Source: Candidatus Latescibacterota bacterium (lineage in GTDB: Bacteria > Latescibacterota > UBA2968). From it: 64,000 nucleotides of DNA. Both the position numbers and the translations under genes were made by a program. The stretch is taken from assembly GCA_965222605.1 (NCBI GenBank), contig OZ244960.1, positions 2,208,001 through 2,272,000 on the forward strand. Reading direction: 5' to 3'. The notes beneath the pieces are model-generated. The model was not told the DNA's origin and did not search any database. It saw only the letters and a program-made list of their open reading frames with translations. Shown here piece after piece: positions 1 through 64,000 of this stretch; within the stretch, counting starts at the first letter, position 1, and each line of letters opens with the position of its first letter.

Positions 1-2
1 AT

Positions 3-1088
3 GCGCGGGCACGCGGACTGGACTGGGCAGCCTTACCAGTGAATGCGAATGGAAATTCGATACTGACACTACCCGGCAAATATGTTGAAATTCGCGGGGG
101 AAAACAATGGGTGATGGGCACCACGGGGCTATTTACCCCTGAAAAAAATGGATTCGAAGTGCATGCCCAGGCGCATTTAGATCGCGGTATTATTGGCTAT
201 ACAGATATTTTCGGCACATCGAATTTATTCGACATTCTCGCTGGCCCGGCTTTTGACGCACTCGATGTCACGCATCCCGATGCACAAGTACTATGGTTTG
301 CACTGCTCAATCGGGGATATCGCATTGCGGGTACAGCTTTTTCCGACGAACATTTTCGCACATACACACAAGTACCCGGGGACCTCACCGCCGATAGACT
401 GATGCGCGCAATTGCCAACGGACAAAATATGATAACCAATGGGCCTCTAATCTCATTATCCGTCTTTGCAGCCGGACCTGGCAACCAATTGCCCGCAGGC
501 CGTAAAAGACGGGCAACAATTCACGCCTGGGCAGCCGCAAAATCCGATGCGTATTTGACGCGCATTGAACTGGTTCGCAATGCACGGGTAATCCAGAGTT
601 GGAATTTGAAAGAACAGCCGCGAAAATATCGGATATCAACAGCACTCGAAGATTCGGTCAATTGCTGGTACCTCGCCCGGTGCTACGGTGCAGATACGTC
701 GCGCGTGGCATTGACGAATCCAATCTATTTCCAAACAAAAAATTTCGCGCCTCCCCAACCTGTTCAGGCTATTGTGCGAGGCAAAATTGAAATGACCGAC
801 AGTTCTTCTGTCCCCAAAGCCGTTGTTCGAGCGGTTGACCCCACTGGCAGAACAGTCATGGAAACAGCAGCTCCACGCGGAACATTTCAAATTTGGGTGC
901 CTGCGACCAGCCAGATTCACATAGAAGCAAAAGGCTACGAAACACTACCCCAACGCATTTTTGACCATCGCGATATTCAGCGTCTATTGCAAACACCTGT
1001 CAACCTGTCCGAACTAAGCGCCTTAGATGAGCTAACCGAACAATTGCAAGCCATTGACATGGTTTTTGTCCTCAAACATTCACAATAA
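3..1088 (+). CDS. CehA/McbA-like (PHP-type) metallohydrolase, C-terminal part; 5'-truncated by the window edge
   Basis: Frame is open from position 3; WFALLNRGYRIAGTAFSD...RTY, ITNGP and TNPIY segments resemble this family; C-terminal carboxypeptidase-regulatory-like beta domain. Confidence 0.55.
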   Translation, partial: ARARGLDWAALPVNANGNSILTLPGKYVEIRGGKQWVMGTTGLFTPEKNGFEVHAQAHLDRGIIGYTDIFGTSNLFDILAGPAFDALDVTHPDAQVLWFALLNRGYRIAGTAFSDEHFRTYTQVPGDLTADRLMRAIANGQNMITNGPLISLSVFAAGPGNQLPAGRKRRATIHAWAAAKSDAYLTRIELVRNARVIQSWNLKEQPRKYRISTALEDSVNCWYLARCYGADTSRVALTNPIYFQTKNFAPPQPVQAIVRGKIEMTDSSSVPKAVVRAVDPTGRTVMETAAPRGTFQIWVPATSQIHIEAKGYETLPQRIFDHRDIQRLLQTPVNLSELSALDELTEQLQAIDMVFVLKHSQ

Positions 1089-1154
1089 TTTGACCACCGT
1101 ATTATATTTACACTGTAGAAATATGTACTTTCATTTTCATCCCAGGAGATTAAA

Positions 1155-1847
1155 ATGAATAAAATTCTGGTGGTTGAAGACGAACCCGATATTTTGGAAA
1201 TGGTGCGCTACAACCTCGATCAGGCTGGATTAGATGTTGAAACAGCAGAAGATGCCGAGCGTGCCCTCCAGAGCGTTCAGGAAATTCTGCCAGATTTGAT
1301 CATACTGGACCTGATGCTGCCGGGCATTGATGGGCTGGATATGTGCAGGCAATTAAAACAAGATGCTCGAACCCGTCACATACCCATCTTGATGTTAACC
1401 GCGCGCAAAGAGGAAGTAGATCGCATTGTGGGATTAGAGTTGGGAGCCGATGACTACGTCGTCAAACCCTTTTCCCCACGCGAACTCGTCTTGAGAGCGC
1501 AGGCGATTCTGCGGCGCAGTCAGGGTAGCTTACAATCGACCACAGATGCCTGGTTACATATGGGACCGATCTCTATCGATAAAGCTGCACACCAGGCCCT
1601 GTTAAACGGTGACCCATTAGAATTGACGGGCACAGAGTTTAAGTTGCTCATAACCCTGATCGAACGCCGCGGGCGCGTGCAAACGCGTGACGATTTACTC
1701 GATACAGTATGGGGTTATGAATACAGCGGCTATGGGCGCACGGTCGATACACACATCAGGCGGTTACGCGAAAAAATCGGCGGGGCAAGCGAATGGATCG
1801 AAACCGTGCGGGGCGTGGGCTATCGCTTCCGTCGAGAGAGAGTCTAA
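1155..1847 (+). CDS. phoB: OmpR/PhoB-family response regulator (PhoB/PhoP-like)
   Basis: VVEDE, LDLMLPG, GADDYVVKPF receiver motifs; winged-helix RTVDTHIRRLREK...TVRGVGY; AGGAG RBS; followed by a PhoR-like kinase. Confidence 0.85.
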   Translation: MNKILVVEDEPDILEMVRYNLDQAGLDVETAEDAERALQSVQEILPDLIILDLMLPGIDGLDMCRQLKQDARTRHIPILMLTARKEEVDRIVGLELGADDYVVKPFSPRELVLRAQAILRRSQGSLQSTTDAWLHMGPISIDKAAHQALLNGDPLELTGTEFKLLITLIERRGRVQTRDDLLDTVWGYEYSGYGRTVDTHIRRLREKIGGASEWIETVRGVGYRFRRERV

Positions 1848-1848
1848 T

Positions 1849-3678
1849 ATGCGTTTGCACTGGAAATGGGTGCTTGCTTGCCTTTCTGTACTGGTACTGG
1901 TACTGGCATCTACACATCTGTATCTGGATCGCGCCATACGCAACTTTTGGGTTTCTCATCTCGAGCAGAGACTTTTGCGAGAAGTGCGTTTTGCCCGCTT
2001 GCATCTCAGCGATGTACCAAATACCGATGAAGGACTCATTCCACTTGTCAACGAGGTGGGCTTGCGTTTGGGCGTGCGTGCAACGCTGATCAACGGCAAA
2101 GGGCGCGTATTGGCCGATTCGGAAACCGACCCATCCGATCTGAGTACTCTGGAAAATCACGCCGATCATCCAGAAGTCAGCGCGGTACGTCAACAGGGCC
2201 GGGGAAGCAGCTTGCGTTATAGCAATACACTGAATACCGAAATATTATATGTAGCAACTGCAGTACCGGAAATCGGCGATGGACATTATGTCCTGAGATT
2301 GGCCCTGCCTTTGCGCGATATGGGGCATATAAAACAACTGATTTCACGGGCGATATGGATGGTATCGATACTGGGATTATGCCTCGCCTTGTTATTGGCT
2401 TATGCCACCTCGCGATATATCTCGCGCCCGATTTTAGATGCAATATGGTTCGTCCGAAACATTGCTTCGGGGAGATTAAAACACCGCACACTCCGCGTTG
2501 GATCCACGCGAGAATTGCGCGATTTGGGCACCGCATTAGACGACATGCGCCGGCAGGTCCAGAAGCACATCGGACAAATCACACTTGAAAAATCGCGTTT
2601 AGAAGCCGTCTTGACGAGCATTACAGAAGCAATTCTGGTCACGGACCAGAGTGGTCGCATCCTGATGGGCAATCGGACATTTGAAAAGTTATTTGGTGTG
2701 TCTGACGCCATTGAAGGGCGCATGCCCATTGAGCTTGTGCGCCATCGGGATGTGCAAGATGCGATTGATCAAACCCTGAAAACCAAACAAGCGGTATTTT
2801 TAGATCTCACCCGCTCAGACGACCGAGAACGCCATTTCGATGTGCAGATTGCACCTATTTTGCAGGGCGATCATATCGCGGGTTCTGTAACTATCTTTTA
2901 CGACATCACGGAACTGCGCCGCCTGGAGCGCATTCGCAAAGATTTTGTCGCCAATGTTTCGCATGAATTGCGCACCCCGCTTACAACCATTAAGGGATGT
3001 GCATCCACGCTGGCAGACGGCGCCTTAGACGACAAGGAAGCCTCACAGCGATTCGTGCAAATGATCAACACCCATGCGGATCGCCTGCACAATCTGGTAG
3101 AAAATATTCTGGATTTGTCGCGTATCGAATCGGGGGCTATGCCCCTTGAGACCAGCGTATATTCCATACAGGAACTGGTCAATTCCGTCGTTGGGCAGAT
3201 ACGCCCACTGGCGAGGGAGAAAACCCTTGCCATTGAGGTAAACATAAAGGAAAATGTGCAGGTGCAGTGCGATCGCAAGCTCATCGAACAGGCATTGCTA
3301 AATTTGCTCGACAACGCCGTAAAATACACGCCTGAAGGGGGTAAAATCTGGATTCAGACGCGGGATTTCAAGCAGGTGGAAAATGTAGATGAAAACCGTC
3401 GCAATGGCCATGAGAAAGGTGAAAATGCTACGCAGACCCGCACGCGTCGCATTGCATTAGAAGTAAGAGACACGGGTATTGGGGTTCCGCTTTCAGATAT
3501 GGATCGCATTTTTGAGCGATTTTATCGGGTCGATAAAGGGCGATCGCGGGCAATGGGCGGGACGGGCTTGGGCTTGTCAATTGTTCGGCACATCATGGAT
3601 GCACACGGCGAGCGGATCTATGTCGAAAGTGAACAGGGCAAGGGATCGACATTTGGATTGACATTGCCGAGAAAATAA
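1849..3678 (+). CDS. phoR: PhoR-like sensor histidine kinase (2 TM, HAMP, PAS, HisKA, HATPase)
   Basis: ENHADHPEV periplasmic motif, DFVANVSHELRTPLT H-box, NLLDNAVKY, FERFYRVDKGRSR, GGTGLGLSIV; ATG at 1849 right after the upstream stop. Confidence 0.85.
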   Translation: MRLHWKWVLACLSVLVLVLASTHLYLDRAIRNFWVSHLEQRLLREVRFARLHLSDVPNTDEGLIPLVNEVGLRLGVRATLINGKGRVLADSETDPSDLSTLENHADHPEVSAVRQQGRGSSLRYSNTLNTEILYVATAVPEIGDGHYVLRLALPLRDMGHIKQLISRAIWMVSILGLCLALLLAYATSRYISRPILDAIWFVRNIASGRLKHRTLRVGSTRELRDLGTALDDMRRQVQKHIGQITLEKSRLEAVLTSITEAILVTDQSGRILMGNRTFEKLFGVSDAIEGRMPIELVRHRDVQDAIDQTLKTKQAVFLDLTRSDDRERHFDVQIAPILQGDHIAGSVTIFYDITELRRLERIRKDFVANVSHELRTPLTTIKGCASTLADGALDDKEASQRFVQMINTHADRLHNLVENILDLSRIESGAMPLETSVYSIQELVNSVVGQIRPLAREKTLAIEVNIKENVQVQCDRKLIEQALLNLLDNAVKYTPEGGKIWIQTRDFKQVENVDENRRNGHEKGENATQTRTRRIALEVRDTGIGVPLSDMDRIFERFYRVDKGRSRAMGGTGLGLSIVRHIMDAHGERIYVESEQGKGSTFGLTLPRK

Positions 3679-3710
3679 AAAAAGGGTCGCGTTAAATAAC
3701 GCGACCCCTT
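3679..3710. terminator. Intrinsic terminator between convergent phoR and tRNA-Pro
   Basis: GGGTCGCGTTA/TAACGCGACCC stem with an A-run on the left (U-tract on the minus strand). Confidence 0.75.
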
Positions 3711-3718
3711 AAATCTAT

Positions 3719-3795
3719 TGGTCGGGGCGAGAGGATTTGAACCTCCGGCCTCCTGCTCCCGAAGCAGGCGCTCTACCGGGCTGAGCCACGCCCCG
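3719..3795 (-). tRNA. tRNA-Pro(CGG)
   Basis: Reverse complement CGGGGCGTGGCTCAGCCCGGTAGAGCG CCTGC-TTCGGGA-GCAGG ... GGTTCAAATCC ... CCCCGACCA; 77 nt with encoded CCA. Confidence 0.97.
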
Positions 3796-3849
3796 TTTGC
3801 TATTTGTCTAAAAAAATACCACAATTTCATTCTCAGGCAAGAAAAAGAT

Positions 3850-4194
3850 TCACGCCGTCTGAAATGCCGCGACAGCCTCATCTACGGAATCGTGCAGATC
3901 GAAAATTTTAATCAACTGCGTCTGTACAAAAATGCTGATCACATGATCGTGGGCATTGGCGAGTTTCAAATCGCCATTGGCCTTGCGCAAACGCTGTAAA
4001 AGCGCGGTCAAAACCCCAAATGCCATGCTGTTTAACCACCGCACCTGTCCCAAATCTAAAACCACTTTCATCCCCTCATTCTTGTCGAGCAATCCAGTTA
4101 CATGATCGGCCAACCCCGACATCTCGCGATCTGTCACCTGACCGTCGAGCTTTATAATGCGAATATTTTCCCTCATTGTTTCTTCAAAAGCCAT
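3850..4194 (-). CDS. STAS-domain anti-sigma-factor antagonist (RsbV/SpoIIAA-like)
   Basis: VVLDLGQVRWLNSMAFGVL (phosphorylatable Ser retained), GDLKLAN; start MAFEE chosen at 4194. Confidence 0.85.
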   Translation of the reverse strand: MAFEETMRENIRIIKLDGQVTDREMSGLADHVTGLLDKNEGMKVVLDLGQVRWLNSMAFGVLTALLQRLRKANGDLKLANAHDHVISIFVQTQLIKIFDLHDSVDEAVAAFQTA

Positions 4195-4207
4195 CTCGTT
4201 TTCCTTC

Positions 4208-7102
4208 CTATTTGTGAACCAAATCTCCTTGCACCTCGAGCGCGGCTGCAAGGGATTCCACATGCGCTCTTAAATTTGCCACAAAGCGCTCAACATCTGA
4301 CCAATTTTCATCCTTTGCCAACACTTCAATTGTCGCAGCAACTTCCCTTACGTCATTCGCGTAAAACAATTCGGCGTTTTCTCTCAATTCACGCGCTCCC
4401 TGGCGAAGCGTTTCTGTATCGTCAAGCAGGCTTATCAAATCGCTCCTCGTTTCTAAAAACATCTCGGCTAACCGCACGAGAAGCGCCTCATCCCCACCAA
4501 CATGTTGCAATGATGCCTCCCAATTGAGCGTCTGTTGCACGGCGGGACCGGTCGATTCCACCGCATCGTAAAAAATGCGAGACCGAAGTGGTTTGGCGAC
4601 AAACCCATCCATGCCAGCCGCTATGCAAAGCTCGCGGTCGCCCTTCATCACATCGGCTGTCATCGCAACAATGCGAATATGCCCTCCTGACACCTTTTCT
4701 CGCTTGCGAATTTCTTTCGTAGCTTCAAGCCCATCCATTTCGGGCATTTGTACATCCATCAACACCAGATCAAAGGTATCGTCTTTGCCAAGTGCTTCCA
4801 GAGCCTCCACACCATTATTTGCCACAACGACTGTGTGACCGCGCTGGTGTAACATATCAATGGCAACGCGCTGGTTAACCAGACCGTCTTCGGCCAATAA
4901 AATGCGCAGAGATTTCCGCGCCTTTTCCGTTATGACATCGCCCGTTCCCAAAGCATCTGGTGCAGATTCCTCAAACAAGCCAGCAATCAAATTAAAAAGA
5001 TCGGATTGTTTGATGGGTTTGGACAAGTGCCCGGCCAGCGTTTCTCTGGTAGAAGCCGTATCCGGACGGCCAGCAGAGGTCAACACCACCACGCGCGTGT
5101 ATTTCAGCGTTGCATCAGCGGCAATCTGCCGTGCGAGCGCGTAACCGTTCATAACGGGCATTTCCGCATCGAGCAGAACCAGTGGATATGGGCTGCCCGC
5201 CTGTTGTGCGCGCAGCAACTCTTCCAATGCAATTTGACCATTCTCAGCCAGAGCGGGTTTCAATCCCTGACAGGACAGCATTTCTTCAAAAATTACCCGA
5301 TTGGTATTATTATCATCAACGACCAATACGGGCATGCCGTGCAATGTATCGGGCAAAACATCTCGGTATGACACACCATTGGTACGGCGCGCAAACGTGG
5401 CTTCAAAAAAGAAAACACTGCCCTTGTCTGACTCGCTTTTCACATCGAGTTTTCCACCCATCAGTTCCACAAGTTGGGCCGAAATAGTCAAACCAAGCCC
5501 CGTGCCGCCATATTGCCGCGTCATTGAGCTGTCCGCCTGATCAAACGCGCTGAATACCTGTTGTTGTACTTGTAATGGAATACCGATACCTGTATCGCGC
5601 ACCTCAAATCGCAGTCTTGTGTCCTCCTCGCGCATTTCTATCAGGTCAACATCGATATCCACACCCCCTCGATCTGTAAATTTGATGGCATTGCCCGCCA
5701 GATTGACGACGACTTGTCTCAGGCGAATGGAATCGCCTATCAGGTCGTCGGGAACCTCTGGTGCAATCCGATAGGTCAATTCAAGCCCCTTCTCACTCGC
5801 CCGAACAGCCAGCGTTTGCAACGTATCGCCAAGCGTATCTCTCAGCGCGAACGGAATGCTTTCCAATTCGAGCTTACCTGCCTCTACCTTGGACAGGTCG
5901 AGAATATCGTTGAGCAATACGAGCAACGTATCTGCCGAATTATAAGCGAGATCGGCGTATTCCTTTTGCCGATCGGTCAATTCGGTATTGCCGAGCAATT
6001 CAATCATTCCCATAATGCCGTTCATTGGCGTGCGAATCTCGTGGCTCATATTGGCCAAAAATTGGCTCTTAGCCTGATTTGCTGCTTCGGCTGCTATACG
6101 GGCATTTTCAAGCTCTTTGTTCTGTGCCTCGAGGCGCTCGAGATCGTCTAAACGGGTAACGCCTATTGAGACCTGTTCTGCAATACTTTCCAAAAACAAA
6201 ACTTCAGTCTCTGAAAAGGCAGAAATTTCATCACTCATCAAAGCCAGTGTGCCCCGCACATGGGGAATATCGAGAATACACCGCACCTCAACCCCGTATC
6301 GCTCAGCTATGGCATTGAAGCCCCTCTCTGTCAATCCCCCCATATCTTCTACGAGATTCTCGCGGTAAATTGTTTTCTGCTGTTGCCACATCCGGTAAAC
6401 ATTTGGCACCTCGCGCACCATGCGATTGATCTGCCCCGAAGGCATCACCTCGTGCGTTTCAAAAGTATGCGTTTTGGGGTCGAGCAATCGATGCACGGCA
6501 ATGGCGACAACTGGTACATCGAGTGCCAGCAACTGTTCCCTGCACACGCGAACAACCACCTCGAGATGCTCTGGCCGCGTCATCTGTTGCACGGCGTGAC
6601 TGACCTGTATAAGCGCGTTCTGAAAAGCCACTTGCTCGCCAAGCGCACCTTCTGCCCGCTTCTGTCGGGTAATATCGGCCATCGCACCAATCATGCGAAC
6701 CGGCACTTCCTCACCTGCGTCAAAAAACACTTTGGCTTTGCTGCTGACCCATCTTACCTCGCCATTGGCATGCACGATTCGATATTCAGTATCGTAAGGC
6801 GCGCGTCCTTCAAGGGTTTGTCTGACCTCCTTCTGTGCGCGATCGCGATCATCTGGATGAACACACGCCAACCACTCGGCCTCAGAGACCATCGTATCTC
6901 GTGGAGGAAAACCAAAAAGTTCGAAATACCGGTCTGTACACACGGCGCGATCGTTTTGGATATCCCAATCAAACAGACCAATCCCACCGGCTTCGAGCGC
7001 GTGTGTAAGACGCTCTTCACTCCGCTGCAATGCGTCTAACGCATCCCGAATCTGTTGAAAGCCACCAGTAGAATCAACCGTATGTGTAGCGCGTTTTTTC
7101 AT
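4208..7102 (-). CDS. Cytoplasmic hybrid sensor histidine kinase (PAS_3, GAF-like, HisKA, HATPase, 2x REC, degenerate Hpt)
   Basis: [36 protein letters not shown]; two receivers (VVDDN..LLDAEMP; LAEDG..LMDVQMP); no TM segment seen. Confidence 0.92.
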
Positions 7103-7121
7103 TGTAATGACGAAATGATAA

Positions 7122-7196
7122 CTGGATTGCGGCTCTAAGCATGCCGCAATGACGATGGGTGCTCGTCACGCCTGCATGCCCTAAGCAGGCGTCCAG
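7122..7196. repeat. Inverted pair of CGTC-tagged REP-like palindromes (REPIN-like)
   Basis: 7122-7154 CTGG-ATTGCGGC-N9-GCCGCAAT-GACG and the reverse complement of 7164-7196 CTGG-ACGCCTGC-N9-GCAGGCGT-GACG share the same architecture with different stems. Confidence 0.65.
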
Positions 7197-7268
7197 GATG
7201 GGGGGTTACTTTTAACTCTTGTCGCATTTTTAGTTTTACTGACCTTGTGCCTGTAAAGGAAGTCAGCC

Positions 7269-7508
7269 CTATTCACCCTCTGTTCCCCGGGGTGTTACTT
7301 GTTCTACCGGGTCACCGCCCGAAATAGATTCAAAAAGAAAATTCATTTCTTTAAAACCGTAAATCACAATGACTAAGGCGATGACAATGGCAATGACAAT
7401 AAACCCATTCCTCAAATTATTCCCTTCGTCAAAACGGTGAAAAATGTTTCTGAGCTTTTGTCGCTCCGCCTGTTCCTCGTGGATACGATCTAAATCTTTC
7501 AGATCCAT
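7269..7508 (-). CDS. Small single-pass membrane protein, hypothetical
   Basis: 79 aa, one hydrophobic helix FIVIAIVIALVIVIYGF, AGGAGG RBS upstream. Confidence 0.7.
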   Translation of the reverse strand: MDLKDLDRIHEEQAERQKLRNIFHRFDEGNNLRNGFIVIAIVIALVIVIYGFKEMNFLFESISGGDPVEQVTPRGTEGE

Positions 7509-7725
7509 AAGTACCTCCTGATGCTATCAGAATAGCGATTGCGAGAAACTATCTCGCCATTAAGATTATACACACAAAAACAGAAGTCAATGGAAAATCT
7601 ACTTCTCCATATTAGTTCGAGCCACCCCACAAGCTCAAACAATTGTGGTTGACATAAACCGCTAATCTTTTGTACCTATTATGTGAATGGCTCTTTTTTT
7701 ATTTACATTTCTGGAGTCAGATTCG

Positions 7726-8421
7726 ATGGCCCATCTCCCAACTTCTTGTGACGCGCTCATTATAGACCGCAACCCCATCCACCGCCACCTGCTCTACGCG
7801 CTACTCGAGCAAATGGGCTATCGGGTTGTGGCAGTTCCCGAACCGCCTGAAAAAGCCCTGTCTTATCGTTTCGCGATGATGGACATAGATGAGTGTGAAA
7901 ATTTTGAACAGCAAATTGCGCGGGCGCAATCGGACATTCCCATTATTGGTCTCGTATCACACGAAAAATACGATCAACCCTGCCTCAACGCAGGTGCCGC
8001 AGCAACACTCATCCGCCCTGTCCGTGCAGACCAGATCTTTGCCGTCCTGCAAAATCTGAATGTGCATGCCGCTCTACAAACACCTCCTATTGACATCGAT
8101 CGCATCATGACACGGGTAGGCGGAAGAAAGCAAATTCTAAAAAAAATGGTAGTTGTTTTCACAGAAGAATTGCCCGACCAGATCGCCGCATTGCATCGTG
8201 CCATTGACCAACAATCGCCCGAAGACCTGCGCCAGGCAGCCCACGCGCTGAAAGGTTCCGTGGCCAATTTTGACGCCAAAGCAGCATACGAGGCAGCTTC
8301 CGCACTCGAGCAAATGGGCAAATCGAACAACTTGAGCCAGGCCCCCGCAACCTGCCAAACGCTCGAACACGAGTTGTCTGCTGTTCAAAATGCGCTCAAA
8401 GAACTCACCTTTTCCTTTTGA
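7726..8421 (+). CDS. Hpt-domain phosphotransfer protein with N-terminal degenerate receiver domain
   Basis: AAHALKGSVANF Hpt motif; N-terminal REC-like fold (IIDRN..MMDID..LIRPV); GGAG upstream of ATG 7726. Confidence 0.8.
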   Translation: MAHLPTSCDALIIDRNPIHRHLLYALLEQMGYRVVAVPEPPEKALSYRFAMMDIDECENFEQQIARAQSDIPIIGLVSHEKYDQPCLNAGAAATLIRPVRADQIFAVLQNLNVHAALQTPPIDIDRIMTRVGGRKQILKKMVVVFTEELPDQIAALHRAIDQQSPEDLRQAAHALKGSVANFDAKAAYEAASALEQMGKSNNLSQAPATCQTLEHELSAVQNALKELTFSF

Positions 8422-8435
8422 ACCGAGCACCAAAC

Positions 8436-9287
8436 ATGTCCAAAATACTGATCGCTGAAGACGACGGCCCAACCAGGGTGCTGGTAGAAGCCATACTCGA
8501 AGACGCCGGACACACAATAGAAACGGTTACCGATGGAACAAAGGCTTATGACCGAATCGCCACAACCTCATTCGACTTGCTGCTTACAGATATCTGGATG
8601 CCTGGACTCAACGGTTTGGAATTGTTGTCGAAAATAAAAACCCTGCCCTCACCGCCGCCAGTCATCGTCATGACTTCCGATGACACCTCGGACACCCTCC
8701 TCAAAGCAATCCGCGAACAGGCATATCACTATATCTCAAAACCTATAGACCCCCAGGAATTGACACGCCTCGTTCAGGATGGCCTCAGTGTGAGCCACCA
8801 GGAAACATTTATCGAAGTGACATCGGCAACTCCAAACTGGGTTGAAATTCTGGTGCCCTGCGATCAAAAAGCAGCGGGACGGATGCGCAATTTTGTGATG
8901 CAATTAGAAGCCGATCTGCCCGAAGACCTCCGCGAGACCATCGCGATGTCATTCTACGAACTCCTCGCCAATGCCATTGAATGGGGCGGACAGCTCGATC
9001 CAAGCAAAAAGGTTCGAATCGCATTTCTTCGCTTTGAGCGCATGCTCATGTTCCGCATAGAAGATCCCGGATCGGGTTTTGACATGGATGAACTCGACCA
9101 TGCGGCTATCAACAACCCCGACGATCCCATCGCCCACATGAGCGTCAGAGAAAACCGGGGGCTACGCCCGGGCGGCTTTGGCCTGTTGATGGTCAAAACG
9201 AGCGCAGATGAATTGATCTACAACGAAGCCCGCAACGAAGTAGCCTTTGTCAAATACCTCGATCTCCCAAAAGACACGAATAGATGA
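8436..9287 (+). CDS. Response regulator fused to an RsbW-like (HATPase_c_2) anti-sigma/Ser kinase domain
   Basis: IAEDD..TDIWMPG..KP receiver; C-terminal YELLANAIEWG, IEDPGSGFD, GGFGLLMVK..DE. Confidence 0.85.
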   Translation: MSKILIAEDDGPTRVLVEAILEDAGHTIETVTDGTKAYDRIATTSFDLLLTDIWMPGLNGLELLSKIKTLPSPPPVIVMTSDDTSDTLLKAIREQAYHYISKPIDPQELTRLVQDGLSVSHQETFIEVTSATPNWVEILVPCDQKAAGRMRNFVMQLEADLPEDLRETIAMSFYELLANAIEWGGQLDPSKKVRIAFLRFERMLMFRIEDPGSGFDMDELDHAAINNPDDPIAHMSVRENRGLRPGGFGLLMVKTSADELIYNEARNEVAFVKYLDLPKDTNR

Positions 9288-9291
9288 CCAA

Positions 9292-9327
9292 AAAAGGGCT
9301 GCGCATCTCATGATGTACAGCCCTTTT
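9292..9327. terminator. Bidirectional intrinsic terminator
   Basis: AAAAGGGCTG...CAGCCCTTTT between convergent genes. Confidence 0.75.
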
Positions 9328-9351
9328 GTCTTTTGTACGAAACGTAAACCT

Positions 9352-10539
9352 CTATCGTTCCTCTCCCACGAGACCGCAATAATCGGCCGCAGATAGTGCG
9401 TACACCTGCGCTGCCCGCTCCAACCGATCTACCTCTACCCACTCCACATCCGCGTGTGCCGTCTCATTCGAGGGACCGTAATAAAAGGTCGGCACCCCCG
9501 TCCCATGCACGTATAAATTGGCATCTCCCACAATCCGCATCCCCACCAGCTCTGCTTCCTGGCCCGTCACCTGTGTGTGCGCCCGCGCCACCGCTTGCAC
9601 TGCCGCATCCTCGGCGCGGGTCTCAAAAGGCTCGCGCTCGTGCTCCATCTCAACCCGCAGACTCAACTTCCCAGCCTCGGCAAATGGCCGCGCCAGGTCT
9701 TCCAACTCCGCCAACACCTGTGGCGCGGTGCGCCCCGGCAACCAGCGCCGGGTCCCGGTCAGGGTGCAACGCCGGGGCGTGCGATTAAAATAGTCGCCCC
9801 CCGCGACAATACCCAGATCAATCCGCTCTGCGCCGGCAAGAGCGTGTGCCGGTCCGTCGTCGAGTTCGAGTTGATACTGGTGGATCCGCTCAATGAGCGC
9901 ACCCACAAAGCGGATCGGATTGTCCGCAAAAGGCACGTACTGCGTGTGCTTGCCGCCAGCATCCGATTCGAGCGTGATGGTAAAGACCATCGACCCCATG
10001 CTCATAACCCACAGCGCGTCGCGGCCTTCGACAATCAAGATCCGGTCTCCGCCAATCCGGCCACTGTTGCGATCGGCTATCAACGCCAGCGGCCCATCCT
10101 TTTGCGCCTCGACCTCCTCGTGTCCCACAATAGCCGTCAGCCACAAATCGCCGCGCAATTCCACTCCGCTTTCCAGGAGTGCCTTGACCGCGCCCAAAGC
10201 CGCAGCCATTCCTCCCTTCATATCGGTCGCCCCCCGTCCGTACACGCGGTTGCCCTCGCGACGAGCGGGCGGGCAGTCCCCCACGGGAATCGTATCGAGA
10301 TGGCCATTGAGCATCAGAGAAGGACCATCCCCCTGCCCCGCGATACGCGCATAGAGATTGTTCCGCCCCGGACTGACTTCCCGCACATCGACTTCCAAAC
10401 CAATCCCGCGCATCATGTCATGATATGCGCGGCACACTTCGGCTTCGTCCATAGTAACACTGTATATATCGACCAATTCCAGGGTCCGTTCCGTCACCCA
10501 TTCCCGGTCAATAGCCGCTATGAGATCTTCTGTCTGCAT
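9352..10539 (-). CDS. M20 family metallopeptidase/deacylase (ArgE/DapE-like)
   Basis: NGHLDT, GRGATDMKGG, GHEE, YGP...AHADVEWV metal-ligand motifs. Confidence 0.9.
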   Translation of the reverse strand: MQTEDLIAAIDREWVTERTLELVDIYSVTMDEAEVCRAYHDMMRGIGLEVDVREVSPGRNNLYARIAGQGDGPSLMLNGHLDTIPVGDCPPARREGNRVYGRGATDMKGGMAAALGAVKALLESGVELRGDLWLTAIVGHEEVEAQKDGPLALIADRNSGRIGGDRILIVEGRDALWVMSMGSMVFTITLESDAGGKHTQYVPFADNPIRFVGALIERIHQYQLELDDGPAHALAGAERIDLGIVAGGDYFNRTPRRCTLTGTRRWLPGRTAPQVLAELEDLARPFAEAGKLSLRVEMEHEREPFETRAEDAAVQAVARAHTQVTGQEAELVGMRIVGDANLYVHGTGVPTFYYGPSNETAHADVEWVEVDRLERAAQVYALSAADYCGLVGEER

Positions 10540-10549
10540 CGTCCTTCCT

Positions 10550-11443
10550 CTAATCATCTCGCCCCGGGAAAGTCAACTCGGCAACACCCGATTTGTCCAA
10601 ATCGCCCTTGCCCTTCTCTTTCAAAAGCTCAAATTGGGCTTTTGTCGCTTTTGCCAATGGAAGACTGAGACCCACGTCCTGAGCGAGCGAAAGCGCAATC
10701 CCCGAATCTTTCGCCGCATGGTCAGCCGAAAAATAACATTCGTGATCGCGGATGACCATATCTTCCCCATCGGTCTCCAGCACGCGAGAATTTGCTCCCG
10801 TTTGAGAAAACACCTCCATGACCATATTCAAATCAAGGCCGAGCGCGGCACCCAACCCCAGCCCCTCTGCCAGACCAGCGGTATTGATATTCATAACCAT
10901 ATTGACGAGCGCTTTGATCTGAGCAGCCTGTCCTGCCGTGCCGATATAGATCAAATTTGTACTCATAGATTTGAGAATCGGACTCGCCTGGTCAAAAACA
11001 GCGCGCTTACCCCCGCACATCAAATACAGCGTACCTTCACGCGCCTGTGTAATACTGCTGGCCATGCACCCTTCCAAACTGCTTGCACCCGCCTGCTCTG
11101 CAAGACCCTCAACATCCACGTGAATCTGTGGCGTAATCGTCGCGCAATTGATAAAAACCTTACCCTGGGCACCTTGCAGCAGACTATCGCCAGATTCGGC
11201 ATAAATAGTCCCCATCGCAGCGTCGTCTGTCACGACCGTAATAATATAATCTGCAGCAGCCGTTACACCCGCGAGTTCCGTATGCGCCTCACAACCCAAC
11301 TCGCTGGCAAGTTCCGAAGCGACCTCTGTGCGAATATCGTACACCGCCTCGACCGAAAACCCTTCATCGTTGAGATGGCGTGCAATATTTGCCCCCATTC
11401 GCCCAACGCCAACCACGCCAATTTTGTAATCTAAATTTGCCAT
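10550..11443 (-). CDS. 3-hydroxyisobutyrate dehydrogenase-family NAD(P)-dependent oxidoreductase
   Basis: GVVGVGRMG Rossmann motif, GTLYLMCGG, IKALVNMV, AAKD. Confidence 0.88.
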   Translation of the reverse strand: MANLDYKIGVVGVGRMGANIARHLNDEGFSVEAVYDIRTEVASELASELGCEAHTELAGVTAAADYIITVVTDDAAMGTIYAESGDSLLQGAQGKVFINCATITPQIHVDVEGLAEQAGASSLEGCMASSITQAREGTLYLMCGGKRAVFDQASPILKSMSTNLIYIGTAGQAAQIKALVNMVMNINTAGLAEGLGLGAALGLDLNMVMEVFSQTGANSRVLETDGEDMVIRDHECYFSADHAAKDSGIALSLAQDVGLSLPLAKATKAQFELLKEKGKGDLDKSGVAELTFPGRDD

Positions 11444-11642
11444 ATTTGCCTCGATAGTTTAAGAGTAAAAAAATTTGACTAACAATGTATTTCCCGGGAA
11501 TTATATCGCAAAGTGCCAAGGAAATGGCACCCGTGAATTGCTCTAAAGATAGGTGGGAAAAAGCGAAAATGCAAGGCGGGAGTTGATAAGGATTGACAGA
11601 GGGGAGTGCTGGGTGTCTCCTTCAGCGGGTATTATGCCTGGC

Positions 11643-11714
11643 GGAGACGTACACACAAATGGCATGGAGAGCTTCTGGGCGATGATAAAGCGAGGATATA
11701 TGGGGGTGCATCAG
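11643..11714 (+). mobile_element. IS1595-family (ISXO2-like DDE) transposase remnant
   Basis: Encodes GDVHTNGMESFWAMIKRGYMGVHQ, matching the HTN.IE.FW..LKRG..G..H signature; the rest of the transposase is absent. Confidence 0.75.
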
Positions 11715-11909
11715 ATACGGATATACAAATGTTGCCAGGTGCGAATTTGTATATTTTTTGGTATAACCGGATTGAAGGCTGAATGAGCCTTACAGGTCAA
11801 TCACTAATAAGTGAAAATTCTTGACTTTTTGAAAGGGGGTTCCGTTATATATGGTAATAGGGGTGAAGATGTCCAGGAGGTTAAACAGTAACAACAAAGG
11901 AGGGTGGCT

Positions 11910-12209
11910 ATGAGTGACTGGACACTTAAAAAAGAAATTGCCGCATACAGAAAAATGTGCAAAGACGGTCTTGAGCTTGAGCACTTTGGTAAATGGATTA
12001 TCGTTTACGAAGGCAAGCTCCGGGGTGTCTTTGATACACAGAATGAAGCGGTAATCAGTGCTGTCAAGAAATTCAGGGACAACGCTTTCTTGATAAAACA
12101 AGTGGGAGCAACAGAAAGCCTATACAGAAGTGGATTACCCACAGTTTTTGGGGCTGTTTCCTCTATCAACTTTGAGGGAGCACAATGCCTGCAAAATCTA
12201 CCAAAGTAG
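11910..12209 (+). CDS. Small hypothetical protein, DUF5678-like
   Basis: AAGGAGG RBS; EIAAY...LELEHFGKWIIVYEGKLRGVFDT..EAV..A...F....FLIKQVG pattern. Confidence 0.6.
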   Translation: MSDWTLKKEIAAYRKMCKDGLELEHFGKWIIVYEGKLRGVFDTQNEAVISAVKKFRDNAFLIKQVGATESLYRSGLPTVFGAVSSINFEGAQCLQNLPK

Positions 12210-12637
12210 GATTCGTAAACCCGGAAAATCTAATTAGTCAAGGCCCAACCATTATGGTTCGGGTCGGACTTGATTATGACACATACCCAGACCCTAATCT
12301 GGATACAATGACATCACCAGTATATGCACTAATAGACACAGGAGCCTCCAATACTTGTATTGATAAAACCTTTGTTATGCAGATAGGGCTACCAATTCAC
12401 GGAGAGCCTTTTCTTATCGCTGGTATTTCGGGCCCAGAGACGGTCAATATACATTTGGGACAGATTCATATTCCAGCACTGGAAGAAACGCTCTCCGGGC
12501 TGTTTCCCGTGGTCGATCTAGTTGGTGGTGGTCAGCATCACAAGGTCCTGATGGGCAGGGACTTCCTGAAGTCCTGTCAAATGTTCTATGATGGCACAAC
12601 AGGAGATGTGCAAATAGATTTATTGCAAACCACCTAA
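12185..12637 (+). CDS. Retropepsin-like (clan AA) aspartic protease
   Basis: ALIDTGASNTCI catalytic motif and LMGRDFL motif; single domain, no signal peptide. Confidence 0.85.
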   Translation: MPAKSTKVGFVNPENLISQGPTIMVRVGLDYDTYPDPNLDTMTSPVYALIDTGASNTCIDKTFVMQIGLPIHGEPFLIAGISGPETVNIHLGQIHIPALEETLSGLFPVVDLVGGGQHHKVLMGRDFLKSCQMFYDGTTGDVQIDLLQTT

Positions 12638-12794
12638 AGACGTTCTAAACATAGTCGGTTGAGCATACCTGGGGAGATACCTAAAAACGCTGTCGCTGGT
12701 AGGGTAACGTGACAATGTATTTTCCAGCGGCACTTTGCTATATAAGCTCCTATTTTCCAAAACGCGGACCTGTCAAAAAAAATTCAGAATATAG

Positions 12795-13727
12795 CTACCT
12801 GCGCTCGACCAGACGCTCGAGAATGAGCACCAGAACCAGACCCAAAAGCGCGAGTCCTATTGCCCCTATCACCTCGCCCGACCACACCTGGGGCAACGCA
12901 TTCACTTGAACGAGCGGCACCACCTTACCGTGCCGATTGACCATTGTCTCCAGCGTCTCTTTCCATGGCCAGATCTTCCTGAGCGACCCCAGCATCAGCC
13001 CGGTCAACAGCGCGATGGTCAAATCGTGATAATGCCGAAAAAACCAGCTCAGAACGCGCGAAAAAGCCATCAACCCAACCACGGCCCCCGCACCAAAAAG
13101 CGCGATTGTAAACAGATCGCGCGTATTGACCGCGTTGAGAAGATACGGATATTGCCCCAGCAAAACCAGGACAAAGGACCCGGAAATACCGGGCAAAATC
13201 GTCGCGCAAATCGCAATCACAGCAGAACAAAAAATATACGGCGGACTATGCGGCATTTCAACCGGCACCAACCCGACCAAAAAATACGCGCCCAGCGTTG
13301 CCCCAACAGCACCCAAAAACGTTCTCAAATTCCACTGCGGAATGCGCCCACCCACCGTAAAAACAGATGCCAACACCAGCCCAAAGAAGAAAGACCACAA
13401 CAAAACAGGCTCGTTATCCAGCAAATAAGTAATCGCGCGCGACAAAGAAAAAATCGCAAAGAGAATCCCCGCGATAAGAGCGCACAAAAAAGGCCATCGC
13501 ACGTAATCGAGCCATTCTCTTATTCGCAACCCAATCAGAAACCGCGCAGATCGCGTATCAAAAGAACGGATCGAAAGAATCAGCTCTTCGTATATTCCCG
13601 TAATCAGCGCCATTGTGCCCCCCGACACGCCGGGCACAACATCGGCAGCCCCCATGCACACGCCCCTCAGCGCGATACCAAAATAACTTCTCAACGACCG
13701 CTTTGGCCGATACGCTATCTCTTCCAT
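12795..13727 (-). CDS. DUF368 membrane protein (putative undecaprenyl-phosphate translocase)
   Basis: MGAADVVPGVSGGTMA and ILPGISGS signature motifs; multiple TM helices. Confidence 0.9.
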   Translation of the reverse strand: MEEIAYRPKRSLRSYFGIALRGVCMGAADVVPGVSGGTMALITGIYEELILSIRSFDTRSARFLIGLRIREWLDYVRWPFLCALIAGILFAIFSLSRAITYLLDNEPVLLWSFFFGLVLASVFTVGGRIPQWNLRTFLGAVGATLGAYFLVGLVPVEMPHSPPYIFCSAVIAICATILPGISGSFVLVLLGQYPYLLNAVNTRDLFTIALFGAGAVVGLMAFSRVLSWFFRHYHDLTIALLTGLMLGSLRKIWPWKETLETMVNRHGKVVPLVQVNALPQVWSGEVIGAIGLALLGLVLVLILERLVERR

Positions 13728-13826
13728 CTCAAATATTCTCCCTGTTGAAAATTTAAAAAACACCACAGCATTCCAAAATATAGAACGAGAACACGCTACA
13801 AACAACAGCAACCATTCGATTTATCC

Positions 13827-13856
13827 TTGACAACACAATGATTCCCCTTTTATTGT
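13827..13856 (+). promoter_or_regulatory. Putative sigma70-type promoter for the lipoprotein gene
   Basis: TTGACA-N18-TATTGT. Confidence 0.4.
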
Positions 13857-13905
13857 TCGCGGCGGGATATATAGCGGAGTTCATTCGTTTTAACAGGAGA
13901 TTTTT

Positions 13906-14415
13906 ATGTTGCGCACATCTATAACACTCGTCTTTTGTGCCTTACTGATTGGTTGCGGCGACGACACCATATACCAGGCAGAGCTTCGCGGAACCTGGCT
14001 ATTGGAGTCTCGCAAACCCACACAGGGTGAAATCGTCCAGAGTCCGCAAATCAGCGGTCTTATCGAATGGTTTCCAACCACACCCACCCAGGCTAAGGTC
14101 CATCTTTCCGTAACGGACGACAGACAGAGCATTAGAGTCATCGACCGCTTATACGATCTTCAGAGCACGACATTTACATATCAATCCAAACTCAGAATTG
14201 GCTCAATAGCAACAGATAGCACAGATGTAGTTTATGACACGACCACCCAAAATGGCACGGGACAAATCTCCTCTGACGATGCGCGCGTAACACTTACCCA
14301 CGATGATGGAACGCAATATGAGTTTATCGGCGCACAACTTACCGTAACATATTCAAACGGTGTGGTTGATACATGGAAACTCAACAAAGATCAAATAGGT
14401 ATTTTGGCAAAATAA
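13906..14415 (+). CDS. Hypothetical lipoprotein (beta-rich, lipocalin-like)
   Basis: Lipobox LLIGC, LRGTW motif, AGGAG RBS. Confidence 0.7.
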   Translation: MLRTSITLVFCALLIGCGDDTIYQAELRGTWLLESRKPTQGEIVQSPQISGLIEWFPTTPTQAKVHLSVTDDRQSIRVIDRLYDLQSTTFTYQSKLRIGSIATDSTDVVYDTTTQNGTGQISSDDARVTLTHDDGTQYEFIGAQLTVTYSNGVVDTWKLNKDQIGILAK

Positions 14416-14507
14416 AAAATCATTTTCTAAACGCGGTTCAAATCGCACCAGCACCTCCCCAATCGTTCGTGTGCTGGTCGATGAACCATATTCAAAAGGA
14501 GTAAGAA

Positions 14508-14948
14508 ATGGCAGGAACAATTCCCCTCATCAGTTCAGGCGTTGCAGGACCAGCGGGCGTACTCCATCTTCCTCGCCTGTGGTCTAAAGTCCTGTTGGGC
14601 GCCACGGGCAACCTCGAAGAAGGATATGACCAGTGCGGCATGGGTTACGACCAGATGGTCCTCGATGGTCTGGGTCTCGACCGCGATGCCACCCTCGCCT
14701 ATCTCACCGAAAATCTGCCCTCCTATCCGGAATTCGAAGCATGGGTTATCGAACAGAGCGGCGGCAGCCTCGACAGCAATGCCGTTGCAGAACTCAACGC
14801 GGCAATTGAGGGTTACAACCACGCAGACGATGACCGCCAGGCCATCCTCGGAGGCGCAGGCATTGACGACGACGGCACAATTCTCGACGCCGTCAACCTG
14901 AACAACCTCGATGACTGGACAGAATTTCACGCACAACTGACGGGCTAA
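14508..14948 (+). CDS. DUF5069-like protein
   Basis: GVLHLPRLWSK...GY.....D...L..LGLD pattern; acidic 146 aa; AAGGAG RBS. Confidence 0.65.
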   Translation: MAGTIPLISSGVAGPAGVLHLPRLWSKVLLGATGNLEEGYDQCGMGYDQMVLDGLGLDRDATLAYLTENLPSYPEFEAWVIEQSGGSLDSNAVAELNAAIEGYNHADDDRQAILGGAGIDDDGTILDAVNLNNLDDWTEFHAQLTG

Positions 14949-14969
14949 ACACCCGTCCATCTCGCACAA

Positions 14970-15006
14970 AAAATCCCAGAATGGTTTGCTCACATTCTGG
15001 GATTTT
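14970..15006 (+). terminator. Intrinsic terminator
   Basis: AAAATCCCAGAATG / CATTCTGGGATTTT perfect 14-bp inverted repeat. Confidence 0.75.
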
Positions 15007-15031
15007 CTCTATACCGCTTTAGGAGATCACT

Positions 15032-16519
15032 ATGTTACAAAATATTCGCATTATAATCGCAATAGCCCTTGCCGCAGGAATAATATGGAACTGTGGCAAT
15101 GAGCGCGTGACGCAGTCAGAAATCGGGACAGAAGAACAGATTGGTCGTCCCCTGAGCAAATTGGCCGCACAACAAAATACGTCAGTGGTCATAGCTACTG
15201 TACAACAGGATGATGCACCTGTGAGCGGTGCGAAAGTAGAATTTGCGCGTTCTATTGCGGGACAAAAAGCGGATTATCAGTGGTCAAATACGACCGATGA
15301 AAATGGTCAAGCGCGGATAGAGATCACATCGGGCAATGGTTATTATCAAGCGCGCGCCTGGCAGGATGGCAGCGAGATCGGTTCCTGGTCCAGCATTCCA
15401 ATTAACGAAGGCCAAAAAGTGAGGCTCAACTTGCCCATTGGCGGGAAGGCACAGCTGACATTAGAAGGTCTCCCCGCAGAAATACCCATTGGCGTGGTCC
15501 TGCCTCTGACAGGCCATCTCTCTTCAGTTGGCATGGTAGTGAACAACGGACTCCAACTCGCATTCGCAGAGATTAACTATTCATCGCTACTCGGCGAGAT
15601 GAAACTCAAGCCCATTGTCGAAGACAATCAGAGCACCTCAGAGGGCGCATTGGAAGCTTATAACAAACTGATTCATCGCGACGGCGTATCCGTCATCATC
15701 GGTCCGCTATCCTCAAGTATAACCAGAGAGACTTTTCCCATTGCCCAACAAAATCAAATCGTAGCGATCAGCCCGGCCTCAGCCGCCCATGGCCTCAGCG
15801 AAATTGGCAAGTTTGTCTTTCGCACGATTCTCACCGTAGATCGCCTCGTACCCGGTGGCGTCAAGACCACGCATGCAAAACTGGGCTATCAGAGAGTCGC
15901 GACCATATATCAAAATGATGTCTTTGCCCAGAGCAGCAACCAGGCGATCACAGAAGCACTTCAGCAGAATGGTGTCGAAGTGATAACCACAGAGATTTTC
16001 CAAACCGGCGATACCGACTTCTCGGACCAATTAACCCGAATAAAAGAATTAAATCCAGACGCCATCTTCCTCTCTGCTTTACCCGTGGAAAAGGAAGCCG
16101 TTCTGATCCAGATTCGTCAAATCGGTATCCCCGCTGAAATACACTTCATTACCCTGACCCTGACCACGGGCAATGTACAACGCGCGGGTGCCGCCGCCGA
16201 AGGTGCGATTAGTATTACGTCATGGAGCAGCATGGCTGACACACCGGGAAATCGCGCATTCGTCGAAAATTACATGACAAAATACGATTCCGAGCCAGAC
16301 GAATTCGTCGCACAAGCGTATGCCACCGTCTATATCCTGGCGAACGCCATCGCCGTTGCCCCATCAATTGACTCAAATACAATTCGAGACGCAATGGCGC
16401 ATATCACAGACCTGGACACAATCCTGGGCAAATTCTCTTTTGACGCCAATGGAGACGCGGTTTATAACCCGATTATCCTGATCGTCAGAAACGGCAAATT
16501 TGAGGTTTTTAATCCATAG
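15032..16519 (+). CDS. LivJ/LivK-type ABC substrate-binding lipoprotein with an extra N-terminal beta domain
   Basis: Lipobox-like IIWNC; IPIGVVLPLTG, IIGPLSS, TDFSDQLTRIK, GKFSFDANGD. Confidence 0.85.
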   Translation: MLQNIRIIIAIALAAGIIWNCGNERVTQSEIGTEEQIGRPLSKLAAQQNTSVVIATVQQDDAPVSGAKVEFARSIAGQKADYQWSNTTDENGQARIEITSGNGYYQARAWQDGSEIGSWSSIPINEGQKVRLNLPIGGKAQLTLEGLPAEIPIGVVLPLTGHLSSVGMVVNNGLQLAFAEINYSSLLGEMKLKPIVEDNQSTSEGALEAYNKLIHRDGVSVIIGPLSSSITRETFPIAQQNQIVAISPASAAHGLSEIGKFVFRTILTVDRLVPGGVKTTHAKLGYQRVATIYQNDVFAQSSNQAITEALQQNGVEVITTEIFQTGDTDFSDQLTRIKELNPDAIFLSALPVEKEAVLIQIRQIGIPAEIHFITLTLTTGNVQRAGAAAEGAISITSWSSMADTPGNRAFVENYMTKYDSEPDEFVAQAYATVYILANAIAVAPSIDSNTIRDAMAHITDLDTILGKFSFDANGDAVYNPIILIVRNGKFEVFNP

Positions 16520-16555
16520 GCTCGCATTCACAAACCTCCTATTTTTAGCCATCAT

Positions 16556-16596
16556 AAAAGTAGGGGTTATGCAATAAAAGCATAACCCCTACTTTT
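16556..16596. terminator. Bidirectional terminator between the SBP gene and tRNA-Pro
   Basis: AAAAGTAGGGGTTATGC / GCATAACCCCTACTTTT inverted repeat. Confidence 0.8.
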
Positions 16597-16598
16597 TA

Positions 16599-16675
16599 TG
16601 GTCGGAGCGACTGGATTTGAACCAGCGACCCCCATCACCCCAAGATGGTGCGCTACCGAGCTGCGCTACGCTCCG
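16599..16675 (-). tRNA. tRNA-Pro(GGG)
   Basis: Reverse complement CGGAGCGTAGCGCAGCTCGGTAGCGCA CCATC-TTGGGGT-GATGG ... GGTTCAAATCC ... CTCCGACCA; 77 nt. Confidence 0.97.
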
Positions 16676-16693
16676 ACAACTTGTTCAAGAATG

Positions 16694-16722
16694 AATTTAC
16701 CCATTTTGCCAGAGACCGTCAA
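16694..16722 (-). promoter_or_regulatory. Putative sigma70 promoter of tRNA-Pro(GGG)
   Basis: TTGACG-N17-TAAATT on the minus strand. Confidence 0.55.
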
Positions 16723-16751
16723 GATTAAAGCCTCCGACGTACTAACCGCAT

Positions 16752-17624
16752 CTACCTACCAGAACTGAGAAAACTCTCAGATTGCAGATCCACATCAAAA
16801 ATGCGAATAAATCGACGGGGCTTTGTCGTCTCGCCGATCAACTCGGGTATGCCATCGCCATCGAGGTCTGCGTAGCCAATCTTCTCACCAAAGCCATCGC
16901 GGTATTCCCACTCAACGCGTTGATAAGTCGCGCCAATCACAAATCCCGTATTGAGTGCAATCTCAAGCTCACCGTCATCGTCCAGATCGCCAACAGCCAT
17001 ACTCTGTGCCCACAGCCCCTGCTCGCTGCTCCATTCTAAAAACAGATTTTTGCAATCGAACACAAACAAGCGCCCAACCTGTGCAGCGCGATCCAGGTCG
17101 GAATTATCGCGCGATCCGCCCGGCGGCCGATAGCTCCGACTCTCTGCAGCATCCTCGCCACAAAACACCATCTCGAGTTGCGGATCGTCGTCAATATTTT
17201 CAATCACCATGGCCGAAACCGATGCAAACTCATCGTCCGTACTTCGCCATATTTCATGGAAGTCGCTGGCGCGATAAAACGCAATATCTCCAGACGCGGT
17301 ATAGGCAACGATCTCAAGCTCATCATCGACATCGATATCCAGAACAAAAACTTCTGCAATCTCCGCCCTCAGTGTGGGACTTCGCCACACCTCTCGAAAG
17401 CGCCCCTCTTGCATTTCCAACACGTAAATTGATCCATGCCGGTCACCATACACAATGCGCGGCGCCTCATCTCCTTTTCCCACAATTGCTTTTACAGCTC
17501 GCATTTCGGGTACAAACCCACCAAAAGAAATCGCGTCATTATCCTTCCAATGAAACCACGCCAGATCGGTCGCTGAGATAGTAGCTGTAAGAGCAACGAG
17601 CAAAAGCAGAATCCTTATGACCAT
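16752..17624 (-). CDS. Secreted FG-GAP/VCBS-like repeat protein
   Basis: Signal peptide; repeated DIDVDDELEIV, NIDDDPQLEMV, DLDDDGELEIA, DLDGDGIPELI motifs; GAGGAG RBS. Confidence 0.75.
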   Translation of the reverse strand: MVIRILLLLVALTATISATDLAWFHWKDNDAISFGGFVPEMRAVKAIVGKGDEAPRIVYGDRHGSIYVLEMQEGRFREVWRSPTLRAEIAEVFVLDIDVDDELEIVAYTASGDIAFYRASDFHEIWRSTDDEFASVSAMVIENIDDDPQLEMVFCGEDAAESRSYRPPGGSRDNSDLDRAAQVGRLFVFDCKNLFLEWSSEQGLWAQSMAVGDLDDDGELEIALNTGFVIGATYQRVEWEYRDGFGEKIGYADLDGDGIPELIGETTKPRRFIRIFDVDLQSESFLSSGR

Positions 17625-17634
17625 AGTGAACTCC

Positions 17635-18546
17635 TCAAAATACGCTAATATGGAAATAGCGTTTGGGATTTCGCCTGATGTCTTCAATAAGACTATCCAC
17701 AGACGTCAATGTGCGATCCAGATGCTCGTACACCGCTTCGTCCTTAACCAAACGCCCGACCGTGCCGCGTCCGTCTCGTATCCCTTTGGAAATGTCATCG
17801 AGATTGGTAAATGTATTCTGCATTGAAACCGAAGTCGTTTCCATCTGTGCCGAAATCCGCGCAAGGCGTTCTAAAGCCACAGCCAAATTGGTCACGGCAA
17901 TGCTCAAATTTTCGCGATTATCCCGCATCAAACCACTCGCATCGCCCGTCGCCAACGCCAAACTGTCGAGCATCTTATCGACCTTCCCCAGATTATCGTC
18001 GTTCAATAGTTGATTGAGATAGTGCGTGGTCGTGTCAATACGCGAAAGAACGCTCTCCAGGTGCACGAGATTATTATCACTGGCGACACCATCTACTGCA
18101 TTGCCAATTTTTTCGATCATAAGCCTGCTCTCAGACACCATCGCATCGAGTTCAGAAGTAGAAATCCCCTGCACAACAGCTCCATCTGCAAGAATCTGCG
18201 GCGACTTTCCCAACTGAATTTCGATCATCTGCCCACCCAGCAAACCATCGGATTTGAGTAAAAAACGCGAATCCTCGGGCAAATCACTCACCGAGGCAAA
18301 CCCAAGTGCAACATAAGGCAGCCCATCTACAAGGCCAATAGACAGTACCTTTCCCACCCGCACCCCGCGAAACGTCACGGGATTGCCCACTTGAAGCCCC
18401 GGCACACTGTCGAACCTGGCATGGATGCGATATCCACCAGCCGCACCTGCATAGCGCTCCGAGAGCCAAACCGTGCCGACCACCAGAATAACGGCTGAAA
18501 AAAATATAACGACACCAAGGATAATTTCTTGCTGGCGATTTCTCAT
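17635..18546 (-). CDS. mlaD: MlaD/MCE-family protein
   Basis: N-terminal TM, GLQVGNPVTFRGVRVGKV, GLLG, long helical C-terminus ending GTVGRLVKD..NPKRY. Confidence 0.9.
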   Translation of the reverse strand: MRNRQQEIILGVVIFFSAVILVVGTVWLSERYAGAAGGYRIHARFDSVPGLQVGNPVTFRGVRVGKVLSIGLVDGLPYVALGFASVSDLPEDSRFLLKSDGLLGGQMIEIQLGKSPQILADGAVVQGISTSELDAMVSESRLMIEKIGNAVDGVASDNNLVHLESVLSRIDTTTHYLNQLLNDDNLGKVDKMLDSLALATGDASGLMRDNRENLSIAVTNLAVALERLARISAQMETTSVSMQNTFTNLDDISKGIRDGRGTVGRLVKDEAVYEHLDRTLTSVDSLIEDIRRNPKRYFHISVF

Positions 18547-18549
18547 ACA

Positions 18550-19293
18550 TTACCCCAACCTGCCCTGAACAAACAATTCGAAAACCTCATTGCCAGATGC
18601 CTCGACATCTTCCATTGCACCTTGAACCACCGCTTTGCCGTCATAGAGCAGGACAACCTGGTCTGAAACGCGCCGAGCAAGGGGCATATCGTGGGTAACG
18701 ATCACCGATGTCACCTCGAGTTCTGACTGCAACTTAAGTATATAGTCGCCCACAACGCTGGATGTATTTGGATCGAGACCCGTTGTGGGTTCATCGTAAA
18801 GAATAAAATCGGGTTCCATCGCAATAGCCCGCGCAAGTGCCGCGCGTTTTCTCATTCCCCCCGACAACTCAACCGGCATCCTGGCCTCTGTACCCGCCAA
18901 CCGCACAGCATCGAGACAGACATGTACGCGCTCTGCAATTTCTTCTTCGGTCATCTTAGTATGCATACGCAACCCAAAAGCCACATTTTCCTTCACCGTC
19001 ATAGAATCAAAAAGTGCCGAAGACTGGAATAAAACCCCGATGTGCTTGCGCAATTCGATCAACTCGCCGCGGCGAATACGCGCCATGTCATAACCGGCAA
19101 CAACGACCTTGCCCACATCTGCCTGCTCAATCCCAATAACATGCTTTAAGGTCACACTTTTGCCGCATCCACTTGGCCCCAAAATGGTTGTAATCTCAGA
19201 CCGAGAAACCCGCAGGTCAAGCCCTTTCAGCACGGGTTGTTGGTCAAAAGACTTAAACACCTGGACAAACTCAATAGCCGTTTCATTCGTCAT
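18550..19293 (-). CDS. mlaF: MlaF-type ABC ATPase
   Basis: GPSGCGKS, FQSSALFDS, ELSGGMRKR, YDEPTTGLDP. Confidence 0.92.
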   Translation of the reverse strand: MTNETAIEFVQVFKSFDQQPVLKGLDLRVSRSEITTILGPSGCGKSVTLKHVIGIEQADVGKVVVAGYDMARIRRGELIELRKHIGVLFQSSALFDSMTVKENVAFGLRMHTKMTEEEIAERVHVCLDAVRLAGTEARMPVELSGGMRKRAALARAIAMEPDFILYDEPTTGLDPNTSSVVGDYILKLQSELEVTSVIVTHDMPLARRVSDQVVLLYDGKAVVQGAMEDVEASGNEVFELFVQGRLG

Positions 19294-19296
19294 AGT

Positions 19297-20070
19297 TTAA
19301 TATAACAGCGCGTGTGTTAAAAAATAATCGAGAATGAGAACAAGCGCAGAAGATACCACAACTGCAGCCGTGGCAGCCCGTCCAACGCCCTGCGCACCGC
19401 CTGCGGTGCAAAGCCCCATGTAAGCACCCATAAATGTCAGCAACCCACCATAAACAACTGCTTTGACCACCCCGACAAAAACATCATAGACCTCAAAATA
19501 GAGCTTCATACCTTTGATTAACTCTGTAGGCGTGATACCCATTTTGATCATCGACATACCAAACCCACAGATATTGGCGACCAAAAAAGAATAAATCACG
19601 AGAATTGGAACCATAATAGAGCCAGCGAGAATTCGGGGCAACATGAGATATCCCACCGGATCGACAGCCATTGACGTGAGCGCATCGACTTGCTCTGAGA
19701 CTTTCATAGTGCCGAGTTCAGACGCAACGCCCGCACCTACCCTCCCGGCGAGCACGAGACCTAATAAAATAGGCGACAGCACCAGGATCACAGAGCGAAC
19801 CATAAGCGCACCAACCATATAGTCGGGCACGTAAGCCTCCATCTGATAGGCCGTCTGAATAGCGATCGCCATCCCGCTAAAAGCCGAAATCAGGCAGACC
19901 AGGGGCAAAGACCCAACACCAATAGCATAACACTGTCCGATAATCTGATGTCGATACAGGTAGAGATGCCGCATTTCTCTCACGCACTGGACGCCATAGC
20001 AGAACATCTGGAAAACCTGGATGAAAAATGCGGCGAGTTGCCCGCCGAGAAATGCTAATAATCGGCTCAT
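19297..20070 (-). CDS. mlaE: MlaE-type ABC permease
   Basis: AGRVGAGVASELGTMKVSEQVDAL, PRILA, GGAQGVGRA. Confidence 0.92.
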   Translation of the reverse strand: MSRLLAFLGGQLAAFFIQVFQMFCYGVQCVREMRHLYLYRHQIIGQCYAIGVGSLPLVCLISAFSGMAIAIQTAYQMEAYVPDYMVGALMVRSVILVLSPILLGLVLAGRVGAGVASELGTMKVSEQVDALTSMAVDPVGYLMLPRILAGSIMVPILVIYSFLVANICGFGMSMIKMGITPTELIKGMKLYFEVYDVFVGVVKAVVYGGLLTFMGAYMGLCTAGGAQGVGRAATAAVVVSSALVLILDYFLTHALLY

Positions 20071-20120
20071 AGTGAAGCCCAAAAAAATGAGGCGGGTTAA
20101 AGGATACAAAAAGCAAATAG

Positions 20121-20149
20121 AATCTACACTCCCTTTTTTAATAAATCAA
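20121..20149 (-). promoter_or_regulatory. Putative sigma70 promoter of the mlaEFD operon
   Basis: TTGATT-N17-TAGATT on the minus strand. Confidence 0.45.
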
Positions 20150-20174
20150 CCCTTTTTGATGAAAGAACCCGCAC

Positions 20175-20213
20175 AGTAAAGGCGGCCCTGGCAAAACCAG
20201 AACCGCCTTTACT
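20175..20213 (-). terminator. Hairpin downstream of the sigma factor gene
   Basis: AGTAAAGGCGG / CCGCCTTTACT inverted repeat. Confidence 0.55.
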
Positions 20214-20232
20214 AATTTAAATATAAATGATA

Positions 20233-21168
20233 TCAGACCAAATCTTCCACTTTTCCACCCGGAACATTCCGTCGAAAATATCGCTGCAACTTAGCAAGCG
20301 CGCGGTTGCGAATCTGGCGCACCCGCTCTCGGGTAACACCCAGAGACTGGCCAATGTCACTCAGCGTCTGGCGCTCATTTCCGTCGAGACCAAAATAACC
20401 GCGAATAACATCTCGCTCCCGAGGGTCTAAAGAATCATTGAGAGACCGCGATATGAACTCGGACTGATCCCGGTATATCACGAGTTGATCTGGATCCTCT
20501 TCATTGGCCTCGAGTATATTCATAAGCGGCTGCTCGCCCGCCGAGTCTATAGGCATAGAAAGAGACAGGTCTGGACGCACACAGCGCAACGCCCGCTCTG
20601 CGCGTTTGTTGCTGATCTTCATATCGCTGGCAACTTCGTCCAGCGTGGGCACGCGCCCCAATTCCTGGGTCATCTGCCCCCAGCGACGCGCCATCCGGTC
20701 CATATCCTCCTGGCGATTTGCAGGCATAACCACATTAGACGTGCGCTTGAGCGCGTTGAGAATGCACTGCCGAATCCACCACACAGCATAGCTAATGAAC
20801 TTAAACCCGCGTTCTTCATCAAATCGCTTGAGGGCTTCCATCAACCCCATATTGCCCTCGGCAATCAAATCGGCAAGGGGTACACCTCGCCCCTGATATT
20901 CCAGTGCAACACTGACGACAAAACGCAAGTTTGACGTAATAATCTTGTCAATCGCCGCTTGATTTCCCTGTTTGGCCTTGCGAAGGATCTTTTGTTCCTC
21001 TTCTCGGCTCAATGGGGGGTACTTACGCAGTTCCTTGAGATAGCTCTGAACAGAAGCTTCACGCGCGTACTGCGTTTCTTTTTGCGTATATTCCATTGTA
21101 TCTCCTACCTCTTGTTCCTCTTTACCCGACTCGACGCGGGATTCTGGTGCAACAGTTGGCGTTTCCAC
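20233..21168 (-). CDS. RNA polymerase sigma-70 factor, RpoD/SigA family lacking region 1.1
   Basis: SNLRFVVSVA, DLIAEGNMGL..A..RFD..RGFKFISYAVWWIRQ, TRERVRQI. Confidence 0.92.
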   Translation of the reverse strand: METPTVAPESRVESGKEEQEVGDTMEYTQKETQYAREASVQSYLKELRKYPPLSREEEQKILRKAKQGNQAAIDKIITSNLRFVVSVALEYQGRGVPLADLIAEGNMGLMEALKRFDEERGFKFISYAVWWIRQCILNALKRTSNVVMPANRQEDMDRMARRWGQMTQELGRVPTLDEVASDMKISNKRAERALRCVRPDLSLSMPIDSAGEQPLMNILEANEEDPDQLVIYRDQSEFISRSLNDSLDPRERDVIRGYFGLDGNERQTLSDIGQSLGVTRERVRQIRNRALAKLQRYFRRNVPGGKVEDLV

Positions 21169-21430
21169 TTCTGATTGTCACCCCCTCCCAAAAAATGAGT
21201 TGTTTAATATTTAAACGCACTTAACATTCACAAAGTTTCACAATCTGAAATATAATATTGGGCCTATACCAGACTCTTTCTCTATCAACACCTATCCTCT
21301 GCTAAGTCTTAGATACACGCCATATATCTAAAAGTTTCAACACAAATTCTATCAGCGTATTAAAAATTCTGCAACATATTGTAAATAAAAATTTTAATAA
21401 AAATAAATTTTAATAAAAAAACGGAGAGGT

Positions 21431-21602
21431 GGAATATGGCAGAAATGGCCTATCAGAAACCGCAGCGCGCCTTCCGCGACCTGTGGCGATGCGGCGAACT
21501 CGAGGACGAACAATGAGTGCGCGGGAAGAGATCCTGAATTGCTTGCAGGACCGGCGCCGAAAGGCTATCTTGCCCCCTGCCTGGCAATTGCAGCGCGTTT
21601 GA
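21431..21602 (+). pseudogene. Mosaic gene scar: start of a GHL10-like gene fused to LutB-end/LutC-start-like fragments
   Basis: 21431-21462 matches 23044-23075 at 28/32 nt (MAEMAYQKP vs MTEMTYQRP); two ATGA-coupled mini-ORFs 21436-21516 and 21513-21602 (MSAREEILNCLQ...). Confidence 0.6.
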
Positions 21603-21661
21603 CGACATTTGGGCGAAGATACGCGATTTTAACGCTGTGTTTATAAACGAAAGGAAAGACA

Positions 21662-23008
21662 ATGCCCCGGCCCCGGCATAAAGATCACATCTTTCACAGA
21701 ACCCTCAAAAAAGAATGGTCGAAGATATCACACGGAGAAGGCATTTACCTGTTCGATACGGAAGGAAAACGCTATCTCGACGCCTGTGCGGGCGTGCATG
21801 TGGTCAGTATCGGCCACGGGGTCAAAGAGATCGCAGAGGCCATGGCCGAACAGGCGGAGAAGGTCTGTTTCACCTACGCCCGGTTCCTCACCCAGCCCCA
21901 GATCGACCTGTCAGACAGGATCGCCGGCCTCACGCCGGAAGACCTGAACCGGGTCTTTTTCGTTTCCGGAGGATCCGAAGCCACAGAGTCGGCCATGAAA
22001 ATTGCCCGGAAGTACCATATCGCAACCGGCAATCCCGGAAAGTACAGGGTCATCTCCCGGTGGCAGGCCTGGCACGGGAATACGGTTGGCGCCCTCTCCA
22101 TGTCCGGGCGGTCGCCCTGGCGCGAGGACTATATTCCCTACCTGCTGAATTTCCCCCATATCCCGCCGCCCTACCCCTACCGGTGCGCCTACTGTAAGGA
22201 CCACTCGGAGTGCCAGCTCCACTGCGCAGAGGAACTGGAGCGGGTCATCAAACAGGAGGGGAGCGAGTCGATCTCCGCCTTTATCGCCGAACCGATCCTC
22301 GGCACCTCCGCCGCCGGTGTGACCCCTCCTCAGGACTACTACCCTCTCATTCGGGAGATCTGTGACCGACACAATATCCTGATGATCGTCGATGAGGTCG
22401 TCACCGGCTTTGGCAGGACAGGCCGCAACTTCGGCATCGAACACTGGGATGTGGTCCCCGATATTATGGCGACCGGGAAAGGATTGAGTAGCGGCTATAC
22501 TCCCATTGCCGCAACCGTCGTCCACGAAAAGATCTACAACGCCATCTACAGGGAATCCGTCTCTTTTGTGCACGGGCACACCTATGGCGGAAACGCCCTT
22601 TCCTGCGCCACGGCCCTGGCCGTGCAAAACTACATCCAGACGCATGATCTGGTATCGAACTGCGCCCGGATGGGCGACCTGATGCTGGAAAAACTCATGC
22701 CCCTGCAGGACCTATCGATCGTCGGGGGCATACGCGGGAAGGGCCTGCTGATCGGCATCGAATTCGTGGCCGACAAATCCACGCGTGCCCCCTTCGACCT
22801 CTCAAAAGGGGTGACCGCAAGGATCGTGGATTTGGCCTTCGAAAAAGGGGTACTGGTCATGCCCGGAGCCCCCGGCCTGGTCGACGGTGTCGAAGGCGAC
22901 CATATCGCCATCAGTCCCCCTTTCACCATCACCGAATCGGAAGTACAGCGCGTTGTCGATGTGGTACAAGAAACCATTGTGGAAGTCTCGGCACAGCTGT
23001 GCAAGTAG
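21662..23008 (+). CDS. Class-III PLP aminotransferase
   Basis: GEGIYLFDTEGKRYLD, SGGSEATE, WHGNT, FIAEP, DEVVTGFGRTG, TGKGLSSGY, HGHTY. Confidence 0.93.
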   Translation: MPRPRHKDHIFHRTLKKEWSKISHGEGIYLFDTEGKRYLDACAGVHVVSIGHGVKEIAEAMAEQAEKVCFTYARFLTQPQIDLSDRIAGLTPEDLNRVFFVSGGSEATESAMKIARKYHIATGNPGKYRVISRWQAWHGNTVGALSMSGRSPWREDYIPYLLNFPHIPPPYPYRCAYCKDHSECQLHCAEELERVIKQEGSESISAFIAEPILGTSAAGVTPPQDYYPLIREICDRHNILMIVDEVVTGFGRTGRNFGIEHWDVVPDIMATGKGLSSGYTPIAATVVHEKIYNAIYRESVSFVHGHTYGGNALSCATALAVQNYIQTHDLVSNCARMGDLMLEKLMPLQDLSIVGGIRGKGLLIGIEFVADKSTRAPFDLSKGVTARIVDLAFEKGVLVMPGAPGLVDGVEGDHIAISPPFTITESEVQRVVDVVQETIVEVSAQLCK

Positions 23009-23048
23009 GCACAGCAAAAATTCTCGGCATACCGTCCTCCCAGGGAAT

Positions 23049-24677
23049 ATGACAGAAATGACCTACCAGAGACCGAATCCCCGAGGCGACCATCGGATCC
23101 TCTATGTGAGCGACCCATCCACGATCGCACGCACTGTATTGCCCGATCCAGTAGAAGAAGCAGACCTGCGCAAATGGGTGGATATGGTCGCGGATAGCGG
23201 GATAGATATGTTCAATCAGGAGGTATTCTCTCAAGGATGGACGGTTTACTGGCAATCCGAACACTATGAATACGACCAGCGCCCTCAGCACCAGCGATTC
23301 AGGCCGTTGATCGAAGCGGGCACACAGCCACTGGATATACTCATCGACCAATCGCACCGGCGCGGCATGCAATTTATCGCTGGCTTCCGCATAAATGACG
23401 GCCATGCCGCGCATAACCGCCAACAGGGCGTCGGCATCGCCGAATATATTGAAGCCAACCCACATATGCGATTGCACGACCCGCGCCCGGCGCAGAACTA
23501 CCAGGAACCAGAAGCACTCGATTTCACACATCGGGAGGTTCGAGAATTTACTTATGGCGTTGTAGAAGAAGTCGCCTGCGGTTTTGACATTGACGGTGTG
23601 GAACTGTGTTTTCGGGACACGGCTTATTTCCCACCGCACCACGCTGCCGAACGCGCACACCTCATGACAGAATTGATACAAAATATCCGCACGCGACTGA
23701 ATGAACGCGGCAAAGAAATCGGCAAAAAACTCATATTGGGCGCGCGCATCTACTCAACCGTGGCAGAATGTGAACGTCAGGGCCTGGACATTTGCAATTG
23801 GATTCAGAATAGATTGCTCGACTACATCAGTCCTCAAGACACGATGTATGCCGACCACAATTTGCCCTATTCAGAATGGTCGGCACTAACGCGGGAAACA
23901 GAGTGCCTGCTCTATCCGGGCCTGCTTCCGTGGAACAGCTACCGCGCGCGCTATCGCCTCGGACGAATCCCCCTGAGCCACGCCACCTGCCGCGCACTCG
24001 CGCACACCATGTACGGCGCCGGTGCAGATGGCATATCGATCTACAACCATTTTGTGCCTTCCGTGTGGCAACAGCCTTTTTACCCTCAAGGAATGCAGGT
24101 CTTCCACCAGCTCCGCGACCCCGAACGCGTCGCACGCGGCGAACGGCACTACATCTTCGATCCCACCTGGGCCGGATTTAGCGGCTTCGGGACCGATGGC
24201 ATGTGCAGCACAGAGGTGATCAAAGCACAGCAACTCCGACTATCGCGCGGCGAACAGCGCCCCACGAGTGAATTTCGCTTTCAACTCTTTGAAAACCTGC
24301 AACACGCGCATTGCGCAACCCTTCTCTTTCGGGGATTCGGCCTGACCGAGGGCGATGAACTGGATGTGCTTCTCAACGGCCATGTCATACCCGACGAAAC
24401 CATCGGTCGCACCGCATCCTCTGATCGCGTGACAACCGTAGATTCGACACGAAAAAAAGACGGCAGAAACATACCCTGTACCGCTCAAGGCGGGCGGATC
24501 GAATTTCGCACACTCGCAGAAAAATCCGTCTTTTCCACGCGCTGGTTTGTGCTCTCGGACCCGCTCCTTGAACACGGCGATAACTGCCTGTCCATCACAC
24601 TCACCAAAAGCGACCCCGAAGCCGCGTCCCCCACAATTGTCATCGACGAAGTAGAAGTATTTGTCGAACCACGATAA
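23049..24677 (+). CDS. GHL10/DUF187-like TIM-barrel putative glycoside hydrolase
   Basis: FRINDGH, LDFTHREVR, DIDGVELCF, GLDI..WI, GADGISIYN pattern shared with 39327 and 50757. Confidence 0.65.
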   Translation: MTEMTYQRPNPRGDHRILYVSDPSTIARTVLPDPVEEADLRKWVDMVADSGIDMFNQEVFSQGWTVYWQSEHYEYDQRPQHQRFRPLIEAGTQPLDILIDQSHRRGMQFIAGFRINDGHAAHNRQQGVGIAEYIEANPHMRLHDPRPAQNYQEPEALDFTHREVREFTYGVVEEVACGFDIDGVELCFRDTAYFPPHHAAERAHLMTELIQNIRTRLNERGKEIGKKLILGARIYSTVAECERQGLDICNWIQNRLLDYISPQDTMYADHNLPYSEWSALTRETECLLYPGLLPWNSYRARYRLGRIPLSHATCRALAHTMYGAGADGISIYNHFVPSVWQQPFYPQGMQVFHQLRDPERVARGERHYIFDPTWAGFSGFGTDGMCSTEVIKAQQLRLSRGEQRPTSEFRFQLFENLQHAHCATLLFRGFGLTEGDELDVLLNGHVIPDETIGRTASSDRVTTVDSTRKKDGRNIPCTAQGGRIEFRTLAEKSVFSTRWFVLSDPLLEHGDNCLSITLTKSDPEAASPTIVIDEVEVFVEPR

Positions 24678-24719
24678 AAAAACAGGCCATCAGCCGCATG
24701 CATAACGGTTGATGGCCTG
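24676..24719. terminator. Terminator between convergent genes
   Basis: CAGGCCATCAGCCG / CGGTTGATGGCCTG stem with an A-run on the left (U-tract for the minus-strand operon). Confidence 0.7.
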
Positions 24720-24766
24720 ATATTCTGGGGTGGTGTAGGAGGTGGCCCTTTCACCTCTTACCTTTT

Positions 24767-25747
24767 TTAAAACGTCCCGGACAAACTTAACCTAAGAGGC
24801 GTATTCAGCAAAGGCCCAAAGTCTGAATACGAAACATCTACATGGATAGTTCGCCCTGAAAATGTACCCTTCAAGCCCGCGCCAACACTCCAGGATTCTT
24901 CGTCATATCGGAACTTGTACCCGGCGCGCAGGGCAATCGCGTTCATAACCCAAAGCTCTGCACCCAGATTATAACGCTGCCATCGGTCGGTGAAATAAGC
25001 GCCTTCGAGTGACCCGGTCAAAGAATAGGGATCGCCCAATTCCCCCAGCACCTCCATTGAGCCGCCAACGTGAAACACGGTCGGCATAGAGGATTTCTCC
25101 GTAACAATCTGCTGTTCGCCGCCCAGATTCTTCATACTCATGCCAATGCGAAAGCTCTTGAACCCGGTGTGCAAAAGCGTGCCCACGCTCAGACTCAACG
25201 CCTGTAATTTCTCTGCGCCAAGGGTGGATTGAATATAGCGAAGGGTCAGACCAGCCGAAAGCTTATTGGTCATCTGCCGCGCAACGGACAACCCGATCGC
25301 AGTATCGCCCGTATTCACCATATTGCCCGTGCCCGTGGGTTGCAAGGTAGTCGTCTCGATAATTTCGGGCGTTTGAAAAGTCACCACCGAAACCCCGACC
25401 ACAGTACTCCATCTCATATTGGCGGCAACAGCACCGGAATAGAATTTGGTATCTGCCAACCACTGAATATACCCGAAAGAATATCCCAGCCTGGGAACCT
25501 TCGCAATCCCCGCCGCATTCCAATAGATCGCTTCAATACCCTCGGCAACAGAGGTATAAGCATCTCCCATAGATGCGGCGCGCGCCGTGGGCGTCACCTT
25601 CAAAAATGTAAATGTGGAAGGTCCCTGCTTCTCGTAATTCTCTGTACTTTCAAGGGTATCTGTCGGTCTCACCTGGGCATGCCCCGGCAATGCGAAGCCG
25701 AGGATACCTAAAACGAGCACTACACAGCCTGTGAACCGTTTCATCAT
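24767..25747 (-). CDS. PorV/PorQ-family outer-membrane beta-barrel protein
   Basis: Signal peptide; FLKV.P.ARAASMGDAY, AIYWNAAG, LRAGY; terminal aromatic SGTF. Confidence 0.85.
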   Translation of the reverse strand: MMKRFTGCVVLVLGILGFALPGHAQVRPTDTLESTENYEKQGPSTFTFLKVTPTARAASMGDAYTSVAEGIEAIYWNAAGIAKVPRLGYSFGYIQWLADTKFYSGAVAANMRWSTVVGVSVVTFQTPEIIETTTLQPTGTGNMVNTGDTAIGLSVARQMTNKLSAGLTLRYIQSTLGAEKLQALSLSVGTLLHTGFKSFRIGMSMKNLGGEQQIVTEKSSMPTVFHVGGSMEVLGELGDPYSLTGSLEGAYFTDRWQRYNLGAELWVMNAIALRAGYKFRYDEESWSVGAGLKGTFSGRTIHVDVSYSDFGPLLNTPLRLSLSGTF

Positions 25748-25789
25748 TTTCTATCCTTTTCAAAAAGAGTGTAATAAATGGCCGAACAC

Positions 25790-28132
25790 TTACCGGTGGA
25801 TCACGAAAAGCCCGCGCTGAACTTTGCCAAAACCGGATCCTTGAACTTGGGACTCTACAGTGAAAATATAGACACCCGATGTGACCTCGCCGGTTATGAA
25901 ACGGTCTCTCAACTCCCAGATCGCCTCGCCGGAATTTGGATCGTCGTGCTCAATCTCACCCACCCGATCCCCCGATATCGAAAAGATCGAAATGGTGCAT
26001 TTTCTGGGCACGCCCACAAACCGCAGCTTTTTGGTATTTTGATAATTCTGTAGCGACTCCGCCAGGTTAAATGGATTTGGGACAACCAGTATCTGTTGCT
26101 CTAAATTGTCGGCAGCAACGGAAGAAGCCATTGTCGGACTCCTCGCAGCAATCATCCGCTGTTCTGGCGCCGACCATCCGCCTTCTATTCCATTGAGCAC
26201 ATGTTCTCGAACCACTGGCGGCAAATCGGCAAGGGTTTTCGTCCCCTTGCTCCAGCTCTGCTGCGGCTTGGCCACAGCGCGAACATTGTAGATGTAGAGA
26301 AAGCCCGCCAGAGAATTATCATCGGACCACGCATAGGTATTTGCACCCGTCGCCGGAACCTCACCCACGAGTTCCCATGGACCGTATTCTTGCCATGTGG
26401 AGCGATAAATCCGATAGCTCGCGACATTGGGCACGCCGAAATCGGGATGCACCGCCGTTTCTGCAGTATTCGTCCACGACACCTCCATCTGCGCGGTTTC
26501 ATCGCCTCGAATCTCAAATTCGACATCGGGCGGCGAATCGGGGATATCGTACGCATTTTCGTAAGCAAACTGCGCGTGCGACAAATTCTGTAACATCGCC
26601 CGTTCGCCCTGCGCCAGTGTCGTCTTTCGGGTGTTATCATCTACAACGCCAAAATTCCAACCCCATGTGATCATATCTCTGGTGTGACCCGTACTCGGAT
26701 GGGTATCAAAATCTGCAGCAGTGCCCAACACATATACCAGCACAATTTTGGCCTTGTCCCCAGGTGCGAGGTTGTACGGACCATAGACCTGATCATTCCA
26801 ACCCACGCCCACCTCCGGCGGATTGTCGTGTGACGGAGAAGTAAACGCATCGTAGATCTCTGCAGGACTCAACACACCGCGCAGCGGATCCTGGATCTTC
26901 TTTCGAGCAGTCGCTTGCCACCAGTGTGCCAGAATGGGCGTTTCGCCTTGGGGATCCACATAGCCCGCTACCCGATCTGCGGCATTGAATGTGTGGCTCG
27001 CGCCAGAATTGCGAAATGCCAGCGGTGCCATCCCCATATACTGCGGGGAAATCGGCATACCTTCGGGCCGAGCAGAACTTCCCGGGAATCCCCGTGCCGA
27101 TCCCACAGATTCGAGGTCTTTATAGAAGGGATCTCCCGTATCCTCTTCATTGCTTTGCACCGCATTGCCATCCCACTGGTAATTGATGTATTTCCCGGCA
27201 AAGTCATTGGCAGTCAAACCGCTCAGAGAATTGGGCTGAAAATTGGACGCCACGCTGGAGCGATACCAGTCATCGAGGCCACCCGCGCGCTTGTAATTAA
27301 TCTTTCCGCCTTCGTGTCCCCAGCGATAAGCTGTGCCAGCATTGCTGACGTAGAAGGCGTTCAAAAACCCGAAGTACGTATCGTTGAGCTGTTTGCCTCC
27401 CCTATTTTCAAATTCCAACTCCAGAATAAAGAAATCGTCGAAGTCCTGATGGCTCCACGTATATGCCTTTCTGGTCACCACGAGATCGTGTCTGGTCGTC
27501 CACTGCGAAATGATCACCTCTTCGGACGCGTTCTGAACAGGGGGATAGACCCCGTACCCGTAGTTGTGAATCTCATAAGGCGATGTACTCACCGGGTCTC
27601 CCGTCAATGCCGGCGCACCCTTGTAATAATTTACCATCAGATCGCCAACCCTGACGCCCCGAGTGGGTACTCTCGATTCGAGACCCCAATCTGCCTCCGG
27701 CATATTTTTAATATCGTAAATCAAAGGGAGCACATCTTCGGTCGGCTTGCGCGGCCCCGTCGCAGATACCCACTTCTCCCCATCCACATTGGTCAAAACG
27801 AGCACCCCTTCACCCGCGGAATTTGAGTGGGATTCTGTTTTCTGTGAATATACAGGCCACGACTTCTCGCCCCAGTAGTCGATAAATTCCGGCGGAGTCA
27901 TTCCGATCTGCATCGCATTGACGCCGCCCGGGTAGTTCATCCGCATCATAATTCGGGTCGCCGAAACATCGTAGTGCATCCCCTGCGTACCGGCACTGGT
28001 AAACGAAGTCCAAACCTGCGCCCGGGTCGTGTGCCGCGCCGTGCCGTAAACAACCTCTGCGGCGGGGACGGACTGCACGCCAATCAGCAACAGCAAAAGG
28101 CACAGCCGCCAGTTAAATTGCGTGTTGAACAT
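25790..28132 (-). CDS. Large secreted protein with FN3-like domain and T9SS type-A CTD-like C-terminus
   Basis: SPI signal; PDSPP..V.W..YRIYRS FN3-like segment; tail VVPNPF..CTISIFSISGDRV..W..VTSGVYIF..V..GLFVIHR. Confidence 0.75.
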   Translation of the reverse strand: MFNTQFNWRLCLLLLLIGVQSVPAAEVVYGTARHTTRAQVWTSFTSAGTQGMHYDVSATRIMMRMNYPGGVNAMQIGMTPPEFIDYWGEKSWPVYSQKTESHSNSAGEGVLVLTNVDGEKWVSATGPRKPTEDVLPLIYDIKNMPEADWGLESRVPTRGVRVGDLMVNYYKGAPALTGDPVSTSPYEIHNYGYGVYPPVQNASEEVIISQWTTRHDLVVTRKAYTWSHQDFDDFFILELEFENRGGKQLNDTYFGFLNAFYVSNAGTAYRWGHEGGKINYKRAGGLDDWYRSSVASNFQPNSLSGLTANDFAGKYINYQWDGNAVQSNEEDTGDPFYKDLESVGSARGFPGSSARPEGMPISPQYMGMAPLAFRNSGASHTFNAADRVAGYVDPQGETPILAHWWQATARKKIQDPLRGVLSPAEIYDAFTSPSHDNPPEVGVGWNDQVYGPYNLAPGDKAKIVLVYVLGTAADFDTHPSTGHTRDMITWGWNFGVVDDNTRKTTLAQGERAMLQNLSHAQFAYENAYDIPDSPPDVEFEIRGDETAQMEVSWTNTAETAVHPDFGVPNVASYRIYRSTWQEYGPWELVGEVPATGANTYAWSDDNSLAGFLYIYNVRAVAKPQQSWSKGTKTLADLPPVVREHVLNGIEGGWSAPEQRMIAARSPTMASSVAADNLEQQILVVPNPFNLAESLQNYQNTKKLRFVGVPRKCTISIFSISGDRVGEIEHDDPNSGEAIWELRDRFITGEVTSGVYIFTVESQVQGSGFGKVQRGLFVIHR

Positions 28133-28151
28133 GCTTTCCTCCAGATAAAAA

Positions 28152-31100
28152 TTAAAATTTCAAACGCGCACCAAACACAATCGACCGGGGCAGCCCGAGA
28201 CCGCGATTATATCGGGTCAGCTCATCCGTATCGCCGTGCGTCTGATAGACCTTGTCGGTGGGCGAGGGCAATGTCAATCCGTATTGAACCGAGTTAAAAC
28301 CGGTCGTCATATCGTCTTTCTGGTTCCAGATATTGCGTATTTCCAGAAATCCAGTTGCCGTTGTCGAAGTGCCGAATTGAAACTCCTTCTCGAAGTTCAT
28401 ATCTGTAACCGTCGAAATCGGAGCATTTCGGCGTACCTGCCCACCCTCTGGCGGCGCATACCACCAGGGGGTACCGCTCTGCACGCGGTAAATCATCGTC
28501 ACCCGAAAACCGGCCAGGGGACTGAAATGAAAGTCTGGCGGAGCCGAAAAGAGAAATTGCGCCGTGGCGTAATTTCTGCGGTCAATACCGCCTCGCAGCG
28601 TCGGAATCCCATAACTCGTATTGGAAAATAACCACAGCCCGGGTTCAATCTCGGTCGGGGGTTCAAAAATTCTACCCGTTGAGATAGACCCAACCTGATC
28701 AATCCACTTCTGCATGATCTGGTCCGCCTTTTCGGCGAATGCAGCCCGCGCTGCCGCATCTGGAACTATGGGCATCTCCTGACCATTGGATTCGACTTCA
28801 ATACCACTGAAAAACTTATCGCTGTTCACCCAGGTCGCATCGGGCACATAGAACCACTTCGCGGCTCTCTTCCCACCCTCAAACGACTTTACCCATTGCA
28901 AATTGTAGGACAGATTAAACGACGTCATGCGCGTGAACATCTTCTTAAACGAGATCTCAAAACCCCTGGACGTCAGAAAACTCTTGTTCGTGATCCCACT
29001 TGCATAAGTGGAGACAGATCCATAAGCGGGGTCTTCCATATGGGCGGATTGCCCGTCAATCTGCCCTTCCTGATCTTTGTAAAATGCGGTCACGCTGGCA
29101 ATATAATCGCCCGCAAAATTCCAATCAACGCCCACCTCAAAACTGGTGGTGCGTACCGGATCGGTCGAGACGGACCCAAATTTACCGGCCAGCGAGTGCG
29201 CCAGAGAATTGTAGATCTCATGCTGGTCGATCACGCCATTGCCATTCAGGTCTTTGTCCGGAACAGAAGAACGGAAGAACCGCGTATAAAACCACTGCAT
29301 ATCGTTAAACTGGTGAAAGGTTCCGGTGAAGAAGCGGATGCTGGCGCGAGCGGTGATAGGATGCGAGATACCCAGCCGGGTGCTCCACGCCGTATTGAGC
29401 GGGGAATCTTCCAGGGGGACATTTCGCCAGCGCGTCAGAGAACTGTAGTGATGCCACAGTATTTTCTCCCCGGCATAGCCCCAGGCCTCGCCCGGATCCA
29501 CCGCGTCGAACCGCACGCCAGCATTGACCACCAGGCCCTCAAACTCCATTTTGTCCTGCAAATAGAGCGCGTACTGAAGCGGTGTGAACGGTTCCATCCC
29601 GAGAATTGGATCTCCCTTGCCCACCAGACGAATCTGCCGAATTTGGGGATCGGGAAAGCCCTCCTCGTGCTGATAGATACTAAAACGGGTCAGTTCAAAG
29701 CCGCCTTTGACCAGATGTCCCCTGGTGATCTGACTGGTCAGATCGCCTTTTAGCAGCCAGCGATTTCTGCGGTAATAATCAAAGGAATGAACGTCCCGAG
29801 GCAGGTAAAATCCAGCACTGGAACGCCGGATCGCTTCGGTGGTCGCGGGGATACCACTCGTGTCAACCGCCGACCGCTGATGGGAAATCCGAAGTTCGTA
29901 AAAAGTCTTGGAAGAAATCGTATGCGTCAGCACAGCGTAAAGCACATTTTCCGTTTCGTTTCCCTCGCCAACACCGGCGAAGCCGCCGGGCACAAAGATA
30001 TTCTTCCCTTCCGTGGCATTCTGAAGCGACCGCGCCGAACCCTCTGGAATCGCAGAGGTACCACCTGTTCCATCGCTAAAGACCCGGGCAAAGTTATAGC
30101 CCTTGTAATAACCGTACACGCTGCCCACTTTCACCTTCGTGTTATTTCCCAACCGATAGGTGGCATTGCCCGAAAGCTGGATATTGAACGGCTCACCATT
30201 GTCGATATCGGGATATAAAGGCGCCTGCCGGCTATTCGTCAACGAGAGAAAGAATCCGGCATCCTCACTAATAGGACCAGAAAATGATCCTTCCCGAAAG
30301 TGCCCCCAAACACCCGTGTAGTCGGTCTGCTGGTGCGCCGGTTGATTGGTTCGGGAGTCAATCTCACTCGCAAAAGTCGGGTCGTTAAAGTCGGCCTGTC
30401 CTTCGTGGATCGCACTTTCGTAAACATTGGATCCCCAGTGCTTTTTGCCCGGCAGCGTTAATCGGTACTCGCCCAACCCGCCAAACTTATCCCTGCTCTC
30501 CCGCGTGATCAGGCTGATAACACCACCCTGTGCATTGCCGTATTCCGCGTCCATCCCACCCACAACCACCTGCACTTCCTGAAGGGCGGACTTGTTGATA
30601 CCCATGAAGTTCGGCGTCGAAAAGCCGTCGTTATTGACCAGTTTAATCCCATCTACCTCTACAAATGTCTCGTTTAGCCTTTGACCTCCGCTCCCGACGA
30701 CATTGCTGCCGCGAATGCGGAGATTGCCGTCTAAAGACACACCTGGAGAAAGTTCAATCAGGTCTTCGGCAGTGCGTGCAAGCGGCACGCGGTTAATATC
30801 GACAACATCGATAATATAGCGACTCGTCGTGCGGTCAGGCTCCACGGGCGGGCGTTCTGCAACCACCAGCATTTCAGCAGCCTGAAGAGTCGTCTCCTCG
30901 AGCTGAAAGTCGATCGTGGTTGTAAAATCTGCACGTACCACAACCGCGTTATTCACCCTCGGCGCATAGCCGACCATCGTCGCTTCCATCTGATATTCGC
31001 CCGGCTCTATGGCCAGGATCAAAAAATAGCCTTCTGAATCCGTGGTAGCACCTCTTCGCGTACCCTGCACCACCACATTCGCACCTGGCAGCGGTTCACC

Positions 31101-31205
31101 GCGTGCATCCCGCACAGTCCCACTGATTTTCCCCACCGACCCCGCCTCACTCATTGTGGGCCAGCACAGTGCCCCAACCAGTATCAGACCAATAATTTTG
31201 TTCAT
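28152..31205 (-). CDS. TonB-dependent receptor with N-terminal carboxypeptidase-regulatory-like domain
   Basis: GKISGTVRDARGEPLPGANV, plug PGV..IRG..VDG..GGMDAEYGNAQGGVI, QDKMEFEGLVVNAGVRFD, C-terminal PRSIVFGARLKF. Confidence 0.92.
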   Translation of the reverse strand: MNKIIGLILVGALCWPTMSEAGSVGKISGTVRDARGEPLPGANVVVQGTRRGATTDSEGYFLILAIEPGEYQMEATMVGYAPRVNNAVVVRADFTTTIDFQLEETTLQAAEMLVVAERPPVEPDRTTSRYIIDVVDINRVPLARTAEDLIELSPGVSLDGNLRIRGSNVVGSGGQRLNETFVEVDGIKLVNNDGFSTPNFMGINKSALQEVQVVVGGMDAEYGNAQGGVISLITRESRDKFGGLGEYRLTLPGKKHWGSNVYESAIHEGQADFNDPTFASEIDSRTNQPAHQQTDYTGVWGHFREGSFSGPISEDAGFFLSLTNSRQAPLYPDIDNGEPFNIQLSGNATYRLGNNTKVKVGSVYGYYKGYNFARVFSDGTGGTSAIPEGSARSLQNATEGKNIFVPGGFAGVGEGNETENVLYAVLTHTISSKTFYELRISHQRSAVDTSGIPATTEAIRRSSAGFYLPRDVHSFDYYRRNRWLLKGDLTSQITRGHLVKGGFELTRFSIYQHEEGFPDPQIRQIRLVGKGDPILGMEPFTPLQYALYLQDKMEFEGLVVNAGVRFDAVDPGEAWGYAGEKILWHHYSSLTRWRNVPLEDSPLNTAWSTRLGISHPITARASIRFFTGTFHQFNDMQWFYTRFFRSSVPDKDLNGNGVIDQHEIYNSLAHSLAGKFGSVSTDPVRTTSFEVGVDWNFAGDYIASVTAFYKDQEGQIDGQSAHMEDPAYGSVSTYASGITNKSFLTSRGFEISFKKMFTRMTSFNLSYNLQWVKSFEGGKRAAKWFYVPDATWVNSDKFFSGIEVESNGQEMPIVPDAAARAAFAEKADQIMQKWIDQVGSISTGRIFEPPTEIEPGLWLFSNTSYGIPTLRGGIDRRNYATAQFLFSAPPDFHFSPLAGFRVTMIYRVQSGTPWWYAPPEGGQVRRNAPISTVTDMNFEKEFQFGTSTTATGFLEIRNIWNQKDDMTTGFNSVQYGLTLPSPTDKVYQTHGDTDELTRYNRGLGLPRSIVFGARLKF

Positions 31206-31226
31206 TCTAAGTCCCTTTCCGATTGC

Positions 31227-31943
31227 TCAGTTAGAAAAGAAAAACTTAATCCTTGCATCAAAACTGAGCTTCTGTAAAGGATATGCCTCTGTCAGACCCC
31301 ACGCTTCCATTGGCCGCACGCGGCTGATGACCAGTTTGTACTGCCCGCGCACATCTATCGCCAGAGAGGATGAGGCGTAAAATTCCAGGCCACCACCCAG
31401 ATTGAAACCCAGCGCAACGCGCCGATCCGAGACCGACTCCAGCACGATCGATTCATCCAACGGCTGGCTTCTTTGCCCCGGAAAGATCAGGCCACTGATC
31501 TTATTCTCGACAAAGGTGAACCCCGTTCCAATCAGGAGATACGGCGAACTTCCGCCCCCCTGTGCCAACTTGGCACCGCTCCCGTTGATATGCCACAAAT
31601 AGTTAATCATACCACCACCCCACACCATCTCGGAGTTGGCATTTGGACTATTGTACTCGTTGCCATCAATAGACCAGAAAAAGGTGCGCTTCTCGAGTTC
31701 ACCACCGCTATATCCCCCGTAGAACGCATCGACTTCGGCACTCCAGCTCTGGTTGAGCACATAGACAAAGGTACCGCCGAAATTAAAGCCACCCGAAGGA
31801 TACCATTCGCCCAATTTGAACGCAGGCCTGTCGTATCCGAGGGCAACGCCGACACCCCACGTACCGTCAACCTGTGCTTCGCCCCTATCTGCACACAGAC
31901 AGATCAGAACAAAACACAAAAAAATAGCTGCTATAAACTTCAT
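31227..31943 (-). CDS. Outer-membrane beta-barrel protein (OmpA-like 8-strand)
   Basis: Signal peptide, SPYLLIGTG, GFNLGGGLEF, amphipathic strands; AAGGAGG RBS. Confidence 0.75.
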   Translation of the reverse strand: MKFIAAIFLCFVLICLCADRGEAQVDGTWGVGVALGYDRPAFKLGEWYPSGGFNFGGTFVYVLNQSWSAEVDAFYGGYSGGELEKRTFFWSIDGNEYNSPNANSEMVWGGGMINYLWHINGSGAKLAQGGGSSPYLLIGTGFTFVENKISGLIFPGQRSQPLDESIVLESVSDRRVALGFNLGGGLEFYASSSLAIDVRGQYKLVISRVRPMEAWGLTEAYPLQKLSFDARIKFFFSN

Positions 31944-31999
31944 AAGCAATCCTCCTTTCCAGAGAAATAAGCGCAATTATGTACTCTGCAACTTCTGCT

Positions 32000-32028
32000 A
32001 GTATAATTCCATTTTTCTCGCTTCGCAA
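32000..32028 (-). promoter_or_regulatory. Putative promoter of the OMP-TBDT-CTD-PorV operon, overlapping a + strand TATAAT for the GWxTD gene
   Basis: Minus strand TTGCGA-N17-TATACT; + strand TATAAT at 32002-32007. Confidence 0.45.
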
Positions 32029-32143
32029 GTGTTTTTAATATTGAAAATTAGCATGGCTATGATAACTTAATGCAATTGGGTTTACAAAGCCGCAGTTATT
32101 GGACATATTCTTTAAAAATAAACCTCTCTGTGAGACCATAGCA

Positions 32144-34564
32144 ATGAACGCAATATTATGTAGAACCTGGATGCTATTATTCCTCATCATCCCAATGTGT
32201 TTTGGGCTTGCCGGGGCAGAGAAAGGCGTGGAAACAGCTCCATCAGACTCGTTGCACGCGCTGGGAGAAGACCAACTGCGCAAAGGCATGCTCGACGGCG
32301 CCATCGAAACCTTTGCCCTACTGGTGGAAGCCTACCCTAAAAATGCCGTATTCAGATCCCGCCTGGGCTCCGCGCACCTCGCCCGCGGGGATTTTGACAC
32401 GGCACAAACCGCGTTTGAGCACGCCAGACAACTCAACCCGCAATTGCCCGACCCTTATGTGGGCCTTGGCGAAGTCTATGTAAAACGACCTGCAATGGGG
32501 ATAAAAGCCTTTTTCAATTTTCGAAAAGCCGTTGGAGAGGCCAGGCGGGCGACCAAAATCGATTCGACCTACGCGCCGGCCTATCGGTTATTAGGCGACC
32601 TCTATGAGCGATTCCGAGCAGACCACGAAAAAGCCATTGGCTACTACATGAAATACCTCGAACTGGAGCCAGACAGCCCGGACGAACTCTATTATTTTGG
32701 CCTGGCCTGCGTACAGGCCGGACAATACGACCCGCTCAACACCCACCTCGCACCCGCCCTCGAACGACAGCCCAACCAGATCCGCCTGCTTCCCCTTGTC
32801 GCACAGGGCTACTCTTACCGGGAACAATACGAAATGGCCCTGTCGCATTTTGAACGCTACCTGCAAAGCCTGAGCGAACGAGAACGCGAGTACTATACGG
32901 ACATATCCCTCATCGCTTCGCACAGAGAAATGCAGACATATCAAAGCGAAGAAACCGAGCGCCTGACCTATTTGAAACAATTCTGGCTCAGGCGAGACCC
33001 GGATGTGTTGACCCCAATCAACGAGCGCATTATCGAACACTATCGTCGCGTGTGGTATGCCCGCACCTTCTTCTCTCAAAACACCACCCCCTGGGACCAG
33101 CGCGGAGTGGTTTATATTCGATATGGCGAACCCGATTTTCGCTCTTCATCCGATAAGCCGAACCTGCTGATCAGCCCCGAAGTAGAGGCCGTACGCACCC
33201 GAATGGCCGTGGATATGTACGGCCCGAATGCCGCTTATCTCACATTTACTGGACCTGTTTTTCCAATACGGAAACACAACTTGAACACGGGAGAAAGCAT
33301 TCAGGACTTGAGGACATTGGATCCGGATACAGAGATAGATATTGAAGGCGTGGTAACAGCCGGGGATGTGGTGGATTTAACCGTCCCCATCAGCAAGGAA
33401 AGCGGTGCGGGAAGCGGGCGGGCGCCTTTTGATCAAGCGGGTCGGATCAAATTGCGATTGAATTTTCAGAACTACGCCCCCGTCACAATGGACCGGGAAT
33501 TTGAGACCGTGCCATGGGAGACGTGGACATACACACAACTCCGCGATGGCATCGAAATAACATTTACAGATGAAATGAACAACGGACGTTACGCATTTGC
33601 CCCATTGCCACCCATGCCCACAGGCGAGAATCAGACCCAGCATGCAGCTCGGATGATGGAATACATGCCCGGGGTCCTCTTCCGCAAAGCCACCGCCACC
33701 ACCCCCGATTACTACCGCCCGGGCATTGAACGGGACGCCCTCCATTTTTATTACGACCTCGCGGATTTCCGCGGCGAAGACGGAAAGACCTCTGTGGAAG
33801 TTTACTACGGAGTACCGCCCGGCAAAGTGGAAATCGCAACAGGACAGGATGAATTTTTGATCCAGGTGCAAAGCGCCCTTGCACTGGCAAACGAGGGCCA
33901 CACCGAGATCTTTCGCGCAGCAGAGATATTTTCCTACCAGAACACAACGGGTTTCGACCGACAAAAGGGCGCGTATATCCCGGATATGCTGCGGGTTCAG
34001 GTGCCACCCGGAACGTACGAATTACAGGTACAACTCAAAGATATGGCATCGAGACGCGTGGGCGTTTACAAACAGACCCTGAAAATTCAGGACTACGGCA
34101 CCGATCAGCTTCGGCTAAGTGGCATCCTGCTGGCTTCGTCCATTGGCGAGAGCGGAACCAACGACCGGTTTCAGAAAGGAGATTTGTGGATAGAGCCAAT
34201 GCCATCCCGGGCTTATCAAGAAAACCAGAAAGTCTATGCCTATTTTGAAATCTACAACCTGAAACGCGATACCTTTGGGCAGACGCGCTACCGCATTCAA
34301 TATCGCGTACGTCACCATCCCGGCAATCCAGTCGGCGTTAAAGGCATCGTAGCCGCCGGATTCCGCAACCTGTTCAAACGCCGCAAACCCCAGGTATCCG
34401 TCACCTACGAACAGGTCGGCTCGCAACCGACTGAGAGGGAATACATCGAACTGGACCTGAGCAAAGCCGAGACTGGCGTCAATGTCCTCGAAGTAATCAT
34501 TACCGATCTGGTAACGGGAAATACCGAAACCAGAGAAGTGGCTTTCCTCTACGGCAGGATTTGA
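32144..34564 (+). CDS. TPR + GWxTD-domain protein
   Basis: Signal peptide, TPR helices, FWLRRDPD.LTPINER..EHYRRV.YA...F...WDQRG.VYIRYGEPD, WETWTY. Confidence 0.85.
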   Translation: MNAILCRTWMLLFLIIPMCFGLAGAEKGVETAPSDSLHALGEDQLRKGMLDGAIETFALLVEAYPKNAVFRSRLGSAHLARGDFDTAQTAFEHARQLNPQLPDPYVGLGEVYVKRPAMGIKAFFNFRKAVGEARRATKIDSTYAPAYRLLGDLYERFRADHEKAIGYYMKYLELEPDSPDELYYFGLACVQAGQYDPLNTHLAPALERQPNQIRLLPLVAQGYSYREQYEMALSHFERYLQSLSEREREYYTDISLIASHREMQTYQSEETERLTYLKQFWLRRDPDVLTPINERIIEHYRRVWYARTFFSQNTTPWDQRGVVYIRYGEPDFRSSSDKPNLLISPEVEAVRTRMAVDMYGPNAAYLTFTGPVFPIRKHNLNTGESIQDLRTLDPDTEIDIEGVVTAGDVVDLTVPISKESGAGSGRAPFDQAGRIKLRLNFQNYAPVTMDREFETVPWETWTYTQLRDGIEITFTDEMNNGRYAFAPLPPMPTGENQTQHAARMMEYMPGVLFRKATATTPDYYRPGIERDALHFYYDLADFRGEDGKTSVEVYYGVPPGKVEIATGQDEFLIQVQSALALANEGHTEIFRAAEIFSYQNTTGFDRQKGAYIPDMLRVQVPPGTYELQVQLKDMASRRVGVYKQTLKIQDYGTDQLRLSGILLASSIGESGTNDRFQKGDLWIEPMPSRAYQENQKVYAYFEIYNLKRDTFGQTRYRIQYRVRHHPGNPVGVKGIVAAGFRNLFKRRKPQVSVTYEQVGSQPTEREYIELDLSKAETGVNVLEVIITDLVTGNTETREVAFLYGRI

Positions 34565-34625
34565 GCACTGTTGCAATACTGTGGATTGTCATTATCCATC
34601 CCTCGCCCATTCTCGATTGCAAGCA

Positions 34626-36425
34626 TTACGGCAGATTCAATGGAATTTCTATCTCAGCCTCGGGTTCGCGGTAGGCGCGATAGGTTGCCCAGTAAGTATT
34701 TCCCGAGTAGGCATTGAGTCGGAAGACCTCCGTACCGGTAGCATCGACCTCACTTATCGCTACCGCCCTCTCCTCTATCGCCAGACTTTCGTCGTAACCG
34801 CGATCATTCCGCCATGCAATCAGCCAGTTCCCATTATCGAGCACTGTGACCCCTCCCCACCAGGGCGTATAACCGTATTTTGGATCCAACCGAAACTGAC
34901 GTATAAAACTGGCCTGACCGCTAACGGGATCAATCGCGTATTCCACCACCCGGGAAAACTGCTCCAAGTCACCGCGATTAGGCGATTCACCGATCCGCGC
35001 GCTCAGACAACCGCCACCATTATCAAATAGAACGACGGTACCCCTATCGGTCAGCGTTGGCTGGTGCTGCGCGCAAAACTCTCCCATACCTTCATCATCG
35101 CCCTCTATCGTCAGGAACACGCGGTCATCCGGAAATGATTCTCCTTGATCGGTGCCGCCGAGTTGCCACACGATGCTCGTACCTGGATTATCTTCAGACT
35201 TTGCTGAACGATCAATCCGAAACACCTGCGAACCACCTCTCAACGACACAATAATATCCCCCTCTATCAGTTGTATGGAATTGATATGTGCATAATCCCT
35301 CTTGAAGTCATCCCACAGACAATCGGGATCAATCGTCAGATGGTCAAAGCCGACCCAACGGTAAACCTCCTCGCCCATCGGCGTAACTTCCTGGATAACT
35401 GGATCTGTCGTATTGTGTACACCGTGTTCACCAAAGTCGCGCCGCGCCGGGTTATAAGCCATAAACATAAAATTGCCCTCGTCGGTAATCAGAAAATCGT
35501 GACTGGTGACTTGCGTCACTGGAGGGACGGTTTCTACTGTCTTGATCAACTCGAACGATTCGTCGAACAACTCTACCTCTGACACAAAGGCAAAGGTACG
35601 CGGTTCTGGCACCTGTTTGGCTACTGAATAATGTACCTTTCGCCCATCTATCGTCGGGCCGGTGGTATGACGCTGGAAGTGAGAGCGTCGAGTGGAGAAC
35701 CTGCGGTGGAATCTGGGCACACCATTGTTGTCCATGACAACCATGAAGAAAGGGGGATTGGCACCTTTTATACCTACATTCATGAACATCAAGCCATCCG
35801 ACACGCCAGCTTGCTTCTTCACAACTCTGATCTCCGGAAAATCCGAGGGGATGCAGTGGACAACATAGGTCACAGAATTCTGTCCATCACTCAGTTCAAT
35901 TGCAATGTCGTGGTCGCTATCTACAACGACTGCTTCATCTACATCTCGACCCGACATCTCAATATTGTTCAGCTTTAGTTGCATCTCCTCACCCTTAGCC
36001 CTTGCCTTCACCTGCAACTTCGTGGCATCTTCGCACCGGATAGCATAATGGCGAACATCGGGATCAAAAGTCGGATACATCTCGCCAATGCCGCCGGTTA
36101 CCGCCAGAGAGGTCAGTACCAGATCCACTTCAGGCGGGGCAGATTTTCCAAAGTGATCGACAAAAATCAAGAAATCAGACACCGAAATCTCGCCGTCACC
36201 ATCCAAATCATACTTGGCTTTATACGTCTCATCGCCACGCTTTGCACCGAAATGATCTACAAAAAGTAAAAAGTCGGGAATATCCACAATCCCGTTCCCA
36301 TTAAAATCAGGTAATAACTCTGCCGAGACTTCCAACGCAGTGCTGAGGGTCAATATCACTGCTATCGAGATAGATGTAAAACGCACGCGAAGCAAATTAT
36401 ATCCTCCTGAAGTAAAAATGGCCAT
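34626..36425 (-). CDS. Dockerin-like EF-hand + cadherin-like + aryl-sulfate sulfotransferase (ASST)-family protein
   Basis: DFNGNGIVDIPDF / DLDGDGEISVSDF; DYAHINSI, VSLR, WQLGG, AQHQP, LFDNG, YRAYR ASST motifs. Confidence 0.8.
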   Translation of the reverse strand: MAIFTSGGYNLLRVRFTSISIAVILTLSTALEVSAELLPDFNGNGIVDIPDFLLFVDHFGAKRGDETYKAKYDLDGDGEISVSDFLIFVDHFGKSAPPEVDLVLTSLAVTGGIGEMYPTFDPDVRHYAIRCEDATKLQVKARAKGEEMQLKLNNIEMSGRDVDEAVVVDSDHDIAIELSDGQNSVTYVVHCIPSDFPEIRVVKKQAGVSDGLMFMNVGIKGANPPFFMVVMDNNGVPRFHRRFSTRRSHFQRHTTGPTIDGRKVHYSVAKQVPEPRTFAFVSEVELFDESFELIKTVETVPPVTQVTSHDFLITDEGNFMFMAYNPARRDFGEHGVHNTTDPVIQEVTPMGEEVYRWVGFDHLTIDPDCLWDDFKRDYAHINSIQLIEGDIIVSLRGGSQVFRIDRSAKSEDNPGTSIVWQLGGTDQGESFPDDRVFLTIEGDDEGMGEFCAQHQPTLTDRGTVVLFDNGGGCLSARIGESPNRGDLEQFSRVVEYAIDPVSGQASFIRQFRLDPKYGYTPWWGGVTVLDNGNWLIAWRNDRGYDESLAIEERAVAISEVDATGTEVFRLNAYSGNTYWATYRAYREPEAEIEIPLNLP

Positions 36426-36538
36426 CCGTCCTCTAATTACACAGAACTGATGACCATTGTGTACTGCCCTTGCACATCAACCGAACAGTCGTGCCTACTC
36501 CGAAGTCTTGTTATCTGAGGTTGCAAGTTAAACTACAC

Positions 36539-38470
36539 CTAATGACAGCTATAAATATCTGGACTGAACGCTTTTGAATTCACAGGAATCTCTACCCCGA
36601 AGTTCGAAGGCTTGCTATTTGAGATTGTAAGCGGCGTGTTGCGAATCGTTTCCCACTCGGTGCGTAGATTTTTTACCCAGACTGGCAAAGTTCCCAAACG
36701 CAATTCAAGCTGTGCTTCAAAAAGCGATTCCGGTTCAACCGCCTCGCCATTGGATTCCAGAATCTCGAGAGTACTTTCCTCAAAAGTGGCCGGATTGCCG
36801 TGAAAGCCTACAATAATCGGATACAAAAATTTGAGATATCCCTGCCAAAAATCATAGTGAGTAACATCGCCCCCGTGGTTGTAATTCCAGAACACAAGAC
36901 GCCTGAGATGGTGGGGCGGAACACCGCCACCGCTGCTACCAGACAACCTGCCATTATTCACGCAGTCGTACAAATTTGCATAGCAGGGATCGGTCTTATG
37001 GATATCAAGTGGCTGGTTTGGCGCCATATCAAAACGATAGATCACATTGCCCGTTGAGACATGGCTCATACCCGCGCCATGATGTTGGCCTGGAATCGCA
37101 CGGGTGTTTCTCTGAGCATCGATGAGAGGGGCCGTGCTATAAGGAGCCTGGCCTGCAATATCTTCGGACAGCCCAAACCATATCCCGTAACTGCCCTGAC
37201 TGTTAAAAGCAGTATGGCCCTTATTTCCCGCTATTGTAACCTGATAAACCGATGAGGCAGCACTGACAGTAAAACCAAGTGCGCCACTGACATGCATGAA
37301 AGAGACGCGCCGAACCCAGGAATTGACACACCGGTTGAATGAGAGCAACTTCCAGCCCGCATTGTGGATGAAATTCAGGTGATGGACAAATGACTCAAAG
37401 AACGAGCCGTGAAAGCTGATGTCCTCAACGCCGACTTCTTCGAGATGCGGCAAGGACTGCACCCCCCAATTATATGCGTGATTCACACGGGCATGCAGGG
37501 GTGCATTGAGGCGAATGCGATTGCCTTGAATCTCGGCAATGCTGTGTTCTTCCCGTATATCAAGCCCCACTTCGAAAAGTTCCGACAAGCCGGATGGCGA
37601 GCGAGGAGCAAGGAACTCATTAATTGCTTCTTCCTCCTTAGTATTCACAGAGACCCAAATCCACTGACCGACTGAGAGCCTGGAAGCATTATTCACTGTA
37701 ATCCAAAAAGTTTCTCGCTCCGCACGCTCTGTAATGCGCGTTAAGGTAGAACGACTGAAGCTAACAGGCTGGAAAAGGAACATACTGGACACATAACCGG
37801 GTCTATCGGGAAGGGGGGACATATGATTTACCATTCGGATGATGGTGCCACCCATTCGGCTACCGCTACCTCGCAAAACAATATTGCTACTCCTGATGTA
37901 GATAGGCTCATTGTAGCCCTCGTCATTTTTATCCGCATCGGTATTGACGAGAAATTCACCTGGCGGGAAGAACACAACACCACTGCCATTGGCCTCTGCT
38001 GCGGCAATAGCACTTACAATAGCAGGCTGGTCAGATACATTATCGTTAGGGATCGCACCATACGTTGTAACGTCAAAAATGGGATGCGCGACATCGGGAA
38101 CCGGTTTGTTGAAATAGTGATAGCCCGAATAAGAAAAATCGGGTAAAATGGGTTCTGTCCCATACTCTTTTGCCTTCACAAACTGCTGATAGGTGATCGC
38201 GTTCCGCAGAAATTCCACTGTTCTGCCAAAGCTGCTGGCAAAGAGCAGAAAATCGCCAAACCCAATTGCGCCATCGCCATTCAGATCGTACTTTGTATCA
38301 TACCTCTCTTGACCTTCCCGAGCACCAAACGCGCTTACAAATAGCAAAAAGTCGGTAAAATCGACCACACCACTCTCGTCAAAGTCCGGGGAAGGTGCCG
38401 CAGATAACGGTTGGACCAACAGAGCGACGAGTATGATTATAAACGTTTGTAAACGCATGCGAAGCAGCAT
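36539..38470 (-). CDS. Dockerin-like EF-hand + pectate-lyase-like beta-helix (DUF4955-like) protein
   Basis: DFDESGVVDFTDF / DLNGDGAIGFGDF; LPDFSYSGY, FDVTTYGAIPND, FFPPGEF, VEPESLFEAQL. Confidence 0.75.
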   Translation of the reverse strand: MLLRMRLQTFIIILVALLVQPLSAAPSPDFDESGVVDFTDFLLFVSAFGAREGQERYDTKYDLNGDGAIGFGDFLLFASSFGRTVEFLRNAITYQQFVKAKEYGTEPILPDFSYSGYHYFNKPVPDVAHPIFDVTTYGAIPNDNVSDQPAIVSAIAAAEANGSGVVFFPPGEFLVNTDADKNDEGYNEPIYIRSSNIVLRGSGSRMGGTIIRMVNHMSPLPDRPGYVSSMFLFQPVSFSRSTLTRITERAERETFWITVNNASRLSVGQWIWVSVNTKEEEAINEFLAPRSPSGLSELFEVGLDIREEHSIAEIQGNRIRLNAPLHARVNHAYNWGVQSLPHLEEVGVEDISFHGSFFESFVHHLNFIHNAGWKLLSFNRCVNSWVRRVSFMHVSGALGFTVSAASSVYQVTIAGNKGHTAFNSQGSYGIWFGLSEDIAGQAPYSTAPLIDAQRNTRAIPGQHHGAGMSHVSTGNVIYRFDMAPNQPLDIHKTDPCYANLYDCVNNGRLSGSSGGGVPPHHLRRLVFWNYNHGGDVTHYDFWQGYLKFLYPIIVGFHGNPATFEESTLEILESNGEAVEPESLFEAQLELRLGTLPVWVKNLRTEWETIRNTPLTISNSKPSNFGVEIPVNSKAFSPDIYSCH

Positions 38471-38482
38471 ATTAAATTCCTC

Positions 38483-39283
38483 CTACAGGTTCTTTTTTGC
38501 CGCACGGTACGTCGGGAATACCTGCGGATAACATTCGCCGGAAACTGTTTGGCAGGCATCTGCATGGATGAAGGCAATGCTAAAGGCGCGACGGGGCCGA
38601 TCCGTGGTATTCACAAGAGAAGAATGCAGCAGTTTGGTTTTGAAGAGGATGACTTCGCCTTTGTCCATTTCCATGTAAGCCCGCTTTTCTTTCGGGGCAT
38701 ACTTTTGAATGTCATCTTCTCGATCGACCGTATGAATGGGACATTCTTTGTGTGAAGAAGGAATCACGGTCAGGCAGCCGTTTTCCCGTGTCTGCGGATC
38801 GAGGGCGGTATAAATCGTGATTTCTTCGGGAATGCTCAGGTTCCAACTGCGCCCGTCCTGATGCCAGACAAGGGGCACGCCGCCTTCGGCCGGTTTGTTA
38901 AAAAACATGGACCTGAACACGCCGACTTTCTCGCCTATCTTTTTTCGAGTGATGTGCCTGAAAAGTGGATGCTGGATATATTTCAGGAACAAAGGGTCCA
39001 TCTCCAGTTCCTGAATCTTCCGATACTTCAGGGAACTGCCCTTGTGCCTGGCAGAAAAACCGGTCATCCCCTCTGCCTTCGAGGCCGAAGGGCAAAGCTG
39101 CATGCGCATCCCCTCGTAGCGAATTTTGTCCAGCATGATCTCATCGATGCGGTCGCAAAGTCGGTCGATTTCCCCTTCTGGTAATATCACACCCAGCCGA
39201 ACATAACCAATCTCTTCCAGTTCCTGCCATTCGGCTTTGGTCAGTTCAGGGTTCTGTCTGAGGTTTGTATCAGTCATTGCCAT
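38483..39283 (-). CDS. Phytanoyl-CoA dioxygenase (PhyH) family Fe(II)/2OG enzyme
   Basis: WHQD, ENGCLTVIPSSH, LLHSS..N....RR. Confidence 0.9.
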   Translation of the reverse strand: MAMTDTNLRQNPELTKAEWQELEEIGYVRLGVILPEGEIDRLCDRIDEIMLDKIRYEGMRMQLCPSASKAEGMTGFSARHKGSSLKYRKIQELEMDPLFLKYIQHPLFRHITRKKIGEKVGVFRSMFFNKPAEGGVPLVWHQDGRSWNLSIPEEITIYTALDPQTRENGCLTVIPSSHKECPIHTVDREDDIQKYAPKEKRAYMEMDKGEVILFKTKLLHSSLVNTTDRPRRAFSIAFIHADACQTVSGECYPQVFPTYRAAKKNL

Positions 39284-39326
39284 TGGAATATCCTCCCTGC
39301 TCATCAGGACGAGACGACGGCAAACG

Positions 39327-40859
39327 CTACTCATACTCTATCCAGAGTTGTAAGTCGTAGAGGACGAGAGCGTTACCGCCTGGCGCGTTGTGCGCGATCT
39401 CAATTCGGTTCGAGCCCAATTTCACCTTCTGAGGATTCACGGTATAGATCGCCCAAACATCGGTGAGCTTCGTACAGGTAAGAGGGTTACTATTGAAGGT
39501 GATAGACACGTCGCCGGCATCGGTTAATGCTTCAGCTTGAAGGCACAGAGTTGCCCTGGGCCGGAAGCCGCTGGCCCCAGCACTGCCCAGATCATCCCCG
39601 ACCTCCAGGTAGATCTTCAGGAATTCGCCAGCATTCAAAGTATGCGGATCTTCGGGGGAGAAGACCCTCGGGCGCGTGTAGAAGCAATCGCCATCCTTCA
39701 GCCAGTAGCCGGCATCCATGGCCTGTCGCCCCCGGAAAACGGGGCAATAAACCTTGTTCAAATGGGCGAGCGTATCTGGATCGCCCAGGTCGTGGAGAAT
39801 CTGCCAGCGCGTCAAATTGAAGAGATAGACCGAATCGGCCCTCGCGTTCAAAGCGTTGACAGATCGAGCCCGGTACGCTTCCAGCGAATTGCGCACCACA
39901 GAAAAGGGCGGCGTCACCCCGGAAGCGGCGGAGAGTTCGCACGCGAGGTGCTTGGAAATCTCGGTCAGCTGAGGTAAGGGAGTTTGGACGCGACATTCGT
40001 CCAGGGCCGCCCAGACCTGAACGCCGTACCTGTGACCGAGGGCGACACTCTCGGACCATTCCTGCAGGCGGAAGTATCCGCCTGGAATCCAGATGTCGAT
40101 CAAATCCTCGGCCATCCACTTTTCTATCTGGATACCCATCCCGTTGCAGTACCCGACGGAATCCGGGGTGCGAACAGACAGGAGGATGGGTCGGGCGCGC
40201 TCCGCACCGATTTCATCGGTCATCGCTCTGGTCCTGCGCATCAGATCGGTCATACTCTCGCGCTCGGCATCACTGACCTCCTCCCCCCAGGCGGCGCTCT
40301 TGAACAGGAGCGGATGCCGAAAGAAATCGAACATGAACCCGTCGATATCGTAGCGACGAGCCACGTCTTCCCACAGGCGAAAGGCCTGATCGCGAATTTC
40401 GGCCCGCCCATAATTGACCGATGTCCAGCGACCGTGGGGAGGCGGGTTGTCCTGGGTGCCCACCAACCAATCGGGATGTTCCTGTTTGAGCTTGTTGTTG
40501 GCGATTTTCCACCTCGCATCCTCGTAATCGCCAGCATCGTGGGTGTCGTTCATGCGCATGGCCCAGAAGGCCTCGAAGTTATTCTCGCGACAGAACTCGA
40601 GGTAGATCTGAAGCCCATCGCGGCCCTTATTGTCGAGTTTGATTCCTTCTGGCGGCCACTCCTGTCCGACTGTGGTGCGGTACAAACGGGATAGGTTGAA
40701 CTGATGCACCAGTGAATAGGTACACGTATCGACCCGGGTACCCGCCGCATGCGCGAGGATATTCTCTATGGGCTGCCCGTCGGAGTGAAAGACGATCCGG
40801 CGTTTGCGCCCGGCGGCCTCTTTGCGGAGGGCCTTGATTTGCGTATCTGAGAGTGCCAT
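39327..40859 (-). CDS. GHL10/DUF187-like putative glycoside hydrolase (paralog A)
   Basis: RKRRIVFHSDG, MRMNDTHD, YDIDGFMFDFFRHP, ADSVYLFN. Confidence 0.65.
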   Translation of the reverse strand: MALSDTQIKALRKEAAGRKRRIVFHSDGQPIENILAHAAGTRVDTCTYSLVHQFNLSRLYRTTVGQEWPPEGIKLDNKGRDGLQIYLEFCRENNFEAFWAMRMNDTHDAGDYEDARWKIANNKLKQEHPDWLVGTQDNPPPHGRWTSVNYGRAEIRDQAFRLWEDVARRYDIDGFMFDFFRHPLLFKSAAWGEEVSDAERESMTDLMRRTRAMTDEIGAERARPILLSVRTPDSVGYCNGMGIQIEKWMAEDLIDIWIPGGYFRLQEWSESVALGHRYGVQVWAALDECRVQTPLPQLTEISKHLACELSAASGVTPPFSVVRNSLEAYRARSVNALNARADSVYLFNLTRWQILHDLGDPDTLAHLNKVYCPVFRGRQAMDAGYWLKDGDCFYTRPRVFSPEDPHTLNAGEFLKIYLEVGDDLGSAGASGFRPRATLCLQAEALTDAGDVSITFNSNPLTCTKLTDVWAIYTVNPQKVKLGSNRIEIAHNAPGGNALVLYDLQLWIEYE

Positions 40860-40862
40860 CAG

Positions 40863-41015
40863 TTAAAAACTCATTGTTTGCGGAGGGCCGGGGTCCATCG
40901 ATAACACACGGGCGTCAAAGTTTTTTTTCAAAAGCTGCAGTTTCAGATCCCAGTATTCCGGATTCTGCCACAGGTCGGTGCAGTACCAGAGAATATTTGG
41001 CAGACGGTCTGGCAT
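40863..41015 (-). pseudogene. Internally deleted, in-frame 50-aa remnant of the sulfatase at 54050-55495
   Basis: 40863-40977 matches 54050-54164 (110/115 nt); 40973-41030 matches 55453-55510 (55/58 nt); junction at shared GGTCG. Confidence 0.9.
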
Positions 41016-41026
41016 TGTATTTTCTC

Positions 41027-42343
41027 CTATGAGACAACCTCATCGAGGGCGTTTCCGACAGCTAAAATCAAACCGTCGATGTGATCGTCCTGCGTCGGCA
41101 GACTGATCGCACACATATTCAATCCCTGCCCGCAGAAATAGCCCTGATTGAGCAAAGACAGGAACACTACCATTGCCTTGTCCGACCGGGTCAAATCGCG
41201 ATAATTGTGCAACCGGTCAATGCCAAAGTGGATACTGAACACCGATCCCGTCACAACGACCTGCGCCATAACGCCCCGTTCGGCAAACAAGTCTTCCAGA
41301 CCGGCCTTCAACCGGTTCCCCAGACGGTTCAGATGCGCGTAAGCCTCATCCGTCATAGATTCGAGCGTGGCGATCCCCGCAGCCATCGCCACGGCGTGAC
41401 CGCTGTGGGTGCCACTCTGAAAAACAGGCGAAGACCCACTGGAATTATCCACCAGATCCATAATATCCGCTCGCCCGCCAAAGGCTCCGATTGGAAACCC
41501 ACCGCCGATCATCTTGCCAAAACACGTCAAATCGGGCCTGACCCCCACATGACTCTGCAGACCGCCCTTCGCCTGGCGGAATCCGACAATCTCGTCGAGA
41601 ATCAACAAAATGCCGAGTTCCTCGGTAATCGCGCGTACCCTGCGGATAAAATCGTGCCGAATCGGGATAATACCCGCCTTTGGATCGAGAATCACACACG
41701 CCAGTTCGTCTCGGTGGCGCGACAGAAGCCGCTCGACACTCTCCTCGTCGTTATAAGGCAAAACAATCATATCCTCAAGCGCGTGCAACGCCATACCTCC
41801 CGCGCTGGGAACCGCATTGGGGGCAGAGGCTTCGCCCGCGGATTCCAGCGGCGGAGCAGTGCTGATTTCCACGGCATCATGACTGCCGTGGTAGCCGCCT
41901 TCAAACTTCGCGATCTTCGGCCTGCCACTGAAGCATCTCGCCAGCCGGACGGCGTGCAGTGTGGCTTCGGTCCCGGAATTGACAAAACGGATGCGCTCAA
42001 CCGAAGATACGCGCTCGCACATCATCCGTGCCAACCGGGTCTCGACACCCGTCGCAGCGCCAAGCGCAATACCATCAACCAACTGTCTCTCAACGGCTTC
42101 TATAATCGCAGGATGGTTGTGCCCCAAAACCTGTGCAGTGTGGTGATTCGAGAAATCGACATAAGATCTGCCGTCAACATCTTCGAGCACACATCCCTTT
42201 CCCCGCCGCAGCGTGATCGGATACGGCGCAAAAAAATAGGCGCCCTTGGCGGCGCCGGCATTCACCGATCGACCATCCTCAAACATCTGACGGGACATCG
42301 GCGTTAGCTCGCGGTATCTAACTTCAATCGTCTCTTGGGACAT
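41027..42343 (-). CDS. Class-III aminotransferase, glutamate-1-semialdehyde aminomutase-like
   Basis: DVDGRSYVD, RFVNSGTEAT, KFEGGYHG, DEIVGFR, GKMIGGGFPIGAFGG. Confidence 0.9.
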   Translation of the reverse strand: MSQETIEVRYRELTPMSRQMFEDGRSVNAGAAKGAYFFAPYPITLRRGKGCVLEDVDGRSYVDFSNHHTAQVLGHNHPAIIEAVERQLVDGIALGAATGVETRLARMMCERVSSVERIRFVNSGTEATLHAVRLARCFSGRPKIAKFEGGYHGSHDAVEISTAPPLESAGEASAPNAVPSAGGMALHALEDMIVLPYNDEESVERLLSRHRDELACVILDPKAGIIPIRHDFIRRVRAITEELGILLILDEIVGFRQAKGGLQSHVGVRPDLTCFGKMIGGGFPIGAFGGRADIMDLVDNSSGSSPVFQSGTHSGHAVAMAAGIATLESMTDEAYAHLNRLGNRLKAGLEDLFAERGVMAQVVVTGSVFSIHFGIDRLHNYRDLTRSDKAMVVFLSLLNQGYFCGQGLNMCAISLPTQDDHIDGLILAVGNALDEVVS

Positions 42344-42386
42344 TGCACAATCCTCAAAAAAAGGATTAAAACCTCTCAGCACCCCG

Positions 42387-43136
42387 TTACAGCCTCAACA
42401 GGCGTTTCGCATTTTCTCCAAGCACCAGGCGCTTTTCGCAATCGCCAATCCTCGCGGTAATAATCTTGCCCAGTTGCGTACGCGGATCCATAAGCGGAAC
42501 ATCCGAACCGAAAACCACGCGATCGGCACCCGCTTCGGCCACCAGTCTTTCGATCACACCGGGCTCGCGGAAAGTGGAACACGTCTCGACATAGACATTC
42601 GAAAATCGCTGCGCCGCCCGGATCGACTGACTTCTGTACGGCTCGGAATTGCCCGCATGCGCGATCACAAAATTCGCATTCGGATAGCACCCGGCGATAT
42701 CCTCAACATAAACGGGCCAACACGTTTCTTCCGCACCCGTGTGCGAAATAATCGCCAGGCCGCGGTCATCTGCGAACTGATAGACCGGGTCCCACACGGG
42801 ATCGTTCAACCGCCAACGGGAATAGGGCGGATAGATCTTGATCGCTAAAAATCCGAGCTTGTCGATCGCCCGTTCCAACTCGAATACCATAAATTCGGAC
42901 ATCAGGGGAGAGACATAGGCGAAGCCGATGAACCTCTCCGGATAGCGATTCACAAAAGCCGCGGTCTGGTCGTTGCCAGTCGTGCCGTCTGGATGAAAGA
43001 TATTGAACATACAACTGCGATCAATTCCCGCGGCATCCATCGCGTAGAGAATCTCGTCGGCGTCATCGTTCATCTCAAAAATATCCCATCGGCCGACGTG
43101 CCCGTGAAAATCGATGATTTCCCGACCGTCAATCAT
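42387..43136 (-). CDS. Amidohydrolase family protein (Amidohydro_2)
   Basis: IIDFHGH, IKIYP, SHTG, IAHAG, FGSD metal-site motifs. Confidence 0.88.
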   Translation of the reverse strand: MIDGREIIDFHGHVGRWDIFEMNDDADEILYAMDAAGIDRSCMFNIFHPDGTTGNDQTAAFVNRYPERFIGFAYVSPLMSEFMVFELERAIDKLGFLAIKIYPPYSRWRLNDPVWDPVYQFADDRGLAIISHTGAEETCWPVYVEDIAGCYPNANFVIAHAGNSEPYRSQSIRAAQRFSNVYVETCSTFREPGVIERLVAEAGADRVVFGSDVPLMDPRTQLGKIITARIGDCEKRLVLGENAKRLLRL

Positions 43137-43875
43137 AAAGAACCCGCTCCAGATTCGCAGCACAGATCAACGAGAGATCCCCCTCTGATATCTCCAGATG
43201 ATGGAGCGCGAACAGCATCGGTCCCATTGCATATCGCGGGAAAAACGACCCGTACAGCAGGCGTTCTGCGCCAAACTCCCGAACGAGCTTTTCGATCCCA
43301 CAGATATTCTCATAACGGCTGAGCTCGAGAAACGCGGTGGGCAACACCCGCATCATCGGACGGATCATCATCGAATGCGTATAGTGCGCGCCGACCAACA
43401 CGACAGCCAGGTTCGGATACCCACCCAACGTATCGACGATCTCGGCCGGAGGTGTATCCGCCAGCGAGACCCAAAGGGGAATGCCCTCAGCACTCAGCCA
43501 GGCGAGCAAATCACCGTAAAGCCACGAGACAAATGGCAGACGGCATTCCGCGGTATTGTGCAGCCGAACGCTCGAAACGAGACCATCCCGGTGGAGATCG
43601 CACAACTGCCTCAACGATCCGGAATCGCACCCGGCGACGAACTGAGGAACGAGCGCGTCATTCCGATCCGTCAACGCGGCGAGCGAGTCATTGCCCTGCG
43701 TCGGACTAATCCATTCGCCTTGAACGGAATAGACAAGCGCGCGACCGACCCCGTGGCGCGACATCTCTTCGAGCAATTGACCGGGCGAATCGAATGGGGA
43801 TCGCCGGTCGTGGCGATTGCCGATCCCGACGTTGGCATCGAACACGGAAACGCGAGATCTGAAAGACAAAGACAT
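43129..43875 (-). CDS. Amidohydrolase-fold protein with degenerate metal site
   Basis: FDANV in place of DxHxH, FGAERLLYGSFFP in place of FGSD; overlaps the downstream amidohydrolase. Confidence 0.75.
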   Translation of the reverse strand: MSLSFRSRVSVFDANVGIGNRHDRRSPFDSPGQLLEEMSRHGVGRALVYSVQGEWISPTQGNDSLAALTDRNDALVPQFVAGCDSGSLRQLCDLHRDGLVSSVRLHNTAECRLPFVSWLYGDLLAWLSAEGIPLWVSLADTPPAEIVDTLGGYPNLAVVLVGAHYTHSMMIRPMMRVLPTAFLELSRYENICGIEKLVREFGAERLLYGSFFPRYAMGPMLFALHHLEISEGDLSLICAANLERVLYD

Positions 43876-43881
43876 GTCGGG

Positions 43882-44307
43882 TTAATTCCTCGCTCTCGGG
43901 GTCACCCGCAGCACGCCCTCATCGGCATCTACCACCACGTGGTCTCCCGTAGCGATCATCTCAAACGGATCCTGTTCCAGCTCTGTCATCATCGGAATCT
44001 CATTGACAATACATCCGAGTGCGGCCAGTCCATCCACCTCCACATTGACAAAAGCCGCCGGCGCGTTGCCCTCAAGCTGTGCCAGATTTAAAACCATAGG
44101 CGTACCCGAAGAACCTTTGGTCGAGCGGATAACCAGCACGCGCCCCCCCAGAGAAATCCCCTCCAGGGGATGCCCCACGCCGATCACCTTGCCCGTAATT
44201 GCATCCACCTCGCCCCAAAACGACAGGGTCGTATCAGCCACCAGCGCCTCTCCCTCGGCATATCCCTTGACCACGCCGTGTCCTCTAATATCAATTGTAT
44301 CAGCCAT
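43882..44307 (-). CDS. Aconitase X swivel (small) subunit, DUF126
   Basis: GYAEGEALV...SFWGEVD..TG, HPL.G....GRVLV...KGSS. Confidence 0.9.
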   Translation of the reverse strand: MADTIDIRGHGVVKGYAEGEALVADTTLSFWGEVDAITGKVIGVGHPLEGISLGGRVLVIRSTKGSSGTPMVLNLAQLEGNAPAAFVNVEVDGLAALGCIVNEIPMMTELEQDPFEMIATGDHVVVDADEGVLRVTPRARN

Positions 44308-45550
44308 CTCCAAGCCACCTCCCGGCAACTGCCGCGCGTATGCAGGCGTCCGTCTTGGCAATAATCACTTCCGCCCCCACCATCCCCCGCGCATAGTGCG
44401 CCTGCTTAAAACCGTGAGTCACAATGCGTTTGGCCGGAATCCGCATATTTGTCGGACAGGTATCGCAAAGAATGCGCCCGCCAGCCGCCTCAATAATCTC
44501 CGTATAGCCCATCCTGTCCGCATTGCCCTTGGTGCCCCGCGCCGTATCGATCCACAGGCGCACACCTTCCGCCACCTTTTTCCCCTTCAAAAGAGCGGCA
44601 ATCTTCGACAGTTCATTAATAGACGCATGCGGGCAACCCAGAATTACGGAATCGATATCATCTCCCGTGTGCACCCTCAGTGACTCATAAGTCTCCTTCA
44701 ACGTCTCTGCATCAAAAGTCAGATAATCCTCGGGAACATCCCCATGAAACGCTGCATTTAGAGTGGGTGCTTCTGGCGTAACCCCGGCGATATGGCACAT
44801 CGTAACCCCCCCCGAAGTCGCCAGCGCCGCACACAGTTGCTTGGCCTCGTCCTGAGAGGGTCGTCGTATGCCATTGAACACCGGAATGCCCAGACCCGCT
44901 GCTTTCCCGGTAAAATACCCCAGAGCACCCCAATCGGGCGGATCCTCCAAATCAGTCGTCACCTCTATCCGAAGTGTACCCTTGCGATTCTCATCCAGCA
45001 ACACGCCAAACTCCGGGACCAGACCCAGAAGCGAAGCCGCAATCGCGCTCTCGGTACCGTGCCGCGTAGTCCGCGCACCCAAGATAGAATTGGCATAAAC
45101 CACTGCAGACGACTCTGTCCACGCCAGAATCTCCCCCTTGAGCGGCACATTGCCCACCAGGTACGGAGCGCAGGTAAAAGTGGGGATAAACCCCGCATCC
45201 GCAGCCAGAACCGCCAGATCCTTCTGCATCTGCACCTGTTCGGGATCATTCTCGGGCACATCCACATCGTCCAGAGTCACAAACGCGGCATGCACCGTAC
45301 AGGTACATCCGGGATGCGTCCCATGGGAACATGCCTCCACGAGATCGGCCATGTATTGGTCCATTGTCTCTTTGGACGCCCCCCGCGCCATCAAATTGGG
45401 CACTGGCAACAGGGCGTGTGTATTATCTACTTTAATTAGTCGTTTTGCCCCCATCACCTCACCCCACTCAACCAGCCAGCGCATGCACTTGGCCAGATAG
45501 TCTCCCCGCGACCCATCCAGAACGGCCTGCTGTTCTCCTGTCAGTTCCAT
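44300..45550 (-). CDS. Aconitase X catalytic (large) subunit, DUF521
   Basis: TCAPY, AWTESSAV.YANS.LGART, HIAGVTPEA, GCPH, DTC (three Fe-S Cys candidates). Confidence 0.9.
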   Translation of the reverse strand: MELTGEQQAVLDGSRGDYLAKCMRWLVEWGEVMGAKRLIKVDNTHALLPVPNLMARGASKETMDQYMADLVEACSHGTHPGCTCTVHAAFVTLDDVDVPENDPEQVQMQKDLAVLAADAGFIPTFTCAPYLVGNVPLKGEILAWTESSAVVYANSILGARTTRHGTESAIAASLLGLVPEFGVLLDENRKGTLRIEVTTDLEDPPDWGALGYFTGKAAGLGIPVFNGIRRPSQDEAKQLCAALATSGGVTMCHIAGVTPEAPTLNAAFHGDVPEDYLTFDAETLKETYESLRVHTGDDIDSVILGCPHASINELSKIAALLKGKKVAEGVRLWIDTARGTKGNADRMGYTEIIEAAGGRILCDTCPTNMRIPAKRIVTHGFKQAHYARGMVGAEVIIAKTDACIRAAVAGRWLGDG

Positions 45551-45572
45551 AAAACACTCCTCCTAAATACCC

Positions 45573-46448
45573 TCAATTACCGATCGGATCGATACCCGCC
45601 ACCTCATAATTCCGAAGCCAATCGCGATGGGACCGGGCCACACGCTCCGGATTAACCTGACTTCGAGCGATAAAACCCGGCACATTCTCACGGCCCGTCG
45701 GAAGCCCAATGCGGCTATAGCGAACATCCAGACTCCACCTGACCGAATTTGTCGTATGCGGAGTTGATCGATGCAGAACGCGCTCCATAGTCATCAACAC
45801 ATCACCCACATCTACCTCGCAAGTCACAACCTCAAAATCTGGAAGATCGCTTTCGAAGATCCCTTTGAAGTGAGGCGTTCGATAATTATGTGGCAAGAGA
45901 CCAATCCGATGAGAGCCACGAAGCACCTGCAAACAGCCGTTTTCAGCTGTCGCCTTAACCAGAGGGATCCAGAAATTGACAAATAGCGTCTCTCCCGCAT
46001 CCTCCGGTATGAGATAAGCCAGGTCCTGATGCCACGGCACAACCGTCGCCTCCAGATCTGGCAATTTGGCGCGCAGGTTGGATTGCGGATGAGCAAAAAT
46101 TTCAGGACCAATCAGAGACTCCGTAGCGTCCAGTATAGCGGGATGCGTCCTGAGCTCGAACATCCCGGGCGTCTTATATCTCTTACCCTGAAAATACTTC
46201 CATATCCGCTCTGGCTCCGAACAGGCATTCGACACCAGAGCCAATCGGGTCTCAAAAGGCGCGTCGGGAAACGTATCCCCCGGATTGAGCAGCCCCTCAC
46301 GCACCGCCTCGCTCACCACCTCATCAACCCCGACTACGAGTTCATCAATAAATGGCTGGTACGCTTCTTTTGGAAGCAGATCCCGAACAATCAAAAAACC
46401 ATCGTCGTGGAACTGCGCCACCTGTTGCACGCTCAGTCCATATTTCAT
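45573..46448 (-). CDS. PhyH-family Fe(II)/2OG dioxygenase
   Basis: PWHQD, ENGCLQVLRGSH, VLHRS, RWSLDVRY. Confidence 0.9.
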   Translation of the reverse strand: MKYGLSVQQVAQFHDDGFLIVRDLLPKEAYQPFIDELVVGVDEVVSEAVREGLLNPGDTFPDAPFETRLALVSNACSEPERIWKYFQGKRYKTPGMFELRTHPAILDATESLIGPEIFAHPQSNLRAKLPDLEATVVPWHQDLAYLIPEDAGETLFVNFWIPLVKATAENGCLQVLRGSHRIGLLPHNYRTPHFKGIFESDLPDFEVVTCEVDVGDVLMTMERVLHRSTPHTTNSVRWSLDVRYSRIGLPTGRENVPGFIARSQVNPERVARSHRDWLRNYEVAGIDPIGN

Positions 46449-46477
46449 AGGGAATCCTCCAATCTACGAAAATTTAC

Positions 46478-46912
46478 TCAATCCGCACACTGCGCCCTTG
46501 CCCCTTCGGGAAGGGGCGGGACATCCACCCCCGCCCTGGGTAGCGTCCCTTCCAGTTCCTGATGCGGGTGGGCAACTTCCCCACCCGAATAGCAGTAGAT
46601 CATTTTCAATGGTTCATCGCCGATATTCGTGAGCTGATGGTAAACACCCGGCGGGATGTACACGGCCTGGCCCGATGTCAGAACCTGTCGTTCTTCGCCC
46701 AGACACATTTCTCCCTTACCCTCCAGAATCAGATAAATCTCTTCCTGTTCTTGATTGTGCCACGGCACCTGACCCCCGTTCGGTTCGAAGGTGACATAGC
46801 CCATCGCGAAACTCTCCGCTAAAATGGGAGCGTTGCCGCCCACAAAGGGTTGCGTCCTGCGCCTTGCGGGAAAGACCCGCCCTTCAATATGCTGCAGGTC
46901 CGAAATAATCAT
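46478..46912 (-). CDS. Cupin-domain protein
   Basis: PWHNQEQEEIYLILEG, YIPPGVYH; AAGGAG RBS. Confidence 0.88.
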   Translation of the reverse strand: MIISDLQHIEGRVFPARRRTQPFVGGNAPILAESFAMGYVTFEPNGGQVPWHNQEQEEIYLILEGKGEMCLGEERQVLTSGQAVYIPPGVYHQLTNIGDEPLKMIYCYSGGEVAHPHQELEGTLPRAGVDVPPLPEGARAQCAD

Positions 46913-47034
46913 GCTGATATCTCCTTTACTCAACACTTTGTTTCACGAAGACCGTGATGGTTCCACCGATCCTGCACGGGCTGGTCGTCTCTACTTGATA
47001 TAACTTGTGAAACAGAGTATTTGGCAAAATCTAC

Positions 47035-49548
47035 CTATCCCGGTGTACCTCCGTAGTAAAAAACAACCTCTCGCACCCTGGCCTCACCGCTGACCAGATC
47101 TTCAACAGTAATCTCCAATATATTCACGCCAGCTTTTGCCCTCCTCAGATCGAGTTCGACATATTCGTACTCAGACCGCTCCGTCCCCACCTGCTCGTAG
47201 GTCACCGACACCTGGGGTTTTCTCCGCTTGAAGAGCGAACGGAGCCCGGTCGTAATCACCCCGGCAATTCCCACAGTAGCTTCGGGCGTGAACCGCACCA
47301 GGTATTTCACCTTGTAACGGGTCTGACCGTAGTCATTCCGTTTCAGGTTATAGATCTCGAAATAGGCATAGACCTTCTGCTCCTTCGTGTATGTCCTGGA
47401 AGGCACCGGAATCACCCAGAGTTCGCCCTTCCGAAATCGGTCGTTCGTCCCTTCATCGCCAATTGAAGAAGCGAGCTGGATGCCGCTGACATGGAGGCCA
47501 TCCGATGCATAGTCCGAGACCTCTACAGATTGCTTATAGATCCCGGTGCGTCCCGAGGCCATGTCCTTGAGCTGAACCTGTAGCTCGTATTTCCCGGGAG
47601 GCACCTGAACCTGAAGCTGGTCGGGCACAAACACCCCCCTCGCCTGACTGAAACCCTTGCTATTCTGGTAAAAAAAATCATCTGTAGCACGGTAAATATG
47701 GGTGTAATCCTCGTTCATCAGGGCCATGGAGCTCTGCACCCGGATCATGAAGTCCTCGTCTCCCTTGACGATCTCCACCTCGCGGGGGGGAATACCGTAA
47801 TAGATCTCGAAATTGGTCTGCCCCTCGGAACCACGAAAATCGGCCAGATCGTAATAGAAATGCAACGCGGCACCTCGTATGCTCGGGCGATAATAATCGG
47901 GGGTTTGTGCAATAGTCCTCTGGAAGACCGTCTCGGGAGCATATTCGAGCATTCGCGCGGCATTTGCGAGCTTATTCTCTCCAGTGGAAATGGGAGGAAC
48001 CTGGGCAAACTCGTAGTCGCCGCTACCGAACTCATCGGTAAAGGTAAACTCCACACCTCCCTGGAGCTGGGTGTAGGTCCACGTCTCCCAGGGCACGGTT
48101 TCAGCGCTGCGTTCGACCGTCACAGGAGCGTAGTTTTCGAATGTGAGGCGGAGGTTTGGATTTCCCAACTCGTCCAACATACTCGTGGGATTCAGGCCGA
48201 GCATGTCGGCGTTGGCATCTCCTTCCGCTTCCGCCGGATCCGGACCCACGGTCTCTTCCAACTCCCCGGGCGCGTCGAAGGACTCCGTTGCGATATCGAA
48301 CCCTATATCGGGGCGACGAGGGCTGGATCGGATGGGAAAGACCGGCCCGGTAAAGGTTAAATACGTGGCGGCAGGACCATACAAGTCCACGGCCATCCGG
48401 GTACGCACCGCCTCGACCTCACGGCTCACGCTCAACTGCCTCTTACTGGAACGGTGGTCTGGCTCTCCGTAGCGAATGTAGACCTCTCCCCGCTTGTCCC
48501 ATGGGAATACCTTTTTGGAAAAAAAGGTGCGTGCGTACCAGACCCGGCGGTAATGTTCAATGATGCGCTCGTTGATCCGCGTCAGGATATCGGAATCCCG
48601 CCGCAGCCAGAATTTTTCCAGGTAGTCCAGACGCTCGGTACTGTCAGAGATCGCTTGATAGGCGTGAAATTCCCTCTCAGACGCAACGAGCGAGATGTCG
48701 GTATAGTGCTGGCGCTCCTGATCATCTACCTTCTGCAGATAGCGCTCGAACTGTTCTAAGGCGGTTTCATAGCGCTCTAAAAAGAAGTAGCCCTGGGCTA
48801 TTAAGGGAATCAGCCGGGTCTCTATGAGATGCGGTTTCAGGTGAGGCGTGAGGTATGTGTTGATCTTGCCGTACTGTTCGCCCTGCACACAGGCGAGCCC
48901 GAAGTAGTAAAGCCCATCCACATTGTCGGGCTCCAGCGCTACGTACTTTTCATAGTAGTGGACGGCTTTCTCGTGGTCCTGCCAGAAGCGCTCATAGAGT
49001 TCGCCCAAAAGCCGGTACGCCGGGGCATAAGTAGAATCAATCCTGATCGCCCGCCTGGCCTCGCCTCGAGCGCGCCTGGAGTTAAAGAAGGCATTGAGTC
49101 CCCTACCAGGGCCCTCCACATAAACCAGTCCGAGACCTACATAGGCATCGGGACGGTTTACATCCAGCTTTTTGGCCGTTTTGAAGGTCTTTTCGGCCGC
49201 CTTGAAGTCCCGATTTTTGAGGTAGGCGTAGCCAAGCCGAGAGCGAAGGGCGGCATCCTCCGGATAGGCCTCAACCAGCCGGGTGTAGGTGACGACCGCA
49301 TCGCCGGGCGCGCCTTCGAGCATCTGTTGCTCTCCCCAGGCAAGCAGAGTGTCCTTCTCGGCTTTGGAAAGCACCACCTTCTGCGTCGCTTCGGAAGGCT
49401 CCTGTTGTTCTGTTTCAGGCGTACCTTCTTCCCGGGCAGAAACGGAAGATACAAGGATCGTAATCCCTACCAAAAGGATCCAATTGCAGGGGGATTTGTT
49501 CCAGTTTCCCCAGTCTCGTAATCGACTCAATCCGGTCAAAGCATTCAT
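47035..49548 (-). CDS. TPR + GWxTD-domain protein (paralog of 32144-34564)
   Basis: FWLRRDSD, EHYRRVWYARTFF, WDKRGEVYIRYGEPD; long segments shared with the 32-kb paralog. Confidence 0.85.
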   Translation of the reverse strand: MNALTGLSRLRDWGNWNKSPCNWILLVGITILVSSVSAREEGTPETEQQEPSEATQKVVLSKAEKDTLLAWGEQQMLEGAPGDAVVTYTRLVEAYPEDAALRSRLGYAYLKNRDFKAAEKTFKTAKKLDVNRPDAYVGLGLVYVEGPGRGLNAFFNSRRARGEARRAIRIDSTYAPAYRLLGELYERFWQDHEKAVHYYEKYVALEPDNVDGLYYFGLACVQGEQYGKINTYLTPHLKPHLIETRLIPLIAQGYFFLERYETALEQFERYLQKVDDQERQHYTDISLVASEREFHAYQAISDSTERLDYLEKFWLRRDSDILTRINERIIEHYRRVWYARTFFSKKVFPWDKRGEVYIRYGEPDHRSSKRQLSVSREVEAVRTRMAVDLYGPAATYLTFTGPVFPIRSSPRRPDIGFDIATESFDAPGELEETVGPDPAEAEGDANADMLGLNPTSMLDELGNPNLRLTFENYAPVTVERSAETVPWETWTYTQLQGGVEFTFTDEFGSGDYEFAQVPPISTGENKLANAARMLEYAPETVFQRTIAQTPDYYRPSIRGAALHFYYDLADFRGSEGQTNFEIYYGIPPREVEIVKGDEDFMIRVQSSMALMNEDYTHIYRATDDFFYQNSKGFSQARGVFVPDQLQVQVPPGKYELQVQLKDMASGRTGIYKQSVEVSDYASDGLHVSGIQLASSIGDEGTNDRFRKGELWVIPVPSRTYTKEQKVYAYFEIYNLKRNDYGQTRYKVKYLVRFTPEATVGIAGVITTGLRSLFKRRKPQVSVTYEQVGTERSEYEYVELDLRRAKAGVNILEITVEDLVSGEARVREVVFYYGGTPG

Positions 49549-49604
49549 CGCACCCTTCTCCTTCGCGAATGACCTGGAGGCGCCCAGTACATCCAAATTC
49601 CGCT

Positions 49605-50528
49605 CTACTTTGCTTTTGAGGTGAGGCCCCATTCTTTGCGAAGTTCCCAAATGGATTTTCGATCTTCCAGAGGGGACTTGGGAATGACGTCGCCCGCGTC
49701 CTCTCCCATATGGCGATCGTCAATCGCTTCGGATGCGAGTTGATAACGGGTATCGCTGCTAAAGCGAAAATAATTGGACGTGTTTTTAAGCGAGGCGTGC
49801 ATGAAATACATGCCGAAGATGACGACATCACCCGCGTTAAAAGGGGTGGACGCCCAGCGGACACCCAGAGTTTTCATAACGTCATCGGGATCGGTGGAAA
49901 ACGCGCCCCCATCCAGATCTTGATGCGCGTCCATCGCGCCGTAAGTATTTTTGAGATGCTGGATCTTGTGGGAGCCTAAACAGAGGGCAAGCGGGCCCAT
50001 GTCCAGAGATATATCGCCGAGCGCGGTCCACATCGTGTAGAGGTTTTTGGTGCCAGCACCCATATAGACCACATCGTAATGCGCCCCCGCATTCTGACCT
50101 CGGCAGATCACGCGGAGCCATTTGTGGTCAAATGAAAGAACGGGGCCGCCCATGAAGCGTTCGAAGAAGTCCAGGGTATTTTTGCCTTCAACGATTTCGA
50201 GAAATCCCGACCATTGTTTCACAAGTCGATCCGGAAAGCGGGGACGGCGATTTTCGCCAATCACTGCCTTGTCCAGAGGCGTGTCCGGGGCAAGGAGATT
50301 CTGGGCGGCCATGTTTTCCAGAATTTCTCGCCGGGCATTTTGAATTTGCTGCCGCGTATGAAAGTTGCGAATGATGAGATAGCCGTCTTCTTCGATGCGC
50401 TGGTGGAGAGCCTCGGTATCGTCGAGCAGATGGGTGGCTTCCCTGGGGGTGAAAATAGTTTCGCCAAAGACGAGTTCGCGCCCAGACATCGAAACCCGGG
50501 TGCCGTCGGGAATGTTAAAAGTGGACAT
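49605..50528 (-). CDS. PhyH-family Fe(II)/2OG dioxygenase
   Basis: AHYDVVYMG, WTALGD, GDVVIF..Y.MHAS..N, SSDTRYQ. Confidence 0.88.
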   Translation of the reverse strand: MSTFNIPDGTRVSMSGRELVFGETIFTPREATHLLDDTEALHQRIEEDGYLIIRNFHTRQQIQNARREILENMAAQNLLAPDTPLDKAVIGENRRPRFPDRLVKQWSGFLEIVEGKNTLDFFERFMGGPVLSFDHKWLRVICRGQNAGAHYDVVYMGAGTKNLYTMWTALGDISLDMGPLALCLGSHKIQHLKNTYGAMDAHQDLDGGAFSTDPDDVMKTLGVRWASTPFNAGDVVIFGMYFMHASLKNTSNYFRFSSDTRYQLASEAIDDRHMGEDAGDVIPKSPLEDRKSIWELRKEWGLTSKAK

Positions 50529-50605
50529 GAGTGTCCTCCTTAGAGATTATAGAGAGTTCCTGAGGATCATTGATTCTTCTTCGACTAACATCACATCAAC
50601 CGGGC

Positions 50606-50733
50606 GGACGAGACGACGGCAAACACTAATCATACTCTATCCAGAGCTGTAAGTCGCAAAGGATGAGCGCGTCACCGCCTGGCGGCCGCTTTGCGAAGGG
50701 CCTTGATTTGCGCATCTGAGAGTGCCATCAGTT
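50606..50733 (-). pseudogene. Internally deleted, out-of-frame remnant of GHL10-like paralog A (39327-40859)
   Basis: 50606-50684 matches 39307-39385 (71/79 nt); 50681-50733 matches 40812-40864 (50/53 nt); junction at shared GGCG. Confidence 0.88.
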
Positions 50734-50756
50734 CGATCTCTTTCTTTTGACTCTAC

Positions 50757-52322
50757 CTATTGGAGGTAGCGAACCCATACCCGCAGGTCGTTTAGAGTCA
50801 GACGTGAAGAGGCTGCGCCCGAGATGCGGATGCGATTCAGCCCCCACGCAACGAGTTCCAAAGGAATATCGCACAGCAGCCACTGCCCGGGACACGGCAT
50901 GGCGACGACCTTTCCCATCTGGTCGTAAAAGTCGGGCCCCTCTCCCGATTCTGCGGCCAGTGCGCCGTCTGCCATCAGAACGTCGTTAAAGGCCAGATCG
51001 ACGTCAGAGACCCTCTTTATGCCGCCCAGATGGAGACCCAGCCTGACGGATGGGACAGGTCCTCCCTCAGCGGGCGCACGGAGATCGTCGTCGATGCGCA
51101 ATTCTACCGTGCGGGAGGCGCCGCGTTCCAGCACCACAGGACTTTTGGGCGAAAACCCACCCGGTCGGGAAAAGTGTCTGTCTCCCCCCTTCAACCAGTA
51201 TCCGGCCGCGTCGTACTCGCAGGTTGGGTTTGGAACATACATCTTGTCCTTTCCCGCAAGCCCTTCGGGGCCGTGAAGATCGCGCAGGATATCGAACGAG
51301 AGTGTACCTGGTGTGTACATGAAGTTGAACAGGAAGATACCGTCTGCGCCGGACGACCACGCGGTAAGGACTCGGGCGCGCCAGGCCTCCACTGAGTTGT
51401 AGCCCCCATTTTCGGTCGCGCGGGATTCGTCCAGTCCGGCCCAGAACTGACACCCATATCGGTGGGCGATCTCCACGGCCTCCTCCCAGTCTCGAAGGAC
51501 AAAGTATCCACCCCCAATCCAGATGTCGATCAGGTCCTGGCGCATCCACTCCGCCACGTCCAGACCGAGCGCACGCGAGTAGGCCGTCGAATCCGGGGTT
51601 CGGGCGGCGAACAGGATCGGGCGGCCCCGTTCGCGTCCGACCGATTCGGTCATCTCCCGGATGCGGCGGAAAAGTCCGGTCATCATTTCCCGCTCCTCGT
51701 CGGTCGCCTCCCCTCCCCAGGCAGTGGATCGAAAACAAGTCGGGTGCCGGAAAAAGTCGAGCTTGATGCCGTCCAGGTCGTAGCGACAGCAGACTTCCTC
51801 GAGAATCCGAAACACCTGTTCTCGAACCTCGTCGAACGAAAAGTCCAGAGCGCTCCAGCGCCCATGGGGCGACTCTTCCCGACGTGTTCCGACCAGAAAT
51901 GCCGTGCGCTCCTGTTTCCAGGGGTTGCTGTTCCAGCGCTTCCAGCCGTGTTCGGTGTCCATCGCGTCGTGGGTGTCGTTCATGCGCATGGCCCAGAACG
52001 CCTCGAAGCCATTCTTGCGGCAAAAATCGATGTAGACCTCGAGTCCGTCGGGGCCGTCGCCGTAGACTTCCGCTATGTGACCGCGCGGCCATTCCTGGGC
52101 GACCTGAGAGCGGTAGAGCCTGGCCACGTTGAACTGATGCACCAGGGAGTAAGTCAGGGTATCAACCGGCATGCCGGTAAGGTAGGGAAAGATGCACTCA
52201 TACGTTTCGATCACACCTCCGTCCTTGCCCATGTGCATGCCGTCTGAATGCACGACGAGGCGTCGCTTGCGCCCGGCGGCCCCTTTGCGGAGAGCCTTGA
52301 TTTGCGCATCTGAGAGTGCCAT
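50757..52322 (-). CDS. GHL10/DUF187-like putative glycoside hydrolase (paralog B)
   Basis: MALSDAQIKALRK..AGRKRR, MRMNDTHD, YDLDGIKLDFFRHP, GADGIFLFN. Confidence 0.65.
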   Translation of the reverse strand: MALSDAQIKALRKGAAGRKRRLVVHSDGMHMGKDGGVIETYECIFPYLTGMPVDTLTYSLVHQFNVARLYRSQVAQEWPRGHIAEVYGDGPDGLEVYIDFCRKNGFEAFWAMRMNDTHDAMDTEHGWKRWNSNPWKQERTAFLVGTRREESPHGRWSALDFSFDEVREQVFRILEEVCCRYDLDGIKLDFFRHPTCFRSTAWGGEATDEEREMMTGLFRRIREMTESVGRERGRPILFAARTPDSTAYSRALGLDVAEWMRQDLIDIWIGGGYFVLRDWEEAVEIAHRYGCQFWAGLDESRATENGGYNSVEAWRARVLTAWSSGADGIFLFNFMYTPGTLSFDILRDLHGPEGLAGKDKMYVPNPTCEYDAAGYWLKGGDRHFSRPGGFSPKSPVVLERGASRTVELRIDDDLRAPAEGGPVPSVRLGLHLGGIKRVSDVDLAFNDVLMADGALAAESGEGPDFYDQMGKVVAMPCPGQWLLCDIPLELVAWGLNRIRISGAASSRLTLNDLRVWVRYLQ

Positions 52323-52471
52323 CAGTTCGACCTCGTTTCTTTTCAAAGACTACCTTCAAAAGTATTCGGAGACCGGGGGAAAGTCAACTCTAACCTGAGC
52401 CGATTCCCGAGTAAACGACCATCCGCGCAGCATTATCGTTTTCCGTGAGCGGTCACCGCCACCGCGAATAA

Positions 52472-54037
52472 TCACCCCGCACAATGCCTTTCCCAGGCAT
52501 CATACATCTCGGCCATCTCTTTCACCAGGTCCGGGTATTGATCCGCAAGGTCATTCACCTCTGTTCGATCAACCTCCATATCGTAAAGCTCCCAAAGCGA
52601 ATTCGGGTCCGGCTGCGCTTTTTGTTCTGACCTTGCCTCTCTTTCAGGACGCCAGGGATTGTAATCTCTCCAATAATCAGGAGAGACGAGTTTCCATTTT
52701 CCCATTCTCACGGCACGCCAGAGGGCGATCTCACTATACTGATTCCAGTACAGCGCCCTGTGGCCCTCGCGCTGTTCGCCCCTGAAGACCGGCAGCAGGC
52801 TCTTGCCTTCAAGGGGCAGGACGCCTTTGCGGGAGGACGGGTATTCCGCTCCTGCAATATCTGTACAGGTGGCCATAACATCGATGAGGTGGCCGATCTG
52901 ATGGGTGATCTCGCCCCCGTTTTGAATCACGCGCGGCCAGTGTGCGATGAGCGGTGTAGAGATGCCACCCTCGTGATTCCACCGCTTGAATTTGCGAAAA
53001 GGCGTATTGCTGAGATTGGCCCAGGGCAGATCCACCGTACGGTACGACGCCACGGGACCGGGTGGAATATCGGGCGTGCTGGTCCTGTCTTCATCGCTGG
53101 CACCGTTGTCGGACAGAAACAGCACGAGGGTGTTTTCCTCTATACCGAGTTCGCGGAGTTTGGCCTGAAGGCGCCCGACGTTCTGGTCCACGCGGTCAAT
53201 CATGGCCGCGTAAACGGCCATCTTCAGATCCCAGGCATCTCGATCCTCAATCCCCTCCCACGACAGCGAGTCCGGATCGCGCGCCGAGAGGGCCCACCGC
53301 TCGTCAATCAGACCCATCTCGACCATGCGTTCGAGGCGCTGCTCCCTCAGTCTATCCCAACCGGCTTTGTATTTGCCCTTATACTTTGCGATATCCCTCG
53401 GCCAGGCGTGCAGGGGGTAGTGCGGCGCAGTATAGGCCACGTACAGGAAGAAAGGTCTGTCTTCTCGCCCGTACTCGTCCAGGTATCCAAGGGCGTAATC
53501 GGTGAACGCGTCGGTGGTGTAGAAGTCCTTATCTTCGGGTGTGTAGGGCTGGATGACCCTGCCGTCGATGGCAAATGCGGGATTGTCATCCAGAAATTTT
53601 TCACCGGGCTGTTCTTCACCGGGTCGTTGCAGACCCGGGTTAAAGAAGTTGCAGCATCCGTCAACGAGGCCGTAATAGCGGTCGAAACCCCGTTCGACGG
53701 GTAATCCAGAAAAGAGCCCGGACAGATGCCATTTTCCCGCCATGAGGGTGCGGTAGCCGGCAGCCTTGAGTACCTCGGCGATAGTGACACAGCCCTTCGG
53801 CCCTCCCTTGCTGACTTGCTGGGAGTAAAGCCCGGTCAGCAGAGACGCCCGCGTGGGTGCGCACAGGGCATTGTTGTAAAACTGGGTAAAGCGAAGGCCG
53901 TTTGAGGCAAGCCGGTCGAGGTTGGGAGTGCGGATCTCGCCGCCATAGCATCCCAGGTCGGAAAAGCCCATGTCATCGACCATAATCAAGAGAATATTCG
54001 GTCTTGAGCTATTTTCCATCGATCTACTCGAGTTCAT
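52472..54037 (-). CDS. Arylsulfatase (Cys-type, S1 family)
   Basis: PNILLIMVDDMG, CAPTRASLLTG, GKWHL, SDNG. Confidence 0.93.
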   Translation of the reverse strand: MNSSRSMENSSRPNILLIMVDDMGFSDLGCYGGEIRTPNLDRLASNGLRFTQFYNNALCAPTRASLLTGLYSQQVSKGGPKGCVTIAEVLKAAGYRTLMAGKWHLSGLFSGLPVERGFDRYYGLVDGCCNFFNPGLQRPGEEQPGEKFLDDNPAFAIDGRVIQPYTPEDKDFYTTDAFTDYALGYLDEYGREDRPFFLYVAYTAPHYPLHAWPRDIAKYKGKYKAGWDRLREQRLERMVEMGLIDERWALSARDPDSLSWEGIEDRDAWDLKMAVYAAMIDRVDQNVGRLQAKLRELGIEENTLVLFLSDNGASDEDRTSTPDIPPGPVASYRTVDLPWANLSNTPFRKFKRWNHEGGISTPLIAHWPRVIQNGGEITHQIGHLIDVMATCTDIAGAEYPSSRKGVLPLEGKSLLPVFRGEQREGHRALYWNQYSEIALWRAVRMGKWKLVSPDYWRDYNPWRPEREARSEQKAQPDPNSLWELYDMEVDRTEVNDLADQYPDLVKEMAEMYDAWERHCAG

Positions 54038-54049
54038 CAGGTATCTCCT

Positions 54050-55495
54050 TTAAAAACTCATTGTTTGCGGAGGGCCGGGGTCCATCGCCAACACACGGGC
54101 GTCAAAGTTTTTTTTCAAAAGCTGCAGCTTCAGGTCCCGGTATTCCGGATTCTGCCACAGGTCGATAAATTCCCAGGGGTCGTTTTCCAGATCGTAGAGT
54201 TCGCCCAGGTCGTCGTGATCAGCACTGTGGTAGGCCACGATCTTCCACCGGTCATCCCGGTACATCGTCGCGTGTACGGGGCTGGATGGCCTGTGGTCGA
54301 AGTATTCAGACCGCACAAATTCCCGGTGCTTATCCGGTTCTGCACGCCCGGTCAGAATGGGCAGCAACGACTTTCCCTGCGTGCGCTCGGGAATCGGCAG
54401 TCCAGCAAGGTCCAGCAAGGTGGGCGCGATGTCAATGAGTTCGACCAGGGCCGAGCTGCGCATACCGCACCGGAAGTGTTCGGGCCACGACCAGATGAGG
54501 GGGACGTGTACTCCGCCTTCGTAGAAGCGGCAACCCTTCAGGACCAGGCCGTGGTCCCCGAGCATTTCACCGTGGTCGCTGGTGAAGAGCACGACCGTGT
54601 TTTCGCGCTGTGCGGTTTCGTCCAGAAAGCTCAGGATGCGTCCGAACTGGTCATCTACCAGCGCGACCATGGCGCAGTATGCAGCATACAGGGCCCGGGC
54701 GTTTCTCTCATCGGGGGGAAGAGAGCGAGTCTGGAAACGCACGCCCGCCTCCGCCAGCCCGTCCTGGTGGGCGATATCGCTTTCGCGGAAGTGTGGGAAG
54801 GGCATGGCGGCGGGATCGAACCGACGATAGTATTCCCAGGGCGGGTTAAAGGGTTTGTGGGGGTAGAAGACATTCACGCACAGCATCCAGGGAGCCTGTG
54901 CCTGGCCGATAAACTCAAGGGCTTTCTCCGTACACCAGGTAGTCTGGTGCAGGTCGGGTGGTACGTTGTCGCGTTCGGGTGTTGGGGCCATGACGCGGTC
55001 CATCTTCCGGTGCGGGAGCCTGACGACTTCGGCGGGATCCAGACCTTTTTTACTCAGCCAATCGGCGTAGTCATCCTGGTCGGGCGACAGTGGGTTAACT
55101 GAAGTGTGGTTCCACTTGAAGTACCTGAACCCGTCGTCGGCGCGGGATTCGCGCCTGTTCTTGCTCCCCGCCAGATGCAGTTTTCCAACCAGCCCGCAAT
55201 CGTATCCAGCCTCCGCCAGCAAGCGGCTCACGAGCGTGGCCTCGGCTTCTTTGGGAAAGTAGTCGTTGCCGTTGTAATTGACGTGTACTGCACTGGGATA
55301 TCGCCCGGTCATAAAGCTGGCACGGCTCGGGGCGCAAATAGGATGCTGGCAGTAGGCGCGCGTGAAGGCCACGCCATCGGATACCAGCCGGTCGAGTGCT
55401 GGGGTGCGAGCGTGGGGATTGCCCAGCACGCCGATGGTGTCGAAGCGCTGTTGGTCGGTGCAGTACCACAGGATATTTGGCAGACGGTCTGGCAT
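54050..55495 (-). CDS. Sulfatase (Cys-type, choline-sulfatase-like)
   Basis: PNILWYCTDQQR, CAPSRASFMTG, GKLHL, TSDHGEMLGDHG. Confidence 0.93.
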   Translation of the reverse strand: MPDRLPNILWYCTDQQRFDTIGVLGNPHARTPALDRLVSDGVAFTRAYCQHPICAPSRASFMTGRYPSAVHVNYNGNDYFPKEAEATLVSRLLAEAGYDCGLVGKLHLAGSKNRRESRADDGFRYFKWNHTSVNPLSPDQDDYADWLSKKGLDPAEVVRLPHRKMDRVMAPTPERDNVPPDLHQTTWCTEKALEFIGQAQAPWMLCVNVFYPHKPFNPPWEYYRRFDPAAMPFPHFRESDIAHQDGLAEAGVRFQTRSLPPDERNARALYAAYCAMVALVDDQFGRILSFLDETAQRENTVVLFTSDHGEMLGDHGLVLKGCRFYEGGVHVPLIWSWPEHFRCGMRSSALVELIDIAPTLLDLAGLPIPERTQGKSLLPILTGRAEPDKHREFVRSEYFDHRPSSPVHATMYRDDRWKIVAYHSADHDDLGELYDLENDPWEFIDLWQNPEYRDLKLQLLKKNFDARVLAMDPGPPQTMSF

Positions 55496-55521
55496 TGTGT
55501 TTTCTCCTATTAATCGGAAGC

Positions 55522-56511
55522 TCAGTCGATATCCATCTCGCTAGCCCGCAAAATGGCTTCGTGGACGGCGAGGTCGTGGGCCGAGTTCCAACGGAGTTCC
55601 TTTTCGCCCTGAATGACTTTCGCCAGGTCAAAAAAGTCCCCGTGATAACGCCCGTCCAGCATTTCTAATTCCACTGTCTGGTAGCCTTCACGAAATTCAC
55701 CGAGGGGTTTATCCAGGGAAAATTGAAGTTTCGGCGGTTCGAGTGGATCGATTACCACAGCGCCATTCTCGCCAATGACCTCGAACTTCCGGCGTCCGTG
55801 TGGGTCGATATGGTTGCTTCGGATGGTAGCGGCTGCCGTCGGATACCGGAACACGGCAAGCTGGTTGTCTGCCAGGCTGTCCTTGTCCGGACGTGAGCGA
55901 TAGGTGAATGTTTCGACCCCTTGCGGCGGGCCCAGAACGGTAACCATCTGATCGATGATATGGCAGCCGAGCTCGAACATGCCGCCGCCCGGGAACTGCC
56001 CTATTTCGATGCGCGCGGAATCGCTCGCGAGTTTTCCGATCATGCCGTTGAGCTCGGTAATGGATCCGAGCCAACCGTTATCGACCGCTTTGAAGAGAAA
56101 CTCGAAGCCGGGGTTATACCGAAACATATATCCCATCTGGATCGTCAACCCGGCTTTATCGGCGGTGGCGTGTAACCGGCGGAGGGCGCTCATGGAAGGG
56201 CCAGCCGGTTTGTCCAGGTGGACGTGCAGGCCTGCCTCGAGGCAGCGCTGGGCGGTAGAAACGAGTTCGCCTACGTCGGTTTCAACGGCGACGACTTTGA
56301 GGCCCTCGGTACTGAGCAACTGGTCCTCCGTCAGCCAGTTTGCTTCCTCATAGGCAGGGTGCGCTGCCATTTCATTCTGCCTCTTTTCGTCCGCTTCGAC
56401 GATGCCGGCTACTTCGTAAAGTTGGTTCAGTTCCCGCATTGTTTGGAACTTACCGGTGGCATGAGCGTGTTTTGTGCCGATTTGACCGATGCGTATTCTG
56501 TTCGTGTCCAT
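55522..56511 (-). CDS. Gfo/Idh/MocA-family oxidoreductase
   Basis: IGQIG..HAH, HVHLDKP, GYMFRYNP, GGMFELGCHIID. Confidence 0.9.
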   Translation of the reverse strand: MDTNRIRIGQIGTKHAHATGKFQTMRELNQLYEVAGIVEADEKRQNEMAAHPAYEEANWLTEDQLLSTEGLKVVAVETDVGELVSTAQRCLEAGLHVHLDKPAGPSMSALRRLHATADKAGLTIQMGYMFRYNPGFEFLFKAVDNGWLGSITELNGMIGKLASDSARIEIGQFPGGGMFELGCHIIDQMVTVLGPPQGVETFTYRSRPDKDSLADNQLAVFRYPTAAATIRSNHIDPHGRRKFEVIGENGAVVIDPLEPPKLQFSLDKPLGEFREGYQTVELEMLDGRYHGDFFDLAKVIQGEKELRWNSAHDLAVHEAILRASEMDID

Positions 56512-56588
56512 GATGCTGAATACCTCCTCTGGTGCATTAATTTCCCAGGATTGCTTATCCGACGAACGATAAGCTGTTTCCTTTCTCT

Positions 56589-57659
56589 CTACGGCTGCAG
56601 CAAGACCTTTCCGATCGAAAGCCGTTCCTCAATCAGCCGGTGCGCTGAAGATGCGTCTTCAAAGGGGTATACGTGGCGGACCACCGGCCGGAGCCTGTCG
56701 GCCTGGGCCAGGTCAATCAACGCTTCCATAATCTCGGGTGCGCGCGCCTCCGCATTGCTGGTACCCCCCCACCCGATCAACTTCAGATTTTTCACCCAGA
56801 ACGGCCAGAAGTCGACCTGACCTGTACCGGTGAAAGTGTTGGAACCAAAACTGACCATCCGGCCGCCTTCAGCCATGCAGTCCAGACTTCGGGTGAAGAC
56901 TTCGCCACCTACCGACTCCCACACCACGTCTACGCCGCGCCCTGCGGTGGCTTCCAGCACCGCAGCCACGAAGTCGTCGGTCCGATAGTTGATTGCCAGG
57001 TCAGCGCCGAGTTCGCGTGTCAGCTCGAGTTTTTCCGGGCTGCCAGCGGTGACCAACACCCGCGCCCCGAAGAATTTGGCAAGCTGGATGGCCAGGACTC
57101 CCGTGCCGCCTGCGGCGGCGTGGAGAAGCACAGTCTCACCTGCCTTCAAACCCGCTGCGATTTTCAAAGTGTGATACGCCACCGGCGCATAACCGAATGC
57201 GGCCACCTGCTCGGGCGTAAACGACGGGGGACAGGCCGTTGTACCCGGCCTTCCGTCGGGCCTGGGCTGCAAAGCCTTCGCATCCACCATACCCCACTCC
57301 ACGCACGAGCCTGGTCGCAGGCCTCCAACCAGATGGCGAGAACCGGGTTCAACACCTTCGACCTTCGTCCCCGGCACCACAACTTCCACGCAGGCTGTGC
57401 CACCGGGAAAATAGGGAGGACCCGCGATACCGTAACTCGATTCTCGTGCCGATCCGATGCGGCTGCTACCGCCGCGCCTGATGTGGAGCTGAATGTAGTC
57501 GATGGCAACGGCCAGAACCTTGACCAGAACCTCGTCGGGACCCGGCTGTGGCGTGGCTACCTCCTCACAGTGCAGGACCTCCGGCCCGCCAAATTCGCGG
57601 TATACTACGGCTTTCATCGTGTCGGGAAATCGGACGGGATTAATATCTCTTCCGGACAT
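56589..57659 (-). CDS. MDR-family NADPH:quinone oxidoreductase-like protein
   Basis: FGGPEVL, GETVLLHAAAGGTG, GRGVDVVWESVGG, GKVLL. Confidence 0.9.
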   Translation of the reverse strand: MSGRDINPVRFPDTMKAVVYREFGGPEVLHCEEVATPQPGPDEVLVKVLAVAIDYIQLHIRRGGSSRIGSARESSYGIAGPPYFPGGTACVEVVVPGTKVEGVEPGSRHLVGGLRPGSCVEWGMVDAKALQPRPDGRPGTTACPPSFTPEQVAAFGYAPVAYHTLKIAAGLKAGETVLLHAAAGGTGVLAIQLAKFFGARVLVTAGSPEKLELTRELGADLAINYRTDDFVAAVLEATAGRGVDVVWESVGGEVFTRSLDCMAEGGRMVSFGSNTFTGTGQVDFWPFWVKNLKLIGWGGTSNAEARAPEIMEALIDLAQADRLRPVVRHVYPFEDASSAHRLIEERLSIGKVLLQP

Positions 57660-57689
57660 ATCTGATGTGACCTCTCTGTAATGCGTCGG

Positions 57690-57739
57690 ACCCTGGCCTC
57701 ACCACTGACCAGTTCCTCAACGGTAATCTCCAATACATT
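57690..57739 (-). pseudogene. Remnant of the 3' part of a GWxTD gene
   Basis: 45/50 nt match to 47075-47124; encodes NVLEITVEELVSGEARV vs NILEITVEDLVSGEARV. Confidence 0.8.
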
Positions 57740-57825
57740 GGAGGGAACAGATGTCTGTAAGGCTCCGGCGGTCTCATCTCCCAGACCGGCCTCGCTTCCC
57801 CACCAGCGCTGCTTCCCTGCCGACA

Positions 57826-59322
57826 TCATCCGTCGCCCCGCGCAACGACCTCCGACCAGGGGACGCCCGAATGGATGTCCTCGTGCGCTTGAGACCAGGT
57901 CTCAGTTTCATAACCGGGGACATTTGCCGGAGTCAATCCCTCTGGAAGCGAGCCGTGCAGAAGCGGCGGACAGGAGCGGAAACGCAGCAGATCGATCAGC
58001 AGCTTTTCCCGGATCTCGCGGTAGTCGGGATCATCCCACCGGTTGATGAGTTCGCCCGGGTCAACGCGATGGTCGTAAAGTTCGCTCTCATCCCCCGTAA
58101 TATCGAGCGTAATCCGAAATTCCTCCGTACGCATCGACATATGGTGATATGACTTGACGTGTTCGCAGAGCACGGCCTGCTTATTCCAGGTATCTCTCCC
58201 CTGAAGAGCGGGAATCAGGCTTCTGCCCTGAACAGTATTGGGCGCCTCAATACCCAGAAGATCGGTCAAGGTGGGATAGAGATCGACGGATTCCACAAAG
58301 CTATCGAAAACCTCCCCCTGCGGCAACGCCGCGGGATAGCGCAGAATAAACGGCACCCGATGGATGCACTCGTAAAATCCGAGATTTTTCCAGATCAGGC
58401 CGTGTTCGCCGGCAAAATCGCCGTGGTCTGCCGAATAAATGACGATGGTCTCCTCGAGAATGCCCTGGGATTCCAATTCTTCGAGAATGCGTCCAATCTG
58501 CTCATCAATCAGGGAGACCAGTCCGTAATAGTGGGCGATGCACTTTTGTAGATGTGCCCTATCCCTGGGCCTGAAGGGATAGGGAAATTCTCCCCGTTTG
58601 GCCTGTTGCTGGCGTTCGGACTTGCCCTCAAACTCATCCGCAGCATTGGCCGGCACCGTAACCTCCTCGGGATCGTACATGCGATCAAAGGGCACGGGCA
58701 CGGTAAGCGGATCGTGTGGTCTTGAAAAAGAGATACATGCGAAGAAGGGTTTGCCCTTATCGCGATCCCGAAGATATTTGACAGACTCATTCCCACACCA
58801 GACCTCGACCGAATGCGCCAGTGGCAGGGGCGAAGTCACCGCACATTCGGGGTGCTTTGTCCACTTTTTGTTCAGATCAAAATCATCTGCCACCCCGGCT
58901 TCTACCAGACTGCGAAAATAGTCGCAACTCAACGGGTCGTCGGGCAGGGCGTCGGTCATGTGGTCGAAACGGTGATAATCGAACTCGCGGCGGGACCAGT
59001 GGACTCCAATATGCCCCTTGCCGATGATAGCTGTTTGATACCCCACCCGCTTCAATGTAGATGTGATCGGATTCAGGTGATCGGGCGGTTCGTCAGTGTT
59101 GCTGTGCCGCCGGTGAAAATGCTCGTACATCCCCGTCATGTAGGAAATCCGGGATGGACCACAGTGCGCGCTATTGCCATACGCCCGCGAAAACCGCACC
59201 CCCTCGTGCGCCAGGCGATCCATGTTGGGCGTCCGAAGCAGGGGTTCCCCAGCGCAGGACATCGTGCGCGCATTGTGCTGGTCGGTCAAAATCCAGAGGA
59301 TGTTGGGTTGTTCAGTTGCCAT
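57826..59322 (-). CDS. Sulfatase (Cys-type)
   Basis: PNILWILTDQH, CGPSRISYMTG, GKGH, SADHGDFAGEHG. Confidence 0.92.
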   Translation of the reverse strand: MATEQPNILWILTDQHNARTMSCAGEPLLRTPNMDRLAHEGVRFSRAYGNSAHCGPSRISYMTGMYEHFHRRHSNTDEPPDHLNPITSTLKRVGYQTAIIGKGHIGVHWSRREFDYHRFDHMTDALPDDPLSCDYFRSLVEAGVADDFDLNKKWTKHPECAVTSPLPLAHSVEVWCGNESVKYLRDRDKGKPFFACISFSRPHDPLTVPVPFDRMYDPEEVTVPANAADEFEGKSERQQQAKRGEFPYPFRPRDRAHLQKCIAHYYGLVSLIDEQIGRILEELESQGILEETIVIYSADHGDFAGEHGLIWKNLGFYECIHRVPFILRYPAALPQGEVFDSFVESVDLYPTLTDLLGIEAPNTVQGRSLIPALQGRDTWNKQAVLCEHVKSYHHMSMRTEEFRITLDITGDESELYDHRVDPGELINRWDDPDYREIREKLLIDLLRFRSCPPLLHGSLPEGLTPANVPGYETETWSQAHEDIHSGVPWSEVVARGDG

Positions 59323-59352
59323 GGTGGGTTATCTCCTTTTGAAAATTCCAAA

Positions 59353-61365
59353 TTACCAGCCGTGAACATAATGACCGTCTCCAAGAGGGAACCAGATGTA
59401 GTCAACAAGGGAGGAAAGGAAGACCCCCGCGACGTAGCCTATCGGGAGACCGATGAAGAAAGGAGTCGCACGGCGATACAGACCAATGCCCCCGATGCGC
59501 ATAATCAGGCTCTTGGCGGCCCAGGTCAGGAAGATGGAGAAGGCGTAGATCCGGGGACCCGTGGTATTCTGAAAGGCCAGACCGAGGGGATGGAGGGGCC
59601 ACCAGGGCAGGCGGTTGCGCAACAATATCATGAGCAGAACCTCCAGGGCGCCGAAAAGACAAACGCCCACCTTGGCGGGGTCGAAGACGGTGAGATCGCT
59701 CTCCAGGACTTTCGCCGCCAGTCTGTTGTACGGAGCGACCAGTGCTCCCGCCGGGTTAAAAGGTCCTTTGTGCAGGTTCTGCCCACCGTAGATGTAGGGC
59801 AGGTAAATCACGAAGAAGAAGGAGGCAAACAGGCCCGCGAGAAACGCCAGCAGAACGAGCCAGACGACGAGCGTTCGCCTGCGGGTGAGGCTGCTGAGGA
59901 GCTTGAAGTGATGGGGCAGCGCCGGCCAGGCCGGGATGCGGAGGTTACCGAAGAAAACTCCCGTGTTGACCATGCCGATGCCGACGAGGTCCCCCCGGGA
60001 AAGGTTCGCGGTGCCGACCAGGGTCTCCAGCATAGGTCCCCCTTTTACGGCCACCGGAAAAAGGTGGGTAAATCCGCTGGCGGCCGTGAACTTGGCAACG
60101 GTCAGGTAGGCGATGTAGAGCATTAGAGTGTGGGCGATGGCCATTGGGAGCGATATGCCGAAGGCGTGCATCAAGCCGACGATGAAGACGGTAGAGATCC
60201 CGAACCCGAGCAGGGCAATCCGATAGGACACAGTCCCCTCGTCCTTCGGAGCACCCACGCCCCCGAGTGCAGTGCGCCAGACCCGCTGCAGATGGCTCCG
60301 CGCGACCCAGACCGACCAGAGCGCCAACAGGACCATTGCGCCGTAGCCCTCCAGGTCGAGGATTCCAGTGGGAGGAGCCTGCTGCCCGGATAGTCCAATA
60401 CCGAAGCCAGTGCGGTTCATGATCCCCAGTTTGAAGATCGCCAGCAGGCGGAACACCCAGAGGCTGAGCAGGATATCCAGGGTGCAGAAGTAGGTAAGCC
60501 CGATCACCGTAGGCAGGACCCGGAGATAGACCGGAGGGAAGTCCCTGCTTACATACACCGCCTTGGTCAGGTAGAATCCAAAAACGGTGATTTCAGGCAA
60601 TACGACCGCGAAGTAACCTACGATATTCCAGAGAAAGATACCAAATACCAGAAAAAAGCCCACCCAGAAGACGCCATCTCGGAAGAGGCGGGGTACCCGC
60701 CCCGGCTCGTCGAATCCCGACGTCAACTCCACGGCAAATTGTGCAAGCGGATAGGTCAATCGCTCGGCATCCTCCCACTGGCGCTGGAGGATGATAAACG
60801 CGCAGATGCCGGCTGTGAGCACGGCGATGGGGATCGCCGTACCCCAGAAGAGGGGCCTGACCCACCCGATCCAGGGCACGGGTGTCTCGGGCGCAAGGCC
60901 GTCGTAATAGGGTCGGATAACGGCCGGAGACGCATCGGGCATATACCACCAGGGCAGGGCGTCGAAGAACGCCTCTTCCCACCGGTTCTCGGGGGAGGCG
61001 AAGTAGGTGGGTGCGGCCAGGGTACTCGCCCAGTAGCCGGTAAAACCCTCGAAGGGGATGTTTCCGGCGATCCAGGACATGCTGTAGATCACCAGGAGTT
61101 CAGTGCCGCTCAACGCCGCCCGGGGGAGGAAGGCCTTCAGACCCAGGTTGGCGAAGAGCCAGAGGCCAAACGGGATCAGCATCGCCATCGGAAACTGGGA
61201 CTTGTTCAAGGAAAAGGAGCCCATGACCATGCCGGCATAGTCGGCGTAGATGTTGAGAATTACGACAGTGGCCGCGCCCAGGAGAACGGAGCGGAGGGTG
61301 ATGCGGGCGGGCGCCTTCTCGGGAGCCTGGCTGGCGTTGGTGCCAAGAGCTGAAGAATCTTGCAT
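59353..61365 (-). CDS. DUF6785/DUF6784-like polytopic membrane protein (OPT-superfamily-like putative transporter)
   Basis: Many TM helices; TYFASPENRW, RQWEDAERLTYPL, WWPLHPLG, GG..LYRR..PFF.G motifs. Confidence 0.7.
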   Translation of the reverse strand: MQDSSALGTNASQAPEKAPARITLRSVLLGAATVVILNIYADYAGMVMGSFSLNKSQFPMAMLIPFGLWLFANLGLKAFLPRAALSGTELLVIYSMSWIAGNIPFEGFTGYWASTLAAPTYFASPENRWEEAFFDALPWWYMPDASPAVIRPYYDGLAPETPVPWIGWVRPLFWGTAIPIAVLTAGICAFIILQRQWEDAERLTYPLAQFAVELTSGFDEPGRVPRLFRDGVFWVGFFLVFGIFLWNIVGYFAVVLPEITVFGFYLTKAVYVSRDFPPVYLRVLPTVIGLTYFCTLDILLSLWVFRLLAIFKLGIMNRTGFGIGLSGQQAPPTGILDLEGYGAMVLLALWSVWVARSHLQRVWRTALGGVGAPKDEGTVSYRIALLGFGISTVFIVGLMHAFGISLPMAIAHTLMLYIAYLTVAKFTAASGFTHLFPVAVKGGPMLETLVGTANLSRGDLVGIGMVNTGVFFGNLRIPAWPALPHHFKLLSSLTRRRTLVVWLVLLAFLAGLFASFFFVIYLPYIYGGQNLHKGPFNPAGALVAPYNRLAAKVLESDLTVFDPAKVGVCLFGALEVLLMILLRNRLPWWPLHPLGLAFQNTTGPRIYAFSIFLTWAAKSLIMRIGGIGLYRRATPFFIGLPIGYVAGVFLSSLVDYIWFPLGDGHYVHGW

Positions 61366-61447
61366 GGGATCTGTTAAAAAAATATCGCAATGGCGCAAAA
61401 GCCACCCATTCAAACCAAAAGGTTCCAGGTGGGTAAGCTTTGTACCT

Positions 61448-61491
61448 GAGATCCCCTCGGCTCCGTCTAAAAGGGAAGCCGAGGGGATTTC
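61448..61491. other. Strong intergenic hairpin (terminator or mRNA-stabilising stem) after the second PorV gene
   Basis: GAGATCCCCTCGGCT / AGCCGAGGGGATTTC; no clear U-tract on the minus strand. Confidence 0.6.
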
Positions 61492-61509
61492 GCGTTTTCA
61501 GCCCGGCGG

Positions 61510-62493
61510 TTACAGCGAGCCGGAAAAGCTCAGACGGATCGGGGCATCGAAATATTTGCCGAAGTTGGAGTAGGCGATGTCCAGCCGAATATTTCGACCT
61601 GAGAAGGTGCCCTTCAGCCCTGCGCCGACAGTCCACGATTCTGCATCGTAGTCAAACTTATAGCCAGCGCGCAGCGCGACGATATTCTTCAACCACAACT
61701 CGCCGCCCAGATTATAGCGCTGGTCGCGGTCGGTGAAGTAAGCCCCCTCGAAGGAGGCGGTTAGCGACACTGGGTCGCCCAACTCGCCGATGAACTCCAT
61801 CGAGGTGCCCAGATTGAACACCACCGGGAATTCCGCGGGGTCGCTGTGGATCTTCATCTCGTTGCCCAGGTTGTTGATGCCCATGCCGATGCGGAGGCTG
61901 CGGTAGCCAGTGTGCAGCAGCGTGTAGAGGCTCAGCGAGGTCCCCCCCAGCTTTTCCGGGCCAAGATTGGACTGGACGAATGAGAACTTGGCGGCCGCAG
62001 AGAGCTTGTCGGTCAACTGACGGGCAAAAATCACACCCAAGGCGTAGTCGCCTACATCCAGCATTTCTCCTGTGCCATCGGGCTCCAGGATGGTGGTCCG
62101 TTCGATCTCTGGAGGTTGGTGGCTAACCACGGAAATGCCCAGCATAGCGTTCCACCCGACATTGAGGGCAACAGCGCCAGAGTAGAACTCGGAGTCCACC
62201 AGCCACTGCGCGTATCCAAAGGAATAACCCAACCGCCGCACCGAGGTGATACCGGCCGGATTCAAATAGATCGCATCCATGCCCTCAGCAACAGAGGTAT
62301 AGGCGTCGCCCATCGCCGCAATACGGGCACTTGGTGTGACCTTCAGGAAGGCGAGCGTGCTCGGTCCTTGCTTTTCAAAAGCTCCGGTAACCTTGTCATT
62401 AAACAGGTGCGGCACATCCAGATCTTGCTGTGCCTCCGCTCCCAGCGTGCCGCAGACGGCAATCGCGATCGCAAAGAAGAGAATTCTTTTCAT
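61510..62493 (-). CDS. PorV/PorQ-family outer-membrane protein (paralog of 24767-25747)
   Basis: EKQGPST..FLKVTP.AR.A.MGDAYTSVAEG shared with the first copy; LRAGYKF; signal peptide. Confidence 0.85.
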   Translation of the reverse strand: MKRILFFAIAIAVCGTLGAEAQQDLDVPHLFNDKVTGAFEKQGPSTLAFLKVTPSARIAAMGDAYTSVAEGMDAIYLNPAGITSVRRLGYSFGYAQWLVDSEFYSGAVALNVGWNAMLGISVVSHQPPEIERTTILEPDGTGEMLDVGDYALGVIFARQLTDKLSAAAKFSFVQSNLGPEKLGGTSLSLYTLLHTGYRSLRIGMGINNLGNEMKIHSDPAEFPVVFNLGTSMEFIGELGDPVSLTASFEGAYFTDRDQRYNLGGELWLKNIVALRAGYKFDYDAESWTVGAGLKGTFSGRNIRLDIAYSNFGKYFDAPIRLSFSGSL

Positions 62494-62521
62494 AGTTGAA
62501 ACCATCCTTTATTTAAAACAG

Positions 62522-64000
62522 CTACTTGTGCAGGATAAAGGCTCCTCGAGACAGCTTGCCCATGCTCTCCTGTACTTCGGATTCCACGACAAAATAGTAC
62601 AGTCCGGAAATGACTTCTCCACTGAGGAACCGGTCCTTTAACTCCCAATTGGTCTCGCCGAGAAGCGGGTTGTCGTGTTTGATTATCGCTACCATATCGC
62701 CCGATACCGAAAAGATGCGGATCGTACACTTGTGGGGTAATCCCACAAACCGCAGGCTCTCGGCGCCCTGGTAACTCTGGCCGTCCAGAGTTACACTGAA
62801 CGGGTTGGGCACCACTCGCACCTGCCGCTCCAGGTTGTCGCTCATTATGCTACTGGCCATCTTCGGGCGCAGCGGCACATTGACCTTTGTCTCTGGCGCG
62901 GAGTAGCCGCCCTCCAGTCCGCTCACGGTGAGGTGTTCCCGGACTTTCGGAGGCAGATCGGCCAGCGTCACTGACCCTTCGCTCCAGTCCTGCTTGGGAG
63001 AAGCAACGGCGCGGACGTTGTAGATGTAGCGGAAGCCCGCCAGGGAATTGGTATCTACATACCTATACGTTCCAGCACCTGTGGCCGGGACCTCTTCCAC
63101 CAGGTCCCAAGGGCCGTATTCCTGGAAGGTAGATCGGTAGATCCGGTAGGCCACAATGTCGGCCTCCCCATATTCGGGGTTGATTACCTTTTCCGCGGCG
63201 TCGGTCCACGAGAGCTCGATGTTGGCATCTCGGTTATTCCCCGCCTGGAAGTCCACGTCCGGTGGGGCGTTGGGGATGCGTAAGCCACTGTCGTATGCGA
63301 ACTGGGCGTGCGATAGGTTTTGCAGGAGGGCCTTTTCACCCTGGGCGAGCACCTGCTTGCGGGCATCGTCATTCAGACCCCTTTCCCCCACCCCGAATGC
63401 CCAGCTCATCTGGTCCCTTGCAAAACCGGTCCTGGAATCGACGTTGCTCTCTTCTATGTCCCCTGCGTGGCCAAAGACGTAGGTGACCACGATCTTGGCC
63501 TTATCTCCGGGCGCCAGGTCGTAAGGACCGTAGATCTGGTCGGACCAGACGACCCCCTCTGCAGGAGGATCGGCCATTGAGGGAGCCGTGTAAATGTCGT
63601 AGAGTTCGGCCATACCTACGCCCTTGCCGATGGGGTCGTCGATATTATCAAGCCCGTGTGCCCTGAACCAATGCCCCAGAACCTGGTCGCTCCTCGGCTC
63701 CACATAGCCTTGCGCCAGATCGTTCGCGTTAAAGACGTGGCTGGGGCCGGAATTGCGAAACGCCAGGGGGGCAAATCCGGCGTATTCCGGCGCGATCGGT
63801 GTGCCCTTTGGCCGGTCTCCGCTGGCTGGGAAGGAACCACCGGGATTTTCAAGGTCGGGATCAAATGGATCTCCTGTGTCATCCTCAAAGCTATTGGTGG
63901 TATTCCCATCATATACATAGGTGATGTATTTGCCGGAAAAGTCCGCAGCGGTCAGGCCGCTGAGAGAATTGGGCTGAAAGCCGGGAGAGCCCGAGAAACG
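62522..64000 (-). CDS. Secreted FN3/T9SS-CTD-like protein (paralog of 25790-28132), 5'-truncated by the window edge
   Basis: Frame open to 64000 (FQPNSLSGLTA.DF.GKYI, PLAFRNSG, YGPY.LAPGDKAKIV, NLSHAQFAY, VVPNPF all shared with the first copy). Confidence 0.85.
   Translation of the reverse strand, partial: RFSGSPGFQPNSLSGLTAADFSGKYITYVYDGNTTNSFEDDTGDPFDPDLENPGGSFPASGDRPKGTPIAPEYAGFAPLAFRNSGPSHVFNANDLAQGYVEPRSDQVLGHWFRAHGLDNIDDPIGKGVGMAELYDIYTAPSMADPPAEGVVWSDQIYGPYDLAPGDKAKIVVTYVFGHAGDIEESNVDSRTGFARDQMSWAFGVGERGLNDDARKQVLAQGEKALLQNLSHAQFAYDSGLRIPNAPPDVDFQAGNNRDANIELSWTDAAEKVINPEYGEADIVAYRIYRSTFQEYGPWDLVEEVPATGAGTYRYVDTNSLAGFRYIYNVRAVASPKQDWSEGSVTLADLPPKVREHLTVSGLEGGYSAPETKVNVPLRPKMASSIMSDNLERQVRVVPNPFSVTLDGQSYQGAESLRFVGLPHKCTIRIFSVSGDMVAIIKHDNPLLGETNWELKDRFLSGEVISGLYYFVVESEVQESMGKLSRGAFILHK

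Follow-up and report, generated by a model that had tools for sequence, protein, structure and literature searches.

Within the window, by which we mean the whole 64,000-nucleotide stretch analysed here, taken from a Latescibacterota MAG of 6.3 Mb, four genes lie closely packed on one strand and encode a small outer-membrane barrel, a TonB-dependent transporter (TBDT), a 780-residue protein that we call p780 and a PorV/PorQ-family barrel, with a GWxTD/TPR gene transcribed divergently (Table 1). ORF coordinates and family matches agree on this layout, and the four-gene outer-membrane operon is confirmed as originally described. The TBDT-p780-PorV-like triplet, hereafter the cassette, occurs 28 times in this genome, and 21 of these carry the small barrel as well.

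By ORF coordinates the gaps between small barrel, TBDT, p780 and PorV-like gene are 21, 19 and 42 nt. The likely product of the first of these genes is the 238-aa form, as its start at ATG 31943 has GGAGG 7 nt before it. The single promoter and single terminator of the original prediction were not established. Minus-strand promoter-like sites do stand in the divergent intergenic region (32087-32059 and 32028-32000), with counts not above shuffles; the scan gave 9 promoter-like sites where shuffled sequence gave 6.7+/-2.5, and 7 terminator-like ones where it gave 7.9+/-3.0. Visual inspection of the minus strand shows a 10-bp stem and then T7 ~50-90 nt past the PorV-like stop.

Table 1. Features of the operon and of the second cassette, in window coordinates
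Feature	Position	Strand	Description
Small OM beta-barrel gene	31227..31943	-	238 aa from ATG 31943; ORF listing: 31227-31976, 249 aa from TTG 31976
TonB-dependent transporter (TBDT)	28152..31205	-	1017 aa; N-terminal CarboxypepD_reg, plug, large divergent barrel
p780 gene	25790-28132	-	780 aa (ORF listing)
p780 body	26102..28132	-	Signal peptide without lipobox, ~500 aa of no known family, FN3-like stretch, linker
p780 C-terminal tail, cassette-type CTD-like domain	25790..26101	-	Residues 678-780 plus stop
PorV/PorQ-family outer-membrane barrel	24767..25747	-	326 aa, C-terminus ...SGTF
Divergent GWxTD/TPR gene	32099..34564	+	821 aa, hydrophobic segment at N-terminus
Divergent intergenic region	31977..32098	.	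Promoter-like hexamers, both strands
Two hairpins 3' of PorV-like stop	24675..24761	-	Second followed by T7, terminator-like (read by eye; scan not above chance)
Second cassette	61510..64000	-	PorV-like 61510-62505; p786 from 62522, runs off window; TBDT and barrel beyond window
Genes downstream of second cassette	50757..61413	-	DUF6785+DUF6784, sulfatases, weak GHL10
DUF6785+DUF6784 polytopic membrane protein	59353-61413	-	~10 hydrophobic segments
Three sulfatases	57826-59322, 54050-55495, 52472-54037	-	Downstream of second cassette
GHL10 match, weak	50757-52346	-	Below Pfam cut-off

Transporter, accessory genes and catabolic neighbours

Family matches bear out the predicted set of small barrel, TBDT and PorV-family barrel. 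The TBDT matches CarboxypepD_reg at 74.5 bits and Plug at 25.2 bits, the latter against a cut-off of 23.9, and its family profile matches the FepA/PfeA plug (3e-12), with the Cir plug also among the matches, and the SusC homologue 8aa4_A over positions 18-493 (5e-11). Its plug and large C-terminal barrel are those of a TonB-dependent transporter, the chain ends in an aromatic residue (...RLKF), and a TonB-box-like stretch can be made out by eye past the N-terminal domain; the PF00593 barrel model found no match in it at E<=0.01. The protein was rejected as SusC/RagA, scoring 58.7 bits on TIGR04056 against a cut-off of 368.25 and over residues 26-213 only. In all cassette TBDTs this model covers merely positions 2-~218; one other gene, the genome's sole canonical SusC with one adjacent SusD_RagB match, scores 531.6 bits.

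The window's small barrel matched no family at E<=0.01, and PF13505 (OMP_b-brl) is matched by 18 of the 21 members of its family; the genome contains 21 paralogues, always placed two genes upstream of a p780 gene. The divergent gene combines TPR repeats with the GWxTD domain TIGR04514 (55.6 bits, cut-off 28, residues 266-350), and relatives of it lie within 7 ORFs of 16 of the 28 cassettes and in 15 of 80 related loci. A DUF6785/6784 protein with ~10 hydrophobic segments is found near 20/28 cassettes, with none among the neighbours of the first cassette in the window. The small barrel, the DUF6785/6784 membrane protein and the GWxTD/TPR genes are recurrent accessories. The description of the operon as embedded among catabolic enzymes holds: GHL10-like and dockerin-bearing enzymes flank the first cassette, sulfatases and a GHL10 match follow the second, and sulfatase-family genes lie near 7/28 cassettes.

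The p780 tail and its PorV-like neighbour

A signal peptide is present in p780 and a lipobox is absent, so that the protein needs some other anchor if it is to stay on the cell. Its body returned no Pfam, NCBIfam or PDB match, sequence searches recognised in it neither a fold nor a ligand site nor a catalytic motif, and the FN3-like label in Table 1 was given by eye only. A SusD identity by sequence (PF07980 and related) was rejected: SusD families matched none of the five proteins of the locus and, at E<=1, none of the 26 homologues of p780, which together with the missing lipobox agrees with the earlier remark that no SusD-like lipoprotein is present. Across the 28 paralogues the body is the least conserved part (24-30% identity) and the tail the best conserved (41%), a pattern that fits a shared docking function with a variable ligand-facing part. 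The family of p780 and its tail is large: a profile search reached 4205 representative clusters at E<=1e-3, against 1538 under the stricter limit of E<=1e-10, and every named member seen is labelled hypothetical.

The tail had been called type-A T9SS-CTD-like, and this stands as homology and falls as canonical membership. The last ~100 residues of p780 are C-terminal in position and homologous to bona fide CTDs, as are members of the CTD superfamily: hhalign gave 97.6% probability (E 3.2e-12, 69 columns) against a reference of 14 sequences at the genome's own type A CTD hits, one of the 14 being a mis-called ORF. As a canonical type A CTD the tail was rejected, scoring 16 bits on TIGR04183 (cut-off 23) and 14.8 bits on PF18962 (cut-off 27), and four paralogue tails reach 19.6-22.1 bits in the same test. 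It was likewise rejected as type B, the curated cut-offs of TIGR04131 and PF13585 (CHU_C) not being reached, with one distant relative at 19.9 against 27 bits; TIGR04131 gave no match at E<=0.01 in the genome, and matched no control either. Weak matches among the 26 homologues go to CHU_C in 9 (best E 1.2e-4), to the PorZ model in 6 and to TIGR04183 in 3. A tail HMM scores all 28 cassette tails at 80-137 bits; since the tail and CTD HMMs were built from these same sequences only cross-scores are informative, and here the tail HMM reaches 8 canonical type A CTD proteins at merely 15-21 bits and misses the remaining 7 that the CTD model picks up. By such profile comparison the p780 tail is best classed as a separate CTD subclass, a relative of the type A CTDs.

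The PorV-like barrel scores 168.3 bits on NF033709, the PorV/PorQ family model (cut-off 90), over residues 45-323 of 326, one of 34 matches above cut-off in this genome. It was rejected as PorV proper (NF033710, 68.4 against 250 bits) and as PorQ proper (NF033711, 78.5 against 220 bits), and the best PorV-like gene of the genome, at 155.5 bits also below the equivalog cut-off, sits outside the cassettes. A clade of 22 barrels (100/99) holds all 21 from four-gene cassettes, the window's included, plus one from a three-gene cassette; the second cassette's barrel is sister to the first's (100/96), and the PorV-like gene outside the cassettes falls outside the clade. The locus-specific PorV paralog of the original prediction is therefore correct in that the cassette has a PorV-like barrel of its own, and wrong if taken as a single case, the barrel being one of 28 that form their own clade.

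Every one of the 28 cassette tails has a PorV-family gene no more than two genes away, compared with only 1 of the genome's 15 canonical CTD proteins. This strict pairing argues against the view that the barrel passes some hydrophobic or amphipathic compound as a FadL-type channel, working in parallel to the TBDT, with p780 adjacent through co-regulation only and its tail either being handled by the general T9SS or being a plain Ig-like domain. Such a channel would suit the 14-stranded fold family that PorV and FadL have in common, as described in PMC12578637 and PMC12611786, and the scores of the cassette barrels below both equivalog cut-offs. We nevertheless regard it as unlikely, given that the sole PDB match of the barrel family profile is PorV (6h3i_F, 3.9e-17), not FadL, and that sulfatase and GHL10 neighbours point to glycans rather than lipids.

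Recurrence of the cassette and T9SS parts of the genome

Gene order within the triplet is kept in 28/28 cassettes of the genome, in 75 of 80 related loci and in 10/10 distant loci with ~690-aa p780 relatives, from genomes labelled Neomarinimicrobiota. Four of the five related loci without the full order are cut by a contig end, and the fifth (L058) has 7 kb downstream with no PorV-like match. Recurrence of the order exceeds chance, and the conservation test posed with the original prediction came out in its favour, in a second phylum label too. Distance matrices of p780, PorV-like barrel and TBDT correlate equally (r 0.90-0.92), and the partial correlation of tail and PorV-like barrel given the body, 0.34, is hardly above that of tail and TBDT, 0.27, so that co-inheritance explains these data without specific co-evolution. 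We found no published description of the cassette.

RNA-library contigs lie on the operon in 4/4 runs from two studies, two of the runs being labelled sponge metagenome, and span the PorV-like/p780, p780/TBDT and TBDT/barrel junctions; such contigs can include DNA, and one that spans several genes does not amount to a single transcript.

A check of the genome for sprA was positive: the SprA/Sov translocon is present as a 2086-aa frame (492.5+133.7 bits; 630 bits within frame against 200). SprA occurs in 57/57 p780-bearing genomes and in 163/168 of all genomes of the phylum, and being nearly universal does not discriminate through its co-occurrence with p780. There are also 14 canonical CTDs and a PorU-like CTD protein (237+72 bits against 420). 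The GldK model gave only C-terminal FGE-type matches, at most 102 bits against 350, and the GldL, GldM and GldN models gave no match in the host genome and matched no control either.

These T9SS parts would also suit a scheme in which the PorV-like barrel does not anchor p780 but acts as its dedicated shuttle, and in which p780, secreted or LPS-bound, is an enzyme or binder that does no more than supply the TBDT. Shuttling is the established role of PorV as set out in PMC10202324, SprA and a PorU-like protein are at hand, and the type A CTDs to which the p780 tail is homologous are normally cleaved. It is difficult, though, to see a clear reason for keeping 28 private shuttles one-to-one with their cargo when one PorV-like gene outside the cassettes already adjoins canonical CTD cargo, and the dedicated PorV-like and PorP-like partners described in PMC10202324 and PMC9143113 are anchoring cases. 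We give the shuttle a low probability.

A PUL-like reading and its precedents

Our preferred reading, to which we assign a probability of roughly 55%, treats the four genes as a single copy of a PUL-like uptake module in which p780 is held on the cell surface by its own PorV/PorQ-like barrel, in the manner of PorQ-PorZ. The cassette probably takes the place that SusC/SusD loci have in the nutrient uptake of Bacteroidota. Judging from gene linkage and published precedents, the barrel would tether p780 as lid or enzyme of the receptor, as was originally proposed. In such a module p780 would be exported by Sec and then cross the outer membrane through the SprA translocon by means of its CTD-like tail, which would remain uncleaved and bound to the cassette's own barrel, thus keeping p780 on the surface beside the TBDT. 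The variable body may bind or process the substrate, the role of SusD (or of surface glycan-binding proteins) in Bacteroidota, and the TBDT would import that substrate, probably glycan-derived. The small barrel may be an accessory part of the complex, and the DUF6785/6784 protein, where present, would move the product across the inner membrane. That the cassette is instead no importer, with the PorV-like barrel displaying p780 as an adhesin or surface-layer unit, perhaps one that attaches to host matrix, and the TBDT-like protein serving signalling or assembly, is in our estimation the least likely account, since in spite of the adhesin displayed by the closest published dedicated barrel-CTD pair, SprF-SprB (PMC9143113), the sponge-metagenome runs and a body without enzyme or binding family, the TBDT has a plug and its by-eye TonB-box-like stretch, cassettes repeatedly have a polytopic membrane protein and catabolic enzymes as neighbours, and their diversification into 28 copies with variable bodies is reminiscent of PUL repertoires.

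If the uptake module is real, it would bring a new architecture of TonB-dependent nutrient capture outside Bacteroidota and a new class of CTD in which every cargo has its private PorV-like partner, and it would give a function to many unexplained "PorV/PorQ family" genes of FCB genomes. With 28 natural pairs, a single genome offers both cognate and non-cognate combinations as material for testing specificity. With its sulfatase and glycoside-hydrolase-like neighbours and its presence in sponge-metagenome RNA runs, the system may be relevant to how uncultured symbionts and deep-sea bacteria turn over glycans. More tentatively, and with chances that we place somewhat short of even, the cassettes may be a second, independent PUL solution in the FCB group: a stable complex of three barrels, namely TBDT, PorV/PorQ-like barrel and small barrel, in which a CTD of a new class, outside both type A and type B, is retained, plugs the substrate-capturing lid into a private barrel and replaces lipid anchoring. 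PorV-like barrels would then be general sockets for surface proteins, and SusD-less polymer uptake by abundant uncultured marine groups (Latescibacterota, Marinimicrobia) would be explained.

The cassette resembles SusC/SusD PULs in that the gene for its large TBDT, which begins with a CarboxypepD_reg-type domain, is directly followed by that of a partner which is no barrel, and in existing as many diversified copies per genome amid sulfatases and glycoside-hydrolase-like genes. Unlike them, its partner p780 is neither SusD by sequence nor a lipoprotein, its TBDT fails the SusC/RagA model (58.7 against 368 bits), and a PorV/PorQ-like barrel is obligatory and a small barrel usual. In TBDTs capped by non-SusD surface lipoproteins, such as BtuB-BtuG, an extracellular cap captures the substrate and is lipid-anchored, whereas p780 would be anchored through a CTD bound to a barrel.

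The T9SS attachment complex likewise pairs PorV/PorQ-family barrels with CTD proteins, and in the cases described in PMC10202324 the CTD is retained and bound, that of PorZ by PorQ and that of PorU on PorV; protection of CTDs from cleavage by cognate PorV-like barrels is also proposed there. The PorQ model and the PorV model both give scores with cassette barrels, and the PorZ model weakly matches 6/26 p780 homologues. In contrast to PorQ-PorZ and PorV-PorU, however, these barrels are all below equivalog cut-offs, and there are 28 gene pairs per genome, each linked to a TBDT and implying no LPS-attachment role.

A dedicated, adjacently encoded barrel for each cargo is shared with type B CTD proteins and their PorP/SprF-like barrels (PG1035-PorP, SprB-SprF), in which, according to PMC9143113, PorP-like barrels provide non-covalent surface anchorage independent of PorU and PorV. 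The weak CHU_C matches (9/26 homologues) and a weak PorP/SprF match of the barrel (23.3 bits) lie in the same direction, yet the barrel belongs to the PorV/PorQ family (168 against 23 bits), the tail fails TIGR04131, and the cassette cargo goes together with a transporter. The arrangement that we propose for PorV-like barrel, TBDT and p780 has its counterpart in BamG-BamH of the Bacteroidota BAM complex, where, in the descriptions of PMC12578637 and PMC12611786, the 14-stranded FadL/PorV-like BamG packs on another barrel, BamA, and its loops hold the extracellular BamH against it; BamG-BamH differs in serving OMP biogenesis and in BamH being a lipoprotein, and the proposed likeness is one of architecture.

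Gene content and RNA cover of the cassette

The original prediction placed genes for a small outer-membrane (OM) barrel, a TonB-dependent receptor (TBDT), a 780-aa protein (p780) and a PorV-like barrel in one orientation, divergent from a GWxTD/TPR gene, and ORF calls and family scans bore this arrangement out. The ORF coordinates leave 21, 19 and 42 nt between the four co-oriented genes, and ATG 31943, a codon preceded by GGAGG, is the most likely start of the small-barrel gene. The TBDT matched CarboxypepD_reg (74.5 bits) and Plug (25.2 bits against a cut-off of 23.9), and its family profile matched the plugs of FepA, PfeA and Cir, plus a SusC homologue across positions 18-493. The PorV-like gene belongs to the NF033709 PorV/PorQ family at 168.3 bits (cut-off 90) and lies under both equivalog cut-offs (PorV, 68.4 vs 250; PorQ, 78.5 vs 220). 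The divergent protein combines TPR with GWxTD, reaching 55.6 bits with TIGR04514 (cut-off 28). The family scans assigned no family to the 249-aa and 780-aa proteins of the window; PF13505 (OMP_b-brl) was matched by 18 of 21 relatives of the small barrel protein, and a designed lectin, the sole PDB match of the small-barrel profile, was dismissed as spurious.

Features of the two cassettes in the window and of related genes elsewhere in the genome (G000:C1, the window's own contig; other positions are those of the window)
Feature	Position	Strand	Remark
Small OM barrel ORF	31227-31976	-	ORF call; 249 aa
TBDT ORF	28152-31205	-	ORF call
p780 ORF	25790-28132	-	ORF call; 780 aa
PorV-like barrel ORF	24767-25747	-	ORF call
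GWxTD/TPR ORF	32099-34564		ORF call; divergent to the four-gene operon
Flanks of the first cassette			GHL10-like gene; PhyH protein; aminotransferases
Second cassette, PorV-like gene	61510-62505		Starts at right end of window; gene of p786 (counterpart of p780) leaves the window
SprA	G000:C1:203804-208507		
PorU-like protein	G000:C1:739546-745236		1896 aa; type A CTD
Non-cassette PorV-like gene	G000:C1:1504623-1505687		Best PorV-model match of the genome

Several other genes lie nearby. Two secreted-looking proteins with N-terminal dockerin type I, which likewise flank the first cassette, are encoded at 34626-38470, one with arylsulfotransferase domains and one pectate-lyase-like with DUF4955. 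At 47035-49650 lies an 871-aa TPR protein similar to the GWxTD/TPR gene, with a weak match to the TPR repeats of Slam, the surface lipoprotein assembly modifier (24.2 vs 35.2 bits). Positions 1687-7102 encode two large sensor kinases that could possibly regulate nearby catabolic genes: one is a histidine kinase with HAMP and PAS, the other a PAS hybrid kinase that carries receiver domains.

The single promoter and single terminator proposed for the locus found no support, as a scan of the locus gave site counts not above those of shuffles. RNA libraries held 59-71% of the operon's sampled words in four runs (X15-X18) from two studies, two of the runs being labelled sponge metagenome, and their contigs span all three gene junctions (X16 pieces, 24762-28359 and 28538-31610; X18, 27658-28321; X17, 31174-31452). 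These contigs are only a hint of operon expression, because a contig is no proof of one continuous transcript and DNA may be present in RNA libraries. The 7.2-kb X15 contig reaches across the GHL10 gene, which is convergent; it cannot be one transcript and may be DNA. Just before the barrel start, at about 31968-31983, the contigs of X15 and X16 end; we do not claim a transcription start here, as the X15 end is loose and both runs come from one study. The divergent GWxTD gene was almost without cover in the four runs, and this missing cover is not itself a finding.

Repetition of the cassette within and beyond its genome

The genome is a single contig of 6.34 Mb (98.7% complete, 5.4% contamination). 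ORFs were called across all of it and searched with iterated HMMs built from the window proteins, which yielded 28 p780 paralogues. All 28 directly follow a TBDT paralogue and are themselves followed, one or two genes further on, by a PorV-like paralogue, and in 21 the small barrel precedes the TBDT; the PorV/PorQ family model gave 40 matches genome-wide, 34 of them individually over the cut-off. The SusC/RagA model found one full-length gene (531.6 bits), adjoining one SusD_RagB match, and matched the cassette TBDTs within its first ~218 positions only. This canonical pair lies at G000:C1:3841329-3845505; the SusD_RagB frame holds an internal TAG and may represent a broken or mis-assembled SusD. 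Two 850-aa p780 genes (G000:C1:553727-556279 and 4053141-4055693) are identical in their printed ends, with branch lengths of 0 and 0.003 for the PorV-like barrels of their cassettes, and reflect a segmental duplication of very recent date or else an artefact of assembly or contamination, given the 5.4% contamination.

In the stretch of the second cassette (window 50757-64000), the cassette genes precede one for a DUF6785/DUF6784 membrane protein, three for sulfatases and one with a weak GHL10 match, giving a more complete PUL-like arrangement than the first cassette has. Clustering of ORFs up to seven positions from the 28 cassettes returned three recurrent families: one of ~660 aa near 20 cassettes, whose window member (59353-61413) carries DUF6785, DUF6784 and some ten hydrophobic segments; a TPR/GWxTD cluster near 16; and one of ~480-520 aa near seven, whose three window members are the sulfatases. 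No description of DUF6785/DUF6784 or of GWxTD was found in a literature search that had most subscription journals outside its scope.

The gene order predicted to recur in other genomes does so. Searched against 1.84 billion representatives, the p780 profile matched 4205 clusters at E<=1e-3, of which 1538 reach E<=1e-10 and 142 reach E<=1e-30. The p780 homologues carry either no name or the label hypothetical. On genome contigs a p780 relative was encoded in 277 stretches, from which 80 loci were retained, nearly all from MAGs titled Candidatus Latescibacterota, with two titled Neomarinimicrobiota and a few with another or no phylum label. TBDT, p780 and PorV-like genes follow one another on a single strand in 75/80; four of the five deviating loci end at a contig edge beside the missing gene, and the other, L058, has no PorV-like match within 7 kb. 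The small barrel is found in 62 of the 80 loci and a GWxTD/TPR match in 15. Four loci (L004, L058, L059 and L065) come from a MAG titled 'uncultured Gemmatimonas sp.' with about 30 p780 matches. This genome (G170) has contig coordinates identical to those of G039, which is placed in the window's class, and was therefore probably mislabelled.

Of 168 genomes in the window's phylum, 57 gave a p780 match at E<=1e-20, concentrated in three families (27/30, 21/22 and 2/3), against 1/76 for the largest family; each genome of the window's genus held 18-48 first-look candidates. The phylum of locus L072 was sampled with 151 genomes, 24 of which matched at E<=1e-50, seven with two full-length genes and 17 with ~690-aa relatives. 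All ten loci taken around these shorter relatives showed the order TBDT, p780-like, PorV-like, and their p780-like proteins scored 91-100 bits on the HMM of the p780 tail. We put the probability that the cassette is a conserved functional unit at about 0.95. It matters for its copy number, for its occurrence under two phylum labels and because the unnamed p780 family is large.

The p780 tail and its barrel

p780 carries a signal peptide and lacks a lipobox. Its body has no sequence relative in the PDB, the lone match (E 0.94) being noise, and ten distant relatives matched no Pfam family apart from one weak CHU_C match. Longer fused forms were sought and none found, such a search being weak evidence. 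Among the 28 paralogues the body shows 24-30% identity and the tail 41%.

The last ~100 residues had been read as a type-A CTD-like tail; homology to CTDs held up, and membership in type A did not. The p780 tail falls under the type A thresholds (TIGR04183, 16 vs 23 bits; PF18962, 14.8 vs 27), while aligning the 28 paralogue tails with hhalign to the C-termini of type A CTD proteins from this genome (14 sequences, one of them a mis-called ORF) gave 97.6% probability and E 3.2e-12 over 69 columns. Fourteen CTDs in the genome exceed the TIGR04183 cut-off and four p780 tails lie just under it. On a tail HMM the 28 cassette tails scored 80-137 bits, whereas eight canonical CTD proteins were reached at 15-21 bits and the other seven found with the CTD model were unmatched; as both HMMs were built from the sequences they score, the cross-scores are the informative part. 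Weak tail matches among 26 p780 homologues were to CHU_C (9/26), the PorZ model (6/26) and TIGR04183 (3/26), and TIGR04131 (type B) had no match in the genome. Given the sub-threshold type A scores, the clean cross-scores and the lack of a TIGR04131 match, the tail is by sequence a relative of CTDs forming a separate subclass, outside both type A and type B as defined by the curated thresholds. Four other cassette-bearing genomes (G168, G169, G171 and G172) also encode proteins of 460-1330 aa that share only the C-terminal, cassette-type tail with p780 (profile positions ~680-784), their bodies being unrelated.

All 28 cassette tails have a PorV-family gene no more than two genes away, against one of 15 canonical CTD proteins, and this one adjoins the non-cassette PorV-like gene. 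The latter is the genome's best PorV-model match (155.5 bits, full length, under the 250 cut-off). In the PDB the PorV-like profile matched PorV entries only (6h3i_F and six more, E 3.9e-17). A maximum-likelihood tree of 36 PorV-family members united the 21 four-gene-cassette barrels and one other with support of 100/99, placed the window's two copies as sisters (100/96) and left the non-cassette gene on a long branch outside this clade.

As for the secretion machinery, sprA, which the original prediction had proposed looking for, is present. SprA co-occurrence was rejected as evidence: it accompanies p780 in 57/57 genomes and is found in 163/168 overall, and so does not discriminate. Models for the ring and motor genes of the T9SS (GldK, GldL, GldM and GldN) gave no convincing match in this genome and four other cassette-bearing genomes, in a search where no positive control matched, so we do not claim that these genes are absent. 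Mantel correlations of p780, PorV-like and TBDT divergence were high for every pair (r about 0.9), as expected from linkage alone, and partial correlations do not single out the tail-PorV pair; co-divergence was therefore rejected as a sign of specific binding.

Proposed working and known systems

That the pairing is strictly one-to-one, adjacent and stable in evolution argues for a joint function of four features: a protein that is not a lipoprotein, a CTD class and a PorV/PorQ-like barrel that are both private to the cassette, and a place directly after a TBDT. Beyond the gene content we infer every step. p780 would cross the outer membrane via SprA and stay held on its own PorV/PorQ-like barrel beside the TBDT as the substrate-facing component, its variable body setting specificity and its conserved tail docking. 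A role in uptake is likely; that the private barrel holds the tail as an anchor is, by analogy, slightly favoured. Passages of one review describe PorZ as retaining its CTD to bind PorQ and the PorU CTD as remaining on PorV, and propose that cognate PorV-like barrels prevent cleavage of CTDs (PMC10202324). Elsewhere, PorP-like barrels are reported to anchor type B CTD proteins without need for PorU/PorV (PMC9143113), and the FadL-like BamG to keep BamH at the surface, against the barrel of BamA (PMC12578637, PMC12611786).

A literature search that left out most subscription journals and supplements returned no account of a cassette that combines a TBDT, a CTD protein and a PorV-like barrel, and passages of the 2015 Latescibacteria paper mention TonB for B12 and iron only (PMC4454575). 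In its working the cassette may be likened to a PUL, yet its proteins fall outside SusC and SusD. The barrel belongs to the PorV/PorQ family, yet is neither PorV nor PorQ, and the tail is related to the curated T9SS CTD classes and fits neither. The cassette would join PUL-type uptake to T9SS-type anchoring.

Follow-up and report, generated by a model that had tools for sequence, protein, structure and literature searches.

The region at positions 59,353 to 64,000 of the window (the whole analysed stretch of 64,000 nucleotides from an uncultured Latescibacterota genome) is best read as the downstream half of a cassette for capture and import at the outer membrane, of which the genome has 28 paralogous copies. 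Slightly favoured by the evidence is SusD-independent import, in which a surface partner would be tethered by a T9SS-type tail, a protein of the OPT fold would provide the inner-membrane step and desulfation would occur in the cytoplasm. All genes of this second cassette locus lie on the minus strand, with the downstream half of the cassette inside the window, in the order CTD-protein (the cargo), PorV/PorQ-family barrel, hairpin, DUF6785/DUF6784 protein, and three sulfatases plus two oxidoreductases. The features of this locus and of the paralogous first cassette are the following:

62522..64000 (-), 3' part of the cargo gene, 492 codons of a 786-aa ORF; the full ORF ends at window-equivalent 64882
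61510..62505 (-), PorV/PorQ-family outer-membrane barrel, 331 aa, with signal peptide; NF033709 145.4 bits
61448..61491 (-), stem-loop between the PorV-like gene and the DUF6785 gene, 14-bp stem
59353..61413 (-), polytopic membrane protein; matches Pfam DUF6785 at 289.6 bits and DUF6784 at 78.9 bits
57826..59322 (-), sulfatase, 498 aa, without signal peptide; Pfam Sulfatase 165.9 bits from residue 6
56589..57659 (-), oxidoreductase of the Zn-dependent alcohol dehydrogenase family (Zn-ADH); profile match
55522..56511 (-), GFO/IDH/MocA oxidoreductase; profile match
54050..55495 (-), sulfatase, 481 aa, without signal peptide; profile match
52472..54037 (-), sulfatase, 521 aa, without signal peptide; profile match
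50757..52346 (-), GHL10-like protein without signal peptide; weak match (Pfam GHL10 E 5e-5, 23 bits, cut-off 27.9)
49605..50528 (-), dioxygenase of the PhyH family, which turns up repeatedly next to cassettes; profile match
31227..31976 (-), small outer-membrane barrel of the first (paralogous) cassette
28152..31205 (-), TonB-dependent transporter (TBDT) in the first cassette, with CarboxypepD_reg and Plug domains, 1017 aa
25790..28132 (-), paralog of the cargo in the first cassette, 780 aa; tblastn
24767..25747 (-), PorV/PorQ-family barrel of the first cassette, 326 aa; NF033709 168.3 bits
24676..24726 (-), terminator-like hairpin with a T-run after the PorV-like gene of the first cassette (coordinates derived from the offset)

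Every feature that the original prediction had placed in this region is present on the minus strand at the expected position. The repetition of the cargo-then-PorV order with diverged homologs is borne out by tblastn (56.0% over 496 aa for the cargo and 58.7% over 327 aa for the PorV-like protein), and because the respective E values are 0 and 7e-121, the likeness of the two modules is far beyond chance. Profile matches likewise identify DUF6785, and then the sulfatases and oxidoreductases, on the same strand after the PorV-like gene. Signal peptides at the second locus are confined to the four cassette proteins, and every enzyme of the locus lacks one. The tests named together with the prediction were run, and its interpretation as a whole is supported.

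In particular, a TonB receptor gene had been expected beyond position 64000, and a 1036-aa ORF with CarboxypepD_reg (77.5 bits) and Plug (38.1 bits) domains is located at window-equivalent 64910..68020 (minus strand), 28 bp upstream of the cargo gene. Since a gene for a small outer-membrane barrel precedes this TBDT, also beyond the window, the unit is a four-gene cassette with the order small outer-membrane barrel, SusC-like TBDT, cargo, PorV/PorQ-family barrel. A genome-wide count of cargo/PorV pairs, as had been called for, yields 28 sets of TBDT, CTD-protein and PorV-like genes (26 detected by phmmer and 2 distant). The proposed one-to-one pairing holds throughout the 26 phmmer cargo homologs, each of which stands between a TBDT immediately upstream and a PorV-family gene immediately downstream. 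The small barrel is added in 22 sets, with identical gene order and strand in 22/22 and gaps between genes mostly below 130 bp; 4 more are three-gene sets without it, and in the 2 further TBDT-X-PorV sets X is a distant cargo homolog (hhalign probability 99.8 and 99.9). Among 80 related loci in other MAGs, TBDT, cargo and PorV are kept in 78 and the small barrel in 66. We found no account of this type of cassette in the published literature.

The trees of the four component genes have shallow clades in common, showing that the cassettes were duplicated as blocks. The anticipated congruence of the cargo and PorV trees stands insofar as their Robinson-Foulds distance, like that of all six pairs of component trees, is lower than in 2000/2000 label permutations, and breaks down at part of the deep nodes, which conflict (7 pairs of conflicting splits between the two trees, both with support of at least 90; p values of 0.083, 0.022 and 0.078 in AU tests). 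Among the 87 ORFs neighbouring 20 cassettes, the most frequent families are PhyH (7), TPR (5) and GFO (5), sulfatases number only 2, and no classical GH family is among the 25 neighbour families listed. The glycan substrate is argued here for the second cassette copy, not for the cassette family as a whole.

The cassette resembles the SusC/SusD (RagA/RagB) systems in that a large TBDT with CarboxypepD_reg and Plug domains is followed by the gene for a surface partner, with many diverged copies per genome located in catabolic loci. In contrast to SusD, however, the partner is a beta-supersandwich protein with a T9SS-type tail that neither matches SusD nor is a lipoprotein; a PorV-like barrel of its own and a small barrel come in addition, and the enzymes encoded at the second locus are cytoplasmic, lacking signal peptides. 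Assignment as a SusC/SusD pair was rejected, as no SusD/RagB-family lipoprotein follows the TBDT (the cargo has neither a Pfam match nor a lipobox Cys), and so was assignment of the TBDT to the SusC/RagA family (TIGR04056), for which it scores 83.8 bits, over the N-terminal part only, versus 368 required. A single SusD-like (PF07980) hit is present in the genome, at 3.84 Mb.

The full cargo ORF encodes 786 aa with a Sec signal peptide and without a lipobox Cys. In its AF2 model (pLDDT 84.3), a galactose-mutarotase-like supersandwich (residues ~30-535) leads through a helical linker to an Fn3 domain (545-627), with a tail (689-786) at the end, and no catalytic domain is found. The supersandwich aligns with 1lf6 over 236 residues (Z 17.9, rmsd 3.0), and the best fold matches, at Z 17-18 over 236-275 aligned residues, are N-domains without catalytic function from GH15, GH94 and GH116 enzymes; enzymes with this fold are matched as well, namely GH174 fucanase 9k1g (Z 13.4, 241 residues) and mutarotases (Z 11-13.7). 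Across 20 cargo paralogs, numerous Asp, Asn and Glu positions do not vary. By sequence, the cargo matches no Pfam family, SusD included, and no enzyme in Pfam, NCBIfam or PDB. The tail, with strands at 689-784 in the model, is a C-terminal beta domain of a Sec-exported protein and has the form of a T9SS C-terminal domain, a beta-sandwich of ~80-100 residues at the extreme C-terminus; conserved blocks in the cargo tails are VVPNPF and G.Y.Y.VES. Below the cut-off of 27 in each case, CHU_C (PF13585, type B) scores 13.1-21.6 bits in 8/10 paralog tails and Por_Secre_tail (PF18962, type A) 13.7-15.8 bits in 3/10, and 2/10 match neither. Although no family cut-off is reached, the model characterizes the tail as a putative divergent T9SS-type C-terminal domain.

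In Bacteroidota, PorV is the shuttle for type A CTDs. The PorV-like gene of the second locus begins 17 bp after the cargo gene, and its product, like that of the first cassette, exceeds the cut-off of 90 for the NCBIfam PorV/PorQ family (NF033709). It is neither PorV proper (NF033710 equivalog, 48.8 bits versus 250 required) nor PorQ proper (NF033711 equivalog, 59.8 versus 220), and in the PorP/SprF family (TIGR03519, cut-off 90.55) it is unlisted at E <=1, with 23.3 bits for its paralog. The best NF033710 candidate of the genome is another gene (161.1 bits), and a separate barrel closer to PorV is encoded at 1504623..1505687 (PorV_fam 227.9 bits). A profile built from 20 PorV-like paralogs retrieves F. 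johnsoniae PorV (6h3i_F, E 2.8e-19). At the level of a complex model, the neighbouring barrel docks the cargo tail, that is, a T9SS substrate C-terminal domain, with ipSAE 0.92 versus 0.01 for the best control, at least 94% of contacts shared by three runs and partner pLDDT of at least 78. This docking mark is reached by 58/80 solved complexes and 2/110 mismatched pairs, and resemblance to PorV complexes of known structure may account for the high score. The cassette barrel thus shares with the PorV carrier of type A CTD proteins (F. johnsoniae 6h3i, 8gl6 series) its family and a modelled docking of the tail, but differs in not reaching the equivalog cut-off and in occurring as 28 cassette-bound copies instead of one general carrier.

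A closer analogy is offered by type B CTD proteins with PorP/SprF-like barrels (SprB-SprF, PG1035-PorP), where, according to PMC9143113 and PMC12618676, each cargo gene has a barrel gene of its own behind it, whose product is proposed to bind the tail and keep it; the two papers provide the precedent for cognate barrels holding CTD proteins, and PMC9143113 describes type B proteins as staying bound to PorP-like barrels. The cassette tails also score best, if weakly, on the type B model CHU_C. Unlike in those systems, the cassette barrels belong to the PorV/PorQ family, the pair lies inside a TBDT operon and the lineage is outside Bacteroidota. With respect to the remaining T9SS components, the SprA/Sov translocon is present in one 2086-aa frame (TIGR04189 492.5 and 133.7 bits, 630.3 together, cut-off 200), and a PorU-like ORF is found in a 1900-aa frame (237.4 and 72.1 bits, below the cut-off of 420). 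The GldL, GldM and GldN models (TIGR03513, TIGR03517, TIGR03523, PF12081) have no match in the genome and are silent in the control genomes too, and the GldK model matches only FGE-type domains below its cut-off.

The DUF6785 gene reaches 289.6 bits for Pfam DUF6785 (cut-off 25) and 78.9 bits for DUF6784 (cut-off 26.4); its start is more likely the in-frame ATG at 61365, 16 codons inward, than the listed TTG. The genome contains 56 DUF6785 paralogs. By Foldseek, the AF2 model (pLDDT 84.1) matches only barley Yellow Stripe 1 (HvYS1, 7wsr and 7wst; E 7e-9 and 8.7e-9, TM 0.58-0.66), with the next match at E 0.012 and TM of about 0.1, so that the protein shares its fold with a solved member of the OPT/YSL superfamily. 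By sequence, DUF6785 and DUF6784 are the only Pfam models listed at E <=0.01, and a profile of 19 paralogs gives 0 matches to PDB chains at E <=10. In contrast to Yellow Stripe 1, to which identity is about 15% without a sequence-level match, DUF6785 is proposed to take an oligosaccharide as its substrate instead of a metal chelate or peptide, and unlike OPT/YSL proteins the family has 56 paralogs in one genome.

The association of DUF6785 with the cassettes was upheld as enrichment downstream of them and does not extend to all copies, as 10/26 cassettes have no DUF6785 within 10 kb downstream. A same-strand DUF6785 gene follows PorV within 300 bp in 6/26 cassettes (random mean 0.04, maximum 2 in 2000 trials), within 3 kb in 11/26 (random mean 0.33) and within 10 kb in 16/26 (random mean 1.12); it is found in 24/80 related loci, and 31/56 DUF6785 genes lie farther than 10 kb from any cassette. 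We infer that DUF6785 may be the inner-membrane step of the same import route.

The hairpin at 61448-61491 was correctly described as lacking a U-tract: the 14-bp stem is followed by CTCAGGTACAAAGC, with no U-run, and the hairpin is not called in a terminator scan. The 96-nt spacer that contains it folds at -39.1 kcal/mol (z = -3.3; 1/200 shuffles folds as well). In its place after PorV, at least 14 of the 26 other cassettes carry a terminator-like hairpin followed by a T-run, and read-through is therefore a feature of the second copy, not the rule. In the suggested RNA check, contigs bridge the hairpin in 3/4 runs, and in two studies contigs of 13.9 and 14.1 kb reach from the GFO gene to the small barrel, but such RNA-library contigs may contain DNA and cannot show a single transcript. 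The runs with the locus are RNA libraries of several studies, some labelled sponge metagenome, and expression of the locus can therefore be studied in nature.

In the favoured scheme, the tail-bearing protein would cross the inner membrane via Sec and the outer membrane via the SprA translocon, and would be received by its own PorV-like barrel, which would keep hold of the tail. The held tail would fix the protein on the surface beside its transporter, in the manner of PorP/SprF-type barrels for type B CTD proteins, where it would act as the substrate-binding partner, the role of SusD for SusC. The TBDT would then hand the oligomer to the periplasm, DUF6785 would move it into the cytoplasm, and the cytoplasmic sulfatases and oxidoreductases would process it. 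The near-total absence of signal peptides on sulfatases points to cytoplasmic desulfation.

The tail-bearing protein could, with the rest unchanged, be a surface enzyme rather than a SusD-like binder; as an endo-acting glycanase or lyase, it would then provide the TBDT with cut polymers. Whole enzymes share its fold, including the GH174 endo-fucanase, invariant acidic and Asn residues are numerous, and the locus encodes no other secreted enzyme; we nevertheless consider this unlikely, given the higher Z of the non-catalytic domains, the lack of an enzyme match by sequence in Pfam, NCBIfam and PDB and the strict one-per-TBDT position that mirrors SusD. Decidedly unlikely is a PorV-like barrel that serves as a transient, copy-specific secretion shuttle without a stable complex, the cargo being cleaved by a PorU-like sortase and released or lipid-linked: the PorU-like ORF and the shuttle role of PorV would fit, but 28 private barrels for 28 cargos would be costly for a transient role, and the genome has the separate barrel closer to PorV. 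The lean of the tails to type B also speaks against a shuttle, since according to PMC9143113 such proteins remain on their barrels.

DUF6785 might import nutrients in general and have no more than its catabolic neighbourhoods in common with the cassettes, as would agree with the 31/56 copies beyond 10 kb of a cassette, the 10/26 cassettes without one and the terminator-like hairpins that part most cassettes from downstream genes. This is somewhat unlikely in view of the close downstream spacing in 6/26 cassettes, the recurrence in 24/80 related loci and the RNA-library contigs that cross the PorV-DUF6785 junction in 3/4 runs. That the cassette does not serve import at all, with the TBDT acting in export or surface assembly of the tail-bearing protein or the whole forming an adhesin or surface-layer unit, has a parallel in Myxococcus, where, according to PMC6434023, the TBDT Oar is needed for PopC secretion. 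It is highly improbable here: SprA is available for export, catabolic enzymes and transporters follow the second copy, and the divergence of the 28 copies suggests as many substrates.

In Bacteroidota, the SusC/SusD pair is accepted as the hallmark of glycan foraging, and polysaccharide use is predicted from genomes on this basis. With one SusD-like hit versus 28 differently built cassettes, organisms of this kind therefore escape any locus prediction that relies on SusD. Should the PorV-like barrels indeed hold the partners, T9SS would double as a nutrient-receptor assembly system outside Bacteroidota; through its physical link to the cassettes, the uncharacterised Pfam family DUF6785 gains a testable role as an oligosaccharide importer, and cytoplasmic desulfation would be an unusual layout. 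It seems possible, though somewhat short of probable, that Latescibacterota, and probably other FCB phyla, practise a third style of polymer utilisation, apart from SusCD loci and ABC-based systems, in which dozens of TonB transporters would work with partners fixed by a T9SS tail in a private PorV-like barrel, not by a lipid anchor, whole sulfated oligomers would enter the cytoplasm via the expanded OPT-fold DUF6785 family (56 copies), and ~150 sulfatases, almost all without signal peptide, would strip them there.

The genes of the locus under study are all located on the minus strand of the host genome, a single contig of 6.34 Mb. The original prediction described here a second module in which a cargo gene, encoding a protein with a C-terminal tail domain (CTD-protein), precedes a gene for a PorV-like barrel, and placed a TonB-dependent transporter (TBDT) past position 64000. 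The locus, together with the small barrel of the first cassette of the window, is organized as follows:

49605..59322 (-), three sulfatases, a Zn-ADH, a GFO/IDH/MocA oxidoreductase, a weak GHL10-like protein and a PhyH dioxygenase
59353..61413 (-), DUF6785/DUF6784 protein, probable ATG at 61365
61448-61491 (-), 14-bp hairpin in a 96-nt spacer, no U-tract
61510..62505 (-), PorV/PorQ-family barrel (NF033709, 145.4 bits, cut-off 90)
62522..64882 (-, window numbering continued past 64000), cargo protein of 786 aa, only the last 492 codons inside the window
beyond the window, 28 bp upstream of the cargo gene, TBDT, a 1036-aa ORF with CarboxypepD_reg and Plug domains
L001:6080-6904 (-, in the stretch past the window end), small outer-membrane barrel of 274 aa, upstream of the TBDT, with a weak OMP_b-brl match, a signal peptide and an aromatic C-terminus
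31227-31976 (-), small barrel of the first cassette

The predicted receptor is thus present, and the lack of a U-tract behind the hairpin is borne out. Against the SusC/RagA model, the TBDT of this copy scores 83.8 bits, with 368 required. Upstream past the small barrel follow a second DUF6785 gene, genes for heparinase II/III-like, ceramidase-like and PhyH proteins, and a third DUF6785 gene. The first cassette has the same gene order (small barrel, TBDT, cargo, PorV), and its cargo and PorV-like proteins, encoded at 24767..28132, are 56% and 59% identical to those of this copy, which confirms the observation of two homologous, diverged modules.

A phmmer comparison with all ORFs of at least 90 aa in the genome identified 26 cargo homologs, 34 PorV-family proteins, 35 TBDT matches, 22 small barrels and 56 DUF6785 proteins. 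The one-to-one pairing of cargo and PorV that had been predicted holds throughout: all 26 cargo genes are directly followed by a PorV-like gene and directly preceded by a TBDT gene on the same strand, and 22 of these 26 cassettes include the small barrel. The gaps between cassette genes are mostly shorter than 130 bp, with a single cargo-PorV gap of 949 bp. In two further sets, the middle gene between TBDT and PorV encodes a distant cargo homolog with the same tail (hhalign probability 99.8 and 99.9), for a total of 28 sets, with the small barrel before the TBDT in 22/28. Six PorV-family genes lie outside cassettes; by profile scores, one of these (PorV_fam 227.9 bits; PorV equivalog 161.1, cut-off 250) stands out as the likeliest general PorV. 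Also, in the region G000:C1:225174-228350 (host contig), a PorV-family gene adjoins neither cargo nor TBDT and is followed after 100 bp by a DUF6785 gene. The only SusD_RagB match of the genome (33 bits, in the region G000:C1:3841329-3845574) contains one in-frame TAG and adjoins a weak TBDT match; the two might be the one classical SusC/SusD pair of this genome, possibly in decay.

Quick maximum-likelihood trees were built for each of the four cassette components. With cassettes named by their position in kb, the four trees have shallow clades in common, for example, {2270, 2233, 3484, 3496}, {2175, 6037, 5933}, {4339, 5119} and {577, 4053, 553}. The Robinson-Foulds distances for the six tree pairs range from 16 to 26, against permutation means of 37.6 to 45.7, and in each pair the observed distance lies below those of all 2000 label permutations. 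These shared clades and low distances show that the cassettes were duplicated as blocks. The congruence of cargo and PorV phylogenies expected from the pairing is accordingly found at the shallow nodes, whereas the deep nodes are partly in conflict, with 7 conflicting split pairs in which both splits have SH-aLRT of at least 90. When three clades of the cargo tree, chosen with the trees already at hand, were put to AU tests with the PorV data, p was 0.083, 0.022 and 0.078. The deep conflict might reflect either occasional exchange or weak deep signal, two explanations that are indistinguishable here. The cassettes at ~552.7-560.2 kb and ~4049.3-4056.7 kb of the host contig differ hardly at all in their four genes, with branch lengths near zero, and therefore derive from a recent segmental duplication.

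The association of DUF6785 with the cassettes is seen in other copies as well. A same-strand DUF6785 gene lies downstream of PorV within 300 bp in 6/26 cassettes, within 3 kb in 11/26 and within 10 kb in 16/26, compared to random placement means of 0.04, 0.33 and 1.12, respectively; conversely, 25 of the 56 DUF6785 genes are located within 10 kb of a cassette. For the AlphaFold2 (AF2) model of DUF6785 (pLDDT 84.1), the only match is the Yellow Stripe 1 transporter of barley (7wsr/7wst; E 7e-9, TM 0.58-0.66), the next one being at E 0.012, and the DUF6785 profile gave no match among PDB sequences.

A hairpin with a folding energy of -20 kcal/mol or lower follows the PorV-like gene in 21/26 cassettes, compared to 9/26 control stretches inside cargo genes, and in at least 14 of these cassettes, by our reading of the listed sequences, a T-run lies behind it, which gives the four-gene cassette the appearance of a transcription unit. 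This copy has lost the T-run, and its hairpin at 61448-61491 is not among the calls of the terminator scan. Between 51 and 67% of the sampled words from 59000-64000 are found in each of 13 RNA-library runs (20 rows from 8 studies overall), and contigs from four such runs were aligned to the stretch L111 (window-equivalent 50-70 kb). Single contigs with ~2% differences cross the hairpin and connect the GFO gene with the small barrel in runs X1 (13.9 kb, L111 5469-18837) and X4 (14.1 kb, L111 5285-19100), and an X14 contig also bridges the hairpin. The X9 contigs break at the hairpin, between L111 11383 and 11473, and such a gap proves nothing; nor do contigs that cross the hairpin prove a single transcript, given that RNA libraries can contain DNA. 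Contigs of runs X1 and X4 are also joined across a skip of 1210 bp (L111 4066-5277, window 54066-55277) inside the sulfatase gene 54050..55495, and related strains appear to be devoid of most of this gene.

The profile of 20 cassette barrels retrieves PorV of F. johnsoniae (6h3i_F and the 8gl6 series, E 2.8e-19). When barrel residues 26-331 and cargo tail residues 672-786 were each entered as an alignment and modeled as a complex, all three runs gave a score of 0.92, against 0.01 for the best control, with contact agreement of at least 94% and partner pLDDT of at least 78; the mark applied is reached by 58/80 solved complexes and 2/110 mismatched pairs. Structures of PorV have been solved, some with bound substrate, and the score is therefore read as likeness, not as proof that this pair binds; at the level of the model, the barrel would dock the cargo tail. 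The genome encodes SprA and a PorU-like protein that scores below the cut-off. For the motor of this T9SS, a search of the genome with the GldL, GldM and GldN models and PF12081 gave no match and GldK hit FGE-type domains only, which we do not read as absence.

All cargo paralogs have an N-terminal Sec signal peptide, none has a lipobox cysteine, and each ends in a conserved block of ~95 residues. In the tail, CHU_C, the type B CTD model, matches below threshold in 8/10 paralogs, and the type A model Por_Secre_tail in 3/10. The cargo sequence matches none of the sequence families searched, and its profile gave a single, insignificant lectin match (E 0.088) among PDB sequences. The AF2 model of the cargo (pLDDT 84.3, pTM 0.85) consists of four parts:

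~residues 30-535, large beta-supersandwich
residues 491-531, helices
residues 545-627, Fn3 domain
residues 689-786, C-terminal beta domain

With the whole model, Foldseek retrieved Fn3 proteins and GH116 at low TM (~0.2), and the domain match became clear only by VIA-align. In the latter comparison, the supersandwich aligns with the N-terminal domain of bacterial glucoamylase 1lf6 (Z 17.9, rmsd 3.0, 236 aligned) and groups also with those of GH94 phosphorylases and GH116 (Z 17.5), with galactose mutarotases below (Z 11-13.7). The model contains no catalytic domain beside the predicted supersandwich; enzymes built on this fold do exist, as in the GH174 fucanase 9k1g (Z 13.4). For the small barrel, of which the mature form is ~215 residues, the profile search against PDB gave a single odd match, Mitsuba-1, a trefoil lectin obtained by design (E 1.8e-6 at profile positions 124-173).

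Signal peptides at the locus are confined to the four cassette proteins; the sulfatases, lyase-like protein, GHL10-like protein, PhyH proteins and oxidoreductases lack them. Genome-wide, a crude test recognizes no signal-peptide-like N-terminus in ~150 of the ~155 ORFs matching sulfatase profiles (for example, window 52472-54037, 54050-55495 and 57826-59322), and Tat-like leaders are limited to a handful, a pattern that fits import of sulfated oligomers to the cytoplasm. We argue for a sulfated glycan substrate in the case of this copy only. Among 87 non-cassette ORFs around 20 cassettes, the most common of 118 families overall are PhyH (7), TPR (5, of which 3 with GWxTD) and GFO/IDH/MocA (5), and sulfatases account for 2; this variety and the rarity of sulfatases indicate that the substrates of the cassette family are diverse. 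A sulfatase ORF lies within 10 kb of 10/26 cassettes.

Several other neighbors deserve mention. PhyH-family dioxygenases are encoded at window 49605-50528 (-) and L001:14031-15164 (-), and large TPR proteins adjoin cassettes at 32099-34564 (+), where a GWxTD domain is also present, and 47035-49650 (-). Two proteins encoded at 34626-36425 (-) and 36539-38470 (-) contain dockerin type I and EF-hand motifs, one together with an arylsulfotransferase-like domain and the other with a pectate-lyase-like fold and DUF4955, and are possible extracellular, cellulosome-like enzymes.

Cargo relatives with 97-99% identity are found on chromosomes titled Latescibacterota or Latescibacteria; the scan used one peptide pattern and is therefore biased toward close kin. 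TBDT, cargo and PorV occur together in 78 of 80 related loci, the small barrel in 66/80, and a downstream DUF6785 gene within 300 bp in 24/80 and within 3 kb in 39/80, counts that are not independent because many of these loci are orthologous. Four of the 80 are titled Gemmatimonadota or Gemmatimonas. An apparent natural cargo-PorV fusion in one related locus (L089, a single 1151-aa ORF) was rejected, since comparison with sister loci shows that L089 has a frameshift close to the tail end. Among 81 sampled genomes of the phylum (E <=1e-20, at most 12 candidates per genome scored), the cargo family is present in at least 36, namely 17/17 of the genus, 21/23 of the family, 6/6 of a sister family, 1/15 of a third family and 0/13 of another. 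Against 1.84 billion representatives, the cargo profile retrieved 314 proteins at E <=1e-30 and 2377 at E <=1e-10. Unannotated look-alike clusters in the ESM Atlas (scores 0.95-0.96), most commonly from Rhodothermota, Calditrichota and Bacteroidota, serve as a lead only.

The logic of the cassette resembles that of SusC/SusD pairs, from which it differs in the partner and the anchor. The other closest system consists of type B CTD proteins with cognate PorP/SprF barrels which, according to two papers, anchor or target these cargos (PMC9143113, PMC12618676). In the accessible part of the 2015 Latescibacteria paper, TonB import is described as vitamin B12 and iron uptake only (PMC4454575). Our literature searches found no description of TBDT, CTD-protein, PorV cassettes and nothing on DUF6785. 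Taken as a whole, the original prediction is supported, and the import mechanism proposed for the cassette, with DUF6785 as its inner-membrane step, seems somewhat probable. The new aspects are the scale (28 cassettes, 56 DUF6785 genes), the small barrel as a fourth conserved gene, the fold predicted for the partner protein, the statistical association of DUF6785 with the cassettes, and the putative cytoplasmic enzyme set; a mostly cytoplasmic complement of sulfatases, if true, would be unusual.
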